Part shown: piece after piece, positions 1 to 64,000 of the stretch
How positions within the stretch are numbered: the stretch's first letter is position 1
Layout: each line of letters begins with the position of its first letter
DNA from: Macrostomum lignano
Taxonomy: Eukaryota
Direction: 5' to 3'
Assembly: GCA_002269645.1 (NCBI GenBank)
Contig: NIVC01000894.1
Coordinates: 248,001-312,000 of the forward strand
DNA: 64,000 nt
The notes under the pieces: model-generated
Seen by the model: the letters and a program-made list of their open reading frames with translations, nothing else
The model's database searches: none
Told to the model about the DNA's origin: nothing
Program-made: the position numbers and the translations under genes

Positions 1-1084
1 TATTAGTGGCACAGGGACTGTTAATTTCTTTAAGAACTGCTCTATTCTGAGTATTTAGTAGTCCCCGTAGTTGCACCAGCGCCTTCAATCTATCACTTTA
101 CTACTCTACTACTTTATCACAGAATACTGATTCCATAGCTCGTATTACTAAAAATTATACTATTACATAATGTTTTATTCAAGGAAGATACATTAAAACA
201 ACTAAAATCTGTTAGAGTGGAAATCAGGGTACGATAGAGAGGCTGATGACTTGTCATGTTGATGCAGCCAGTTCTGCAGCTTCCTTTGGTGCTCATAATT
301 GATAGCGAGATCACTGATCTCGGAGTTTTGCTGTCTCATCTCATTTGATTGAAGTTCATTGTCTTAAAATTGATTATGTATAAAATCGTCAAGCCCGATA
401 CAAATTTCTACAAGTTTCTAGCACTCGCTTTGCCAGACAAACATGCTACATGTTTTTTAGTTTGCTCTCTTATCTTTGCAATCTCATTGCAGTTCGACAG
501 TGCAGTAAAAGTGACTCTCAGCATAGAGAAATTATACTGTCCCACCACAGAGACCTTTTGATTCTGCCGCACCTCGCCACGCACTCTTCAGGCAAATGAT
601 CCTGTATAAATGGTGAAAATCGTTGCATTTGTTGCGCACTACGGGCTGCTCTGTTTGCGGCTTATCATGAAATTAATACCACAAGCCCTAAATACACACA
701 TTATCAAATGTATTTCAACCGCTTTCATAGAATGCTTTAACAAAGGAATCAACTTTGACAAAGGCGGCTTGGAAAACTCTCACATTCCATAGCAAAAGAA
801 ATTTCCAGTAACAAAGTTTGGAGTCTGAGTGGGTGTGAAGAAAATGAGAAAGGTACAAGCAGTGAGGTGTGCAATAAAAACACAGCAGACCCCGAGATGA
901 AAAAGACACTTGGATGTCGATCTTCTGCTTGTTGAAGAGCCTAATGCTCACTGTGTTTAGATTAAAGATGTTTCAAGACTCCTTAAAAAAACAAATCATT
1001 ATGAAGCTGCAGCGATCTGCCGATAGTCTAAAATATAACAGTGGACCTGAGAAAAGCTTGCAGAGCACGAATTAACCTGTAAAG

Positions 1085-2045
1085 ATGACCCACATACTCG
1101 CTTACTACAGATGGGGGCGGAACGCCGCGATTAGGCCTCTAGGCTCCTATCGCAACCCAAAGCTAAAAAACGGAGAGCGTCAGGCTTGGGGCAGCGCCCA
1201 CCCCTCCTCAGCGGTAGAAGGGCTCGCGAGAGAGCCGTCTGTGATGATCATCTGGCCGGTGTCCTGGACGAATGCGCGAAGGTCCCGGGTGGTCAGCTCA
1301 TCCAACCTTAGCGGGTACGGTAGCTAAGCTGGTGTCTCCGCGATAAGTTCAAGTGCGAGCAGAAGGTGACATGGTGCGCCGCAGTTTCCTACTCCAAGTA
1401 GCAAAAAGCGATTAGGGAGCAGCTACTTTGTGTTCAAAGTGTCTTTGGAAGAAGCCATTGTCAGTAATGATAATACACACTGAGATCAGTTTTACTCAAG
1501 GAGATGAGGCATTCAGATACTTTCCGGTTGATTGGAGGCATCGCAGCGCACATTGCTCATATTCGGTGCAGCCTCTCCAGTGCAGCTGGTGTTGGTGGCT
1601 GCCGAACCATTTGCGAATTGCGCGGTTGACGGATGACTTCGGGGCAGGCAGCTCGACCGAGTGCTGCGCTCCACCCAGGGTGCTGCCTCGCTTGACCAGT
1701 GAATCCACCATCTCGTTGCCAAGGATATCGCTGTGGCCTGGTGTCCAGATCACGTTGATCCAATTGAGAATCGCCGCTAGCTTTTGCAAGCTTTTGAAAC
1801 AAGCTGAAATTCTGACTTGGCCGATTGCTCGATGAAAGACAAGGCCTTAATAGCGGCCTGGTGGTCAGAGTAGAAACTATGTCAAAGTTCATGCAGTTGC
1901 TTAGTACATTAGTTGATGCTTTATGAATTGAAAATCGAGATATATACATACCAACTCGAATAAAGGCTCTCTTTAAGGAGCGCCTCACCGTTGTGGAAAA
2001 CAGCTAAGCCGGCTCCAGCCAGGCCATCGCACAGGGATCCGTCAG
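1085..2045 (-). mobile_element. Degenerate, 5'-truncated non-LTR retrotransposon with RNase H domain (R1/LOA/I-like group)
   Basis: Minus-strand translation across frameshifts gives TDGS (~2040), SDHQAAIKAL and WTPGHSDILGNEMVDSLVKRG (ORF 1496-1789), the RNase H motifs of non-LTR elements; stops and frameshifts show decay. Confidence 0.8.
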
Positions 2046-3208
2046 TGAGGCTGGGACTGGGACTGGAACTGTGGCTTGGGACAGGAACTTGGGACTGAAG
2101 CTGATGCTGGGACTGGGGCTGAGACTGGGACTGAGACTGGGGCCGGGGCTGGGATTGAAACTCAGAACGTCGAGCCTATTCTGCCTTTTTGTTTTTTTAA
2201 AAGCGCACCTCTCAACACCGAGAAACTTTGGCTAATTAGAAATTCTACTGCCTGCTGTTGGAGACTGCAGCAAGCTCATTGCCACTTCATTCTGCATCAT
2301 GTAGAGCTGCCAGCCTCCTCAATGCAAAGGCTCTGAGCAGCTCATTGGGCCTCTGTAATGACCGCCTTCTGCTCTGCTGAAGAGAAGAAATTCTTGTCAG
2401 ATCACCGGGGTGCACCGCTTTGGACTGCCTTTGGCTTGGAAAGGCCGCTCAGTAACTCATCAAAGCACCGTTCACTGCATTCTCTTCGAAGCTTTTCTTA
2501 CCTGACGAAGCAGCACAGCTGGCAGGCTGCACACCTGTGCAATTGCTGGCAGCCCAGCCCCATCCGCACCTGCCTGCCCTCTCTCGGACCCCCTGCCGCA
2601 GCCCCGCTCCGCAGCAGCAGCTCTGAGTCAGTGCGAGTTTATAGACAGCAACTTGACAACAAGGAGTTTGCTGCTCGCCTACTAATTAAGCTGCTTTCTA
2701 TATCTCTCTTATTGAGCCACCCTCCACTCCCTGCAGCGGCTGCCTCTACTCTCTCTGCATCTGCTATTTTAGCATCTCACTCTCCCACTCATCTCAATTT
2801 CATTAAACTTTTTTCAGCAGTTGAGTTAAACAAACACGGCAGCCACTTAGTGCTGAGAGTCAGACATTCTGACTGCTTGCGATGCCAATGTAAAGTCTAG
2901 GTTTGCGTGCCGAAAAAGGTGGCCTCTGTATGGCTTTGTTTACTCAATATATTTATAAGTCAATATCGTGGGAGGGGTGAAGCGATGCGCGATTGGTCGA
3001 GTACTGGTAAACAAGTTTAAGCGAGAGAATGAGTCATTAATAATAATGTGAAGCAGAGAGTGCAGCGCGCGGCCTACGCCCTACAATGGCAAATAGCAGA
3101 ACTTGAGTACAGATTGGCTTTTGAGCAGCTTGAGGGAGGGCAGAGAGTAAAAGAGGTGGGGCAGAGAAAACAGAGGCGGTAACGCCTGCGGTGCAGATAA
3201 ACAAGCTG

Positions 3209-3355
3209 GTCACAGGGGAATTGAAGCAGTCACATGGGAATTGAAGCAGTCACATGGGAATTGAAGCAGTCACAGGGGAATTGAAGCAGTCACAGGGGAA
3301 TTGAAGCAGTCGCAGGGGAATTGAAGCAGTCACAGGGGAATTGAAGCAGTCACAG
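3209..3355. repeat. 20-bp tandem repeat (GTCACAGGGGAATTGAAGCA), about 7 copies
   Basis: Directly visible. Confidence 0.95.
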
Positions 3356-3965
3356 CCTGTGGATGCAGAAAGTTCATAGAACTAATAAATATTGTAATGT
3401 GAAAATCGGGAGAACTCGAGACAAGGAATGGAAAAGTGTAGTAATTTTTGTTTTTAACATCAGCGGTTTAGATAAATAATTGAGTTAAATACGTAAGTAG
3501 AGTTGAATCAACGAAATTTAATGTTCTAAGAAATTTGCGAATTCAAAACACAACTGTAAGGAATTTCAGTCTGAAAAGAAAATCCTCAGCATTTGATTAC
3601 AAGGTTTTAAAGATATTACAGTGCGATCGTCCTAATGCCAGTCACATCCTGCATGGGACTATTTAGAAAACGCAACTTGCAAATTGAATTCAGTTAGCTA
3701 GTTAATAAATAAAAATTTTTTGTCGCTTTCATTCTAAAGTAAAAAGCACAGATGTACAAGTACATATGCTGCTATGAAGTTTCAGCACTGCAAAGACCGA
3801 CGCTTGTCAAAAGTTCTAGAAAATAAAAAAAACGCAGCAGCCAAGGGATGAATTTATAAAAACTAGTAAGTTGTGTAAAAAAACAAATTGTTGTTCGTTT
3901 TAAATTTACACGTAATGTTTATAAAACATCAAAATCTTTGCAATCAGTTTTAGAAGCATCTTGGC

Positions 3966-6900
3966 TTAACATCGTGAGTCAGAAGTTTTCCTCAAGAACT
4001 CGTGCTCCAACAGCTTTTTTGCTGGGTGTCTCTCCCTGTGGTCCTTGGCGGTGCAGCGGCTGTAGAAATCCCTCAGCTCTGCGGACCGGCCGTCTGGCAG
4101 GGCGGGAGCGCCCCTCCTGTCAAGATGCTGGAACAGATCACACAGGCTTCTGGCATTGGTGAAAGGTTTCGTACCAGAGGCCATCTGGAGGACCGAGCAG
4201 CCGAACGCCCAGACGTCCGACTCGCTGCTGTACTGCACACTGTCTGGGGTGCCGATTCCGAGCAGCTCTGGCGCCATGAAGTTCAGAGTGCCTTTCAGTG
4301 TCTCCGGGAAAGATGAGTGGCGACGAACTATCTGCTCCAGCTTGATTGACAGGCCGAAGTCGATCAGCTTGATTCGCGTGTTGTCAGCACAAACAATTAT
4401 GTTCGAGCAGTTGATGTCTCTGTGGATCACGGGCGGCTGCCGGCTGTGCAGGTAGAGCAGCGCGCGGCAGATCTGCGAGCGGTCGGTCAGTGAGCAGTCA
4501 TCATTCATGGCAACATGGAACAGGAGCATCAAGGATGCACAATGCTCACCTGCTCGCTGAAGTCTCGAATCGTCAGCTCGTCCAGCGGCTTGTTGTCGAT
4601 GAAGTTCTCCAAGCTTTGGCCGTCCAGCAGCTCCATGAACACAACGACTGTGGCGGGCTCCGGCTGAGCGATGTGCAAGAACCTGACGATGTTGGGATGC
4701 CGCAGTCGGCACAGGTTTCTCTCGCTCTCGACAGCTCTGTCGATTAGATCCTTTTGATTGCCGAGCAGCACTATCAGTCTGAGAGTCTTGGCGGCGCACC
4801 TGATGCCTCTGTCAGTGATAACTTCCTGGATGTCACCAAAACATCCTCTTGCAACGAAGCGAACGGAGTCCCAGCTCTTCCTGAAAATGGGGCTGTTGGG
4901 AAATTCAAACTTAAATCAGAAAGCGTTGAGCTGCTCATCAGAATTATGGCATCTCCGGATAGACAAGCGAAAATGAGGAGATGCATGGGAGGCACATCAA
5001 TGAGAGGAATCGATTGTATTTCATATTCAATGGAACTCAGCTTCCATAACAGCCCCACAGATGCGCAGAAACTCAATCAAACTGTTTTTAGCTACGCGGG
5101 TCTTCTGTCTTTTAAAGCAAATTGAGCAACTTTTTTCTCTGAGCTTCAAGATAGTACCTCTCAATGCTCACTGCTCAAGTTAGGCGGCGCATCTTTAGCG
5201 TGAGCACAGTGAGCCGCGTGACTACTGATGGGAAAGTGCGAAATTGGCCTCACCTCTGCGTGAGCATCATATCGCACAGGTACCTAAGTCTAGCCGAATT
5301 ACTGTACATTTGTACCTGACGATAAGGAACTCGTGCCCCATCAGCTCCAGAGCGGACTTTCTGCTTTTGCGGTCCTTGGCCGTGCAGCGGCTGTAGAAGT
5401 CCTGCAGCTCGGCTGAGCAGCAAGTCGGCAGGGCGGGGGCGCCGCTGCTTCTCAGCTTCTCGGGCAGCGTGTGCGGCATTTTGTGCTCAGCGAAGGGCCG
5501 CTTGCCCGAGGCCATCTGGAAGACCGAGCAGCCGAACGCCCAGATGTCCGATTCTCTGCTGTACCGCGGGCTGTCCGACTCTTCCGGTGCCAGCAGCTCC
5601 GGAGCCAAGAAGTTCAGAGTGCCTTTGGGGGTGGCTTTGGAGTCCGAGACGTGGGTGACTGACTCAAGCTTGATTGACAGGCCGAAGTCGATCAGCTTGA
5701 TTCGAGTGTTGTCAGCACAAACAATCATGTTTGAGCAGTTGATGTCTCTGTGGATCACGGGCGGCTGCCGGCTGTGCAGGTAGAGCAGCGCGCGGCAGAT
5801 CTGCGAGCGGTCGGTCAGTGAGCAGCCATCATTCATGGAACATGGAACAGTAGCATCAAGGATGCACAATGCTCACCTGCTCGCTGAAGTCTCGAATCGT
5901 CAGCTCGCTCAGCGGCATGTTGTCGATGAAGTTCTCCAAGCTACGGCCGTCCAGCAGCTCCATGAACACAACGACTGTGGCGGGCTCCGGCTGAGCGACG
6001 TGCAAGAACCTGACGATGTTGGGATGCCGCAGTCGGCACAGGTTTCTCTCGCTCTCAACAGCTCTGTTGATCTCTGTGCTCACAGAGGTTTGGTCATCAC
6101 CGAGTTGCACAGGCAGTTTGACAGTCTTTGCAGCGCACGTGACGCCCGTGTCAGTTCGAACTTCGTTGACTTCGCCGAAGCCTCCACGGCCAATGCGGCG
6201 AACGGCGTCCCAGCGCTCCCGGAACGGAGGGCCTTTGGGTCTGAGGAAACGCGAATTGAGGCAATGAGGGATAATTTGCATGCTGTAGCTGTGAGTTGTA
6301 GCTGTGTGCTGTAGCTGTGTGTACTGTAGCTGTGTTTGCTGTAGCTGTGTGCTGTAGCTGTGTGCTGTAGCTGTGTGCTGTAGCTGTGTGTGCTGTAGCT
6401 GTGTGCTGTAGCTGTGTGTGCTGAAGGAACTCACGACAGTGCCAGTGGCTCGTCAAAGTAATTTTTTCCGTCGTACCTAAATAGGCAGTGGGGATTTGAA
6501 GTCAGGGGAATTCAGATGCGAACCCGTGCTCTGTGCAATTCATTCTATCAATTTTATTAATCTATAGTTTGTTTGAACTCTGTAGCTAAGGTCCTATGTA
6601 GCTGTAGCTAAGGTGCTAAGTTAAGGTCCTATATTTTCTTATATATTTTTGTGAATTTTAAACTCAATTGCCACAAAGAAATAGCTCGCGCTTTTAAAGT
6701 GTGAATCTCGCAGGCAGCTGAACATTAATATTCTACTGGCAATCTGCAGTCAAACTGCACTGCAAACTCCCTCAATGCAGCTCAGTCAGTGTCTGCTGCC
6801 CATTTAAACTAAAAAAATGTAAAAATGCCCACTCAGCGCAACTGCAGTCAGCTGTTCAATATTCAATCATAAATTACAGCATAATGTTTATCAATGATAA

Positions 6901-7551
6901 ATCAAAGTCAGAGAGACATTCTCAGTCGCCATGGAAACTCACCCACGCAGCAGCTCAGCCAGTTCGCTCTTTCCCTTCTGTGTGGCGAAAGCCAGCGCAG
7001 TCATGCCGTATTTGTCCTGCTGGCTCCAATCCGCCCCTGAGTCCAGCAGAACCCGACCGACTGCGGCGGCGGTGGCGGGGGCGCAAAGGCTGCCCCCATG
7101 AGGGGCGTCCATTCCCACAAACCCGTAGCATTGGCGGAGGCTCCGGCAGCCAGCAGAGCGGAGGCTGCGGCAGAATTGCCAGTCCTGACTGCATGGTGCA
7201 GGCAACTGTCAGCACATTTCTCCGCACAGGCGGGGTCACCCAGCTGCACCAGCTGCTCCCACAGAGCCTCATCACCGCACGAGCTGTTCTGAGCTGCCCA
7301 CATCAACGCGGTGCGACCCGAACTGTCAGGCAGGTCGCAGCTGCCGCAGGTCGCCGCTCGCCGCAGCTCCGCCGAGTCGCCTGTCTTGGCCAGCCGCTGC
7401 AGTTCCTGTCGATCCGCCTCCACCTGCAAAAGGCGAGCGGGAAATTTGAGCACAGCTGCTCAGCTGCAGCCGCATCGGCACCGCAGATGCCGCTCACCTG
7501 GGCTGTCAGGCCGTTGATCTCCCAACTGCATTCACAACCAGCCGCATCTCC
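3966..7551 (-). CDS. Ankyrin-repeat plus tandem double Ser/Thr kinase protein (MAP3K/STE-like kinase domains); 5' start not identified
   Basis: Exons (minus): 7551-7498, 7423-6943, 6476-6435, 6240-5877, 5800-5316, 5283-5254, 4892-4550, 4472-3966. All junctions are GT..AG and phase-compatible. Ankyrin motifs: GRTALMWAA, SCLHHAVRTGN, WTPLMGAA, GMTALAFA. Kinase 1: IGRGGFG, CAAK, HRDINCSN, DFG, APE. Kinase 2: VARGCFG, CAAK, HRDINCSN, DFG, APE. The ankyrin exon is exactly 1 nt short, at the G-run 7077-7081. Confidence 0.75.
6283..6422. repeat. Intronic (GCTGTGTGCTGTA)n-type short tandem repeat
   Basis: Visible 13-15 bp units within intron 6241-6434 of the ankyrin-kinase gene; the source of the spurious HTATAHSYSTQL ORFs. 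Confidence 0.9.
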
Positions 7552-7814
7552 CTGCAACAGCAAAAATGAGCAGCGAATTTGCAATTTTCTCAAATCCGAA
7601 AACTTTAATCGCCTAAATAAATTTTAAGTTGTAGGATTAAATTTTCATTATAAATTTGGACCATTAACTAGCAACCAGCGCTACCCATTAGGGAAGCAAC
7701 AGCGTATGTGTTGTGTTTTGGGGCTGATGCGCTATGCGCCCTACGCAGACTTGGGTCCAGTTCCGCATTTAGTAGCATCATGATGAGTTGAATTCAGGCA
7801 GACCTTCTAGGAAA

Positions 7815-8260
7815 AGCTTAAAATTTTGAGTCGCTCAGACCACGGCCAACAATTCCAGCTTAATCAATGCGTATCTAAATTCGGTATCAGAGATGAATCT
7901 GGATCCCGCCTGGACTACGGGCCAGCTTCCATCGGCTTGTCTCTGCTTGAGCAAGAATCCGATTCCCTTAAGCCGGGATGCATCTGTGTGCAAGGCCGTG
8001 AGTTTGCGCTGGTCATAGTAGGCAAGGGTAGGCGTGTTTGCGAGGTTGCTGCAGGCCTTTCAAAGCCTCTTGCTGTTCATGTACCCACTAAAACATATTC
8101 TTCTCTGATAGCAGCGGTCTCAGCGGGCCTGCTATCTCCGCAACTTCTTGAGTAAATGTTCCAACTTGGTTCACGAGACCAAAGAAAGCTGGAAAATCCG
8201 TAATAATTTTTAGACGCTGGAAATTTGCTGATAGCTTTAACGAGCTCTGGTCGGTACAGT
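7815..8260 (-). mobile_element. Ty3/Gypsy pol relic (RT connection and RNase H)
   Basis: Minus translation: FFGLVNQV...IAGPLRPLL...W...PTLAYYD...LHTDAS..GIGFLLKQ...W.VVQAGSRFISDTEFRYA.IKLELLAVV, with in-frame stops. Confidence 0.85.
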
Positions 8261-9920
8261 AGCCATCTGCCGATAAGCAGAATTCCGCAAAGCTTACTTG
8301 TATTCTGCAGAAAGCGATTTTTTTCTATTTAATGAAAATCAGTTATCCAAAAAGCGTTGAAAAAATTTCGAACCGCGCTTTCACGTGCGATTCTCAGTCT
8401 TGACTCTAAATCGAGCAGTTATAAACGACATGACTCAGTCCAGTTCTATGGTATGTAACGCATTTTATATAATGGCTAGGCTGGGCCAGGAAATATTTCT
8501 TAAAATCCGTGAAGGGCCGTGAAATCAGCTAATGCAGAACCAGGGAAGCCTCTACGAGTATGATCGCTCCGCTCCCCAGGAAGGGACACTAGTTTAGGCA
8601 GCATACATGTTTAGGGGTAAAAGCCCAATCAGAAAGCAGTGAATGAATGCAACGTTTCATTTCTATGACTGGTAACTTTTTAACTAAAAGTCATAGAAAG
8701 ATACGGTTTGCACTATTCAACCCAAAACATTCACAACTTTAGGTCTCCGAGGTTAAGTTGTATTATTAAAAAATTTTCGTTGTGTTAGTGCCAGAAAAAT
8801 ACTTTACAACCCATCGCGCTGTAATATAGATAATAATAATAGATAGTAAAACAAAAAATAAAATGATTGGCCTTAGGTGATACTTCAGCAAAAAAAGTAA
8901 AATTAACTTACCTACAGAGTAGAAAAGTGCTAGGGCAAGCTGTATAAAAAAGCACTTTACATGACTCTATAAAACAAAAGCTAAGTCTAATACGAGTATA
9001 AATCAAAGCTATAGCTCATTTCTCAGATAGTTTTGACTTCAAAATGTTTCTGCCTCTTCCTCGCCGAGCAGCGACTCTCGCCGGGTCTGAGCAGATGTCA
9101 TTGTGGTAGGTCGCTCCTCAGGAACAGTTTTGCTCAAGTAGGATTGCGCTTTTGTAAAGACGCTGGGTTCAGCATCAGAATTCAACCGTCGATTTTTCAG
9201 CTTCTTTGCTTCTCCATCTGCATTTTCAAATGCGGAGCGCTTACGTCTAGAGTTGGAGTCCTGAGAGTTTGTTGCAAAAAAACCTTTAGCTTTCCGAAAA
9301 ATGCAGCGAGCAGATCCGGTAGTTGTGCTTTAGATCGCTGCGAAACTACTCCAACTCTGCTGTTGTCCACTTTCGTTGCATTGCAGAGATCCATTTTTTC
9401 AGAAGCTCCGGCTGTGCATATATACATTCCTGTTAGCAAGCTACAAAAAACGACAGGTGTTACAAAAGTTCGCGTACAAACTGCTCTAGCGAGAAATCGA
9501 TGAGCAACAGCACCTTTTCATTCTATACCCTTGTCGTCCTTGTCTATACCATGCCCCTAAACTCGTATAGTGGAGTGGGGTGGGGCGGGTAAGTGTCCTT
9601 TCATGGGGTGCGCAGCAACCATAGAGGCTTCCCTGGCAGAACATAAAAAGCCAGTCAGTCTGTCAGTCCAAATCATTCCATACATACTGTCGTCGTGTCG
9701 TTTAACTAAGAGTTCAAACTAAGTATCACGATGATTTGGTTGAATAAACGATGTTTTAATCTCGATTTATTATTCATAAACGATGCTAACACAAACGATG
9801 CTCAATATATAATTATTAACGCATTGGGGTTGCGGGGCGCACGGGGCACGAAATCGGGGTGGTGGGTACACTGGATGTACAGTCAATATTTCAATAGTCA
9901 ATCAGCTAGTCACTTAGTCA

Positions 9921-10304
9921 GGGGGGCCGTAGCCCAGCGGTAGCGCAGCTGCTCTGGTGTGCCAGCGACCCAGGCTCGATTCCAAGTGCAGTCACATTAA
10001 TTTGGGGCTGAATTGGAATCTCGGCTTGGCTCTGATTGGCTCGGCTTGGCTTGGCAATTAACGGCCTTGAGAGCCAACCCCCCCCCCCCAAGGCGCAGTG
10101 AAGTGTACATGCCTAACGATAATATAAAGTTAGGGCCGCTGTACACTCCTGTGTGAGTGTGTGCCTGCGTAACGTATCCGCGCGCTTGTATGCCTGCTCA
10201 GGAGAGTCGGCGGAATGGGCAGTAGTGCCTCTCGCCGGTTGTGTGCCCATGTCGCTTAAAGTGTGCCAGGGTGCACACAACCCCCCTGCCTCTAATAAAA
10301 AAAA
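9921..10304 (+). mobile_element. tRNA-derived SINE with A-rich tail and 14-bp target-site duplication
   Basis: 5' tRNA-like head with A box (TAGCCCAGCGG) and B box (GGCTCGATTCC); tail AATAAAAAAAA; identical TAGTCACTTAGTCA at 9907-9920 and 10305-10318. Confidence 0.85.
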
Positions 10305-10468
10305 TAGTCACTTAGTCATAAGTACAGCGGCAGAATCCAGCGCTGCTTCACATATCTTGCCATCCTTGGTTGATAATTTCATTGCAGCATCAAGAGCACG
10401 TCTGCTCTCCAGAAAAGCGACGTCCTTCCACAAGCTCCAGTTCTTTTTTAACGTATTCTGCATGTATA

Positions 10469-10753
10469 CTCAGCAACATTGAAAAGTCGCCACCCATTGC
10501 CCCAGTGAGCAGTGTCTTTCGACCAGCGTCTATCACCTGGGCAATCATTTTGATGTGAAAAAATGCTTGAAAAAACAATGAAAACCGGTCGGAAGCTTCA
10601 ATCCACCTAATCTTCACCCTCGGCTCTTCCCAATACCTTCTCACCCAGTTACACTCTGCGTCACGTAACGCAACTTGCGTCACTCAAAAGTCAATACTTG
10701 AGCTAGAATTTACGGCGCACTCTCAAAGGTGGCGACTATTTAATGTTGTTGAG
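10469..10753. mobile_element. MITE with ~25-bp terminal inverted repeats and TA flanks, copy 1
   Basis: Left end CTCAGCAACATTGAAAAGTCGCCA, right end TGGCGACTATTTAATGTTGTTGAG, flanked by TA/TATA; related copy at 30772-31048. Confidence 0.8.
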
Positions 10754-10867
10754 TATAGTACTGAATCATAGAGTAAATGGGGTCGTACTATAAAGCTGTC
10801 GTAGCGTAAGTTCGATCGTACGTCGGAACTTTTACACTGCGGAGAACGATCTTATCTTACGATGGCT

Positions 10868-11060
10868 TTATCGAACGGGCCTAATGTCCTTCGCAGAGTA
10901 ACATTCACAATTCTTGGTACACACCTCCAGGACAAACGGCTTCAATAGAAAGTTCAGCTCACTTTTCAACATTTCGTCCAAAACCATTAGAGATGGACCA
11001 CGAGATGCTTTTTTCGTAGTGCCAGTCTCGAAAGATTTGGATTTCCCATTCTGCCTTCCT
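10868..11060 (-). mobile_element. Possible Crypton (DUF3504-type tyrosine-recombinase transposon) N-terminal fragment
   Basis: TTKKAS...ELNFLLKPFVLEVCTKNCECYSAKDI resembles the NTKKAT...ELNxxLxxFxxEVRKKxGExY pattern of Crypton/ZMYM-type proteins; fragmentary, pattern recognition only. Confidence 0.45.
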
Positions 11061-12013
11061 TCTTGTTGTCGAGGGAGGGATCTCCTCAATCTCTGGCTGA
11101 AAGTCCGCTTCTGTCAGTGTCTGAAATAGTCTCTTATTTTCACTGACTCATTTTCTGTTTGTATCAGAAAGTCCAGTAGATCCGGAGAAACCTCCATATC
11201 TGGGTCTCAAAATCGCCAGGATCGGAAGGTAAACCGTCTTCCATGTCGAATTGTATTGAATCGCCTGGCTGAGTCATACTTAGGTTCAAATATAATACTA
11301 ACACCCCAAATTTGCTGCCTATGGCGTAAAGAATAGCTTTGGACTGCGCTTCCAGGCCGACTGCACTGCGACTGCGCCAAAGAAACAAGTCTGGGGGTGT
11401 CATCTTATACTTGGAATATTTGATAAATGTCGATATTAAACAAAAATGCGATCAGAAACTAACGCTGAGCCATGCGCAGGGGACAGGGAACGTCAACTAA
11501 TTAAATAAAGTGCATCATATTCATAAACCTTGGCATCCAAACAATTCCCCCAGCTTTGGCAATTCTTTCAGAGTCACAGCATTATAGTAGTTCCCCGAGC
11601 CCTGACATCTTGAAAATGAATCTTCCCAAATGAATCTTTTACGTTCGACATGACGCCACTTTTATGTTTGACATGATGCTTCTTTTCATATTCTTCTTTC
11701 AAAGAAGCTATTTTTCTAAAATATATGACATACTTATATATACCTATAGACCAATCTTTTTAGTATCACATCCGACTTCTTACACGCAACTCTTCATTAT
11801 TGCAGCATGGGTTTCCTTCCATCTCGCAATGTCTCATAAAGCACTCACGCACAGCCTCCCAGTTCTCCATCTGCAGCTCAACCCACACACTCTCACTGCA
11901 CACCGAGGCCCTACAGCTTCCATTCTCGACTGAGATCAACCGGCACCCCATTAGCTGAAAGGCAGCCAGCCAATCACAGCTCTCGTCCATCAAGCAGTCA
12001 GTCAGAGACAAGC

Positions 12014-12844
12014 TCAGCTGACTGGCTCTGATTGGCTGGCCTGAGACTGCAGCTCTGGCCGCCCCAGCCGAATGCTGCAAAACTTGATGGACACAGCAGC
12101 GAACTGCTCACTCACCGCTCGATGTAGCTGGCCAGCTCTGCGTGGCCGCTTAGCCTCGCTAGGCCCGACGCCGTCCGACCCTCAGGATTCTGCAGTCCGA
12201 GCAGCCGCGACCTCTTCAAGTTTCCGTGCTGTCTGCACTCATTGAACCTGTACTGCCTGAGCAGGTGCAGCAGGTGCTTGGCGCATTTCCAGCTTCCAGT
12301 CCGCGCCGCCTCCATCAGCGGAGTGGCGCCGTTGTCGTTCCGCAGCCACTTCGCATCGAACGACAGCAGCGTCAGCAGCCGCAGGTGGTCCCGCCGGGCT
12401 GCCAGGTGCGCAGCCGTGTCGCCATTCACGTCAGCCGCCTTGGGGTTCGCGCCAAGCTCAAATAAGTACAAGATGCACTTTTCAGTGTGCACTGGAGTCT
12501 CAGGAGCGTCGGCCACCTGCATGAGGACGGTCCGACGAGCTGCATCAGCGCTGGTGACCAGCTGGCGCGTTGCCAGCCACCGCACCCGGCCGAAGTCACC
12601 TCGGATGACGAGCTGGGCGAGAGTCTGGAGATCGGCTGGTGAGTCTCCGACGCTTGCCCGGTTGTTGGGGTCCGGCTGAGTGAGTTTCTGCAACTTCAAT
12701 TGAGGCACCTAAGCTGCACATTCAAAAATGTGAGTGAGTTCTTTCAGCTGGAATCGAGCGTAAAAATATTCATGGATATCAATTTGCTCTCTCAATTTTA
12801 CTTACTCTTTCGTCAGGAAATGGTGTTGGCCCTCGCTCTGCCAT
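12014..12844 (-). CDS. Small ankyrin-repeat protein (~230 aa, 3 exons)
   Basis: Exons 12844-12806 (ATG GCA GAG, donor GTAAG), 12708-12116, 12074-12014 (after a 41-nt intron), phases compatible. Motifs RRTVLMQVA, NGDTAAHLAA, NGATPLMEAA, EGRTASGLA. Confidence 0.8.
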
Positions 12845-13436
12845 TGCTGGAAGCTCGGTCGCAGGTCGCAGCTCGGCAGGGCAGGGCAGCGGCCGCCTCT
12901 GCAGCAGATTTTATTGGCCCTGGAGCAGCTGCAGCGAATTCCTTCTCACCCTGCCTGCTCATATTGCGGATGCTGTTGCCTCTGTTGTCACGCGTTCGCA
13001 GCCTGCTGGCTCGGCCCTCAAACCTCAGCTTCGCCATTGTCCTCTGGGCATTGAGCTCGGCTGGCCTGGAGCTGCTTGGACAGCTGGGGTCGGGGCGAGT
13101 AGAGGCCACTGTCTTTTCCGCTCCGATGTGAGCGCGAGCACAGCGCGCACAGCCCCAACCCCAGCCTTCAACTCATGGCTGGGCGCCGCACAGAGGAAGG
13201 AGAGACAGAAGGAGATGCAGAGGCCGCACACAGCAGCCCAGCTGCACACAGCGGTGCCTCATCAGCTCTGCCCTATTGTCCAAAAGCCCTGCACAAATCT
13301 TACAGGCTGTGCACCTGCCTCTCTTTGCCGAATTAGCTCAGCATCTCTGCTGTATCAGTTTGAGCTTCTGAAAGTTGTTACTTGTGCCATAGACTACGAT
13401 TTAATACGCTAGCTGAGTGAGTGTGGGACAAATATT

Positions 13437-13570
13437 GTATCACCCCATCGACTGATTTACCGGCCCACATACAATACTGAGGACTGCGTTGATTGGCCAA
13501 AGCGAAGCCCTCATCAACACAGTCCTCAGTATTGTATGTGGGCCGGTAAATCAGTCCATGGGGGTGATAC
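13437..13570. mobile_element. Near-perfect palindromic foldback element / MITE (~55-bp arms)
   Basis: GTATCACCCC..ACTGATTTACCGGCCCACATACAATACTGAGGACTG is mirrored by CAGTCCTCAGTATTGTATGTGGGCCGGTAAATCAGT..GGGGTGATAC. Confidence 0.85.
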
Positions 13571-14113
13571 CTTATACTTATTATTTAATATCCATTTTTC
13601 CAATAAAAATATTGTAAACAATTAAAAAGTACATTTTAGAAAAAAATATTCTGCCAAAGTTCTGATAGTAAAAAATATGCATAACCGTGACTTCAAAATT
13701 TTTTATGAAATGATAAAAATTGTATCATTAGCAATAGGCGCAAAAGAAAAATTACAGTGCTGACTGGAAAAGCAGAATAAAAGTGTAAATACGAACGTCA
13801 CATCTCACCGCGCTAACTCGCATGTCTTTTCGCATGTCTTTTCCTCACTTTTTTTCTCTAACCTTTATGTACATAACACTGGCCTGTTCACACGCGCTCC
13901 TTCGAATAAACTTTTTCTGAATCAAGTTACAATTGAAACGGACTGAAATTATGTCCGCTAGAAGACATCGTAGCAAGGGTTCCGGAACTTTTGACGGACA
14001 GTATATAATTCAGAACCGTTGAGATACTCAATTATTTTTAAAGAATTTTCCTTCTGACCTACCTGAGGAGTAAATAGCTAAGCCAAACAAAAGGTACCGA
14101 ATTAAATTATTTA

Positions 14114-15290
14114 CCCTAACCCTTCAACCCTAACCCTTCAACCTAACCCTTCAGCCCTAACCCTTCAACCCTAACCCTTCAACACTAACCCTTCAACCCT
14201 AACCCTTCAGCCCTAACCCTTCAACCCTAACCCTTCAATCCTAACCCTTCAACCCTAAACCTTCAACCCTAACCCTTCAGCCCTAACCCTTCAGCCCTAA
14301 CCCTTCAACCCTAACCCTTCAACCCTAACCCTTCAACCCTAACCCTTCAACCCTAACCCTTTAACCCTAACCCTTCAACCCTAACCCTTCAGCCCTAACC
14401 CTTCAACCCTAACCCTTCAACCCTAACCCTTCAGCCCTAACCCTTCAACCCTAACCCTTCAACCCTAACCCTTCAACCCTAACCCTTCAGCCCTAACCCT
14501 TCAACCCTAACCCTTCAGCCCTAACCCTTCAACCCTAACCCTTCAATCCTAACCCTTCAACCCTAAACCTTCAACCCTAACCCTTCAGCCCTAACCCTTC
14601 AGCCCTAACCCTTCAACCCTAACCCTTCAACCCTAACCCTTCAACCCTAACCCTTCAACCCTAACCCTTTAACCCTAACCCTTCAACCCTAAACCTTCAA
14701 CCCTAACCCTTCAGCCCTAACCCTTCAGCCCTAACCCTTCAACCCTAACCCTTCAACCCTAACCCTTCAACCCTAACCCTTCAACCCTAACCCTTTAACC
14801 CTAACCCTTCAACCCTAACCCTTCAGCCCTAACCCTTCAACCCTAACCCTTCAACCCTAACCCTTCAGCCCTAACCCTTCAACCCTAACCCTTCAACCCT
14901 AACCCTTCAACCCTAACCCTTCAGCCCTAACCCTTCAACCCTAACCCTTCAGCCCTAACCCTTCAACCCTAACCCTTCAATCCTAACCCTTCAACCCTAA
15001 ACCTTCAACCCTAACCCTTCAGCCCTAACCCTTCAGCCCTAACCCTTCAACCCTAACCCTTCAACCCTAACCCTTCAACCCTAACCCTTCAACCCTAACC
15101 CTTTAACCCTAACCCTTCAACCCTAACCCTTCAGCCCTAACCCTTCAACCCTAACCCTTCAACCCTAACCCTTCAGCCCTAACCCTTCAACCCTAACCCT
15201 TCAACCCTAACCCTTCAACCCTAACCCTTCAACCCTAACCCTTCAACCCTAACCCTTCAACCCTAACCCTGAACCCTAACCCTGAACCCT
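14114..15290. repeat. Telomere-like 14-bp minisatellite (CCCTAACCCTTCAA)n, about 84 units
   Basis: Each unit contains CCCTAA (TTAGGG on the minus strand); variant units recur in blocks. Confidence 0.95.
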
Positions 15291-15797
15291 GTTATTAAGA
15301 CTCATGAGTAGTGCAGCGATAACTATATCAATTTAGCTTCAATGGCGAACCATTTTAGCATACTCAAACATTTTCAGTGCGATTCCAGTAGAACTCAAAA
15401 CCGTAGTACCTTGTAGAAATTTTTTTCAAAACATTTTCAGCAAAAATACTCGTATCAGTTTTGTGGTTGCTGTGCATTTCAGCGGCTTATAACAAAGAAT
15501 AAATTAAGACATTTTCCTAATTGAAATTTTATCGAGCGTAAAGGTGGCGTAACCCGGTGCATCTACTGGTTGTACACACGACCGCACAAGCCCGCTTCGC
15601 ATGGGGTTGTACGACATTCATAACTTCACATTTTTTTAAAAGTCAAAAGACTCAAAATGAAACTCGTATATGTAAATTGGGGGCCCGGCAATATTTTTAC
15701 CCATACATGTAGGGCCACCCCAGTGCATGACTGTGGCCCAGAGGAGAGGAGAGAGATCGTTTCAGAGGGAATAGAGAAGAAAGAAGACAGGAGAGAG

Positions 15798-16960
15798 GGG
15801 CTGAGTGGGGATGATGCTGAGTGGGGATGATGCTGAGTGGGGATGATGCTGAGGGGGGATGATGCTGAGGGGGGATGATGCTGAAGGGGGATGAAGCTCA
15901 GGGCGGATGATGATGAGGGGGATGATGCTTAGGGCGGATGATGCTGAAGGGGGATGAAGCTCAGGGCGGATGATGATGAGGGGGATGATGCTTAGGGCGG
16001 ATGATGATGAGGGGGGATGATGCTGAGGGGGATGATGCTGAGGGGAGATGATGCTGAGGGGGGATGATGCTGAGGGGGATGATGCTGAAGGGGGATGATG
16101 CTGAGGGGGGATGATGCTGAGGGGGATGATGCTGAGGGGGATGATGCTGAGGGGGATGATGCTGAGGGGGATGATGCTGAGGGGGGATGATGCTGAGGGG
16201 AGATGATGCTGAGGGGGGATGATGCTGAGGGGGGATGATGCTGAAGGGGGATGAAGCTCAGGGCGGATGATGATGAGGGGGGATAATGCGCAGGGCGGAT
16301 GATGATGAGGGGGATGATGCTTAGGGTGGATGATGATGAGGGGGGATTATGGTATGGGTGATGATGGTGATGGGGGATGATGGTGATGGGGGATGATGGT
16401 GGTGGGTGATGATGGTGATGGGTGATGATGGTGATGGGGGATGATGGTGATGGGGGATGATGGTGATGGGGGATGATGGTGATGGGGGATGATGGTGATG
16501 GGTGATGATGGTGATGGGGGATGATGGTGATGAGGGATGATGGTGATGGGGGTGATGGTGATGGGTGATGATGGTGATGGGGGATGATGCTGAGGGGGAT
16601 GATGGTGATGGGTGATGATGGTGATGGGGGATGATGGTGATGGGGGATGATGGTGATGGGGGATGATGGTGATGGGGGATGATGGTGATGGGGATGATGG
16701 TGAGGGAGGTGATGGTGATGGGGGATGATGGTGATGGGGGATGATGGTGATGGGGGATGATGGTGATGGGGGATGATGGTGATGGGGATGATGCTGAGGG
16801 GATGATGGTGATGGGTGATGATGGTGATGGGGATGATGGTGATGGGGATGATGGTGATGGGGGATGATGGTGATGGGGGATGATGGTGATGGGGGATGAT
16901 GGTGAGGGAGGTGATGGTGAGGGGAATGTTGCTGAGGTGTGAATGATGCTGAAGGGGGAT
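15798..16960. repeat. G-rich 15-16 bp minisatellites (GATGATGCTGAGGGG then GATGATGGTGATGGGG)
   Basis: Directly visible; two sub-arrays. Confidence 0.95.
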
Positions 16961-17598
16961 TGATGTTTAATTCCCCTGCGGAATCTCTATTTTCTGACCA
17001 AAACGATAGGAGCGATGCGGATTATTCCAGTTTGAAGTTGCGCTTTTTACCATAGATACAGGGGTACATGAGCAAAGCGTCTGTCAGGGTGAAACGAGGA
17101 ACAAAAAACTCTGCATACTTGTTTTCTGCGGCTTTTGTTTTGACAGCAACTGAAGGAACAGACAAATATTGCATGTGTATAGGTACTGGTACCTCTAGGT
17201 ATTGCTCAATCATTATTGAATAGCCTGTTTTCCTATAAAAATATGGAAAACAATTAAAAAGTAAATTTTCAAAGAAATACTATGCAAACGTTCTGATAGT
17301 AAAAGCTATTCAAGTACATGACCGTGACTTCAAAAAAGTTCTATGAAATGATAAAAATTTGTATCATTGGCAAGAGGCGCAAATGAAAACTACAGTGCTG
17401 ACTTAGAAAGCTGAATAAAAAGTGTCTTAGCTTCACATCTTACCGCGCTAACTCCGCATTGGTAAAACTAAGGAATTAATTATTGTACATGCAGATAAGC
17501 CTTAAAGCTGAATCATGAACTGAATGAATATGAAATAGAGGTCACGAACAATAGGTCAAATACCGGCAGGACTCATTTTGCACCCCTGCAATCCGTGC

Positions 17599-18354
17599 TC
17601 ATTCAGCTCCTTCCGGCAGCAGGACCACTCGAGCAGCGAAGGAGCTTCCATCAGGCAGACTGAGCAGCTGGGCCCTGCTGAGTCGAGCCGGAGCTCGAAT
17701 CTCAATGGAATTCCGTTCCCGTTCTTCAACTCCAGCTGCCTCCGGTCTGTCCAGCAGCCTCCGCTGATCGGCCGGAAGTCTCTCCGGAAGCAGAGTCGCT
17801 GAGCTCCCTTCAAGAAGAAGCTGCCGGTGGCCGTCCGGAGGAAAAACGGCGACCCGGACAGTCGACCGGAACGGCCACCGCAGAGTTCGGTCGTACGGCG
17901 TCGGTCGCAGCCGCAGCCGGAAGCGAAACTCGGCGCCAGTCGGAGACTCGAGCAGGCTGGTCTGAATGTCCAGGCCGTAGCCGAACTGCTGCGTGAGGCA
18001 GCGGTGCCAGCCGGGGTCCTCAGCGAGCAGATCCCGGATGCTCAGCTCGAACACGGAGATCACGCGCTCGCTGTGTGCCTCCAATCGATGCAGCCTCCTA
18101 TTGAGCTCGTCGATTTCCAACTGTTTTCTACGAATTTCCTGCTGGTTTTTCCTGACGCTTTGCGTCAAACGATCGACTGTCTGTTGAAGATTGCGCAGCT
18201 TGTCGCTCGCCAAGCGTATGTGCTCATGCCTGCCGTCAGGGGACTCATAGTGTTGCTTCTCAGACTGCGGGTCATTGAACACGAATCTACAGCCGAAATC
18301 GTAGAAGTCGCAACGGTATTCTCCAGCTGGCACCCGAGCTGTCATTGAGTCCAT
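17599..18354 (-). CDS. RING-less TRAF-like protein (TRAF Zn finger, coiled coil, divergent MATH), copy 1, intronless
   Basis: CDFYDFGCRF...HYE...HEH Zn finger; heptad region LRNLQQTVDRL...LHRLE; YDRTLRWPFRSTV resembles the TRAF MATH motif YDxxLxWPF. Confidence 0.8.
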   Translation of the reverse strand: MDSMTARVPAGEYRCDFYDFGCRFVFNDPQSEKQHYESPDGRHEHIRLASDKLRNLQQTVDRLTQSVRKNQQEIRRKQLEIDELNRRLHRLEAHSERVISVFELSIRDLLAEDPGWHRCLTQQFGYGLDIQTSLLESPTGAEFRFRLRLRPTPYDRTLRWPFRSTVRVAVFPPDGHRQLLLEGSSATLLPERLPADQRRLLDRPEAAGVEERERNSIEIRAPARLSRAQLLSLPDGSSFAARVVLLPEGAE

Positions 18355-18961
18355 TTTGTTATTTTGTTGTAGCTTTTCTTTCTTATTGTGGCTGAAAACT
18401 GTGGTTTCGCGCTGTCCATGCGGTCACCATCTATAGCGTTTTTTCAGTGGCTGGTTGACAGCCTATATAGCTAAAGGATGCGTCGTTGGGGTAGGTTGAA
18501 GGGCACATCGGCATTAGACTAGAGACTGCACGTAGTTTAATTATGCACTAGGAAATAACATGGCGCTTATTCTTCCAGTAACTCTACTGAGAGTAATTCT
18601 GCTTGGCCACGTCTACTAATTCTTCTAAAGAGTCCTCTACCTGAAAAATGCTTTACTGCCATACGCTTGTAAGCAACTCATATAAGTTGAGTTGTGTGCA
18701 TTTGCAGCACGTTTGAAGTTGATATATAATTCAGGACCGTTGAGATACTCAATTATTTTAAAATTTTTTTCCTTCTGACCTACCTGAAGGAGTAAATAGC
18801 TAAGCCAAACAAAAGGTACCGAACTGAATTATTTACTATGTACGCGCTCGTAGTATGCTAAGTATTTATGAGTTCATGTAGCTCCATATTCCTTGAGCAG
18901 ACTTTGTTATGGCAGTGCAATTCAGCACACAGTACAAGCAATATACGTAAGAAGAGAGACG

Positions 18962-19538
18962 ACCCTAACCCTTCAACCCTAACCCTTCAACCCAAACCCT
19001 TCAACCCTAAACCTTCAACCCTAACCCTTCAACCCAAACCCTTCAACCCTAAACCTTCAACCCTAACCCTTCAACCCTAACCCTTCAACCCTAACCCTTC
19101 AACCCTAACCCTTCAACCCTAACCCTTCAACCCTAACCCTTCAACCCTAAACCTTCAACCCAAACCCTTCAACCCTAAACCTTCAACCCTAACCCTTCAA
19201 CCCAAACCCTTCAACCCTAAACCTTCAACCCTAACCCTTCAACCCTAACCCTTCAACCCTAACCCTTCAACCCTAACCCTTCAACCCTAACCCTTCAGCC
19301 CTAACCCTTCAACCCTAACCCTTCAGCCCTAACCCTTCAACCCTAACCCTTCAACCCGAACCCTTCAACCCTAACCCTTCAACCCTAACCCTTCAACCCT
19401 AACCCTTCAACCCTAACCCTTCAACCCTAACCCTTCAGCCCTAACCCTTCAACCCTAACCCTTCAACCCTAACCCTTCAACCCTAACCCTTCAACCCTAA
19501 CCCTTCAACCCTAACCCTGAACCCTAACCCTGAACCCT
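18962..19538. repeat. Telomere-like (CCCTAACCCTTCAA)n, about 41 units
   Basis: Same unit as 14114-15290. Confidence 0.95.
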
Positions 19539-20044
19539 GTTATTAAGACTCATGAGTAGTGCAGCGATAACTATATCAATTTAGCTTCAATGGCGAACCA
19601 TTTTAGCATACTCAAACATTTTCAGTGCGATTCCAGTAGAACTCAAAACCGTAGTACCTTGTAGAAATTTTTTCAAAACATTTTCAGCAAAAATACTCGT
19701 ATCAGTTTTGTGGTTGCTGTGCATTTCAGCGGCTTATAACAAAGAATAAATTAAGACATTTTCCTAATTGAAATTTTATCGAGCGTAAAGGTGGCGTAAC
19801 CCGGTGCATCTACTGGTTGTACACACGACCGCACAAGCCCGCTTCGCATGGGGTTGTACGACATTCATAACTTCACATTTTTTTAAAAGTCAAAAGACTC
19901 AAAATGAAACTCGTATATGTAAATTGGGGGCCCGGCAATATTTTTACCCATACATGTAGGGCCACCCCAGTGCATGACTGTGGCCCAGAGGAGAGGAGAG
20001 AGATCGTTTCAGAGGGAATAGAGAAGAAAGAAGACAGGAGAGAG

Positions 20045-21660
20045 GGGCTGAGTGGGGATGATGCTGAGTGGGGATGATGCTGAGTGGGGATGATGCTGAG
20101 GGGGGATGATGCTGAGGGGGGATGATGCTGAAGGGGGATGAAGCTCAGGGCGGATGATGATGAGGGGGATGATGCTTAGGGCGGATGATGCTGAAGGGGA
20201 TGAAGCTCAGGGCGGATGATGATGAGGGGGATGATGCTTAGGGCGGATGATGATGAGGGGGATGATGCTGAGGGGGGATGATGCTGAGGGGAGATGATGC
20301 TGAGGGGGATGATGCTGAGGGGGGATGATGCTGAGTGGGGATGATGCTGAGTGGGGATGATGCTGAGGGGGATGATGCTGAGGGGGGATGATGCTGAAGG
20401 GGGATGAAGCTCAGGGCGGATGATGATGAGGGGGATGATGCTTAGGGCGGATGATGATGAGGGGGATGATGCTTAGGGCGGATGATGATGAGGGGGGATG
20501 ATGCTGAGGGGGGATGATGCTGAGGGGAGATGATGCTGAGGGGGATGATGCTTAGGGCGGATGATGATGAGGGGGGATGATGATGAGGGGGGATGATGCT
20601 TAGGGCGGATGATGATGAGGGGGATGATGCGCAGGGCGCAGGGCGGATGATGATGAGGGGGGATGATGCGCAGGGCGCAGGGCGGATGATGCTGAGGGGG
20701 GATGATGCTGAGGGGGGATGATGCTGAGGGGGGATGATGCTTAGGGCGGATGATGATGAGGGGGGGATGATGCTTAGGGCGGATGATGCTGAGGGGGGAT
20801 GATGCTGAGGGGGGATGATGCTGAGGGGGGATGATGCTTAGGGCGGATGATGATGAGGGGGGATGATGCTTAGGGCGGATGATGCTGAGGGGGATGATGC
20901 TGAGGGGGATGATGCTGAGGGGGATGATGCTTAGGGCGGATGATGATGAGGGGGGATGATGCGCAGGGTGGATGATGATGAGGGGGATGATGCGCAGGGC
21001 GGATGATGATGAGAGGGGATGATGCGCAGGGCGGATGATGATGAGGGGGATGATGCTGAGGGGGGATGATGCTGAGAGGGGATGATGCTGAGGGGGGATG
21101 ATGCTGAGGGGGATGATGCTGAGGGGGATGATGCTGAAGGGGGATGATGCTGAGGGGGGATGATGCTGAGAGGGGATGATGCTGAGGGGGGATGATGCTG
21201 AGGGGCGATGATGCTGAGGGGGGATGATGCTTAGGGCGGATGATGATGAGGTGGGATGATGCGCAGGGCGGATGATGATGAGGGGGGATGATGCTTAGGG
21301 CGGATGATGATGAGGGGGGGATGATGCGCAGGGTGGATGATGATGAGGGGGGGATGATGCGCAGGGTGGATGATGATGAGGGGGATGATGCGCAGGGCGG
21401 ATGATGATGAGGGGGGATTATGGTATGGGTGATGATGGTGATGGGGGATGATGGTGATGGGGGATGATGGTGATGGGGATGATGGTGATGGGGGATGATG
21501 GTGATGGGGGATGATGGTGATGGGGGATGATGGTGATGGGGGATGATGGTGATGGGGGATGATGGTGATGGGTGATGATGGTGATGGGGGATGATGTTGA
21601 GGGAGGTGATGGTGAGGGGAATGTTGCTGAGGTGTGAATGATGCTGAAGGGGGATTGATG
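20045..21660. repeat. G-rich 15-16 bp minisatellites, second copy
   Basis: Same units as 15798-16960 with different copy numbers. Confidence 0.95.
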
Positions 21661-22293
21661 TTTAATTCCCCTGCGGAATCTAAAATTTCTGACCAAAACG
21701 ATAGGAGCGATGCGGATTATTCCAGTTTGAAGTTGCGCTTTTTACCATAGATACAGGGGTACATGAGCAAAGCGTCTGTCAGGGTGAAACGAGGAACAAA
21801 AAACTCTGCATACTTGTTTTCTGCGGCTTTTGTTTTGACAGCAACTGAAGGAACAGACAAATATTGCATGTGTATAGGTACTGGTACCTCTAGGTATTGC
21901 TCAATCATTATTGAATAGCCTGTTTTCCTATAAAAATATGGAAAACAATTAAAAAGTAAATTTTCAAAGAAATACTATGCAAACGTTCTGATAGTAAAAG
22001 CTATTCAAGTACATGACCGTGACTTCAAAAAAGTTCTATGAAATGATAAAAATTTGTATCATTGGCAAGAGGCGCAAATGAAAACTACAGTGCTGACTTA
22101 GAAAGCTGAATAAAAAGTGTCTTAGCTTCACATCTTACCGCGCTAACTCCGCATTGGTAAAACTAAGGAATTAATTATTGTACATGCAGATAAGCCTTAA
22201 AGCTGAATCATGAACTGAATGAATATGAAATAGAGGTCACGAACAATAGGTCAAATACCGGCAGGACTCATTTTGCACCCCTGCAATCCGTGC

Positions 22294-23040
22294 TCATTCA
22301 GCTCCTTCCGGCAGCAGGACCACTCGAGCAGCGAAGGAGCTTCCATCAGGCAGACTGAGCAGCTGGGCCCTGCTGAGTCGAGCCGGAGCTCGAATCTCAA
22401 TGGAATTCCGTTCCCGTTCTTCAACTCCAGCTGCCTCCGGTCTGTCCAGCAGCCTCCGCTGATCGGCCGGAAGTCTCTCCGGAAGCAGAGTCGCTGAGCT
22501 CCCTTCAAGAAGAAGCTGCCGGTGGCCGTCCGGAGGAAAAACGGCGACCCGGACAGTCGACCGGAACGGCCACCGCAGAGTTCGGTCGTACGGCGTCGGT
22601 CGCAGCCGCAGCCGGAAGCGAAACTCGGCGCCAGTCGGAGACTCGAGCAGGCTGGTCTGAATGTCCAGGCCGTAGCCGAACTGCTGCGTGAGGCAGCGGT
22701 GCCAGCCGGGGTCCTCAGCGAGCAGATCCCGGATGCTCAGCTCGAACACGGAGATCACGCGCTCGCTGTGTGCCTCCAATCGATGCAGCCTCCTATTGAG
22801 CTCGTCGATTTCCAACTGTTTTCTACGAATTTCCTGCTGGTTTTTCCTGACGCTTTGCGTCAAACGATCGACTGTCTGTTGAAGATTGCGCAGCTTGTCG
22901 CTCGCCAAGCGTATGTGCTCATGCCTGCCGTCAGGGGACTCATAGTGTTGAGTCTCAGACTGCGGGCCGTTGGACACGAATCTGCAGCCGAAATCGGAGA
23001 AGTCGCAGCGGTATTCTCCAGCTGGCACCCGAGCCGTCAT
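22294..23040 (-). CDS. RING-less TRAF-like protein, copy 2 (alternative upstream ATG at 23121)
   Basis: Identical to copy 1 except in the N-terminal Zn-finger region (Y>S, F>S, D>G, K>T plus silent changes). Confidence 0.8.
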   Translation of the reverse strand: MTARVPAGEYRCDFSDFGCRFVSNGPQSETQHYESPDGRHEHIRLASDKLRNLQQTVDRLTQSVRKNQQEIRRKQLEIDELNRRLHRLEAHSERVISVFELSIRDLLAEDPGWHRCLTQQFGYGLDIQTSLLESPTGAEFRFRLRLRPTPYDRTLRWPFRSTVRVAVFPPDGHRQLLLEGSSATLLPERLPADQRRLLDRPEAAGVEERERNSIEIRAPARLSRAQLLSLPDGSSFAARVVLLPEGAE

Positions 23041-23400
23041 AGAGTCGATTGATTTTGTTACTTTGTTGTAGCTTTTCTTTCGATTGTGGCTGACTGAAAA
23101 TGGTGTTTTTGCGATGCCCATGCGGTAACGCTAGCGTTTTGTCAGTGAGTGGTCGACAGCTAATATAAAGAATGCACCGCAGTGGTAGGTTGGGGCAATA
23201 TCCAACGACGCAATTAGATTTTTACCGACATTAGACTAGACCACACGTAGTTTAATTTTGCAATACTCGTAGGAGAGAACGTGGCGCGTATTCTTCGGTA
23301 ATAACTCTACTAAGAGTAATTCTACTAGGCTACGTCTACTAATTCTACTTAGGGAGACCCCTACATGAAAAATGTTTTACAGGCCTACTACATGCTTCAA

Positions 23401-23958
23401 CAACCAACCCTTCAACCCTAACCCTTCAACCCTAACCCTTCAAACCCGAACCCGTGAGCCCTAACCCGTTAACCCTAACTCTTTTAGCGTAACCCCAGCT
23501 TTACTCTGACCCTTTTACTCTAAACGTTCAACCCAGGGACAACTGGTTTAACGGGTCCCTGGTTCGATCCTATCCTATCTCCTTCAACCCTAACCTTTAA
23601 ATTTAACCCTGAACCCTATATAAGTAGTACAGTGATGACACTCCATGATTCAATTACTAAATAGTCGAATACATATACTTGAATACCTGCAGTACGATTC
23701 CTTGCGAACAATTGCAGAATTTTTTCAAAACACCCAGCGGAAATATCAGTTCTTGCGTTTACTGCGCAAATTTCGCCGCTTACATCAAAGAAATGAAGAC
23801 ATTTTTCGAATTGAAATTTTACTGAGCGTAAAGGTGGCATAAGCCCATCTATTTCCTGTACACACGATGTCACAAGTCGGCACCGCATTTGGTTTCACAA
23901 TTCAGTCACAACTTCAACTATCGTTGTAAGACTCAAAATTAAACTTTTATATCTAGAC
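23401..23958. repeat. Older diverged copy of the dispersed element headed by the telomere-like repeat (only ~3 clean units)
   Basis: GACATTTTTCGAATTGAAATTTTACTGAGCGTAAAGGTGGC and AAGACTCAAAA match 15508-15660 and 19755-19905. Confidence 0.75.
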
Positions 23959-24400
23959 CTGGCGTCAACAACATTTCTTTACCTCTAGGGCCACCAAGTG
24001 GAAGACTGCGGCTTAGAGGAGGAGAGAAGACAGATAGGAGAAAGGAGAGGCGAGGGAATAGAGGAAAGGAGAGGAGAGGAGAGGAGAGGAGAGGAGAGGA
24101 GAGGAGAGGAGAGGAGAGGAGAGGAGAGGAGAGGAGAGGAGAGGAGAGGAGAGGAGAGGAGAGGAGAGGAGAGGAGAGGAGAGGAGAGGAGAGTATGTAG
24201 AGGAGAAAATGGAGAGGAGAGAAGCGAGAGGCGAAAAGGGAGAGAAAAGAAAAGGGATTATTAGAGTTAGAGAGCTAAAGAGACAAGCCTTGGGCGAGCT
24301 GGATTGCCATTGTGAAGTTTGAAAGGACCCGAGGGTCAGATAGAGAGGCTTCGCAGGCCGCACGTGGCCCGATGACCGCGGAGATTGCCGACCTCAGCTG
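23959..24400. mobile_element. hAT-like MITE containing a (GAGGA)n array at 24067-24192
   Basis: Right end TTGCCGACCTC and internal GCCATTGTGAA..AAAGGACCCGAGGGTC..ATAGAGAGGCTTCG are shared with the element at 61268-61614. Confidence 0.5.
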
Positions 24401-25087
24401 TAAACAAACGACTCAGATAGACCTCAAGTACTCGTATTTCGAGCTCGTTAGCGCTACCGCCTTTTAAAAATCAAAACAGACTCGGTTAGGCTCAGTTGTT
24501 ATCGCGTGACTGGAGTAGAATGTACCTTTGTGCCCCACTATGAGTGCTGATTTGACGTTTGTTTTGTTCAGTTCGTAATAACAAAGGACTTTGCTGCTTT
24601 AATGTGAGTTTAGCTAGCCACTTACTGTAAGTAGAAAAGCTGTTGATTTTTTTTTGATTCCAGGTACTCCTAGAATGACGTAGATGCTTGATACAAGTTT
24701 TAGTTGCATAAGCCTCGGTTGTAGTTGTCTGTAGAAGCGGATGTTACTCGTAAAGAACGACGTAAAGAAATCAATTTTGTTACTCAGAGTAAATATATAA
24801 CTGAGCTGTCTGCCTAGCCATTTATTTAATAAAAATATTATAGTGATCACGCATACGCTTGAAATATACTCTTAATAATTACCAGAACGGCAACAGCCAC
24901 GAAAACCGCAGCGTGGTCGAAAGATCTGCTGCAGTATCAGTGAATCTCATCGTACGTTGTTTACTAAGGGGGTAGGTAATTGTCGGAACACACGACTACA
25001 AAAATTGGCCTGAAAATATCTTTATGTTTTAAGAATGGTGCTTAATTTCTTATAAAATGTTTGAGCACACCTGAATGCACGCAGCTC

Positions 25088-26701
25088 TCACTGGTACAGA
25101 GCCGCGGCCGCCGCTGCCTCATCCTCCGCCCGCTCAAGTTTTCGCTTTCGCTCTTCGGCCTCCTTGCGCTCCGTGGTCTTGCGCTCATCCTCTGGCGTGA
25201 CCAGACTGTGCCAGCGCGCGCTCGGGATGTCCTGCTTCTCAAGCACGTCTCTCCAGTGAAGCCGCTCGATGCTGTCTTTGTCTGCCTGCATCGACAGCGT
25301 CTGCGACCCGATCACCCGCTTAATACCGAGGGTCTCGGAGCGGTGCATCAGAGAGACTCTCAGACTGATGTACTCGCTCAGCTCTGTCTTGAATATGAAC
25401 TGTTCGTTGAAGTACGGATTTCTCGACGCCTTGATGAGCTTGGTGGACTGGATCGTCCGCCTGCTGCCGGGAACATGCAGTGCCAGCTTCACGTAGGTGT
25501 TCGGCAGGGTGTCGAAATCCGGCTCACCGAAGCGTTGAATGAACACGCCTTTGCACTCGATGACATGCACCCACAGGTACTTGTTCAATTTGTCCATTGT
25601 GCTGTAGCACAGAGCCAGGCAGATGTCACCAGGTCCATTGGCCTCCTCATTAATGCCTGCTTTCAAGTTTTTCGTGTACTCCACCTTCCTACCGAGGATG
25701 TCGTCCAGCTTCTCGCCCAGCTTGGCCAGCTTCAGCTCTCGGCGAGCGATCATCTGGTGCCGACTGCCGATGTCGTAGTCGTAGATCTCAAACTTGATGA
25801 CGGTTCGCCTGAGCAGCCGCTTATCCCTGATCTTGACTACCCGGGTGTAGTTGAAGGCCGGATTGACGGTGTTCTTCACTATTTTGGAGCGCTCAGAAGT
25901 TTGCCCTGCCGAGTGCGAGCGATGCTTCTTCTTGCCCGCAATGGAATCCTGCGACACGTGCATTACAAGGTAGGGATCGAGCTGCTTGAGATCCTTCGGT
26001 AAGCCGATGCAGCTGGTCGCGGTGATGATGAGCTCGCATGAGGGAACGTCGTACTCCAGCGAATAGTTAATGACGCCGTACGGAGGCTGCTCTTTGCCAA
26101 CAATGTCCAAATCTTTGAACGTCATACCGTATCCATCTTGCCGTTTCAAGCGTTGCCGTGAGCCGTCGTAGAAATCTTTAGAGCGGCAGCAGCAGCAGTA
26201 GATGATGAGAGCCAGCAGGGCGCAGAGCAGCAGCCCGGCGCCGCAGAGCACTGCGATCCAGGCGGCCAGCGGCATCACGGTCAGCAGGTGCGCGAACCAC
26301 TGCGGACTGAACAGACCCGCGGGGCTGGTGCCGTTCACTCTGCTGGAACTGTTGCTCCATATCGGCGTCACAGCTTCGTCCTTAAGTTCAAGCGTGGTTC
26401 CAGGCGGCGGTGGAGCCGCAGAGGTAGCCAGGCCGGAGGCGTAGGCCTTGGCGCCGGCCACGACATCGGCGAGGCTGGCTGGAGCTTTCCTGTCAGTCAG
26501 CGCCGGACTGTCGCCATCTTCTAGCCTAACTGCTGCTCGTCGTTCAAGCTCGGAGGCGATCAGCTCGCGGAGTTGCAGCAGCTCCTCTTCGAATTTATCC
26601 GAGGATTTGACAGCGGCGCTGGAGGCTTGCGAGGTCAGCAGAGAGGTTGTCAGCATCAGCAGTAGCAGATGGAGCAGCAGCTGCTGAGCCGGCTGAGCCA
26701 T
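25088..26701 (-). CDS. Intronless synaptotagmin-like protein (signal peptide, luminal region, TM helix, C2A, C2B), about 537 aa
   Basis: First ATG at 26701 (the ORF track starts at an upstream TTG). TM AAWIAVLCGAGLLLCALLALIIY followed by CCCC. C2A: LDPYL, KNTVNPAFN, IYDYD. C2B: GDICLALCY, NTYVKL, RNPYFNEQFIF. Confidence 0.88.
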   Translation of the reverse strand: MAQPAQQLLLHLLLLMLTTSLLTSQASSAAVKSSDKFEEELLQLRELIASELERRAAVRLEDGDSPALTDRKAPASLADVVAGAKAYASGLATSAAPPPPGTTLELKDEAVTPIWSNSSSRVNGTSPAGLFSPQWFAHLLTVMPLAAWIAVLCGAGLLLCALLALIIYCCCCRSKDFYDGSRQRLKRQDGYGMTFKDLDIVGKEQPPYGVINYSLEYDVPSCELIITATSCIGLPKDLKQLDPYLVMHVSQDSIAGKKKHRSHSAGQTSERSKIVKNTVNPAFNYTRVVKIRDKRLLRRTVIKFEIYDYDIGSRHQMIARRELKLAKLGEKLDDILGRKVEYTKNLKAGINEEANGPGDICLALCYSTMDKLNKYLWVHVIECKGVFIQRFGEPDFDTLPNTYVKLALHVPGSRRTIQSTKLIKASRNPYFNEQFIFKTELSEYISLRVSLMHRSETLGIKRVIGSQTLSMQADKDSIERLHWRDVLEKQDIPSARWHSLVTPEDERKTTERKEAEERKRKLERAEDEAAAAAALYQ

Positions 26702-28968
26702 CAGACGGGTCGTCGACGCCACGTCCCCGCCCGTAGCTGCGGCGCGACCCAACCCTGCCGCCTGACTCAGCCTGTTGTTGGCTTGTTTTCGCCCGACAAT
26801 GGCTATTTCCGAAGTCGCGTTCAAGAGCTCGGAGCGAGCAAAACAACAAAATTACACAAACAGCTCAAAGCCGGAAACTTGAGCGCATAGACGATCTCTC
26901 GGTTGTAAATAAATACACATTGCTGGCATCTCACTTCTGTCTCCTACATTAGCCTTGCAGGGCGAAGGGTTCGGGGCGGGAGGAATGCGTGTTTTACGAA
27001 CGCGTGCCGCAGCGAGAGCTGTGTGCAGCGCCGCCTTGCTTGGGGGTCAATAACACGGTGGCCTAAAACGCCTTAGCCAGTGCTTTTCTTCTCAGCCTCT
27101 GCTTAGTGTTCTGTGAGCGGCTCTGTGCTCAAGTTCAGCTGGCATTAGAGAGCTTCTTTTGTCCACTCCTTGCTGTAGCGATGCTCAATGGCAATGGACC
27201 CCTCTCTGCCCCCCACATATTCTACTCTGTGACAGTGGCTGTGTCAGGGCTTCTTCTATCTCTTTTAAAAAGACAGGGCTAGTAGGAAAGAGAGAAAAAG
27301 ATTTTCAGAGAGCGTTCAGCCTTTTGTATCAGGCTTTAACTTTCTAGCTAATGTCAAGTTCATCCAAAATTCAGTGTTGAGCAAAGAAAGAAAAGGAATG
27401 TTAAACGATGATTAATTTCTTGCAAAAGAAATCTTCACGAAAAAAGCCTCATATTTTCTATGGCTCTAGATTTCTGATACGATCAAAATCACGAGTCTAA
27501 TTTAATTTTTAAACTGTAATCTTATAGTTTAATCTAGACAAACTTTAATAAACTTCCAGACCGAGTAGAAAATGTCTTCTTAAAGAAGCGTCCCGGTGCG
27601 ATAATTCAATGCAAATATTTGAAATTTAAACAAACCAGCGGCTTGGCTGGAACCGTCTGGGCTGGAGGTAAGAGAGAGTTGAGGTGACGAAAGGCTGCCG
27701 TAAAAATAGAAACGAGGCTATGAGCGTATAACAAACAGCCCTCTCAGTTTGAGCAGATCTGCGTAGGCAGGAGGTAGATAGAAACACTGGAAAAGACAGA
27801 CAGAAAAAGATGGAGACGCCTCTCGAAATAAAAGACTATTTAGAAAGCTTGCTTGTTCAGACTTGTATAGGATCTCCGGGATTTGCAGTGGGCCTTCATA
27901 CTCCAGGATGCATAAATGCTCGCAATATCCTACATACAAGCTGCGGACTATTGATGCAGTTACGAACTTCATACTATATCCTCATGCCAGCATAAAAAAC
28001 TGTCCAATTGTAGTTGAAAAAATTCAGATTCTCGAAAACTTTACGTGCAGTTAATATGCGACATTTTGAAACTACTACGACCAGCAGCATGTTATAGTTG
28101 ACTCTATACTGATTGTGTGAATCTTTGCAGAGAAAAGTTTTTACTAGCGATAAACAGCTTCTGTAGAGTCTGACAAAATTTACTATAACAAACTTAAGTA
28201 AGAAAACTTGTGTATACACTAAAATGCCTGAACGAGGTGAAACTTGATCAGAATTAAAATTAGCCTTAAAAAGTGAACTAGCAACGGTACCTACCTGTCC
28301 GGGGGTTTCTGCAATACAAAAGTAGTGAAACTACCTTAATTATCTTATCGGTAAACTTTGTTAATCTGCCTAAATACGACGTCTCCATTTGGTGCTTTGA
28401 GTTGGCTTACGTTAGAGTTTGTAAATATCCAACAAATGCCTACTAATAGTAGTTGGATTGCAAAGCTATGGTGGTTTGGGGCTGCATGCGCCGGCTTATC
28501 TATTAAGAAAGTAAAGCGCAGAAAAAGCGATTTAGCTTGAACTGGATTGGATTGCCATTGCCATTGCCATTCCATAAACATTCTGCCGTGCCATTCGAAT
28601 AAGCATGCAGATACCATCGAACGCCTCTCCTCATTTCTGGCAGTGCCAGCCTATGCTGCGCAGAACGAGCTACAGTGTTCACGGCTCCGTAACTTGTGCA
28701 AACTGTACTTTGATATCTGACTATGCTTGTATTAGCTCAGCTGTGCATGGAATTTGGCACGCTCGAGTGGAATGTGTTTGTAAGACTTATAACCAGATTT
28801 TCTACCACTGCCTGGCGAAGTTAATTCGGCTGTGTGTAGCTAGCTATTAATAATATATTAGACAGACTTTGCGTTTAGAAACTGCTAGCGCAGATCGCAC
28901 TAACTTTTAACTCCTTATTATCTGCTAACAAGGGTTTACTTCTCCTAGACCGATACAGACCGCAAAAT

Positions 28969-31900
28969 ATGGTGAAAATCGACAAAGACGAAATATTGGC
29001 CGCCTACGAGGATGTGAGAGACGACAAAACTGACACGCATTGGTGAGTCGGCGGTTATAATGCCAAACAAAAGTGCCAAAGTTTTTTGTTTTAACGCTGA
29101 TACATTGTGCCACCTACCTGTACCATACTTTCTTCTCATTACGATCTTTCTAATATCTAATATCGTCCCTAATGTTATAATATATAATTCATAGATATTG
29201 AATCATCTTGATGTAACAGCATTTGTTAAAAGGAGCAAGTCAAGAGCAGAGAGTATGTGAGGCGAGACAAAAGTGCCAAGTGCACTGACAAACACATTGA
29301 GACGATTTATTATAAGCGAGGTTCAATAGCAGCCTTCCCAACGCAAGGGCTAAAACACCAGCAGTGTACATTACAATCACAATAGAGCTGAGACGTGCAA
29401 AGAGCGTGAGCAATGGACAATGAGCACACGCACATAGTTAAAATCACAAATGATACGCGGAGTAAAAGCGCACGCCCAACCCCCCCCCCACGCAACAGGC
29501 CTAACAGTAGTTCATTGTGCCATAGACATTTGTGTCCTTGACAAAGTGGGACAGAATAATCGGGCATTAAGTATAAGTTAAGAAATTTCTCGAGTCACGA
29601 AGGAAGAGAAGAGAGAAGCTCGCTTATTTAGATACATACAATAATCATTGCAGTATGTCCGGGAGAGTGATCGATTAAATCCCGCAAAATAAAATCTATG
29701 TCAATAACCTCCCTGAAAGTGAGTTTTAAAGTGGTTTAAATGTTATTAACTGCCCGCTAATTTCGATATTTCTTTCCTGCAAGCGGGCCTAAATGTAGTC
29801 TATGGCTTTAAAAGGCAAGAATAAGTGCCTAGCGGGCACAAAGGTCATGGTAAAATATTAACATTCATTTTTGAAAGGCATTAATTTCCAATTCAGAGGG
29901 CGCCTATTGGAATTGTTTCTCCTTGATCTGTGTGCATCAATGTATTGATACATTCAATAAAAGAGTTTGAAGACACTGCCAATTATTATTCAACCATATG
30001 CTTCTACTTTTGTCTATGGTCAAAACACCGTCTCAGGTCTATGGCCCAGGCACAGACAAGGCATTGAATTCACGACACAGAAAGCCGTAAAACTCAGGGC
30101 AAGGCATGCCCGACGTGCAAATGGAGCTGGAGGGTCCGACAAAAGCGTCACAAAATACACACTTTTTGTCTATTGTTTCTGAGTTTAAAGTCTGAATTTA
30201 ACTGCTCGATGTCTGAAATTCAATGCTCTCCCCAAAGTGTATAATTTTAGCACTTTATGACGGTATTCCTAATTAGACAGAAGCAACAGAGCTACAACCT
30301 GGTAGTTATGAAAGCACATAGACATATAAGGGTAGCCCTGCCCAACAAATAAAACAGCTAATTTATGATTAGTTAGCTATATAAATGTAACGCGTTGTAA
30401 ATTGGCTCTCACTGACGAACGCTGGAGTTCAAACTAACAAACAAAAGAGCATAAAAGTCACACACCAGAGAGAAAAATGGCATCCCCATCAACGGCTACT
30501 CAAAACAATGAGAATTCGAAGAAGGTCTCTGTTAGGCAAGCGAAGCGAGAGATGATGATGAAATTGCCCGGGTACCTCGAAGCCGTCAAGCGAGTGCATC
30601 GGGAGCGAGGTGTCATACTGCCCAGGGACTACGACTACAGCTACACGCTCAGAGAGGCGCTCTGCATCTACAAGTAGTGAGTACAAGAAACCTCCCGGTG
30701 TTTTGTGGCGCTGCAACCGCTCATATTAGCCCCTCAATATAGTCCAAGTCAGGATGCCGTTGACACCTATACTCAGCAACATTGAAAAGTCGCCAATCTA
30801 TGCGCCAGTGAGAAATTTCTCCTGGACTATTCTGAAGTAAAATATACGAGAAAACTGATCGATCGGGGTAGCTTTAATCCGTCCAACCCTCGCACACCGC
30901 TCCCCTCCCACTTCATTCCTCAACTCAAGTCTGCCACGGCGTGGCTAAGTTGCATCACTCGCAAAGATTGAGAGACTTTACCTGCACTCTCAAAAGTGGC
31001 GACCACAAACGGAATCTTCTGTGATGGCGATTTTTCGATTTTGCTGAGTATACATGTATTAATAAACAGGGAGGCTTGTTTTATCAGTTAGTCTCTCCCA
31101 GAACGTCTGTAAGAACGCTTTCTCTGAAACTGCATCTTGCCTCAATTTAACTCCTGCAGCCGGTTCCTCCAGCAAGAAATCAAAGCGTCGAAGATTCTCT
31201 GCCAAAGCTTGTTGAGCGCCAACGCATCCCGCTTCAGCACGGCTATGAAGGCCCGACAAAGTACGCAGAACTCCTACCAAAGGATGAGCACCAAGAAGTG
31301 AAGTTTAGCAAAGGCACTGCATAAAGCAAACACCATTTCGTTTACTACCAATTTTTTTCACCTGGGAGCATCGAGCAGATCTCTAGTTTTCCTTGGTTAA
31401 TAATTAAAAAATCTGTTTTTTTTCGCTGTGAAAGTGAAGTAAACTACGACAAGATTCGTGTGCATTTATAATACTTTTAAATTCGATTCTTCTTTTGATT
31501 TTTTACTGTAAAGTTCTACAGGTACGGTTCATAAAACTCTGGATAAGAATATTTCATAAGATGAAGGTTAAGAGACTCGTAACTCAAAAGCTATGGTCGC
31601 CAAGACGGGCTCACCATCATAAAAGCGACAAAATCATAATTCTGAAAGTGCTAGCAATGTGCTTAGTTTTTGGAGTTATGATATTTCGGGTTTGTGATGG
31701 GAAGTGCTTTTGGAGTTGTGATATGTGACGGTCCCGTCGCCAATAGGGGAGAGCCTAACCAAGACGGTCAGTCGAGAGGCTTTAGCGTAAGTTTAAAAAA
31801 AATTGAACTTCAAAAAGAACACGCCGCCAACATTTCAGGCTAGTTCTGAAGTACAACGAAGAAGGAGATATCGAGCTAGCAGCAAAGGGTTCCGAATTTG

Positions 31901-32941
31901 CCGAATTTCGCAGTCAGTTTGTTGGTAAGCGTCAGTGTAATTATCCAATTTTAATACGAGTCCCCGCCATCACAGACCGAGTACCATAATGATGCTAGAA
32001 CTAAGGACACCGAAAAGTACGCGAGTTTTAGATTAGAAACTGCATGAGAATGAAACTTCCCATTGGAAGTAATAGATGTAGGGTAATAGATGTAGCGCCA
32101 CTAGAGTAATAGATGTGACGCCACTAGGGTAATAGATGTAGCGCCATTAGGGCAATAGATGTGGCGCCACTAGGGTAATAGATGTAGCGCCACTAGGGTA
32201 ATAAATGTGGCGCCATCAGGGCAATAGATGTGGCGCCACTAGGGTAATAGATGCGGCGCCACTAGGGTAATAAATAAGACCAGTAGACCACTGACCCATC
32301 AAAGAAGCATTAATTAAGTCACAAAAAACTCCTGCAGACAACGAGCGCACCTACGGATTCCTGCGGCAGTACACTGGCGACGAGCTGAGCAAGCGGGCTA
32401 AGTTCGTCTTCATCACCTGGATTGGCACCGGCGTGTCGCCGTTGAAGCGAGCCAAAACTGGCGCCGAGAAGACCATGGTTAAAGAGATCATCAAGGTAAG
32501 AGATGATGAATTCTCGGCCCATAGTTGTCTGCACAGAGGAAATAATAAAACATCGATAACACCGAATAAATTCTAATCCATAACTCACTGGAACAACGAT
32601 CTTAACCTCCAAGGCTTTTTGCCTTCGTCTTCTACATTAGCTTTAGCAGAAGTTAAAATAAGCAAAACAACCCTCCAGCGCCAAGATGGCCGCAGCCCTT
32701 GCATCACTTTTTGATTTTTTAAGAGTTTTTCCAGGGAGAAGCAGACATCGAGAACACAAGCCAAGGCACGACTGACGCTTGTACCATTCGAAGATCAGAA
32801 TAACCTTCCTTTCTGTCCTTTCAGAGCTTCGCAGTCGAATGTTTGTTCGGCGAAGAGAACGCCGAGAACTTCACCGAGGAGTACATCAAGGAACTGCTGG
32901 TGAAGGCTGGTGGAGCCAACTATGGCACCGGAGAGCGTTGA
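28969..32941 (+). CDS. COTL1: Coactosin-like protein (ADF-H domain), 144 aa, 4 exons
   Basis: Exons 28969-29042, 31839-31924, 32338-32495, 32825-32941, phases compatible. MVKIDKDEILAAYEDVRDD, GDELSKRAKFVFITWIG, RAKTG and KAGGANY are coactosin signatures. Confidence 0.93.
30477..30677 (+). CDS. Candidate 66-aa ORF nested in coactosin intron 1
   Basis: GC-rich ATG ORF with AAAAATGG context and an upstream CTATATAAA (~30378) in AT-rich DNA; no recognisable domain. Confidence 0.3.
   Translation: MASPSTATQNNENSKKVSVRQAKREMMMKLPGYLEAVKRVHRERGVILPRDYDYSYTLREALCIYK
30772..31048. mobile_element. TA-flanked MITE, copy 2
   Basis: Same terminal inverted repeats as 10469-10753. Confidence 0.75.
32078..32275. 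repeat. 23-bp minisatellite (TAGATGTAGCGCCACTAGGGTAA), about 8-9 units, in coactosin intron 2
   Basis: Visible; the flank is homologous to the flank of the 33738 array. Confidence 0.9.
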
Positions 32942-33737
32942 GTTCTGCGACATTCATAAATAATAATTATTCATGATTATTAGGACAAAGACTGTTATTC
33001 ATATCTGAAATGGTGCGCTTTAATAACTAATTTTCGTAGTACTTATGTAGGCTTACGAGTATATAGGTTGACAATAATTAGTATCTCAGTATCTAAAATC
33101 TACACAAAGCAAATCCTACTTATTAAACACTATATAAATATTAATAAATTTAGAAGAATCAACTCTAAAAATAAAAACAAATAAATGAATGACACTAGAG
33201 GTACTCTAACGGTTGCTCAAATTTTGGTTTTGTATCCAAAAAATGTTTCTTCATTTATATTTCAACAGAAAATAGGCTGGTCAAATGAATATTTTATTTC
33301 AACGGATCGGTATTTATTAAGCTGACACTGTCAAATACTACATAAGCCAAGGTAACAATAAGATGGTAAAAAATATTCAATAACAAAACTTAACAATTGG
33401 ATGAAGTCAATAAGCTTAGGTAATAAATGATTGCGAGGATGGCAATTCAAAGCACAAACAATGTATTCAACTACGATTGAGGTGTTAGAGGAAGTAGGAT
33501 TTAAAAGTTCCCCAAATCTGGATAAACAGCTACAGGTGATAATTTACTAACTAAGAAAACAAATAAAAACCGCGCGCGAGTACCATACTGATGCTAAATC
33601 TAAGGATACTTAAGAGTACCAGTTTTAGATTAGAAGACTGCATGAAAATGAGACTACCTATTGTCGGCATTTATTCCTAAAGCTACATGATGTTCCATTA
33701 CATTGTCAGGTTGTCTTCACAGAATCATTAAGGTGAT

Positions 33738-34742
33738 ACTATAGATGTAGCGCCACTAGGGTTATAGATGTAGCGCCACTAGGGTTATAGATGTAACGCC
33801 ACTAGTGTTATAGATGTAGCGCCACTACGGTTATAGATGTAGCGCCACTAGGGTTATAGATGTAGCGCCACTAGGGTAATAGATGTAGCGCCACTAGGGT
33901 TATAGATGTAGCGCCACTAGGGTAATAGATGTAGCGCCACTAGGGTTATAGATGTAGCGCCACTAGGGTTATAGATGTAGCGCCACTAGGGTTATAGATG
34001 TAGCGCCACTAGGGTTATAGATGTAGCGCCACTAGGGTTATAGATGTAGCGCCACTAGGGTTATAGATGTAGCGCCACTAGGGTTATAGATGTAGCGCCA
34101 CTAGGGTAATAGATGTAGCGCCACTAGGGTTATAGATGTAGCGCCACTAGGGTAATAGATGTAGCGCCACTAGGGTTATAGATGTAGCGCCACAAGGGTT
34201 ATAGATGTAGCGCCACTAGGGTTATAGATGTAGCGCCACTAGGGTTATAGATGTAGCGCCACTAGGGTAATCGATTGGGCGCCACTAGGGTTATAGATGT
34301 AGCGCCACTAGGGTTATAGATGTAGCGCCACTAGGGTAATAGATGTAGCGCCACTAGGGTTATAGATGTAGCGCCACTAGGGTAATAGATGTAGCGCCAC
34401 TAGGGTTATAGATGTAGCGCCACTAGGGTTATAGATGTAGCGCCACTAGGGTTATAGATGTAGCGCCACTAGGGTTATAGATGTAGCGCCACTAGGGTAA
34501 TCGATTGGGCGCCACTAGGGTTATAGATGTAGCGCCACTAGGGTTATAGATGTAGCGCCACTAGGTTTATAGATGTAGCGCCACTAGGGTTATAGATGTA
34601 GCGCCACTAGGGTTATAGATGTAGCGCCACTAGGGTTATAGATGTAACGCCACTAGGGTTATAGATGTAGCGCCACTAGGGTTATAGATGTAGCGCCACT
34701 AGGGTTATAGATGTAGCGCCACTAGGGTTATAGATGTAGCGT
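33738..34742. repeat. 23-bp minisatellite (ATAGATGTAGCGCCACTAGGGTT), about 44 units
   Basis: Very homogeneous; variant TCGATTGGGC recurs at 34271 and 34501, exactly 10 units apart. Confidence 0.95.
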
Positions 34743-34916
34743 CACTTTTTAATAGACTTTGCACCAAAATGGCACCATGGGGTTGCAAGAGACGAACCAG
34801 GAGTGTCTTTATGACCTAGTTTAAAAAATCAATTTTCCATGCCCCAGTCAGTATATTTGCGGGGTCGCCAGCCAAATAAAAAGTGCAGCAAGTCACCTAA
34901 CTATAAAAGAGAGCAG

Positions 34917-37900
34917 TTATTCCTGCCGGTCCTGCAGTATGTGGGTCTGATGAAAATTAGCCAAAGTTTTGTCCAAAAAGGCTGCCTGATTTTTCAGCCG
35001 CTTAGCGGTTGAGCAGACCTCCTCTAGCCTGCGGATGAGGCGTTCCAGCCTCTCCGCTTCGGACATTTTCGAAGCCTCCTCAGATTCGACCTCATGCAGC
35101 AGTTTCTTCTGGCACATGACCAGCTCCTGGCGAACCTGATGCGAAGCGTTAGACGACGTTAAATCGACAATAAGCCGCAGCTTAGCCGTGGCATAGTCCA
35201 CATACTGCCGCTTGAACAGGCGCTCCCTGGCACGGCCGGTCCATGTCAGCCGCTCGTACAGGTACAGGCCTCCGTAAACCGCGCCGCAGACTGCCAACAC
35301 CCGCCAGCCTGTGGCTTTGAACACGACGCCAACGACTGCCACGGCGCCGAGGGTGTTCCGAGACATCAACGACGGGAAAGCGGCCAGGAGCAGGGGAAAC
35401 TGGGCAGCTAGAGGCGCCGCTTGATGAAGCTGCTGCTGCTGCTGTTGATGATGATAATGCTGCTGAATGCTGGAGGCTGCGGCCGAGGCCAGAGCGTTCG
35501 AAGTGTTCGACGGAGTTCGAGGGGTGGCCGCGGAGGCCTGTAGAACCACCTGCTGCGATTCGTGTGGCTTGCGGCCCTGCAGGTGGGGGTTGTGTTAGAT
35601 GGAGAGCTAGAATAAAAATTTCGCATTGGGTAATTTTTTGTCCCGATAAAAACGGTATCCAAGCTAAGAAGCACCCCGGAGTCGTTGCAAGACAGGGGGG
35701 GGGGACATGTCCCTCCGCAGTAAAATCTATGAGGGGGACATGTCAATGCTTTGCTCACCACTACTCCACCCCTTCAGATCCGTTGCGGTAATCAATAATT
35801 TTTCTTCAGGGCGCAAAATATAGCGCCTTTGGCGCTAAAATGAGCGCTGACAACACCGATTCTCAATATAATGAACATGTAGGAATTTAGTCATGAACAT
35901 GTACATGTTGAATTCTTGGCTCTGTCCCTCACATCATAAAATCAATGGCGATTTGGCGACGCCCCTGACTCAGGTTAAATAAGAACTATAGAGTCACTAT
36001 TTAGCCGTAGAGTCCTATCCGAGGCGTGCCGGAGTCGCTGTAGATTCACTGAGTTGCGTCTCAAGCGCATCTGCGTCACTTTATGAATAGGAGTCGCATT
36101 TCGCATTTTCGATTGTGCAGCGTACGGTACCGGGACCCGTACGGTACCGGGACAAGAATTGAAGCAACTCTTGATACTTTTTAACAACTCAAACACATCT
36201 GATGCGACGGAGAGGCAACACAACTGTTGCGTCACAAGCGCGTCACGTCAGTTGCAGAACCGTAACAGAGTCGCCATAGAGTCGTCCAAGAACTGTCGTT
36301 TCAGAGTCGCAGGCAATAAAAAAAGCTTTAAAGTGATTCTTGGGCGATTCTTTGACGACTTTTTGACGGCTTGTACCATGTACCTTGTAGCATTCAGTCG
36401 TTAAAAAGTCACAGGAGTCGCCCCATAGTTGCTTGAGTCACTAGTAGTGCATTGTTGGGAATGTAATGACTCTAACGATTCGTGTCACGGCAACGCTTTT
36501 AAACGGGCATGCATTGTGAGACATCTTACAAACTATCCCTGTTCTCATAGCAACACCTTCCCCCTAGCAACCAACCTGAAGCCTAGCCAGCAGAGCGGTA
36601 GGACTAAGCGAAAATCGAAATTCGATATCTTCGCGAAAATCGGCGCAGATATTCCGGCAATCGATGTGAAACGCCGGTTCCCAATGGGCCAGGCCGGGCT
36701 GCACATGTGCCTGCATTCTCTGCCGTGTCTCCTGCCCCACCAGAGCGGTGTACCGGTCCTGCATTGCTGTCAGGCCTCGCCGAACCTCCTTGGCCAGCTG
36801 TCTGGCGCAGTTCTCTGTTAATCGCAGGCCCAGCGTTCGCTCCACGTGCTCGTTCAGCTCCTTTTTGTAGACGACCAGTGACATGCTGTCCGGGTGGAAC
36901 GGCCGGTCAAAGTCGTCCACAATTTCCACTAGGCGGCGGATCTCTTCAGACAGGGTGCCGGCCACCTTGCGCTCGATGCCCTCCAGCGTCTGGCGGATGT
37001 CCCGCTCGGTGCTGGCCGCGACCTGCGGATGCGTGGGGAGATTGCGGCGTGATGCTGGATAAAGGGATGCGAGATGCTGGATAAAGGGGTGTAAGATGCT
37101 GGATGAAGGGAAGTGAGATGCTGGATAAAGGAGTGTAAGATGCTGGATGAAGGGAAGTGAGATGCTGGATAAAGGAGTGTAAGATGCTGGATGAAGGAAT
37201 ACAGAGACACTGGATAAAGGAATACAGACACTGCATAAAGGAATACAGACACATACAGACACTGGATCGAGGGAAACAGGCACTGGATGAAGGGATGCAG
37301 GCACTGGATGAAGGGATGCAGGCACTGGATGAAGGGATACAGGCACTGGATGAAGGGATGCAGACACTGGATGAAGGGATGCAGGCAGTGGATGAGGGGA
37401 TGCAGGCACTGGATAAAGGAATACAGATACTGGATAAAGGAATACAGACACTGGATAAAGAAATACAGAAACTGGATGAAGGGATGTGAGATGCTGGATG
37501 AAGGAATACAGACACTGGATCGATGGATACAGGCACTGCATAAAGGGATGCAGGCACTGGATGAAGGGATGTGAGACACTGGATGAACGGACGCAGGCAC
37601 TGGATGAAGGGATACAGGCACTGGATGAAGGGATGCAGACACTGGATGAAGAGATGCAGGCAGTGGATGAGGGGATGCAGGCACTGGATAAAGGAATACA
37701 GATACTGGATAAAGGAATACAGACACTGGATGAAGGGATACAGACACTGGATGAAGGGATACAGACACTGGATGAAGGGATGCAGGCAGTGGATGAGGGG
37801 ATGCAGGCACTGGATAAAGGAATACAGATACTGGATAAAGGAATACAGACACTGGATAAAGGAATACAGAAACTGGATGAAGGGATGTGAGATGCTGGAT

Positions 37901-40900
37901 GAAGGAATACAGACACTGGATCGATGGATACAGGCACTGCATAAATGGATGCAGGCACTGGATGAAGGGATGCAGGCACTGGATGAAGGGATGTGAGATG
38001 CTGGATAAAGGGATACAGGCACTGCATAAATGGATGCAGGCACTGGATGAAGGGACACTGAGTGAAGAACTCAATAAACGAAATTGAATACCTTGGCATT
38101 CCGAACTCGGAGATTCTCCAAGTCCCTCTGCAGTGCCTGCCTCTGCCGCACCGCCGAGTCCTTCTCCTCGACCGAGCCCTCGTACACGGCCTCCAAGATG
38201 GAGAACATCTGGCCGGCGATATGCCGGCCCTGCTCGGCGTGTGCGGCGAATTTGGTTCGAATGGCCGAGTCGGACAGGATAAGCTCGAACTCGCGTTCGA
38301 AATTTTTGAAATCGAAATAGCGAGATTGCCAACCGTCCGCGAGGGAGCCAGCTGAAGGGTGAGTGGTACAGTAATTAGTAATGAGCCTCGATTATGAGTG
38401 GCATGAGTAGTATGAGCACTGATTATGAGTAGTATGAGCACTGATTATGAGTAGTATGAGCATATAAGCACTGATTGAGTAGCATGACCACTGATTATGA
38501 GTAGTATGAGCATAATTTTGAGTAGGCTGAGCACTAATTTTGAGTGGCATGAGTATTATGAGCACATTATAAAAGAGGCACTATCACCATCAACATGTAT
38601 AGGCATCAGTAAATTTTACCTGGTGAAGGAGACTCCAATCCCTGATTAGTCTCCTTAAGCCTATTCACGAGGGCCTCCTTGGCCGATACAAAGTAAACTC
38701 GAGATTCGGCTTCAGATCTGAGGAACAATTAGTGGTGAATCATTAAGAAATTAGCTATTTATTCTACTACACTACTAAGTCAGTAGGCAATTCGAATATT
38801 AAAACAATATAAAAAGCTAGTCACCTGGTGCAGGACTTCAGCTCGTCAGCCAGAAAGCTCACACTCTTATCCATGTGCTGCTTGCGTACCAGCTCGGCTG
38901 AGTCCAGCTCACCATCTGAGCAATCCCACCGATTGTTGAGCACGAATACATTCGGCTTGCTCAGCTTGCTGCCAACTTTGTGAAAGAACTTCTTCTCAGT
39001 GTTCATCAGGGTGGACTCGGAGTTGCACACCAGGATGAACACGTCGGCATCCATGCAGAACTGGTCGATCCACGTGTCCAGGTCGGGAGAGACGTCAACT
39101 CCGGGCGAGTCGAGCAGTACGACATCTTCTCTGAGCAGGCTGCAGAGCTGCTTGGGCCAGAAGACTCGAACCAAGGACTCGCAGTCCAGTTTCTCGTTCG
39201 ACAACGCGCTGCCCAGCTGGCTGACCGACTCGATGGGCCGCTCCTCCGAGCTGTTCGGAGTCTGTAGGTAGGCCGACTCCTTGCTGGTGCCCTCCACCTG
39301 GGACAGGGTTGTTGAATTAGCGGGTGAGATGGAATCTGAGAGATGGAATCAGACAGAATTTGGGGAGATGGGATCAGACAGAATTTGGGGAGAATGGATC
39401 AGACAGAATTTGGGGAGATGGGATCAGACAAAATTTGAGGAGATGGGATCAGACGGAATTGGGGAGATGGGATCAGACAAAATTTGAGGAGATGGGATCA
39501 GACAGAATTTGGGAGATGGGATCAGACAAAATTTGAGGAGATGGGATCAGACAGAATTTGGGGAGATGGGATCAGACAGAATTTGGGGAGATGGGATCAG
39601 ACAAAATTTGGGGAGATGGGATCAGACAGAATTTGGGGAGATGGGATCAGACAGAATTTGGGGAGATGGGATCAGACAGAATTTGGGGAGATGGGATCAG
39701 ACAGAATTTGGGGAGATGGGATCAGACAGAATTTGGGGAGATGGGATCAGACAGAATTTGGGGAGATGGGATCAGACAGAATTTGGGGAGAATGGATCAG
39801 ACAGAATTTGGGGAGATGGGATCAGACAGAATTTGAGGAGATGGGATCAGACAGAATTTGGGGAGAATGGATCAGACAGAATTTGGGGAGATGGGATCAG
39901 ACAGAATTTGAGGAGATGGGATCAGACAGAATTTGGGGAGAATGGATCAGACAGAATTTGAGGAGATGGGATCAGACAAAATTTGAGGAGATGGGATCAG
40001 ACGGAATTGGGGAGATGGGATCAGACAAAATTTGAGGAGATGGGATCAGACAGAATTTGGGGAGATGGGATCAGACAGAATTTGGGAGATGGGATCAGAC
40101 AAAATTTGAGGAGATGGGATCAGACAGAATTTGGGGAGATGGGATCAGACAGAATTTGGGGAGATGGGATCAGACAAAATTTGGGGAGATGGGATCAGAC
40201 AGAATTTGGGGAGATGGGATCAGACAGAATTTGGGGAGATGGGATCAGACAGAATTTGGGGAGATGGGATCAGACAGAATTTGGGGAGATGGGATCAGAC
40301 AGAATTTGAGGAGATGGGATCAGACAGAATTTGGGGAGAATGGATCAGACAGAATTTGGGGAGATGGGATCAGACAGAATTTGAGGAGATGGGATCAGAC
40401 AGAATTTGGGGAGAATGGATCAGACAGAATTTGAGGAGATGGGATCAGACAAAATTTGAGGAGATGGGATCAGACGGAATTGGGGAGATGGGATCAGACA
40501 AAATTTGAGGAGATGGGATCAGACAGAATTTGGGGAGATGGGATCAGACAGAATTTGGGGAGATGGGATCAGACAAAATTTGAGGAGATGGGATCAGACA
40601 GAATTTGGGGAGATGGGATCAGACAGAATTTGGGGAGATGGGATCAGACAGAATTTGAGGAGATGGGATCAGACGGAATTGGGGAGATGGGATCAGACAA
40701 AATTTGGGGAGATGGGATCAGACAGAATTTGAGGAGATGGGATCAGACAGAATTTGGGGAGAATGGATCAGACAGAATTTGGGGAGATGGGATCAGACAA
40801 AATTTGAGGAGATGGGATCAGACGGAATTGGGGAGATGGGATCAGACAAAATTTGAGGAGATGGGATCAGACAGAATTTGGGAAGATGGGATCAGACAGA

Positions 40901-41924
40901 ATTTGGGGAGATGGGATCAGACAGAATTTGGGGAGATGGGATCAGACAGAATTTGGGGAGATGGGATCAGACAGAATTTGGGGAGATGGGATCAGACAGA
41001 ATTTGGGGAGATGGGATCAGACTGAATTTGCGGAGAATGGATCAGAAGAAATTGGGGAGATGGGGTCAGACGGAATTGCGGAGATGGGATCAGACTGAAC
41101 TGGGGAGATGGGATCAGACGGAATTGCGGAGATGGGATCAGACTGAACTGGGGAGATGGGATCAGACGGAATTGCGGAGATGGGATCAGACTGAACTGGG
41201 GAGATGGGATCAGACGGAATTGCGGAGATGGGATGAGACAGATAGGGGAGATGGGATCAGACTGAACTGGGGAGATGGGATCAGACGGAATTGCGGAGAT
41301 GGGATGAGACAGATAGGGGAGATGGGATCAGACTGAACTGTGGAGATGGGATCAGATGGAATTGAGGAGGTGGGATTGAAGAGACAGTAACGGGATGAGA
41401 CCAAAGCGCACCAATATGCTCACCTGCAGGAAACAGTTAGTAGTGTGACCGATCCCAGATGGCAGCACCTTCCTGCCCAGCATAGCATTAATCACGGTGC
41501 TCTTCCCGTTGGACGTGCGCCCAAAGAAGGCGCACTTCATCTGGTTGCGCGAGATCACCTCCCGGATGCCTCTGACTTTGGCCCGAAAATCTGTCACCGA
41601 CTGCACAGCGGCGGGCGTGAGGATCCGAGAGAAGCAGGCCTCCTCGACCTTCACCGAGGCTGCATCGCCGATTGCTCCCGGCGTGTTAGCTGAGCAATCT
41701 GAGTTGAAGAACTCCAGACACTCGTCAATGTAAGCTGAGATCTGCGCGTACACCTGGTTGATCTCCTCCCTCACCTGGCGAAACTGCTTCAACGAAGCGT
41801 GCTGAGTCGATTTGCGTCGAAATGCCGCCACCTCGGCGGAGGCGCCAGCGCGCGGATCGCTGCCTGGCGCAGTGGCGCCGCCGCCTGCAAACGACATTTG
41901 CTGGCGCAACGGCGTGCCAGACAT
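34917..41924 (-). CDS. MFN: Mitofusin (Marf/Fzo1 family dynamin-like GTPase), about 812 aa, 6 exons
   Basis: Exons 41924-41424, 39297-38825, 38717-38620, 38351-38092, 37022-36576, 35576-34917, all phase-compatible. Motifs [56 protein letters not shown]. Confidence 0.95.
37050..38058. repeat. ~21-bp minisatellite (GGCACTGGATGAAGGGATGCA variants) filling mitofusin intron 4
   Basis: Visible; explains the long repetitive ORFs. Confidence 0.95.
38385..38560. repeat. Degenerate ~22-bp repeat (ATGAGTAGTATGAGCACTGATT) in mitofusin intron 3
   Basis: Visible. Confidence 0.8.
39330..41390. repeat. 24-25 bp minisatellite (GGGAGATGGGATCAGACAGAATTTG) filling mitofusin intron 1
   Basis: About 2 kb of a 2.1-kb intron. 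Confidence 0.95.
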
Positions 41925-42124
41925 TGCCTGGAAGTAGCAGCATTGTAGCTTGACTGGATTTACATTTTTTAAATATGAAGATATATATGCACAAGTACTA
42001 CTTAATAGTAGGTTAGAAGTATGAAGTTGAAATAATTTGCTTTGTAGAAATAATAAAAAACAATAATTGATTACACCTGCCCCGATTGGGAAAGATGGGC
42101 AACCGACAGCTCAGCCGCAGCTAT

Positions 42125-42270
42125 TGCGCGGTGCATATGAAGGCTTCATATGGCTGTTCAGTCCAAGGACTGGGGGGTCGCTGCACACCCTCAATTACCC
42201 CAGCTAATGCTGGCACCCATTTTACAGCTGGGTGAACTGAAGCAATGCAGAGTTAAGCTCAAGGACACAA
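42125..42270 (-). mobile_element. SINE fragment with a CORE-like domain
   Basis: Minus strand TTGTGTCCTTGAGC..TTAACTCTGCATTGCTTCAGTTCACCCAGCTGTAAAATGGG resembles the CORE consensus TGTGACCTTGGGCAAG..TTAACCTCTCTGTGCCTCAGTTTCCTCATCTGTAAAATGGG. Confidence 0.6.
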
Positions 42271-42289
42271 GTTTTTCCAGTTAGACTAA

Positions 42290-42355
42290 GTTCTAGCCTA
42301 GTGGTTAGAGCATTAGACTCACAACTTGAAGGTCAAGGGTTCGATTTTAGATTCT
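42290..42355 (+). mobile_element. tRNA-like fragment (SINE head or tRNA pseudogene)
   Basis: TAGCCTAGTGGTTAGAGC (A box) and GGGTTCGATT (B box); no intact acceptor stem. Confidence 0.5.
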
Positions 42356-44459
42356 AGAAGATCTACAAAAGACAACAAAAACACAAGATGCTGTACAAAA
42401 AGGTGAAAGAAAAGCAAAAAGGAACAAAAAGCTACAAATGGACAGCTAGGGCCTAAACAAACATTAAACAAGCAGTTTTGTTAAAAGTTGCATAACCGGT
42501 ATAATGTAAGTTGGAAAAGTTGGAAAAGGCCCAGGTAAAAAGATATTTTACAGTACACAGCAAAGCCCTAACCTAAAAACACTAAAACTACCAAAGAAAT
42601 TTGCAATAAATTATTTGAAAGAACAAAGATAAGAGTATGCAATACGATACTTACAGCATTTTTTCTACGGCCATAAGTCCATATTCAAGAATATAGCATT
42701 TACCATGAAAATGTTGGTATATATACAAATAATCTTTGATGCACTTAATGTGCAAAATTTATTGCAAATTTGTTATAAACATCAAATTATTCATTAACCT
42801 AACTTGCATTTTCAGATGTTTAACTTCTATGTTTTATAGGTCTTAAAATCATAGGTTAGGACAGTGTTGGGCACTTCCATTACTGAGTAACTCGTGAGGA
42901 AGGCCCCTCTCGTTTCATGTAAAAAATTCAATTGCTAATATGCAGTATACATACGCTAAAACTAAGAATGACATTTTTTTTATTATTCATGTTTTCCAAA
43001 ATAATTTCACAATTTATTTTTTGTAAAAACTAGACCTAAAAATTGGTATAAATAGAAGCAAATTTCGCTAAGAGAAGAGCAACCTGTTTGGTCTTGTTTC
43101 ACGATTTGCTCTCGCAGTTTAAACAGTAATATAGTTAAGAAGTGTTTCAAGTAAATATTGAAAGGTGTTTTCCAAGTTTTTCATTTGTTGAAATAAGAGT
43201 GAAGTAGACAGAAATGTGTACCATACAGACTACTGAGAAGGAAAGTATTGAGTAGTAAGAGAATACGAAATAGATCTGAAGTGATACGTATAAGAATAAC
43301 TGGAGGCTGTGACCCTTTGATCTTGGTAACACCCAAGGACTTGCAAAGTACATGAAATACATATACCAGTAAGCCAAAATACCGTTCAAGCCAAATTATT
43401 AAATAGAACGCTACTAGAATAACAGAATGCTACCAAAATAACAGAGGAGTAAAATCTTTCAGGGGTAATAGTTTTCTAAGAATAATACTCAGACTAAATA
43501 CTCAGAATAGTACTCAGACTAAATACTCAGACCTATTCTAAGAAATATTCTCAGACTTATTCTAAGATTAATAAACTCATAATTTATTAATAGAATAGTC
43601 TTGGTGGCAGCTACCAACATTTATAAAAATAGGAGTTTAGCCCTTTGACAACTTTAGTGACAGCTATGGAATCATTTGAAGAGACAGAAAAAACAGCCCT
43701 TTGACACTTGCAAATGGTAACGCAAGTTACTTTTTTGTTAAGCGTTCCTTGCGCAAGTTACTTTCCTATTTTGGTAACGGAGTAACAATAAGTTATTCAA
43801 ATTTTGGAAGTCCATTAGTTACTTTGCAACAATTGCAATATTTAAATTTAAAACTGATATGCTTAGCTATTATGCCGGTTATCACATTTTTAGCATTTGT
43901 CATTCCTAAATTCAAAATGAAGTGAATAGTATTGTATGGTATTGCACTGTAACTAATGAAGAAATACTTGAAACATGTTTTTACTTTTTTAACTTTGGTA
44001 AACTATTTTTGCTTTGATCATTTTCAAACAAATCAAAAAACCAAAGAAAGAAATTTATCTGTAGCCTCCACAAGTCCACTGGTACTGCACTGCACATAAT
44101 GTTATTATTGTTATTAAAAAATTAAAAATGCGTTTTGCCATAAAGTTTCTGACCTACAGCTTTTTTTTCTTTTTACAGAAATAGCCAAAAGTGGTTAAAA
44201 TTCAATACAGTTACTAAAATAAACTGTTGTATTTATTCTCTTTGCTTTTGCAATCATTTGTGCTGTTCCTGCACATCTCAAAGTGAAAAAGTAGAAAATT
44301 TTGTTTATAATAAGACTAGCAATCTTCGCCCCCCGATGGGGGACATCTGGATAGAATCTCTGTTTTCTACAAGTAACAAAAAGACAGCCAAAAATCCTTC
44401 AAAAAGACAACAGACAAACTGCTCAAATGAAGTGCATTGCAAAAAGAAATCATCCCAAG

Positions 44460-44840
44460 ACTGCAAGCATCCCCCAGATAGCAAGCATCCCTAAGATAGC
44501 AAGCATCCCCCAGATAGCAAGCATCCCCAAGATAGCAAGCATCCCCCAGATAGCAAGCATCTCCAAGATAGCAAGCATCCCCCAGATAGCAAGCATCCCC
44601 CAGATAGCAAGCATCCCCCAGATAGCAAGCATCCCCCAGATTGCAAGCATCCCCCAGATAGCAAGCATCCCCCAGATAGCAAGCATCCCCCAGATAGCAA
44701 GCATCCCCCAGATAGCAAGCATCCCCAAGATAGCAAGCATCCCCCAGATAGCAAGCATCCCCCAGATAGCAAGCATCCCCAAGATAGCAAGCATCCCCCA
44801 GATAGCAAGCATCCCCAAGATAGATAGCATCCCCAAAAAG
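44460..44840. repeat. 18-bp minisatellite (GATAGCAAGCATCCCCCA), about 21 units
   Basis: Visible. Confidence 0.95.
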
Positions 44841-44944
44841 CAAGGATCCACCAGACAATAAGTAGCTAGTGCGACAATTTCCTTAGCATTACAGCGGCTC
44901 CTTTAAAATTCGCTTACTTTTACGTTTGAAATTGTGTATCTTTT

Positions 44945-46680
44945 ATGTTTAACAGGGTGGCTCTTTTTTATGTTTAACAGGGTGGCTCTTTTATGTTATA
45001 CATTGTGGCTCTTTTTTGTTTTACGCTCGTAAATGGTAACTCTTTTATGTTTGATACGGTGGCTTTTCAATGTCTGACATGATGGCTCTTCTATGTTTGA
45101 CATGGGAGCTCTTTTATGTTTGACAAAGTGGCTTTTTAATGTTTGACATGGTGGCTCTATTATGTTTGACATGGTGGCTCTTTAATGTTCGAAATGGTGG
45201 CTCTTTAATGTTCAAAAAGGTGGCTCTTTTATGTTTGACATGGTGGCTCTTTAATGTTTGACATGGTGGCTCTTTAATGTTTGACATGGTGGCTCTTTAA
45301 TTTTAGACAAAGTAGCTCTTTAATGTTTGACATGATGGCTCTTTAATGTTTGACATGATGGCTCTTTAATGTAAGACATGGTGGCTCTTTAATTTTTGAC
45401 ATGGTGGCTCTTTTATGTTTGAAATGGTGGCTCTTTAATGTTTGACATGGTAGCTCTTTTATGTTTGACATGGTGGCTCTTTAATGTTCGACATGGTGGC
45501 TCTTTTATGTTTGACATGGAGTCATGTATATGTTTGACATGGTGGCTCTTGTATTTTTAACATGTTGGCTCTTTAATGTTAGACATGGTGGCTCTTTAAT
45601 GCCTAGCATGGAGTCACGTATATGTTTGACATGGAGTCATGTATATGTCTGATATGGTAGCTCTTTAATGTTTTACATGGAGTCACGTATATGTTTCACA
45701 TGGTGGCTATTTTATGTTTGACATGGTGGTTCTTAAATGTTCGACATGGTGGCTCTTTAATGTTTTACATGGTGGCTCTTTAATATTTGACATGGTGGCC
45801 CTTTTATGTTCGACATGGTGGCTCTTTAATGTTTTACATGGTGGCTCTTTAATATTTGACATGGTGGCCCTTTTATGTTCGACATGGTGGCTCTTCAATG
45901 TTTGACATGGATTCATGTATATGTTTGACCTGGTGGGTCTTTAATGTTTGACATGGTGGCTCTTTAATGTTTGAAATGGTGGCTCTTTAATTTTCGAAAT
46001 GGTGGCTGTTTTATGTTTGACATGGTGGCTCTTCAATGTTCGACATGGTGGCTCTTTAATGTTCTTAATGGTGTCTATTTTATGTTTGACATGGTGGCTC
46101 TTTAATGTTCGAAATGGTGGCTCTTTAATGTTTGACATGGTGGCTCTTTAATTTTCGAAATGTTGGCTGCTTTATGTTTGACATGGTGGCTCTTTAATGT
46201 TCGACATGGTGGCTCTTTAATGTTCAACATGGTGGCTCTTTAATGTTTGACATGGTAACTCTTTTATGTTTGATATGGTGTCTGTTTTATGTTTGACATG
46301 GTGGCTCTTTAATGTTCGACATGGTGGCTCTTTAATGTTTGACATGGTAACTCTTTTATGTTTGATATGGTGGCTCTTTTATGTTCGACATGGTGGCTCT
46401 TTAATGTTCGACATGGTGGCTCTTTAATGTTTGACATGGTAACTCTTTTATGTTTGATATGGTGGCTCTTTAATGTTCGACATGGTGGATATTTAATGTT
46501 CGACATGGTGGCTCTTTTAGGTTTGAAATGGTGGCTCTTTAATGTTTGACATGGTGGCTTTTTAATGTTCGACATGGTGGCTCTTTAATGTTCTTAATGG
46601 TAAATCTTTTATGTTCGAAATGGTGGCTCTTTTATGTTTGACATGGTGGCTTTTGTATGTTTGACATTGCACTTCTTTTA
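44945..46680. repeat. Degenerate 23-bp minisatellite (ATGTTTGACATGGTGGCTCTTTA), about 75 units
   Basis: Visible; a two-unit relative is at ~11638-11690. Confidence 0.93.
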
Positions 46681-47149
46681 TGTTTAGCAGTTTTTTGTTT
46701 TTAAGATGTTTTAATAAAAAAATCTTTTTGCGCTACCAAGATTTGAACCCATGTCGCTACATTAGCAGTCCAGTCTGTTTGCATCTAGGCTATCTTTTTT
46801 CAATTGGATCACATGAATTGTGGCCCTTATAATTCAATACTTATAGCAAGTCGGTTAGAGTAAAAATTTATGACATAATCAATTTCTCAGTCAGCCAGTA
46901 TCAGTCTTAATTTAAGTTAGCAATATGGTTACGCAATTTTAATCAAGTCTTGTGTGCGTTTCTGTGGCACTGTTTTCACCTTGTTGTGATGCAATCTTTA
47001 TCAGAACTGAAATTCAGCCAGTCAGTTTTTTCTCTAGCATTCTTACAATGCATTTCAGGTCAAAAGAGCTGCTTGACCTTTGCAAAAAAGCATGTTTTTC
47101 GAATATTTAATCCCTTTAACATTGAGCAATTTCTTAGCCAAGATGCATG

Positions 47150-47272
47150 TACCGTCCCAGGAAAATTTCTGATCGAATGGTGCAAGTTTGAAGAAAATCG
47201 GTTGAGCCAATTTTTCTGAAATCTATTGCATACCCACATACCCACAGACAACTCATTTTTAGTATATAGGAA
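47150..47272 (+). mobile_element. 3' end of a Helitron-like non-autonomous element
   Basis: AAGTTTGAAGAAAATCGGTTGAGCC..CATACCCACA..GACAACTCATTTTTAGTATATAGGA; the same terminus recurs at ~53516-53543. Confidence 0.45.
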
Positions 47273-47507
47273 GTAACTTAAAAGTTACCGAGTTTTTATA
47301 TAAAGTTACTAGGCTAACGAAGTTACTTTTTAAAAAGTTGTAACTTAAGTTATAGTAATGCAACTTAATTTTTTGAGTAACTTGCCCAACACTAGGTTAG
47401 GACATAGAAGCAATGCATAGAAATAATATAAAGATGTTATATAGCTTGTCTGCCAAAAATATTTTAGGGTTTCAATGCTATATCTAAATATACTAATCTT
47501 TTTTGTC

Positions 47508-48251
47508 TAGTGATGGATCAAAATTCAATTTTGATTTTGATATTCCGAATTTCAAAACTAATTTTGCATCGAAATAATTTCAATTTTGATTTAGTGACAG
47601 CTAAATCACGACACCATTCATTGAAAATCATTTCGAAATTTTGGTTATATTTTAACAATTTAGACATTGATGATCATGCTACACGAGAAAGAAAATCTAT
47701 AGGAAGTGAAAGAAAATGTAGTTCAAAGACTCAGTGGGGAGGTGAGAATTGCCTTTTCTACAAGAAAGATTGTGCATGGCACACAACTGTTCCAGGCCTT
47801 GTGCTGCACCCACCTCAACCTCCACAAGCCCACTGGCTGAACTCATTTGTGTGGATTTTAATTAGCTAAAGACTTAAAGCCTTAATGATAGGGACATAGG
47901 CTACTCATATCTAATCTAGATCTTCAGCTTGAACAGCAATGAAGTATAATACAACTTCTACTATATTTCTATGTACGAGTGTATAATACATAATACACCA
48001 GCATTTTCTATTTTGTATTTTTAAAGTAAGTTAAATCTTTAGTGTTCTGATTTAAACATATCAAAGATACTTTTTATAAAACATGTAAGCTCATACATGC
48101 AGAGGCAAGGTGTTAACCTTTCTGCATGATTAGTGAAAAAGTAAAAATTTGTTAAGCTCAAAAATTTCAATTTCGATTTTGATTTCAATTCTAAGGAACC
48201 AAAAATTTCAATTTTGATTTTGATTTGAAAAATAATTTTGATCCATCACTA
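47508..48251. mobile_element. hAT-type MITE
   Basis: TIRs TAGTGATGGATCAAAATT and AATTTTGATCCATCACTA; 8-bp TSD TTTTTGTC/CTTTTGTC. Confidence 0.8.
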
Positions 48252-49849
48252 CTTTTGTCTAAAGATAAGATAAAACAATTTTTTGAGCCAAATTTGATTA
48301 AATTTGAATCAAATGAAACATTCAAATATTGAATAATGACAAATACAAATATGCCTACCTTACTACTTATTAGCCACTCACCAGTAGAGCTAATTAAAAT
48401 GGCTAAATGAATTTATTTTAGATAAATTGCTATTACTCATTGTTCATTGCTAGAAACATATCATAGTATTAAATATTAAGTCCTATACTCCTATTTCCTT
48501 TAGTAGCCCTTGAATAATAGGCTTATATGTTTAATTATTTCCAATGGAATGTGCCCAGACCAAATGCCAACCTTACCCCTCTAAGTTTATAAAAATCAAT
48601 AGGCCTACCCTAGAATCAATATTCCATAATTACATTTCTTACTATTTCACTTTTTTTAAAGCCATAAATTTGAGCATAACATGCTTGCGATTGCTTTAAA
48701 CATCCCTTTTTTGCCAAGATATGCCATGTATTGTCCTATCTTTAATTTTTTCCCTCAGTTATAAACCACAAACCTACAATACCTTCTTTCCTTTTTTCTA
48801 AAGCTTTCTCAAATCTTAACACAATAGATAGGCTTAATTGCTATGCTTCTAATCTTTCTATTTCTTTAGAAAACAATTATATCTAATTCCCTGGTATAAA
48901 TTATGAGTCATAACACTTGGACCAATATTCAAATCAAATCATGACTTATTCTAAATCTTTGCCTTATATATATCAAAGTGATTGTTCACTATTTAGATTG
49001 TTAGGTCAAATTTCAAATTTTAATAGGGTCTATTAACTAAATATTTGGTTGATTTGATTCAACTTTAAATATTTCAAATATTTATTGATCTCTATTCTTG
49101 ACTAATCCAGGCTAGGCCTATTGGCCATAGAAAAATAGTAATTAAAAATAGTAATTACTTATAGTTATCATAATTATTATTAAAAGGTCCATTTAAAACC
49201 AATAAATTTAATTTGTATTTTGATATTCATTTTTTCTATCAAAGGTCCTAAGCTTTAGTATAAAAATCATTGCACTCCTTTTGCAATTGCAACTATTGCT
49301 ACCTAAATATGCACTGAAAAAAAACAAAAATAAATTCTAATATACTAAACTGATATTTAAAAATATGTTAAAAATATAGAAGATTCGTCACCCTATTTGC
49401 CTAGTCTATTTCTATTGCCACATTTGCTTTTGTCCAATTACTAAATGAGGGAAATCTTTTCCCATCTCCAAAGTTGGGGATCTGTAATGTGAAACTCATC
49501 AGTCTTTCCAATTTCCATTTAATCAGTTATGATATTCATCGTTCAACTGAAAAGAATCTATAATTTCCAAATTAAACGTGCGAATTCGAAAGTAAAATAT
49601 TGCCGTGAATTTGTCTATTAAATTTCTGTCGCCGAAGTTGTCTGTTGCCGAATTTGCAACCCTTAAGGCATATCTAGCAGGTTTATCGTAAAATTGACAT
49701 CAAAGTTTAAAATAATAGTGTCTTTGGCTAAAGGCTACATTTTTAGGAATTTTTTGAAGACCCCATTTTCTCATTTACTAGCTGCTAACTTACACTAACT
49801 ACCTTGAACTCCTCATTGCCCTAGAGTCTGATCGAAATGTCATCCTTAC

Positions 49850-50912
49850 ATAGTAGTAGTAGTAAGAGAATTTGGCTCAGGCAATTAGCCTGTTTGGCCA
49901 ATATATTATAGAGCTATGTATTTGGAAAAGTTTTCGAAATAGAAGTTTATAAAGACGATTTGCCGCGAGTCAGTAGTTAAGGGTTGTTAAGAATTTTTTG
50001 TTTCTAAATGTACATGGAAAGTAATCTGAAAGGTCGGGCCTGCAGATTTTTTTGTAGAGATAGGCGTTTTTGTAGAGTTTAATAATGTTGCTGATTCTCT
50101 AGCTTTTGGCTAAGTTCTCTTTCTCTGTGTATCTTGAGGTGCTTTTTCACTAGGTATTTCTCGTTATTAAAGCTTTGGGAAAGTTTATCTTCAGTTAGTG
50201 CTTTTAGGTCTATACTATCTAGTTTCTTTAGTACATTCATTTTCCATGGATTTTTTTGGCCGGTGCTTGAGTAGAAAATTTCTAGAGTCGTTTGGCAGAG
50301 TTTTTTGTGTCTAATCTTCAGCCAGTAGATGAGGTAGGTTTTAGCGATTCGTTGAGAGATTGGAGTAAGCTCAAGTTCTGTTCTGATGATATCACACTGT
50401 TGCTAGCAAATTTTGGTAGATTGAGGAGATATTTGTAGAATTTCAGCTGAATATTATCAATAGCTTTTGTATCAGACATGGTAGCCAGAGGGCCCCAGAG
50501 CTCACAACCGTAAGTGATAACGGGGGTAACAAGCGCGTCAAATAGTCTGCGAATGAGTGTGATGTCTAGGGACGTATTCTTTACCCTATGGAGTAGGGAA
50601 AACATGGCTGTATATCCCTGCTTAGTTTGGTGTTCAATACATTTTTAAAGCTGTTTTTTGGTTCAAAAATAATTCCCAGGTATTTAAATTCATTTACTTC
50701 TTCTATTTCTTGGTTGTCGTAGTATATTTTTGTAGCAATGCTTTCTGTGTCGTTTTTTTGTCTGGTATTGCCCTGCATAAACTTTGTTTTGCTTGCGTTT
50801 ACTTTCAAGTAATTTTGTTTGCAGTAATTTTCCATAGTCGTAAATGTGTCTTCAAGTTCGTCTTTGTTTTTAGCTAGAATGGCTTGATCGTCTGCAAAGA
50901 GTAGGATGAGTG
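49850..50912 (-). mobile_element. 5'-truncated CR1/L2-group LINE (RT C-terminal part)
   Basis: ILLFADD, LKVNASKTK, FKYLGI, LFDALVTPVITYGCELWG, IDNIQLKFYK, with frameshifts; short (CTA)n tail at ~49852. Confidence 0.85.
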
Positions 50913-53179
50913 GGAAAGCAGATCTCGTAAGAGAGCGCCTAGCGCTAGAGAGTTCAAGATATTCAAGATATGATTTTTACATATACTGGATCAAGTTAGC
51001 ATTTAAAAACATTTATAAATACAAAAATCAGTTTGTAGTATTTTATTTATAGTTAAAAATTCAACCTTTAAAAAACAAAAAAAAATATTAAACTTTCAGA
51101 AAACTTTTATAATCTGTTCACAGATAAGTTTATATTTGTTAAAATCTAAAAGCGTATACTCTAAGCAGTTAAATCGTCAAGAGGTAGAGGGCGGTGTATG
51201 TGCCTAGCTCGCTCGTACATGCATGCTTGTACATATAAATACGGTTTATGTAGGAGCGTAACACCCGCAAGACGTTAAAGGTAGTTTAAGAATTGATTTT
51301 CAGTGTAAATTACAACAGTACATGATTACATATCACATGTACATGTAAATGTACAAAGTTATGTACAATTCCATCAGCAGTTACTTTATGCATATTTTGT
51401 CATATTAACAATTTACAAGTCTTTAATTCTTTACTATCAGTCCTGTGCATTTTTTGTATCAATCTTCTGCATCAATCTTGTGCATGATTTTTTCCTGCCG
51501 CATTTTTATTGTGGACCTAACCTAACGCCGTGTACTATAGCAACACGCGACAGGGATTGGAGCTAGAATTCGTTAGAATGCTCGACGCTAAAATTACGTC
51601 GATTAAACTGTATCATTTCGACGTAAAACTTTGACCTCGATAGTTCAACGTCATTTCGACCTGATTTTTACCAGCGAACGTTTAACTTTTCTATTAAAGA
51701 CAAGCAAAGGACCGGCTTGTGTGCACTCTGGTGCACTTTGAGCAACATTGTCCCACAACTGGCGAGAGAGGCATTAATGCCTATTCTGTCGACTCCCCAG
51801 CTGAGCGGGCACACGAGCGCGCGGATCGATACGTACGCAGTCAGAGCCGCACAAGCACACAACTCACACAGCTATAGGAGTGTACAGAGCGGTCCTAACT
51901 AATTAATATTTATCGCTATAGGCTGCATGTACACTTCAGCTGTGTCTTTGGGGGTTGGCCTTCAAGAGCAGTGTGTTAATTGCACGAGCAAAACGGTCGG
52001 TCGTTGACCACATACATGTACATGTAAGAGCGCTGCGCGCTAGACCGCTAGGCTTCGGCCCCTGTACATGTATACGTTAAATTTTCAGAAACCATACATG
52101 TAGAACTGCTGCATTATCTTCTGAACCTATTTGTGGATTTAGGGATAAGTAAGGTCTTCTGGCTGTTTTCCTATATCTATATATAGTGTTTGTTCAGTCA
52201 TGATGTTTGCATTAGATTAATTATTTTTTTGCCTCAGCTAAACCAAGAAACGTGCTTTGCTCAAAGTTATGAAATGTCTTGTCTTAAAATTTTGCAAAAT
52301 TTGCTGGTAAATTTTTTTTAAGTCACTGTCGATGGAAATGACTACAAGGAGAGAGATTAGACTCGTACATGTACATGTAAGTACAGTAACTTAAGCAAAA
52401 ATTACTGGTTAAAAAGACGATAAATCTAATGCATGTAGATATAGTTATACACAAATAACTATAGATTATTGAGTGAGAATATGATGTACGCTCGTATCAC
52501 TAATAGAGTCGAGATATTTTTTTTAGCAGTGACGTCGGTAGTGTAAATACATGTAGCAGGTAACCGCTGCTAAAGCATCTTTTATTCCAGATGGACTGGA
52601 TACGTAGCTAGTAGTGTTAGCTAAGAACTAAGAACCAATACGTTTCTTGCCATCTATTCTTTGTAGCTTACACGTATTTTAGCTTTTCAAGCTTTTTATT
52701 TGGCAAATATTCCTATACAGTTTCAAAAAACATGTAAAAAATTGACTTTATAGGCTTTCAACCCCCCCCCCCTCCCCTGGGAGCTCTAAGAAGCTGCTGC
52801 AGACATTTGTATTTGCACATGCGATATCCTGTAGCATATATAGTCCTAACTTTCCACAGTCGCTTCTTATCAAAAAAGTAAAATTACCTCTGCCGTCTCC
52901 TTAAAACTGAAATATTATTTACTAATCATGCATTCTGAAGTAAAAAATCATCGTCAAAAATATTTGGTCAAGTATGATCGAGGCACTAGTTTGCACTTTT
53001 AATTGATATTAGTGAGCCAATTGGTTTTTACATGCAATCTACTAGCTCACATTACATTTTTATCAAGAGATGAAACCAAAAAACCATGCAGGTTCACTGC
53101 GCATTAACTGCTGTGTTGTTAATTCAAGCAGAGCACAGTCAAACTCTTGCTCTTAAACTTTTCTTTAGTAACTGCAGAG

Positions 53180-54187
53180 TCAGCCACGCACGAAGAAGTC
53201 TCCATCGGTGCTGCTCAGACTGGCAGGCGGGTAGGCGAACCTCAGCAGGTGGCACAGGCGCTGCTGGCCAGAGAAAATCACAGCCTGGCAGTCAGCTGAG
53301 GCCTCGCACAGCATCAGGCAGTACAGAGCTGTTTTGGCGGCGAGGCTCCAGGAAGTAGGCACAGTCGACGAGACGTTGAGGCTGGGCATCTGCGACTGCT
53401 TGAAGCAGCTCCGCTCTGAAGCAAACAAACATAGCATTAATTTGAGTGGATCTCACTTGAACAGTAACCCCTCGTATCTTGAGTCAAGGACCTGTTTTGC
53501 AATTTTAGCCGAATAAGACAACTCATTTTTAGTATATAGGATGTTGGAGCTCATTTACCGAAAGTCAAAAGGTCCCGTTTAGAATATTTTATTATTGACA
53601 CGATAACTTACGAGCGTACAAGTCAATATTCTAAAAGCGCTAAACAGTAACTGATCGCTGATGTCTTGCTGCGATGAGCTCGCTGTTCAATTCATCACTT
53701 GACTGCTTGAGCGTCTACCAGAAATAGACAATCAATTCTGAGTGAGTGCAATCTGAGTGCAAGAAAACTCACTCGGATAGGTCAGAGCGAACACCGAATT
53801 TCGCCAAGAGCCTCCACAGATCTGGCTGGAGTTTCCGTTGCAAGGTCTATCGCATTCGCTTTCCTTGGCAGGTCCGACCGAGCCGTAGTCCCAGCTGCAG
53901 AAACAGGCCCATGCGTACTGCAACCCGAAGTACGGAAAGCCGCCAAGTGCGCAGAAGCCGCTGCAGAAGTCCTGAGTCATGCTGCCGCTTAACACCCTTG
54001 GATCCGAAACGGAGATTTCGCCGACGCTTTTGATTCCCGATAACCCTTTCATGTCCCTGGCGCTGTTGTCCTTGAAGCAGCCAATGTAAGAGACTTGAAT
54101 GACTCGAGCAGCGGTGACGTCAATGACGAGCAGGAGTGCGCAGCAGGCAGCTGCTAAGACTGCTGGGCGACTGCCAAGAGGAGACAT
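53180..54187 (-). CDS. Secreted WSC-domain plus PAN/apple-like protein, 216 aa, 2 exons
   Basis: Exons 54187-53773 and 53415-53180 (phase 1). Signal peptide; WSC pattern YIGCFKD..MTQDFCSGFC..YFGLQYAWACFC..C...C.G....CGG.WRNSVF; exon 2 has YCLMLCEASADCQAVIF....CHL. Confidence 0.85.
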
Positions 54188-54400
54188 CTTGGTCTCTTCT
54201 TTTAGATCTGAGAACTATTTTGTCACTTTTTTATATTGTACAGTCGTATAGGCTGCTTTTGGGTGTGAATCAATCACTTTTTTGAATTTCTTCATCTACT
54301 ACTGCTTTGAGTAGAGCTGATTGCGTGTTGAAATTTGAGAAACAATACATATTTACGCGGTGCACCTTGTTACTGTGCTGAGCAGAAGAATTACATCTAC

Positions 54401-54553
54401 CAGTGGCGCAACCAGGGGGGGGGGGGGGGGCGGTCGGGGCGGAGGTGGAGACCAGAAAAAAATCGTAGGGGGGACCAAGCGAATTTTCGCCAAAATACAG
54501 AGCCGCACCCCCTCTGCCCCCCCCCTCTAAACAAATTTCTGATTGCGCCACTG
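54401..54553. mobile_element. Short hAT-type MITE
   Basis: TIRs CAGTGGCGCAA and TTGCGCCACTG; TSD ACATCTAC/ACAGCTAC. Confidence 0.8.
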
Positions 54554-54776
54554 ACAGCTACTTTATGACGCAAAAGAGTCAATTGCAAGCGTGCTTATTT
54601 AAAAATTCAAGCCTCTAACGTTAAGCAATAGGTTCTATGCAGTTGCACCAGTGATTTACTTGTAGGTATTTTTTTTAGTATATTGGAAATTCTAATGTTA
54701 GTTTCAAAGTTTCACAGTTTTCAAAGTGTCACAACAATCATGTATGTGTCCAAAACCCTGCTGCATGCATCATACG

Positions 54777-55864
<1,088 letters not shown>

Positions 55865-55999
55865 ACCGGATATGAATCCTAACGTTAGATCGAATGTCTA
55901 CATGCAAATGGGTCAATCAAAACTGAGTCAGTTTCTATGGAAAGACACAAACTCGAATGTTAAAACACCCAGTAAACAGCGTTAGTTATTCGCATCAGC

Positions 56000-56450
56000 G
56001 TCTTCTTCTCACCAGTTGTCTTCATCTTTGCTGTGCACCCTTTCTTTCTCTGCTGAGCGAGCGACCGCTGACAGTTGACCAGTGATGCAGAAGTCTGACA
56101 AACACTTGGCCATCTCCCTAGAGCAGCGCTCACTGCGATTTCTGATTTGCCTGTGAATGTTAGCAAGAACAATGGAAAGAACTTCTCTTGCAGCTGTTGA
56201 CTCACCCCTCTTCAGAACGAACAGCTCTGCTGTCATGAAGGTGCGCTCCATCTGTCAGACTGCAGATATGACTGCCTTATTGGGGATTATCGATCAGGCT
56301 TCCTGTTTCACCCAGCCCACTTTTTGGCTTCAAAAGGGCGTCTCTTCCAAATCATCGCCTTTCAACGCCTGCTGACACTCTTCGCACTTGAAGGTGCGGA
56401 TTTGAAGAGCTTAGGTAAAAAAAGCTCTTTTGGTTTGGAAATCTCCGGTA
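56000..56450 (-). mobile_element. Possible P-element/THAP9-like transposase C-terminal relic
   Basis: RTFKCEECQQAL ... GSLI..PNKAVISAV.QMERTF, read across stops and a frameshift, resembles the CxxC...GxLxxP region of P-like transposases. Confidence 0.4.
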
Positions 56451-56771
56451 GTTAGGAAATTAGTTTTCTTCGGTACAAAAGATAAACAGCTGGCGTGAGA
56501 TTTTCATTTTAAGAGTTTATCTGGAAAGGAGAGGATCGAAGAGCTAGAAAGGTGTACTATATTGTGTATAGTGTACGTACTAGAGTGTACTCAATGGATG
56601 AATACTCGTAATATAAGTTGCATGCATATAAGTTGCATGGATTATTAATATAATATAAGTCATACTACATTTATAATGACACTGTGTCACGCGCTGATTA
56701 TAATGACATAATCGTCAACCAGTATCATAACTAATAAAGTCATATTTTTTAAAATTTTTTTACACAAGAAT

Positions 56772-56854
56772 CTGCTGAGGTTTACCTGCTGAGGTTTGCC
56801 TACCCGCCTGCCAGTCTGAGCAGCACTGATGGAGACTTCTTCGTGCGTGGATGA
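56772..56854 (+). pseudogene. Isolated fragment of WSC-PAN exon 2 (C-terminal end), inverted relative to 53180-53415
   Basis: CCTGCTGAGGTTTGCCTACCCGCCTGCCAGTCTGAGCAGCACTGATGGAGACTTCTTCGTGCGTGGATGA is nearly identical to the reverse complement of 53180-53250. Confidence 0.85.
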
Positions 56855-57061
56855 AGCAATAAGCTACCGTAGGAATAAACTGAAAATTATCGACACGAAT
56901 CCGTTTGAATAAAATTGGAATTATCGGCACGGGACCGTGGGGATAAGCACTTCCAATTTTGATTGCCAGTAGGAACAGCTGTCTATGCAATTCTTTTTGA
57001 GTCCCAACAGGGTTTGCCTTCCAATATTAGCAAACTCTGGAAAGACAGGCCTCCGCTTTTT

Positions 57062-57800
57062 AAAGAGTTCGCTTTAGCACACTAGAGAGAGAGAGGGAAA
57101 GAGAGAGAAAGAAAGAGAGAGAAAGAAAGAGAGAAAGAGAATTAAGTCTAGTGTCTAAACGCACGAACTCCCACTTCCAGACGTTAATCCTGGGAACAGG
57201 ATGCAGTAATCATTTACTGATGCCGGCTCCTCTTCTTTGTTGCGCAGGTTCTCCGAGCTCGTTTCTCAAATCTTCTTCCTCCGGAGTAGTCTTCTTGAAT
57301 TCTATAATCGGCCGAGCGTGAGAGCTTAACAATTTAATTCGTCGACGTCGAAGTACTCCTCGAGTGCAGAAATCAGAGATGCGCCCTAATAAAAAAGTCA
57401 ATTCTTTAACAACGACGAGATCCTCCAAAAAGGGCGTCTTCTTCTAGAAATAACGGAATCGGAGTCGTGTGCTCCTATCGGTTACTCTAGGGTAACAAAT
57501 CAAACAATCAATAGTCCTCTTAGAGTATTTGAGTCTGTCCTCAGATCCTATCCAATCCCTTAGGAAAAGGGAGGCCTCAAACTCAATAGACTCAATAAAA
57601 TCAACTGAACAGTAACGGCCGGCAATAACAATCGCTCTCAATAATCAAAATAACGAAGACTCGAACAAAGCTTACCAATTGGTTTTTATCTCTTCCTCAG
57701 AGATAAAGCCTCGTTTGGCTGCTTTTGCAAAGCCCAAGATCTTTGGAAGCTGCTCCGAGTCTGAGATTTCAGCTCGGACTTCGCGTTTGTATTTATACAC
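57062..57800. repeat. Dispersed repeat with (GA)n tract, copy A (possibly LTR-derived)
   Basis: Colinear similarity to 60240-61105. Confidence 0.75.
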
Positions 57801-60030
57801 AATTTGTCGGCCTTGAGCTCAAAACCGGTTTTTTGATGAGGTCACGAAAGGAATTTTATTGTTTGACAGGTGGGGTTTTTGAATAGAGAGGGGTGAGACT
57901 TGGGTCACATTCAGGTTAACATTTACCATATTTGGAAGTTCTAAAAATAGAAGTCGAGAACCGGTTTTTCGGACAATAGCATAGTCACTCGCTGTTTGCG
58001 TGATATTACTGGTATTACTAAAAATAGAGTATGACGCATAGCTATTTTTAAACTGGTGTTCATAATTTTATCTTACTACTTCTTGTAGTCTACTACGTTT
58101 GGAGATCTTTAAATTTTATTGACAGGTATTCATTTTACTTAAAAGACCCATAGAGTAGAAACTATAGTGGGAAGAAATGTGCTTCTCCAGTTCTCAATAT
58201 GCTCAGCAATCCTACATGTAGCTCCCAAACTGCATCAGGAGTAGAGAGCTATTCAACCTAGCACAGCTGTTCCATTACGACTTCTTGTCTGCCAATCTTC
58301 ATTTTAACTTTAGGAATGCTGTGCATTGGTGTAGCAAACATCAATACCTTAACAACATAAACCAATGAGATTTTTGTTAAGATTCTCCTATATAGAGCCG
58401 TCTGCACGAAGTCAAGGACTACTAAAATCACATTATGTTGCACGTAAAAAATCACAAGGTTGTATAAAAAGATGCAATGCATCGTCTATGCTTTATTAAA
58501 AGCCTCAGCTCAAGCTGAATCGTTGGGATATGTGATGAAATATGAGTATTGTTTAATTGTTAAATGGTCATTGGCTTTGAAGAAACTCGTGCACTTTTGC
58601 ATGCGAGCAAATACACTCCAAATGAAAATGGAAAGGATTTGCATTCTGTACTTCGGCTCATTGTACTCGTACGCATCAACTTGCAAGCAAAGCTACATAC
58701 GCTCGTACTTTCGCGAATATTATTAGCGTTAAAATTTCACTACAAAATTCATTCGTACGAGTGTAATAGCAACTTTTAGAAGTGTCACAAACGCACAGAG
58801 AACTGCTGTGTTTGCTTTATAGTCGCCTGACGAACTCTGTCCCGATTTGGGAAGATTGTTCTGATGGTGCAAGCCTGCGAAAAAGTTTTATGTTTATTAT
58901 GGGAAAGTCGAATGGGCGGACACACGCGATAGAAATCCGTTTGGTGTTTTGAAACAAAATAGAAAATTCGCTATACTACTTTTAGTAAATGTTTTAAAAT
59001 GCGTACATGCTACACCTCAGACACTTTCTACATGCACGAATTAGCGAGGTAATTTATCAGCTTGCAGTACAAGAATTGCAAATTGGTTTCAGATGAGAAT
59101 AAAGATGCATGCAAATGATTAGTTTGAGAGCTAGGATTAGATAAAAATGACATTTTAGTAGCACTTATACAGCTAGGTTGAACTGGCATCTCTTGCTGCA
59201 GTAGTGTACCAGAGTGACTGCAGAGTGACTGCAGCAGAAAAGTATACGTTGCAATACAAGCTGGAAGTCTGCCTACCCCAGGTTTCTCAAACAAACGTGG
59301 AGCTCAGACAGCTCCTAGTCATATAAATGACAAGCACTTGTTCCTTCTTCACGGGCTTTTCTCATTAGCAATCAAAATTCAGATGTGACCTGCGCAAACA
59401 TACTAAAGTCTAGAAGCTGCTGGGCGTCTTGCAAAATAGTAGGCCTGTTACAGACAAGATGCAAATTACAGGACGTATAGGAGCTGATAGCTACAGGACG
59501 TATGATAGCTTAAAATATGTTCACATTTATTGAGATACTCCAGCACAGTCTCACTCTGTTTAAGCAAGTTGCAAAGATCGCGTGACATGTGATATGCTCT
59601 TGCCCAGTAATCCTTGTGTGCCGAATTGTGAACTAGTCTGAAACTCTATATAGCCGGACGCAGAATGCCTGCTGTGAATAACTTCGAAACCCTTAATTAC
59701 TTTCTATTGTCAATTTGAAGTTTGAATTAGACGGATTAAAGTTATTAATTCTTGGTGAATTACGCAATTTTAGAGAAGTTTTTAAAGCAGGAAAATTTAA
59801 ATAAACCAGGTAACACGAGCATCTTTGTACTAATGTGAGCTCAACTAATGTTAATTCATTGTACATGTACTTTCTACAAGGATGACTGAAGTAATCTATA
59901 TGGACAACAAATATAGTGACTACAAAACAGTTTTCGATTTTTCAAGGCGTAGACCAATATAGTAGTTCGTAATAAATTATTTAAAAGGGTTTTCAACCTT
60001 TAGCAACTCAAGACGACATTGAACACTCAC

Positions 60031-60200
60031 TGGGGTAGGTCAGAGCGAACACCCAGTTGCGCCAATAACCTCTGCACACCTGACTCGAGTTTCCTGAGCA
60101 AGGATAATTGCAAGCTGTTTCATTGGTTATTCTCAAACGACCGTAGTATCTGCTGCAGAAGCACTGCCGCTTCGAGCCGCAGCCAGTCCGAACCAGCAAT
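60031..60200 (-). pseudogene. Truncated WSC exon 1 (3' half), cut by the dispersed repeat
   Basis: QCFCSRYYG...CNYPCSGNSSQVCRGYWRNWVFALTYP followed by the same GTGAGT donor as in the intact gene. Confidence 0.8.
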
Positions 60201-60239
60201 TTTGTTCCAAGGAACAGACGATCGAGGCGACGGAATGAA

Positions 60240-61105
<866 letters not shown>

Positions 61106-61267
61106 AAATTTTGCGACTAAAATTTGAAATATCTAAATTTAAATATTACGAAATGGTAATTTACTGCTTTCTTGATATTACAAAAATAAAGTTTGACCGC
61201 ATGGCATTTAGATTTTTGGATTTTTTGCATTTTATCTTGCTTCTTCTCTTTACTTTTCCATATAGTT

Positions 61268-61614
61268 CAGAGGTCGGCAACGTTTTTACTCCAAGGGTCA
61301 GACAAAGAATCCAGCTCACGGCTGCGGGCCCGATGAGAAGGAAAGGAGAGAGGAAGAGATCCGAGAGAAGAAAAAGAAGAAAAAAAGATGAGAGCGAGAG
61401 AGGAGAGAAGAGAGGAGAGATGAGAGATAAGATGAGAGATGAAAGTACAGAAAAGAGGGAGAAAAGAGTGGAAAGGAGAGAAGAGAGCTAAGAAGGGACG
61501 GAAGCCTTCTGCAGGCCCGGATGGCCATTGTGAATTTTCAAAGGACCCGAGGGTCGAATAGAGAGGCTTCGTTAGCCCCATCTGGCCCAACGGACCGGAG
61601 TTTGCGAACCCCTG
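61268..61614. mobile_element. hAT (Charlie-like) MITE with purine-rich interior
   Basis: Ends CAGAGGTCGGCAAC and GTTTGCGAACCCCTG. Confidence 0.7.
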
Positions 61615-61682
61615 ATATGGAAACAAAGTTAGCTTTACTAACCTGACACAGCGCATTGCAGCAGAGTAATCTGAGATGTCTT

Positions 61683-62453
61683 TCATCGGCTTTTTATTGC
61701 AATAGTATCCAGGTTCGAGCCGAACTCCACCAAAGAATAGACGGCCTGCCCGTTTCCCCGGAAGTTGCAGGGTGCCTCGCAGCGATGGGCCTTCGCGCCG
61801 AACCGGCGATGATAAAAGCACAGCCCGCTGTCCTGACCGCGCTGTGGGGGCCGATGCTGCCGGGCCGGGCGGCTGCTCCTGCTGGCCGAAGCCACCGCCG
61901 GCTGGTCAGGCGGTGGGGAGGTCGCCACCGCTGGCTGCTGGACGGAGGCAGCGGTGAACTGCGGCCTGCTGGCCCACAGCCTGTCGGCGAGCTGCGCTGC
62001 TTGCCGAGGCTCCGCGAAGTCGGCGGTGGCCATGGCCATGCGCACGTCCGGCGGCAGCTGCTGGCGGAACAACTCTTCCAAGAGCAGGCACGGTGGGTGG
62101 TCTCCCAGCAGGGCGAGCATCTCATCCATAAGTTCTGAGGGCCGCCGATCACCGAGGCCGGTCATGTTGAGCAGGCGACTGGCCCTCTGCTGCCTCGTCA
62201 AGTCGAAGGTGCCTTTGAGACGTTGCTTCAGCGTCTCGTACTTGCCCTCTGCTGGGGGAGCCTCTAAAATGTCGAGGAGGCGTTCAGCCGTTTGCTGGTC
62301 GAGCGCTGCCACCAAGTAGTTGTACTTGGTCGCATCTTGCGTGATTCCGCGCAGAGAAAACTGGGCTTCGGCTTGAATGAACCATGCGCGGGGTTGAGCT
62401 GCCCAAAACGTGGGCAGTTTGAGAGGGACAGCTGCCTCTGTGTTGGAAGCCAT
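61683..62453 (-). CDS. Retrotransposon Gag with CHCC zinc motif; the last ~18 codons read into flanking DNA
   Basis: KLPTFW...AWF.QAEAQF...ITQDATKYNYLV...LGDRRPSELM; CFYHRRFGAKAHRCEAPC. Confidence 0.88.
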   Translation of the reverse strand: MASNTEAAVPLKLPTFWAAQPRAWFIQAEAQFSLRGITQDATKYNYLVAALDQQTAERLLDILEAPPAEGKYETLKQRLKGTFDLTRQQRASRLLNMTGLGDRRPSELMDEMLALLGDHPPCLLLEELFRQQLPPDVRMAMATADFAEPRQAAQLADRLWASRPQFTAASVQQPAVATSPPPDQPAVASASRSSRPARQHRPPQRGQDSGLCFYHRRFGAKAHRCEAPCNFRGNGQAVYSLVEFGSNLDTIAIKSR

Positions 62454-62743
62454 TGTACGAAATAGCTATGTCGGGCTCACCAATTTAGCGGCTTGCGAAA
62501 ACGAAGTAAGTTGCAAGCGAGAAAAGTGAAAGTTTATTTGCTTTACGCGGTAAGTATAAATAAGCACGCGATCACGTGAGGAGGTGCGCCAAAAAGGTGG
62601 CACGATTGAAGGCCAACCCCCCCCCCCCCCGACTTAGCATACTGACTGTCTGTCCGAGTACACCCACCCCCAGCCTGGCGGGCAGGGGGTTTCAGTGCAG
62701 ATGTACTCGCAATCGCTGGCTGCGTGCTGATTGGGCCGCCACA
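61740..62743 (-). mobile_element. Truncated Ty3/Gypsy LTR retrotransposon (CsRn1-like): 5' LTR, PBS and gag
   Basis: LTR ~62743-62483 (TGTGGCGG...CCGCTAAA, with AATAAA); PBS TGGTGAGCCCGAC (tRNA-Trp-like); pol absent. Confidence 0.85.
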
Positions 62744-63786
62744 AATTATTAGCTAAACCACCGCATCTAATTTAATTTGCTTGACTGTTTTACTACTTCA
62801 AAACGAAAATTATGGCCGTAAAACTACTTACTTCACTACCTACTGTCAATCATTCAGCCAACCTCTTTAATTCGAATTAAAGCTTTACTTCTGTGCTCAC
62901 TTGACTATTTTTGACTCGAGAAGATGTTAAAAACTTTTTGAATTCAGTATATTTCAGCTAAAGCAAGTCAGCAGGCTGACAAAATGGCTGTAAAGGAGAA
63001 AAACATGTACGACTGGCCTCATGAAGATATGAAGACAATAGTAGCAGAAGTAGATAAAATTAAATTGCCGCTGTTTAAGTTCTATGTTTCAGTAAAGCAT
63101 AATACTCGTAAAAAGGCATTCAGTTTAGTCTGTGAAGCACAACGATCGCATCCGATGCGTGCCACCTGTACTGAATTACGCTATGCAAAGAAAAGTTTCA
63201 GTTTTAACAGTGTTTGTCATCCAACACTAGCAAACGCTGCAAAAGGTGGCCACGGTTTTTCTAGAAATTCTGTATTTTTTAGATGCATATTGAGTAGACA
63301 CTTTTCAAGTACGAAACTCACGACCTGACATATAGCACCGAAGTTACTGCTTTGAACTGTTGGGGCTAAGAATGGATGCCTAAAGCTTTATGCCAAACTT
63401 AGGCCAAAGCTTTGTTTGAATATTATAATATTTACCTTGCAAATTAATCCTTAAGTACATAAAATTCGTCAGATCAGCGCAGTAGCAATGTACACTGTAC
63501 ATGCACATTGTTGAATGAAACTAGCTGCATCAATAACCCTAATTTCCATTCGACTGCAAAAATAAAAATATTTATTCATGAAACATTTCTGGTTGAGCCG
63601 CGTACTTCGAATACACCCAATCCCCGTTATAATTTGGACATCCAATCAGCTCTACTCGGAGCAGGAGTAGATGAAGAAGCGAAGAAAAAAGCTTGATTCA
63701 CGCCCAAATGCAGCCTATGAGGCTGTACGCTCGTAGTATATAAATCAGCGACGAAAGAGTTCTTAGCTCTAGAAGAAGAGACCAGG

Positions 63787-64000
63787 ATGTCTCCTCTTGG
63801 CAATCGCCCAGCAGTCTTGGCAGCTGCCTGCTGCTCTCTCCTGCTCGTCATTGGCGTCACCGCCGGTCGAGTCATTCAAGTCTCCTACATTGGCTGCTTC
63901 GAGGATAGCAGCACTAGGGACATGAGAGGCTTATCGGGAATCAAAAGCGTCGGCGAAATCTCCGTTTCGGAACCAAGAGTGATAAGCGGCAACATGACTC
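63787..64000 (+). CDS. WSC-domain secreted protein paralog (5' part; runs off the window)
   Basis: MSPLGNRPAVLAAACCSLLLVIGVTAGRVIQVSYIGCFEDSSTRDMRGLSGIKSVGEISVSEPRV is closely similar to 54187-53970, in the opposite orientation. Confidence 0.88.
   Translation, partial: MSPLGNRPAVLAAACCSLLLVIGVTAGRVIQVSYIGCFEDSSTRDMRGLSGIKSVGEISVSEPRVISGNMT

Follow-up and report, generated by a model that had tools for sequence, protein, structure and literature searches.

Within a 64,000-nucleotide stretch of the Macrostomum lignano genome (the window; contig NIVC01000894.1 of assembly GCA_002269645.1, positions 248,001 to 312,000), minus-strand exons encoding ankyrin (ANK) repeats are followed by exons for two protein kinase domains, K1 and K2. 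The locus raises the questions of whether these modules form one gene, how a second kinase came to be included, and whether this copy can still direct the synthesis of a complete protein. A sequence-only reading, which ended at position 7551, had described a lineage-specific ANK–kinase–kinase gene of unrecognised architecture.

Exon structure and the kinase junction

The best explanation has at its core a nine-exon M. lignano gene on the minus strand, extending from an ATG at 12844 to a TAA at 3966 and encoding ankyrin repeats followed by two kinases; judged from exon frames and splice sites, which are mutually consistent, we regard this structure as probable. The gene retains its start, its stop and each of the 16 splice sites (Table 1). 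With two missing bases restored, the predicted product would comprise about 965 residues, in which a two-exon module of ankyrin repeats leads through a 14-residue linker exon to a pair of STE/MAP3K-like kinase domains approximately 10 residues apart. Pfam assigns Pkinase (1.7e-94, two stretches) and Ank_2 (8.9e-15) to the conceptual protein, both far above chance, and finds no Peptidase_C14 domain in it. The limit at 7551 fell short of the gene, as the start lies about 5.3 kb further upstream and the first two exons of Table 1 had been missed. An ATG at 7547 was considered as a start and rejected, its frame stopping after 14 codons and its exon being internal in homologues. An AG stands 2 nt 5' of the exon 1 ATG (ccag / CA ATG), as it does in the paralogues. 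The homologous acceptor of exon 2 lies at 12693 (ttgaag / TTGCAG; AAG in the window vs CAG in paralogues), and in-phase alternative acceptors are present at 12708 and 12687. Switching between these acceptors changes the coding length in steps of whole codons; with the 12708 acceptor, the assembled coding sequence measures 2908 nt, 2 nt less than a multiple of three.

Table 1. Features of the minus-strand locus, in window positions
Feature	Positions	Strand	Description	Basis or comparison
Exon 1	12806-12844	-	ATG 12844-12842, MAERGPTPFPDER; donor AGA / gtaagt	N-terminus matches P0126 (MAQRGKSPFPDER) and P0127
Exon 2	12116-12693	-	N-terminal ankyrin module, ~193 codons (0.58 kb); phase-2 end CG / gtgagt	tblastn, 84% identity to P0054 and P0121
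Exon 3	7498-7551	-	54 nt (paralogue 55 nt); carries frameshift 1	Alignment to L002
Exon 4	6943-7423	-	C-terminal ankyrin repeats; donor CTG CGT GG / gtgagt at 6943; carries frameshift 2	Pfam Ank_2, Ank_4
Exon 5	6435-6476	-	42-nt linker exon, (G)YDGKNYFDEPLAL(S)	Same splicing in P0121, P0122, P0126, P0127, P0034 and ANK-caspase P0140
Exon 6 (K1a)	5877-6240	-	Kinase 1 N-lobe; GRGGFG, CAAK, ESERN	Joined in frame by exon 5
Exon 7 (K1b)	5316-5800	-	Kinase 1 C-lobe; HRDINCSN, DFG, APE; end HEFLIV + GTC AG / gtacaa, phase 2	Donor and first ~25 intron nt identical in L002
Exon 8 (K2a)	4550-4892	-	Kinase 2 N-lobe; ARGCFG glycine loop, CAAK, ESERN; acceptor tttcccaacag / C	In-frame join from exon 7
Exon 9 (K2b)	3966-4472	-	Kinase 2 C-lobe; HRDINCSN, DFG, APE; end HEFLRKTSDSRC, TAA 3968-3966	Tail matches single-kinase P0122 (HEFLTKKSDSQC)
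Gene-conversion tract	5690-6060	-	K1 95-100% identical to K2 (~4733-4362), internal 76/77-nt intron included	Flanks only 55-75% (sliding identity)

The phases of these exons bear out what had literally been read from the letters: the ankyrin exon ends at a phase-2 donor on the minus strand, the 42-nt exon links it in frame to K1a, and the phase-2 donor of K1 joins K2 in frame (5316 to 4892), with or without a 30-nt exon at 5283-5254. That optional exon is in frame and has AG/GT borders but is judged not to be real, as the corresponding L002 intron (L002 being a paralogous locus) carries neither its acceptor nor an open frame, and the paralogue model P0121 omits it. The window and L002 have homologous K1–K2 introns with conserved donor and acceptor, and the kinases of P0121 meet at this junction too (HEFFIV / SPVFRDSWDFVRFVARGFFGD). 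In K2 the frame contains no ATG ahead of FMELLDG, and 7 codons upstream of exon 8 it is closed by a stop within the intron. Splice phases, conserved sites, the want of a K2 start and the junction of the transcript-based P0121 together uphold the assignment of all three modules to one gene. In intact paralogues both kinases are spliced into one mRNA, as transcript-based gene models show; the window exons join in compatible frames at conserved splice sites, and upstream of them the reading frame is broken.

As each kinase unit is phase-symmetric, transcripts may carry one kinase only, such that K1 and K2 would be alternative cassettes of ANK–K1 (intron read-through) or ANK–K2 (K1 skipped) products, rather than parts of a true tandem kinase. 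Skipping would be frame-neutral, and unspliced exon 7 continues in frame to a stop 22 codons on, a short tail like that of UniProt model P0002 (...HEFLIVRYKF); in addition, P0121 omits one of the three kinase units of its locus, and most paralogues have one kinase. However, P0002 was predicted ab initio on a different assembly, two full kinases are present in both transcript-based models P0121 and P0161, the donor of K1 and the acceptor of K2 are kept across paralogues, the K1–K2 intron of the window contains no poly(A) hexamer, and constraint on the two domains is similar, such that we consider alternative cassettes unlikely. It is very improbable that K2 is a separate downstream gene, whether derived by tandem gene duplication or trans-spliced in operon-like fashion, even though family members occur in head-to-tail clusters and spliced-leader trans-splicing affects ~39% of M. 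lignano genes (PMC5730564). A product initiated at FMELLDG would lose β1-β4 and αC, the intron stop precedes exon 8, K2 begins exactly at the phase-2 acceptor of the cassette, and the paralogue model fuses both units.

Duplication of the kinase cassette and the paralogue family

K2 is the product of a tandem duplication that copied a kinase cassette of two exons; K1 retained the ancestral 5' end and K2 the ancestral 3' end with its stop codon, and with entry and exit of the cassette in one intron phase, additional copies remain in frame. The duplication is older than the divergence of the window gene and its neighbouring paralogue: segments specific to K1 and to K2 are each orthologous between the window and L002, with a dN/dS of 0.56-0.61 for both. 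After duplication, approximately 370 bp of the K1/K2 core was homogenised by gene conversion (Table 1). It is scarcely conceivable that a repeat falsely duplicated during assembly accounts for the second kinase. Although the neighbouring locus repeats a 1,306-bp unit at 100% identity, by artefact or by a very recent event, K1 and K2 of the window are only 69% identical in protein, have diverged flanks, and each possess an orthologue of their own in L002.

The combination of ANK repeats with two Pkinase domains is already deposited in GenBank/UniProt, as the M. lignano hypothetical proteins P0121 and P0161, and the view that the architecture is unrecognised does not survive. P0121 (BOX15_Mlig034440g1, a PAA-series hypothetical protein of 985 aa) is 77% identical to the window protein over 99%, and its gene is a physical neighbour, tail-to-tail, about 10 kb past window position 1. 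It resembles the window gene in exon structure, ANK module, 42-nt linker exon, K1/K2 junction (HEFxIV / SPxFR) and K2 glycine loop (ARGxFGD), but its ORF is uninterrupted and its annotation derives from transcripts. The BOX15 models in GenBank were built from transcript data, using StringTie/TACO, a de novo transcriptome and TBONE (PMC5730564). The P0121 locus contains three kinase units, one a perfect 1.3-kb repeat, and its K1/K2 cores are 100% identical; since short-read transcripts were assembled across near-identical repeats to give the model, which omits one of the three kinase units in its DNA, the exact isoforms are uncertain. P0161 (BOX15_Mlig002250g1/g2/g4, 1180 aa) is likewise a transcript-based model with ankyrin repeats followed by two complete kinases, but is only 38% identical to the window protein, with many more canonical ANK repeats, canonical HRDIKCSN and GEGxFG motifs in each kinase, and a linker of some 40 residues. 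The Mlig002250 clade may represent a separate duplication.

Most paralogues have a single kinase, and others join the same ANK module to a caspase. The window gene shares with the family its two-exon N-terminal ANK module (84% identity to P0054/P0121 over 193-198 aa), an exon junction conserved as ...GLTAQ / (V/E)EADRQELQRL, the linker exon GY(D/H)(G/D)xxYFxEPLAL (6476-6435; spliced in P0121, P0122, P0126 and P0127), and the second kinase at HEFxIV / SPxFR with its ARGxFGD loop. Among 1.84 billion representative proteins searched, every source-checked match at ≥37% identity was from M. lignano (6 of ~30 such matches checked by name, plus several identified in other searches), which bears out the proposed lineage specificity. 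Multi-kinase matches outside flatworms (bird PAK3-like arrays, oomycete and fungal proteins) were set aside as unrelated generic kinase matches at 24-33% identity. A literature search returned no paper on these locus tags, on the Macrostomum kinome or on ANK–tandem kinases; only a study of ANK-caspases touches the family (PMC11463336).

Frame disruptions in the window copy

By descent the window copy belongs to this family, but two 1-nt deletions relative to L002 interrupt its frame, and it is not demonstrably working. The first is a missing base in codon 7520-7519 of exon 3 (GGGA-GATC in the window vs GGCAGGATC in L002), such that the exon as assembled reads ...VVNAVGRSTA* with a TGA at 7508-7506. 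The second lies in the C-run 7081-7077 of exon 4, where the window has C5 and the paralogue C6; a deletion of 3 nt, which leaves the frame unchanged, adjoins this second site. The in-frame joining of the ankyrin donor to the kinases, as originally read, is borne out, but the ankyrin frame is broken at both sites: the frame that reaches the GG / gt donor spans only the last ~44 codons of exon 4, the other ~110 codons being in another frame owing to the missing C. Truncation would occur after about 220 residues, ahead of both kinases, and given the two frameshifts no kinase-containing protein can be made from ATG 12844 as assembled. Rescue by splicing was considered and rejected, as neither skipping of exon 3 nor shifted exon 3 sites restores the frame.

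On these lesions we lean slightly towards a recently inactivated copy, which may be a young pseudogene. There is, however, a little under an even chance that the gene is intact and functional and that both frameshifts are consensus errors, i.e., bases dropped from short G/C runs in a PacBio-based assembly whose multi-copy region could not be polished with short reads. In each lesion one base is missing from a run (GG to G, C6 to C5), start, stop and splice sites are otherwise undamaged, and the kinases combine a dN/dS of ~0.5 with zero stops in 565 codons; furthermore, Mlig_3_7 is a Canu PacBio assembly, Pilon-polished with DNA and RNA-seq reads, of which 180-312 Mb is duplicated (PMC5730564). 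Against such errors, the 4,054 bp common to the window and NIVC01000875.1 contain 7 substitutions and zero indels, and the local indel error rate thus looks low in this overlap, which reaches window position 4054. The neighbouring paralogue, consisting of the same kind of sequence, keeps an intact 985-codon ORF, the exon 2 acceptor is AAG where paralogues have CAG, and the transcript-based annotation of GCA_002269645.1 calls no CDS at the window locus, although a locus listing extends into it. Substitution rates do not decide between inactivation and error: window kinase exons show a dN/dS of ~0.5, like intact paralogues, and since the ANK exons stand at ~1 or higher among intact paralogues too, dN/dS can neither date nor prove inactivation.

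Kinase class, ankyrin module and possible function

The catalytic Lys, Glu, HRD, DFG and APE are kept in both K1 and K2, and neither has lost the β3 Lys, HRD Asp or DFG Asp in the manner of a pseudokinase, in contrast to kinase B of paralogue L001 (HRN and GFG) and to P0127 (CAAN and YRD). In both, the catalytic loop HRDINCSN carries Asn where Ser/Thr kinases normally carry Lys, which leaves the catalytic activity of the window kinases unproven. The Asn of HRDxN recalls LIMK and TNNI3K; TNNI3K, ILK and LIMK chains are absent among the best 60 solved matches, as are IRAK, Pelle and RLK kinases. The ANK-then-kinase order is common to the window gene and the TKL-group ANK-repeat kinases (TNNI3K, ILK), but by these 60 matches its kinases are not of TKL type. 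The best solved matches to K1 are MAP3K2 (3e-27, 98.9 bits; PDB 9p6a) and ASK1 (PDB 5uox) at ~30% identity, followed closely by WNK1 (91.7 bits), WNK3 and STE20-type kinases (~84 bits). MAP3K2/MEKK2 and MAP3K5/ASK1 are also among the best for K2, whose first ~55 residues are unaligned to its two best families (WNK, ASK1) and align to STE20-type kinases from about residue 11. The original label of MAP3K-like holds roughly, then, but with WNK and STE20 close behind at ~30% identity and with an HRDIKGAN-type loop in MAP3K2/ASK1 vs HRDINCSN here.

K1, with its canonical glycine loop, would be the main catalytic domain, and K2 may serve as a partner that regulates or trans-phosphorylates, by analogy with other tandems of kinase and (pseudo)kinase. 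A regulatory role for K2 is suggested by its degenerate glycine loop (ARGCFG) and by the full pseudokinase that forms the second domain in a more distant paralogue. Both domains have a dN/dS of ~0.5. An AF2 model of K1–K2 from a 20-sequence family alignment (mean pLDDT 61, pTM 0.45) is too poor for inter-domain packing. The fast-evolving ankyrin solenoid may be the recognition or recruitment part, although such a recognition role rests on the dN/dS of ~1 or higher of the ANK exons across the family, for which relaxed constraint is an equally possible cause.

Tandem kinases of recent duplication are familiar chiefly as immune receptors of plants; two-kinase proteins of animals are few and ancient. 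The plant proteins derive from RLK/Pelle kinases and are not known to carry an ANK module. Like the window family, plant tandem kinase proteins (WTK/TKP) are lineage-specific and fast-evolving, with two kinases, often kinase plus pseudokinase, brought into one polypeptide by duplication or fusion (PMC11006675, PMC13478195). However, their homology to the window gene is limited to the kinase fold, the best 60 solved matches to the window kinases point away from RLK/Pelle descent, and an immune function is speculative here. RSK/MSK, JAK, GCN2 and obscurin/SPEG likewise have two kinase-fold domains per chain, one often regulatory (PMC7957886, PMC12867742), but these are ancient pairs of different families or long diverged, whereas the window pair consists of recent duplicates, 69% identical and still exchanging sequence.

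Closer to hand are the platyhelminth ANK-caspases, whose effector is a caspase instead of or besides a kinase, and which have been described together with an M. lignano kinase-pro-domain caspase in a study (Genome Biol Evol 2024, PMC11463336) from which ANK–kinase–kinase proteins are absent. No caspase domain is encoded in the window gene, but the M. lignano ANK-caspase P0140 shares the ANK module and linker exon of this gene (GYEGKVYFNEPLALP), with 72% identity over the ANK part, and ANK–kinase–caspase proteins are also present in the species (P0141, P0190). An immune-sensor role for the window family is speculative, fitting circumstantially with the fast ANK exons, the clustered paralogues and the ANK-caspase fusions. 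It is possible, if doubtful, that the Macrostomum ANK family constitutes a flatworm-specific receptor system of innate immunity or regulated cell death, in which a fast-diversifying ANK sensor is combined with interchangeable effectors (kinase, tandem kinase or kinase–pseudokinase, caspase, kinase plus caspase) by exon shuffling at the conserved linker exon. If this were true, the tandem-kinase members would be animal analogues of plant tandem-kinase receptors.

For annotation, the window copy is unannotated and frame-broken, and ab initio models of the family are often fragmented. M. lignano possesses a clustered family, restricted to this species, in which ANK plus two kinases has been assembled repeatedly, ranging from members in which both kinase domains are catalytically complete by motif to those in which a kinase is paired with a pseudokinase, and with the same ANK module and linker exon also placed before caspases. 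As M. lignano offers transgenesis and RNAi, the family is tractable for study, and it opens questions of domain duplication via phase-symmetric exon cassettes, of concerted evolution within one gene, and of whether the family may act as a non-canonical signalling or cell-death sensor system.

Gene structure and state of the window copy

The ANK-kinase-kinase feature is real, far beyond chance, its conceptual product matching Pkinase in two stretches (Pfam, 1.7e-94) and Ank_2 (8.9e-15). The sequence-only reading had given the donor of the ankyrin-repeat (ANK) exon, the 42-nt linker exon and the exons of kinase domains 1 and 2 (K1, K2) with the borders and frames found here, but it put the start of the gene at 7551, whereas homologues have a longer N-terminus that is placed upstream in the window. 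This N-terminal ANK part is 84% identical to the related proteins P0054 and P0121 (tblastn), and the start exon corresponds to the N-terminus seen in P0126 and in P0127; the gene therefore comprises nine exons across 8.9 kb. An AG 2 nt 5' of the start ATG, kept at the equivalent sites of the paralogous locus L002 (NIVC01000875.1) and of L003 (cttccag tc ATG), could be a spliced-leader trans-splice acceptor. The intronic array before K1, read in frame, gives an ATG (MQIIPHCLNSRFLR-PKGPPF...), and the UniProt model of a paralogue, P0003, appears to take such an intronic ATG as a false start.

Features of the gene (minus strand) and of the surrounding window
Feature	Window position	Observation
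AG before start ATG	12846-12849	
Start exon	12844-12806	MAERGPTPFPDER; donor AGA/gtaagt
Exon 2	12693-12116 (tblastn match 12693-12115)	N-terminal ANK part; acceptor ttgaag/TTGCAG, homologous to paralogues; same-phase alternatives at 12708 and 12687
4.56-kb intron	12115-7552	Contains a decayed RT/RNase H relic
RT/RNase H fragment	7835-8290 (-)	Several stops; RT_RNaseH_2 (Pfam, 8.8e-13); oriented as the gene
Short exon	7551-7498	TGA at 7508-7506
C-run in ANK exon	7081-7077	
ANK exon donor	6943	CTG CGT GG/gtgagt
Linker exon	6476-6435	(G)YDGKNYFDEPLAL(S)
Microsatellite-like array	6290-6430 (-)	CACAGCTACAG-type units, between linker exon and K1
K1 exons	6240-5877, 5800-5316	End GTC AG/gtacaa
K1 tract resembling K2	6060-5690	
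Optional 30-nt exon	5283-5254	
K2 exons	4892-4550, 4472-3966	End in TAA
Tract shared with L002	1-4054	L002 29621-33674 (GCA_002269645.1), 99.83%; 7 substitutions, 0 indels
Two near-identical single-ORF genes	17599-18354 (-), 22294-23121 (-)	251 and 275 aa; weak TRAF/MATH match (24.6 bits, below the Pfam cut-off of 27.4); within a 14-22 kb stretch of strongly alternating GC skew
578-aa ORF	25088-26824 (-)	Putative hydrophobic membrane-spanning stretch, two C2 domains (1.7e-24); looks synaptotagmin-like
Dynamin/mitofusin-like GTPase exons	34900-41950 (-)	Dynamin_N, 2.8e-12; long coding-looking tandem repeats between exons (36.5-38.4 and 39.5-41.3 kb)
WSC-domain ORF	53732-54187 (-)	WSC, 9.6e-16; putative signal peptide
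DUF7041 ORF	61683-62453 (-)	1.5e-22; putatively retroelement-related

Alignment to L002 reveals two single-base deletions. The short exon has 54 nt against 55 (GGGA-GATC against GGCAGGATC) and as assembled reads REMRLVVNAVGRSTA before a stop. The C-run of the ANK exon is one C short (C5 against C6) beside a 3-nt in-frame deletion, so that no more than the final ~44 codons of the exon lie in the frame that reaches the GG/gt donor. The summed exons (exon 2 from 12708) come to 2908 nt, exactly 2 short of a multiple of three, and other exon 2 acceptors alter this length by multiples of three only. Recent inactivation has, in our judgement, a slightly better than even chance: no indel occurs in the 4 kb common to the window and L002, no CDS is annotated at the locus, and the exon 2 acceptor is weakened (AAG, against CAG in paralogues). 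Assembly error is a serious rival that falls a little short of an even chance, as both lesions are bases dropped from short runs in a multi-copy region of a PacBio-derived assembly, and the rest of the gene is pristine, with intact start and stop codons, 16 of 16 splice sites and 565 kinase codons free of stops.

A probable single transcript and the origin of the tandem

K2 has no in-frame ATG ahead of FMELLDG and an in-frame stop seven codons 5' of its exon; its N-lobe is therefore translatable only if splicing joins it to coding exons further upstream. The K1-K2 intron lacks AATAAA, ATTAAA and their common variants. The join between the kinases is in frame with or without the 30-nt exon, as had been proposed, but the paralogue P0121 (BOX15_Mlig034440g1; 985 aa, Ank + two Pkinase; 77% identical over 99% of the reconstructed protein) has a junction, HEFFIV/SPVFRDSWDFVRFVARGFFGDIQEV, that matches the window form lacking this exon, HEFLIV/SPIFRKSWDSVRFVARGCFGDIQEV. 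As GenBank BOX15 models derive from genome-guided transcript assembly, with boundaries fixed by trans-splicing and poly(A) data (PMC5730564), a two-kinase mRNA is supported for the paralogue. Single-kinase isoforms, arising by read-through after K1 (…IVRYKCTVIRLDLGTCAI, then a stop) or by cassette skipping, are possible, if less supported.

Each kinase unit consists of two exons; its first base completes a codon and its last two bases begin another, so that duplicating or skipping a unit preserves the frame. Compared with P0122, K1 keeps the usual family N-lobe start and K2 the usual C-terminal tail and stop. The K1-K2 intron is homologous in the window and L002 (first ~25 nt identical, acceptor conserved), and the segments peculiar to K1 and to K2 each resemble their own counterpart in L002 most; the duplication is therefore older than the split of the two loci. 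One K1 tract is 95-100% identical to the matching part of K2, small internal intron included, between flanks at 55-75%, which is the signature of a gene-conversion tract. In P0121 the cores of the two kinases are identical.

Given the near-identity of its first 4,054 nt to L002, the window would be this same genomic region, taken from another assembly or haplotype or from a duplicated block. The annotated gene encoding P0121 is the tail-to-tail neighbour, ~10 kb past window position 1, and no CDS is called in the NIVC01000875.1 record where the window gene ends. The DNA of this neighbour (L002 20116-23671) comprises three kinase units. The central unit is a perfect 1,306-bp repeat (A and B C-lobes, and B and C N-lobes, each 100% identical), the product of a very recent duplication or else of faulty assembly. 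The GenBank model has two kinases, against three in the UniProt model P0123 (788 aa).

Catalytic state and selection

Both kinases carry CAAK (β3 Lys), ESERN (αC Glu), HRDINCSN (catalytic loop), DFG and APE, with glycine loops GRGGFG in K1 and ARGCFG in K2 (ARGFFG in P0121 K2); by the usual three-residue rule neither is a pseudokinase. The catalytic-loop Lys is replaced by Asn throughout the clade; LIMK and TNNI3K have the same Asn and are active. Among solved structures, K1 matches MAP3K2 best (3.1e-27, residues 4-280), followed by ASK1 and, after these, by WNK1/3 and kinases of the STE20 type. The same kinases match K2, but the two families that match it best, WNK and ASK1, align only from ~residue 55, and STE20-type kinases such as TNIK and STK24 from ~residue 11.

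Nei-Gojobori dN/dS between the window gene and L002 is 0.56-0.61 in K1, 0.56-0.57 in K2 and 1.0-1.9 in the ANK exons. Among four intact annotated paralogues it is 0.31-0.63 in kinase and 0.59-1.63 in ANK exons, the high ANK values being therefore a family trait and not a sign of decay in the window copy. In single pairs the difference between ANK and kinase exons has p = 0.009-0.06, with the exception of P0122 versus P0126, and the values are compatible with either diversifying selection or relaxed constraint. The C-lobe of K1 in the window stands out by its divergence (dS 0.33 against 0.09-0.16), with constraint persisting.

A species-restricted family and its possible role

All close homologues are from Macrostomum lignano; no protein in the searched collection exceeds 79% identity over full length, and K1 taken alone matches a UniProt fragment most closely (P0002, 91%). 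When the K1-K2 sequence was searched exhaustively with HMMER against 1.84 billion representatives, ~30 matches had at least 37% identity; all six looked up by source were M. lignano, as were several further ones known from earlier searches, and multi-kinase matches in other taxa were generic (24-33%). The architecture, which had not been recognised from sequence, is in fact already present in several database entries labelled "hypothetical protein", although no description was found in the searched literature. P0161 (Mlig002250g1/2/4; 1180 aa, Ank + two Pkinase, both canonical) is 38% identical, and P0122, P0126, P0127, P0124 and P0129 (about 670-704 aa, Ank + one kinase) lie in clusters. P0127 (BOX15_Mlig017273g1, locus L005) carries CAAN, with Asn in place of the β3 Lys, and YRD replacing HRD, and is therefore pseudokinase-like despite an intact ORF. 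A more divergent tandem, P0001 (BOX15_Mlig009993g1, L001 16787-19280; 476 aa), pairs a kinase with a second domain that is a pseudokinase because of its HRN, GFG, SPE and inserted glycine loop. In GenBank, its model begins at an internal Met and incorporates a duplicated fragment lying ~7 kb upstream. The upstream 16 kb yielded no ANK exon.

In P0140 (731 aa, Ank + caspase), the ANK module and linker exon are as in the window gene, but the effector is a caspase; this arrangement also precedes the caspase domain in P0141 and P0190 (902 and 1060 aa, Ank + kinase + caspase), P0166 and P0159, and ANK-kinase-caspase proteins have several gene copies. The shared module suggests that effectors have been swapped at a single conserved exon boundary. 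A 2024 paper describes ANK-caspases in Platyhelminthes, together with one M. lignano caspase whose pro-domain is a kinase, but no ANK-kinase-kinase proteins (PMC11463336).

Beyond the gene structure, family membership, duplication history and frameshifts established here, it is possible to propose that the ANK solenoid would recognise a partner or recruit one, that K1 would be the main catalytic domain and that K2, a pseudokinase in the distant paralogue, may be a regulatory or trans-phosphorylating partner. By analogy and from the caspase fusions, a role as an immune or cell-death sensor may be hypothesised. The architecture brings together ANK-repeat kinases and tandem kinases, both familiar themes, within a family restricted to one species, and it is this family that is of more interest than the particular, probably defective, copy.
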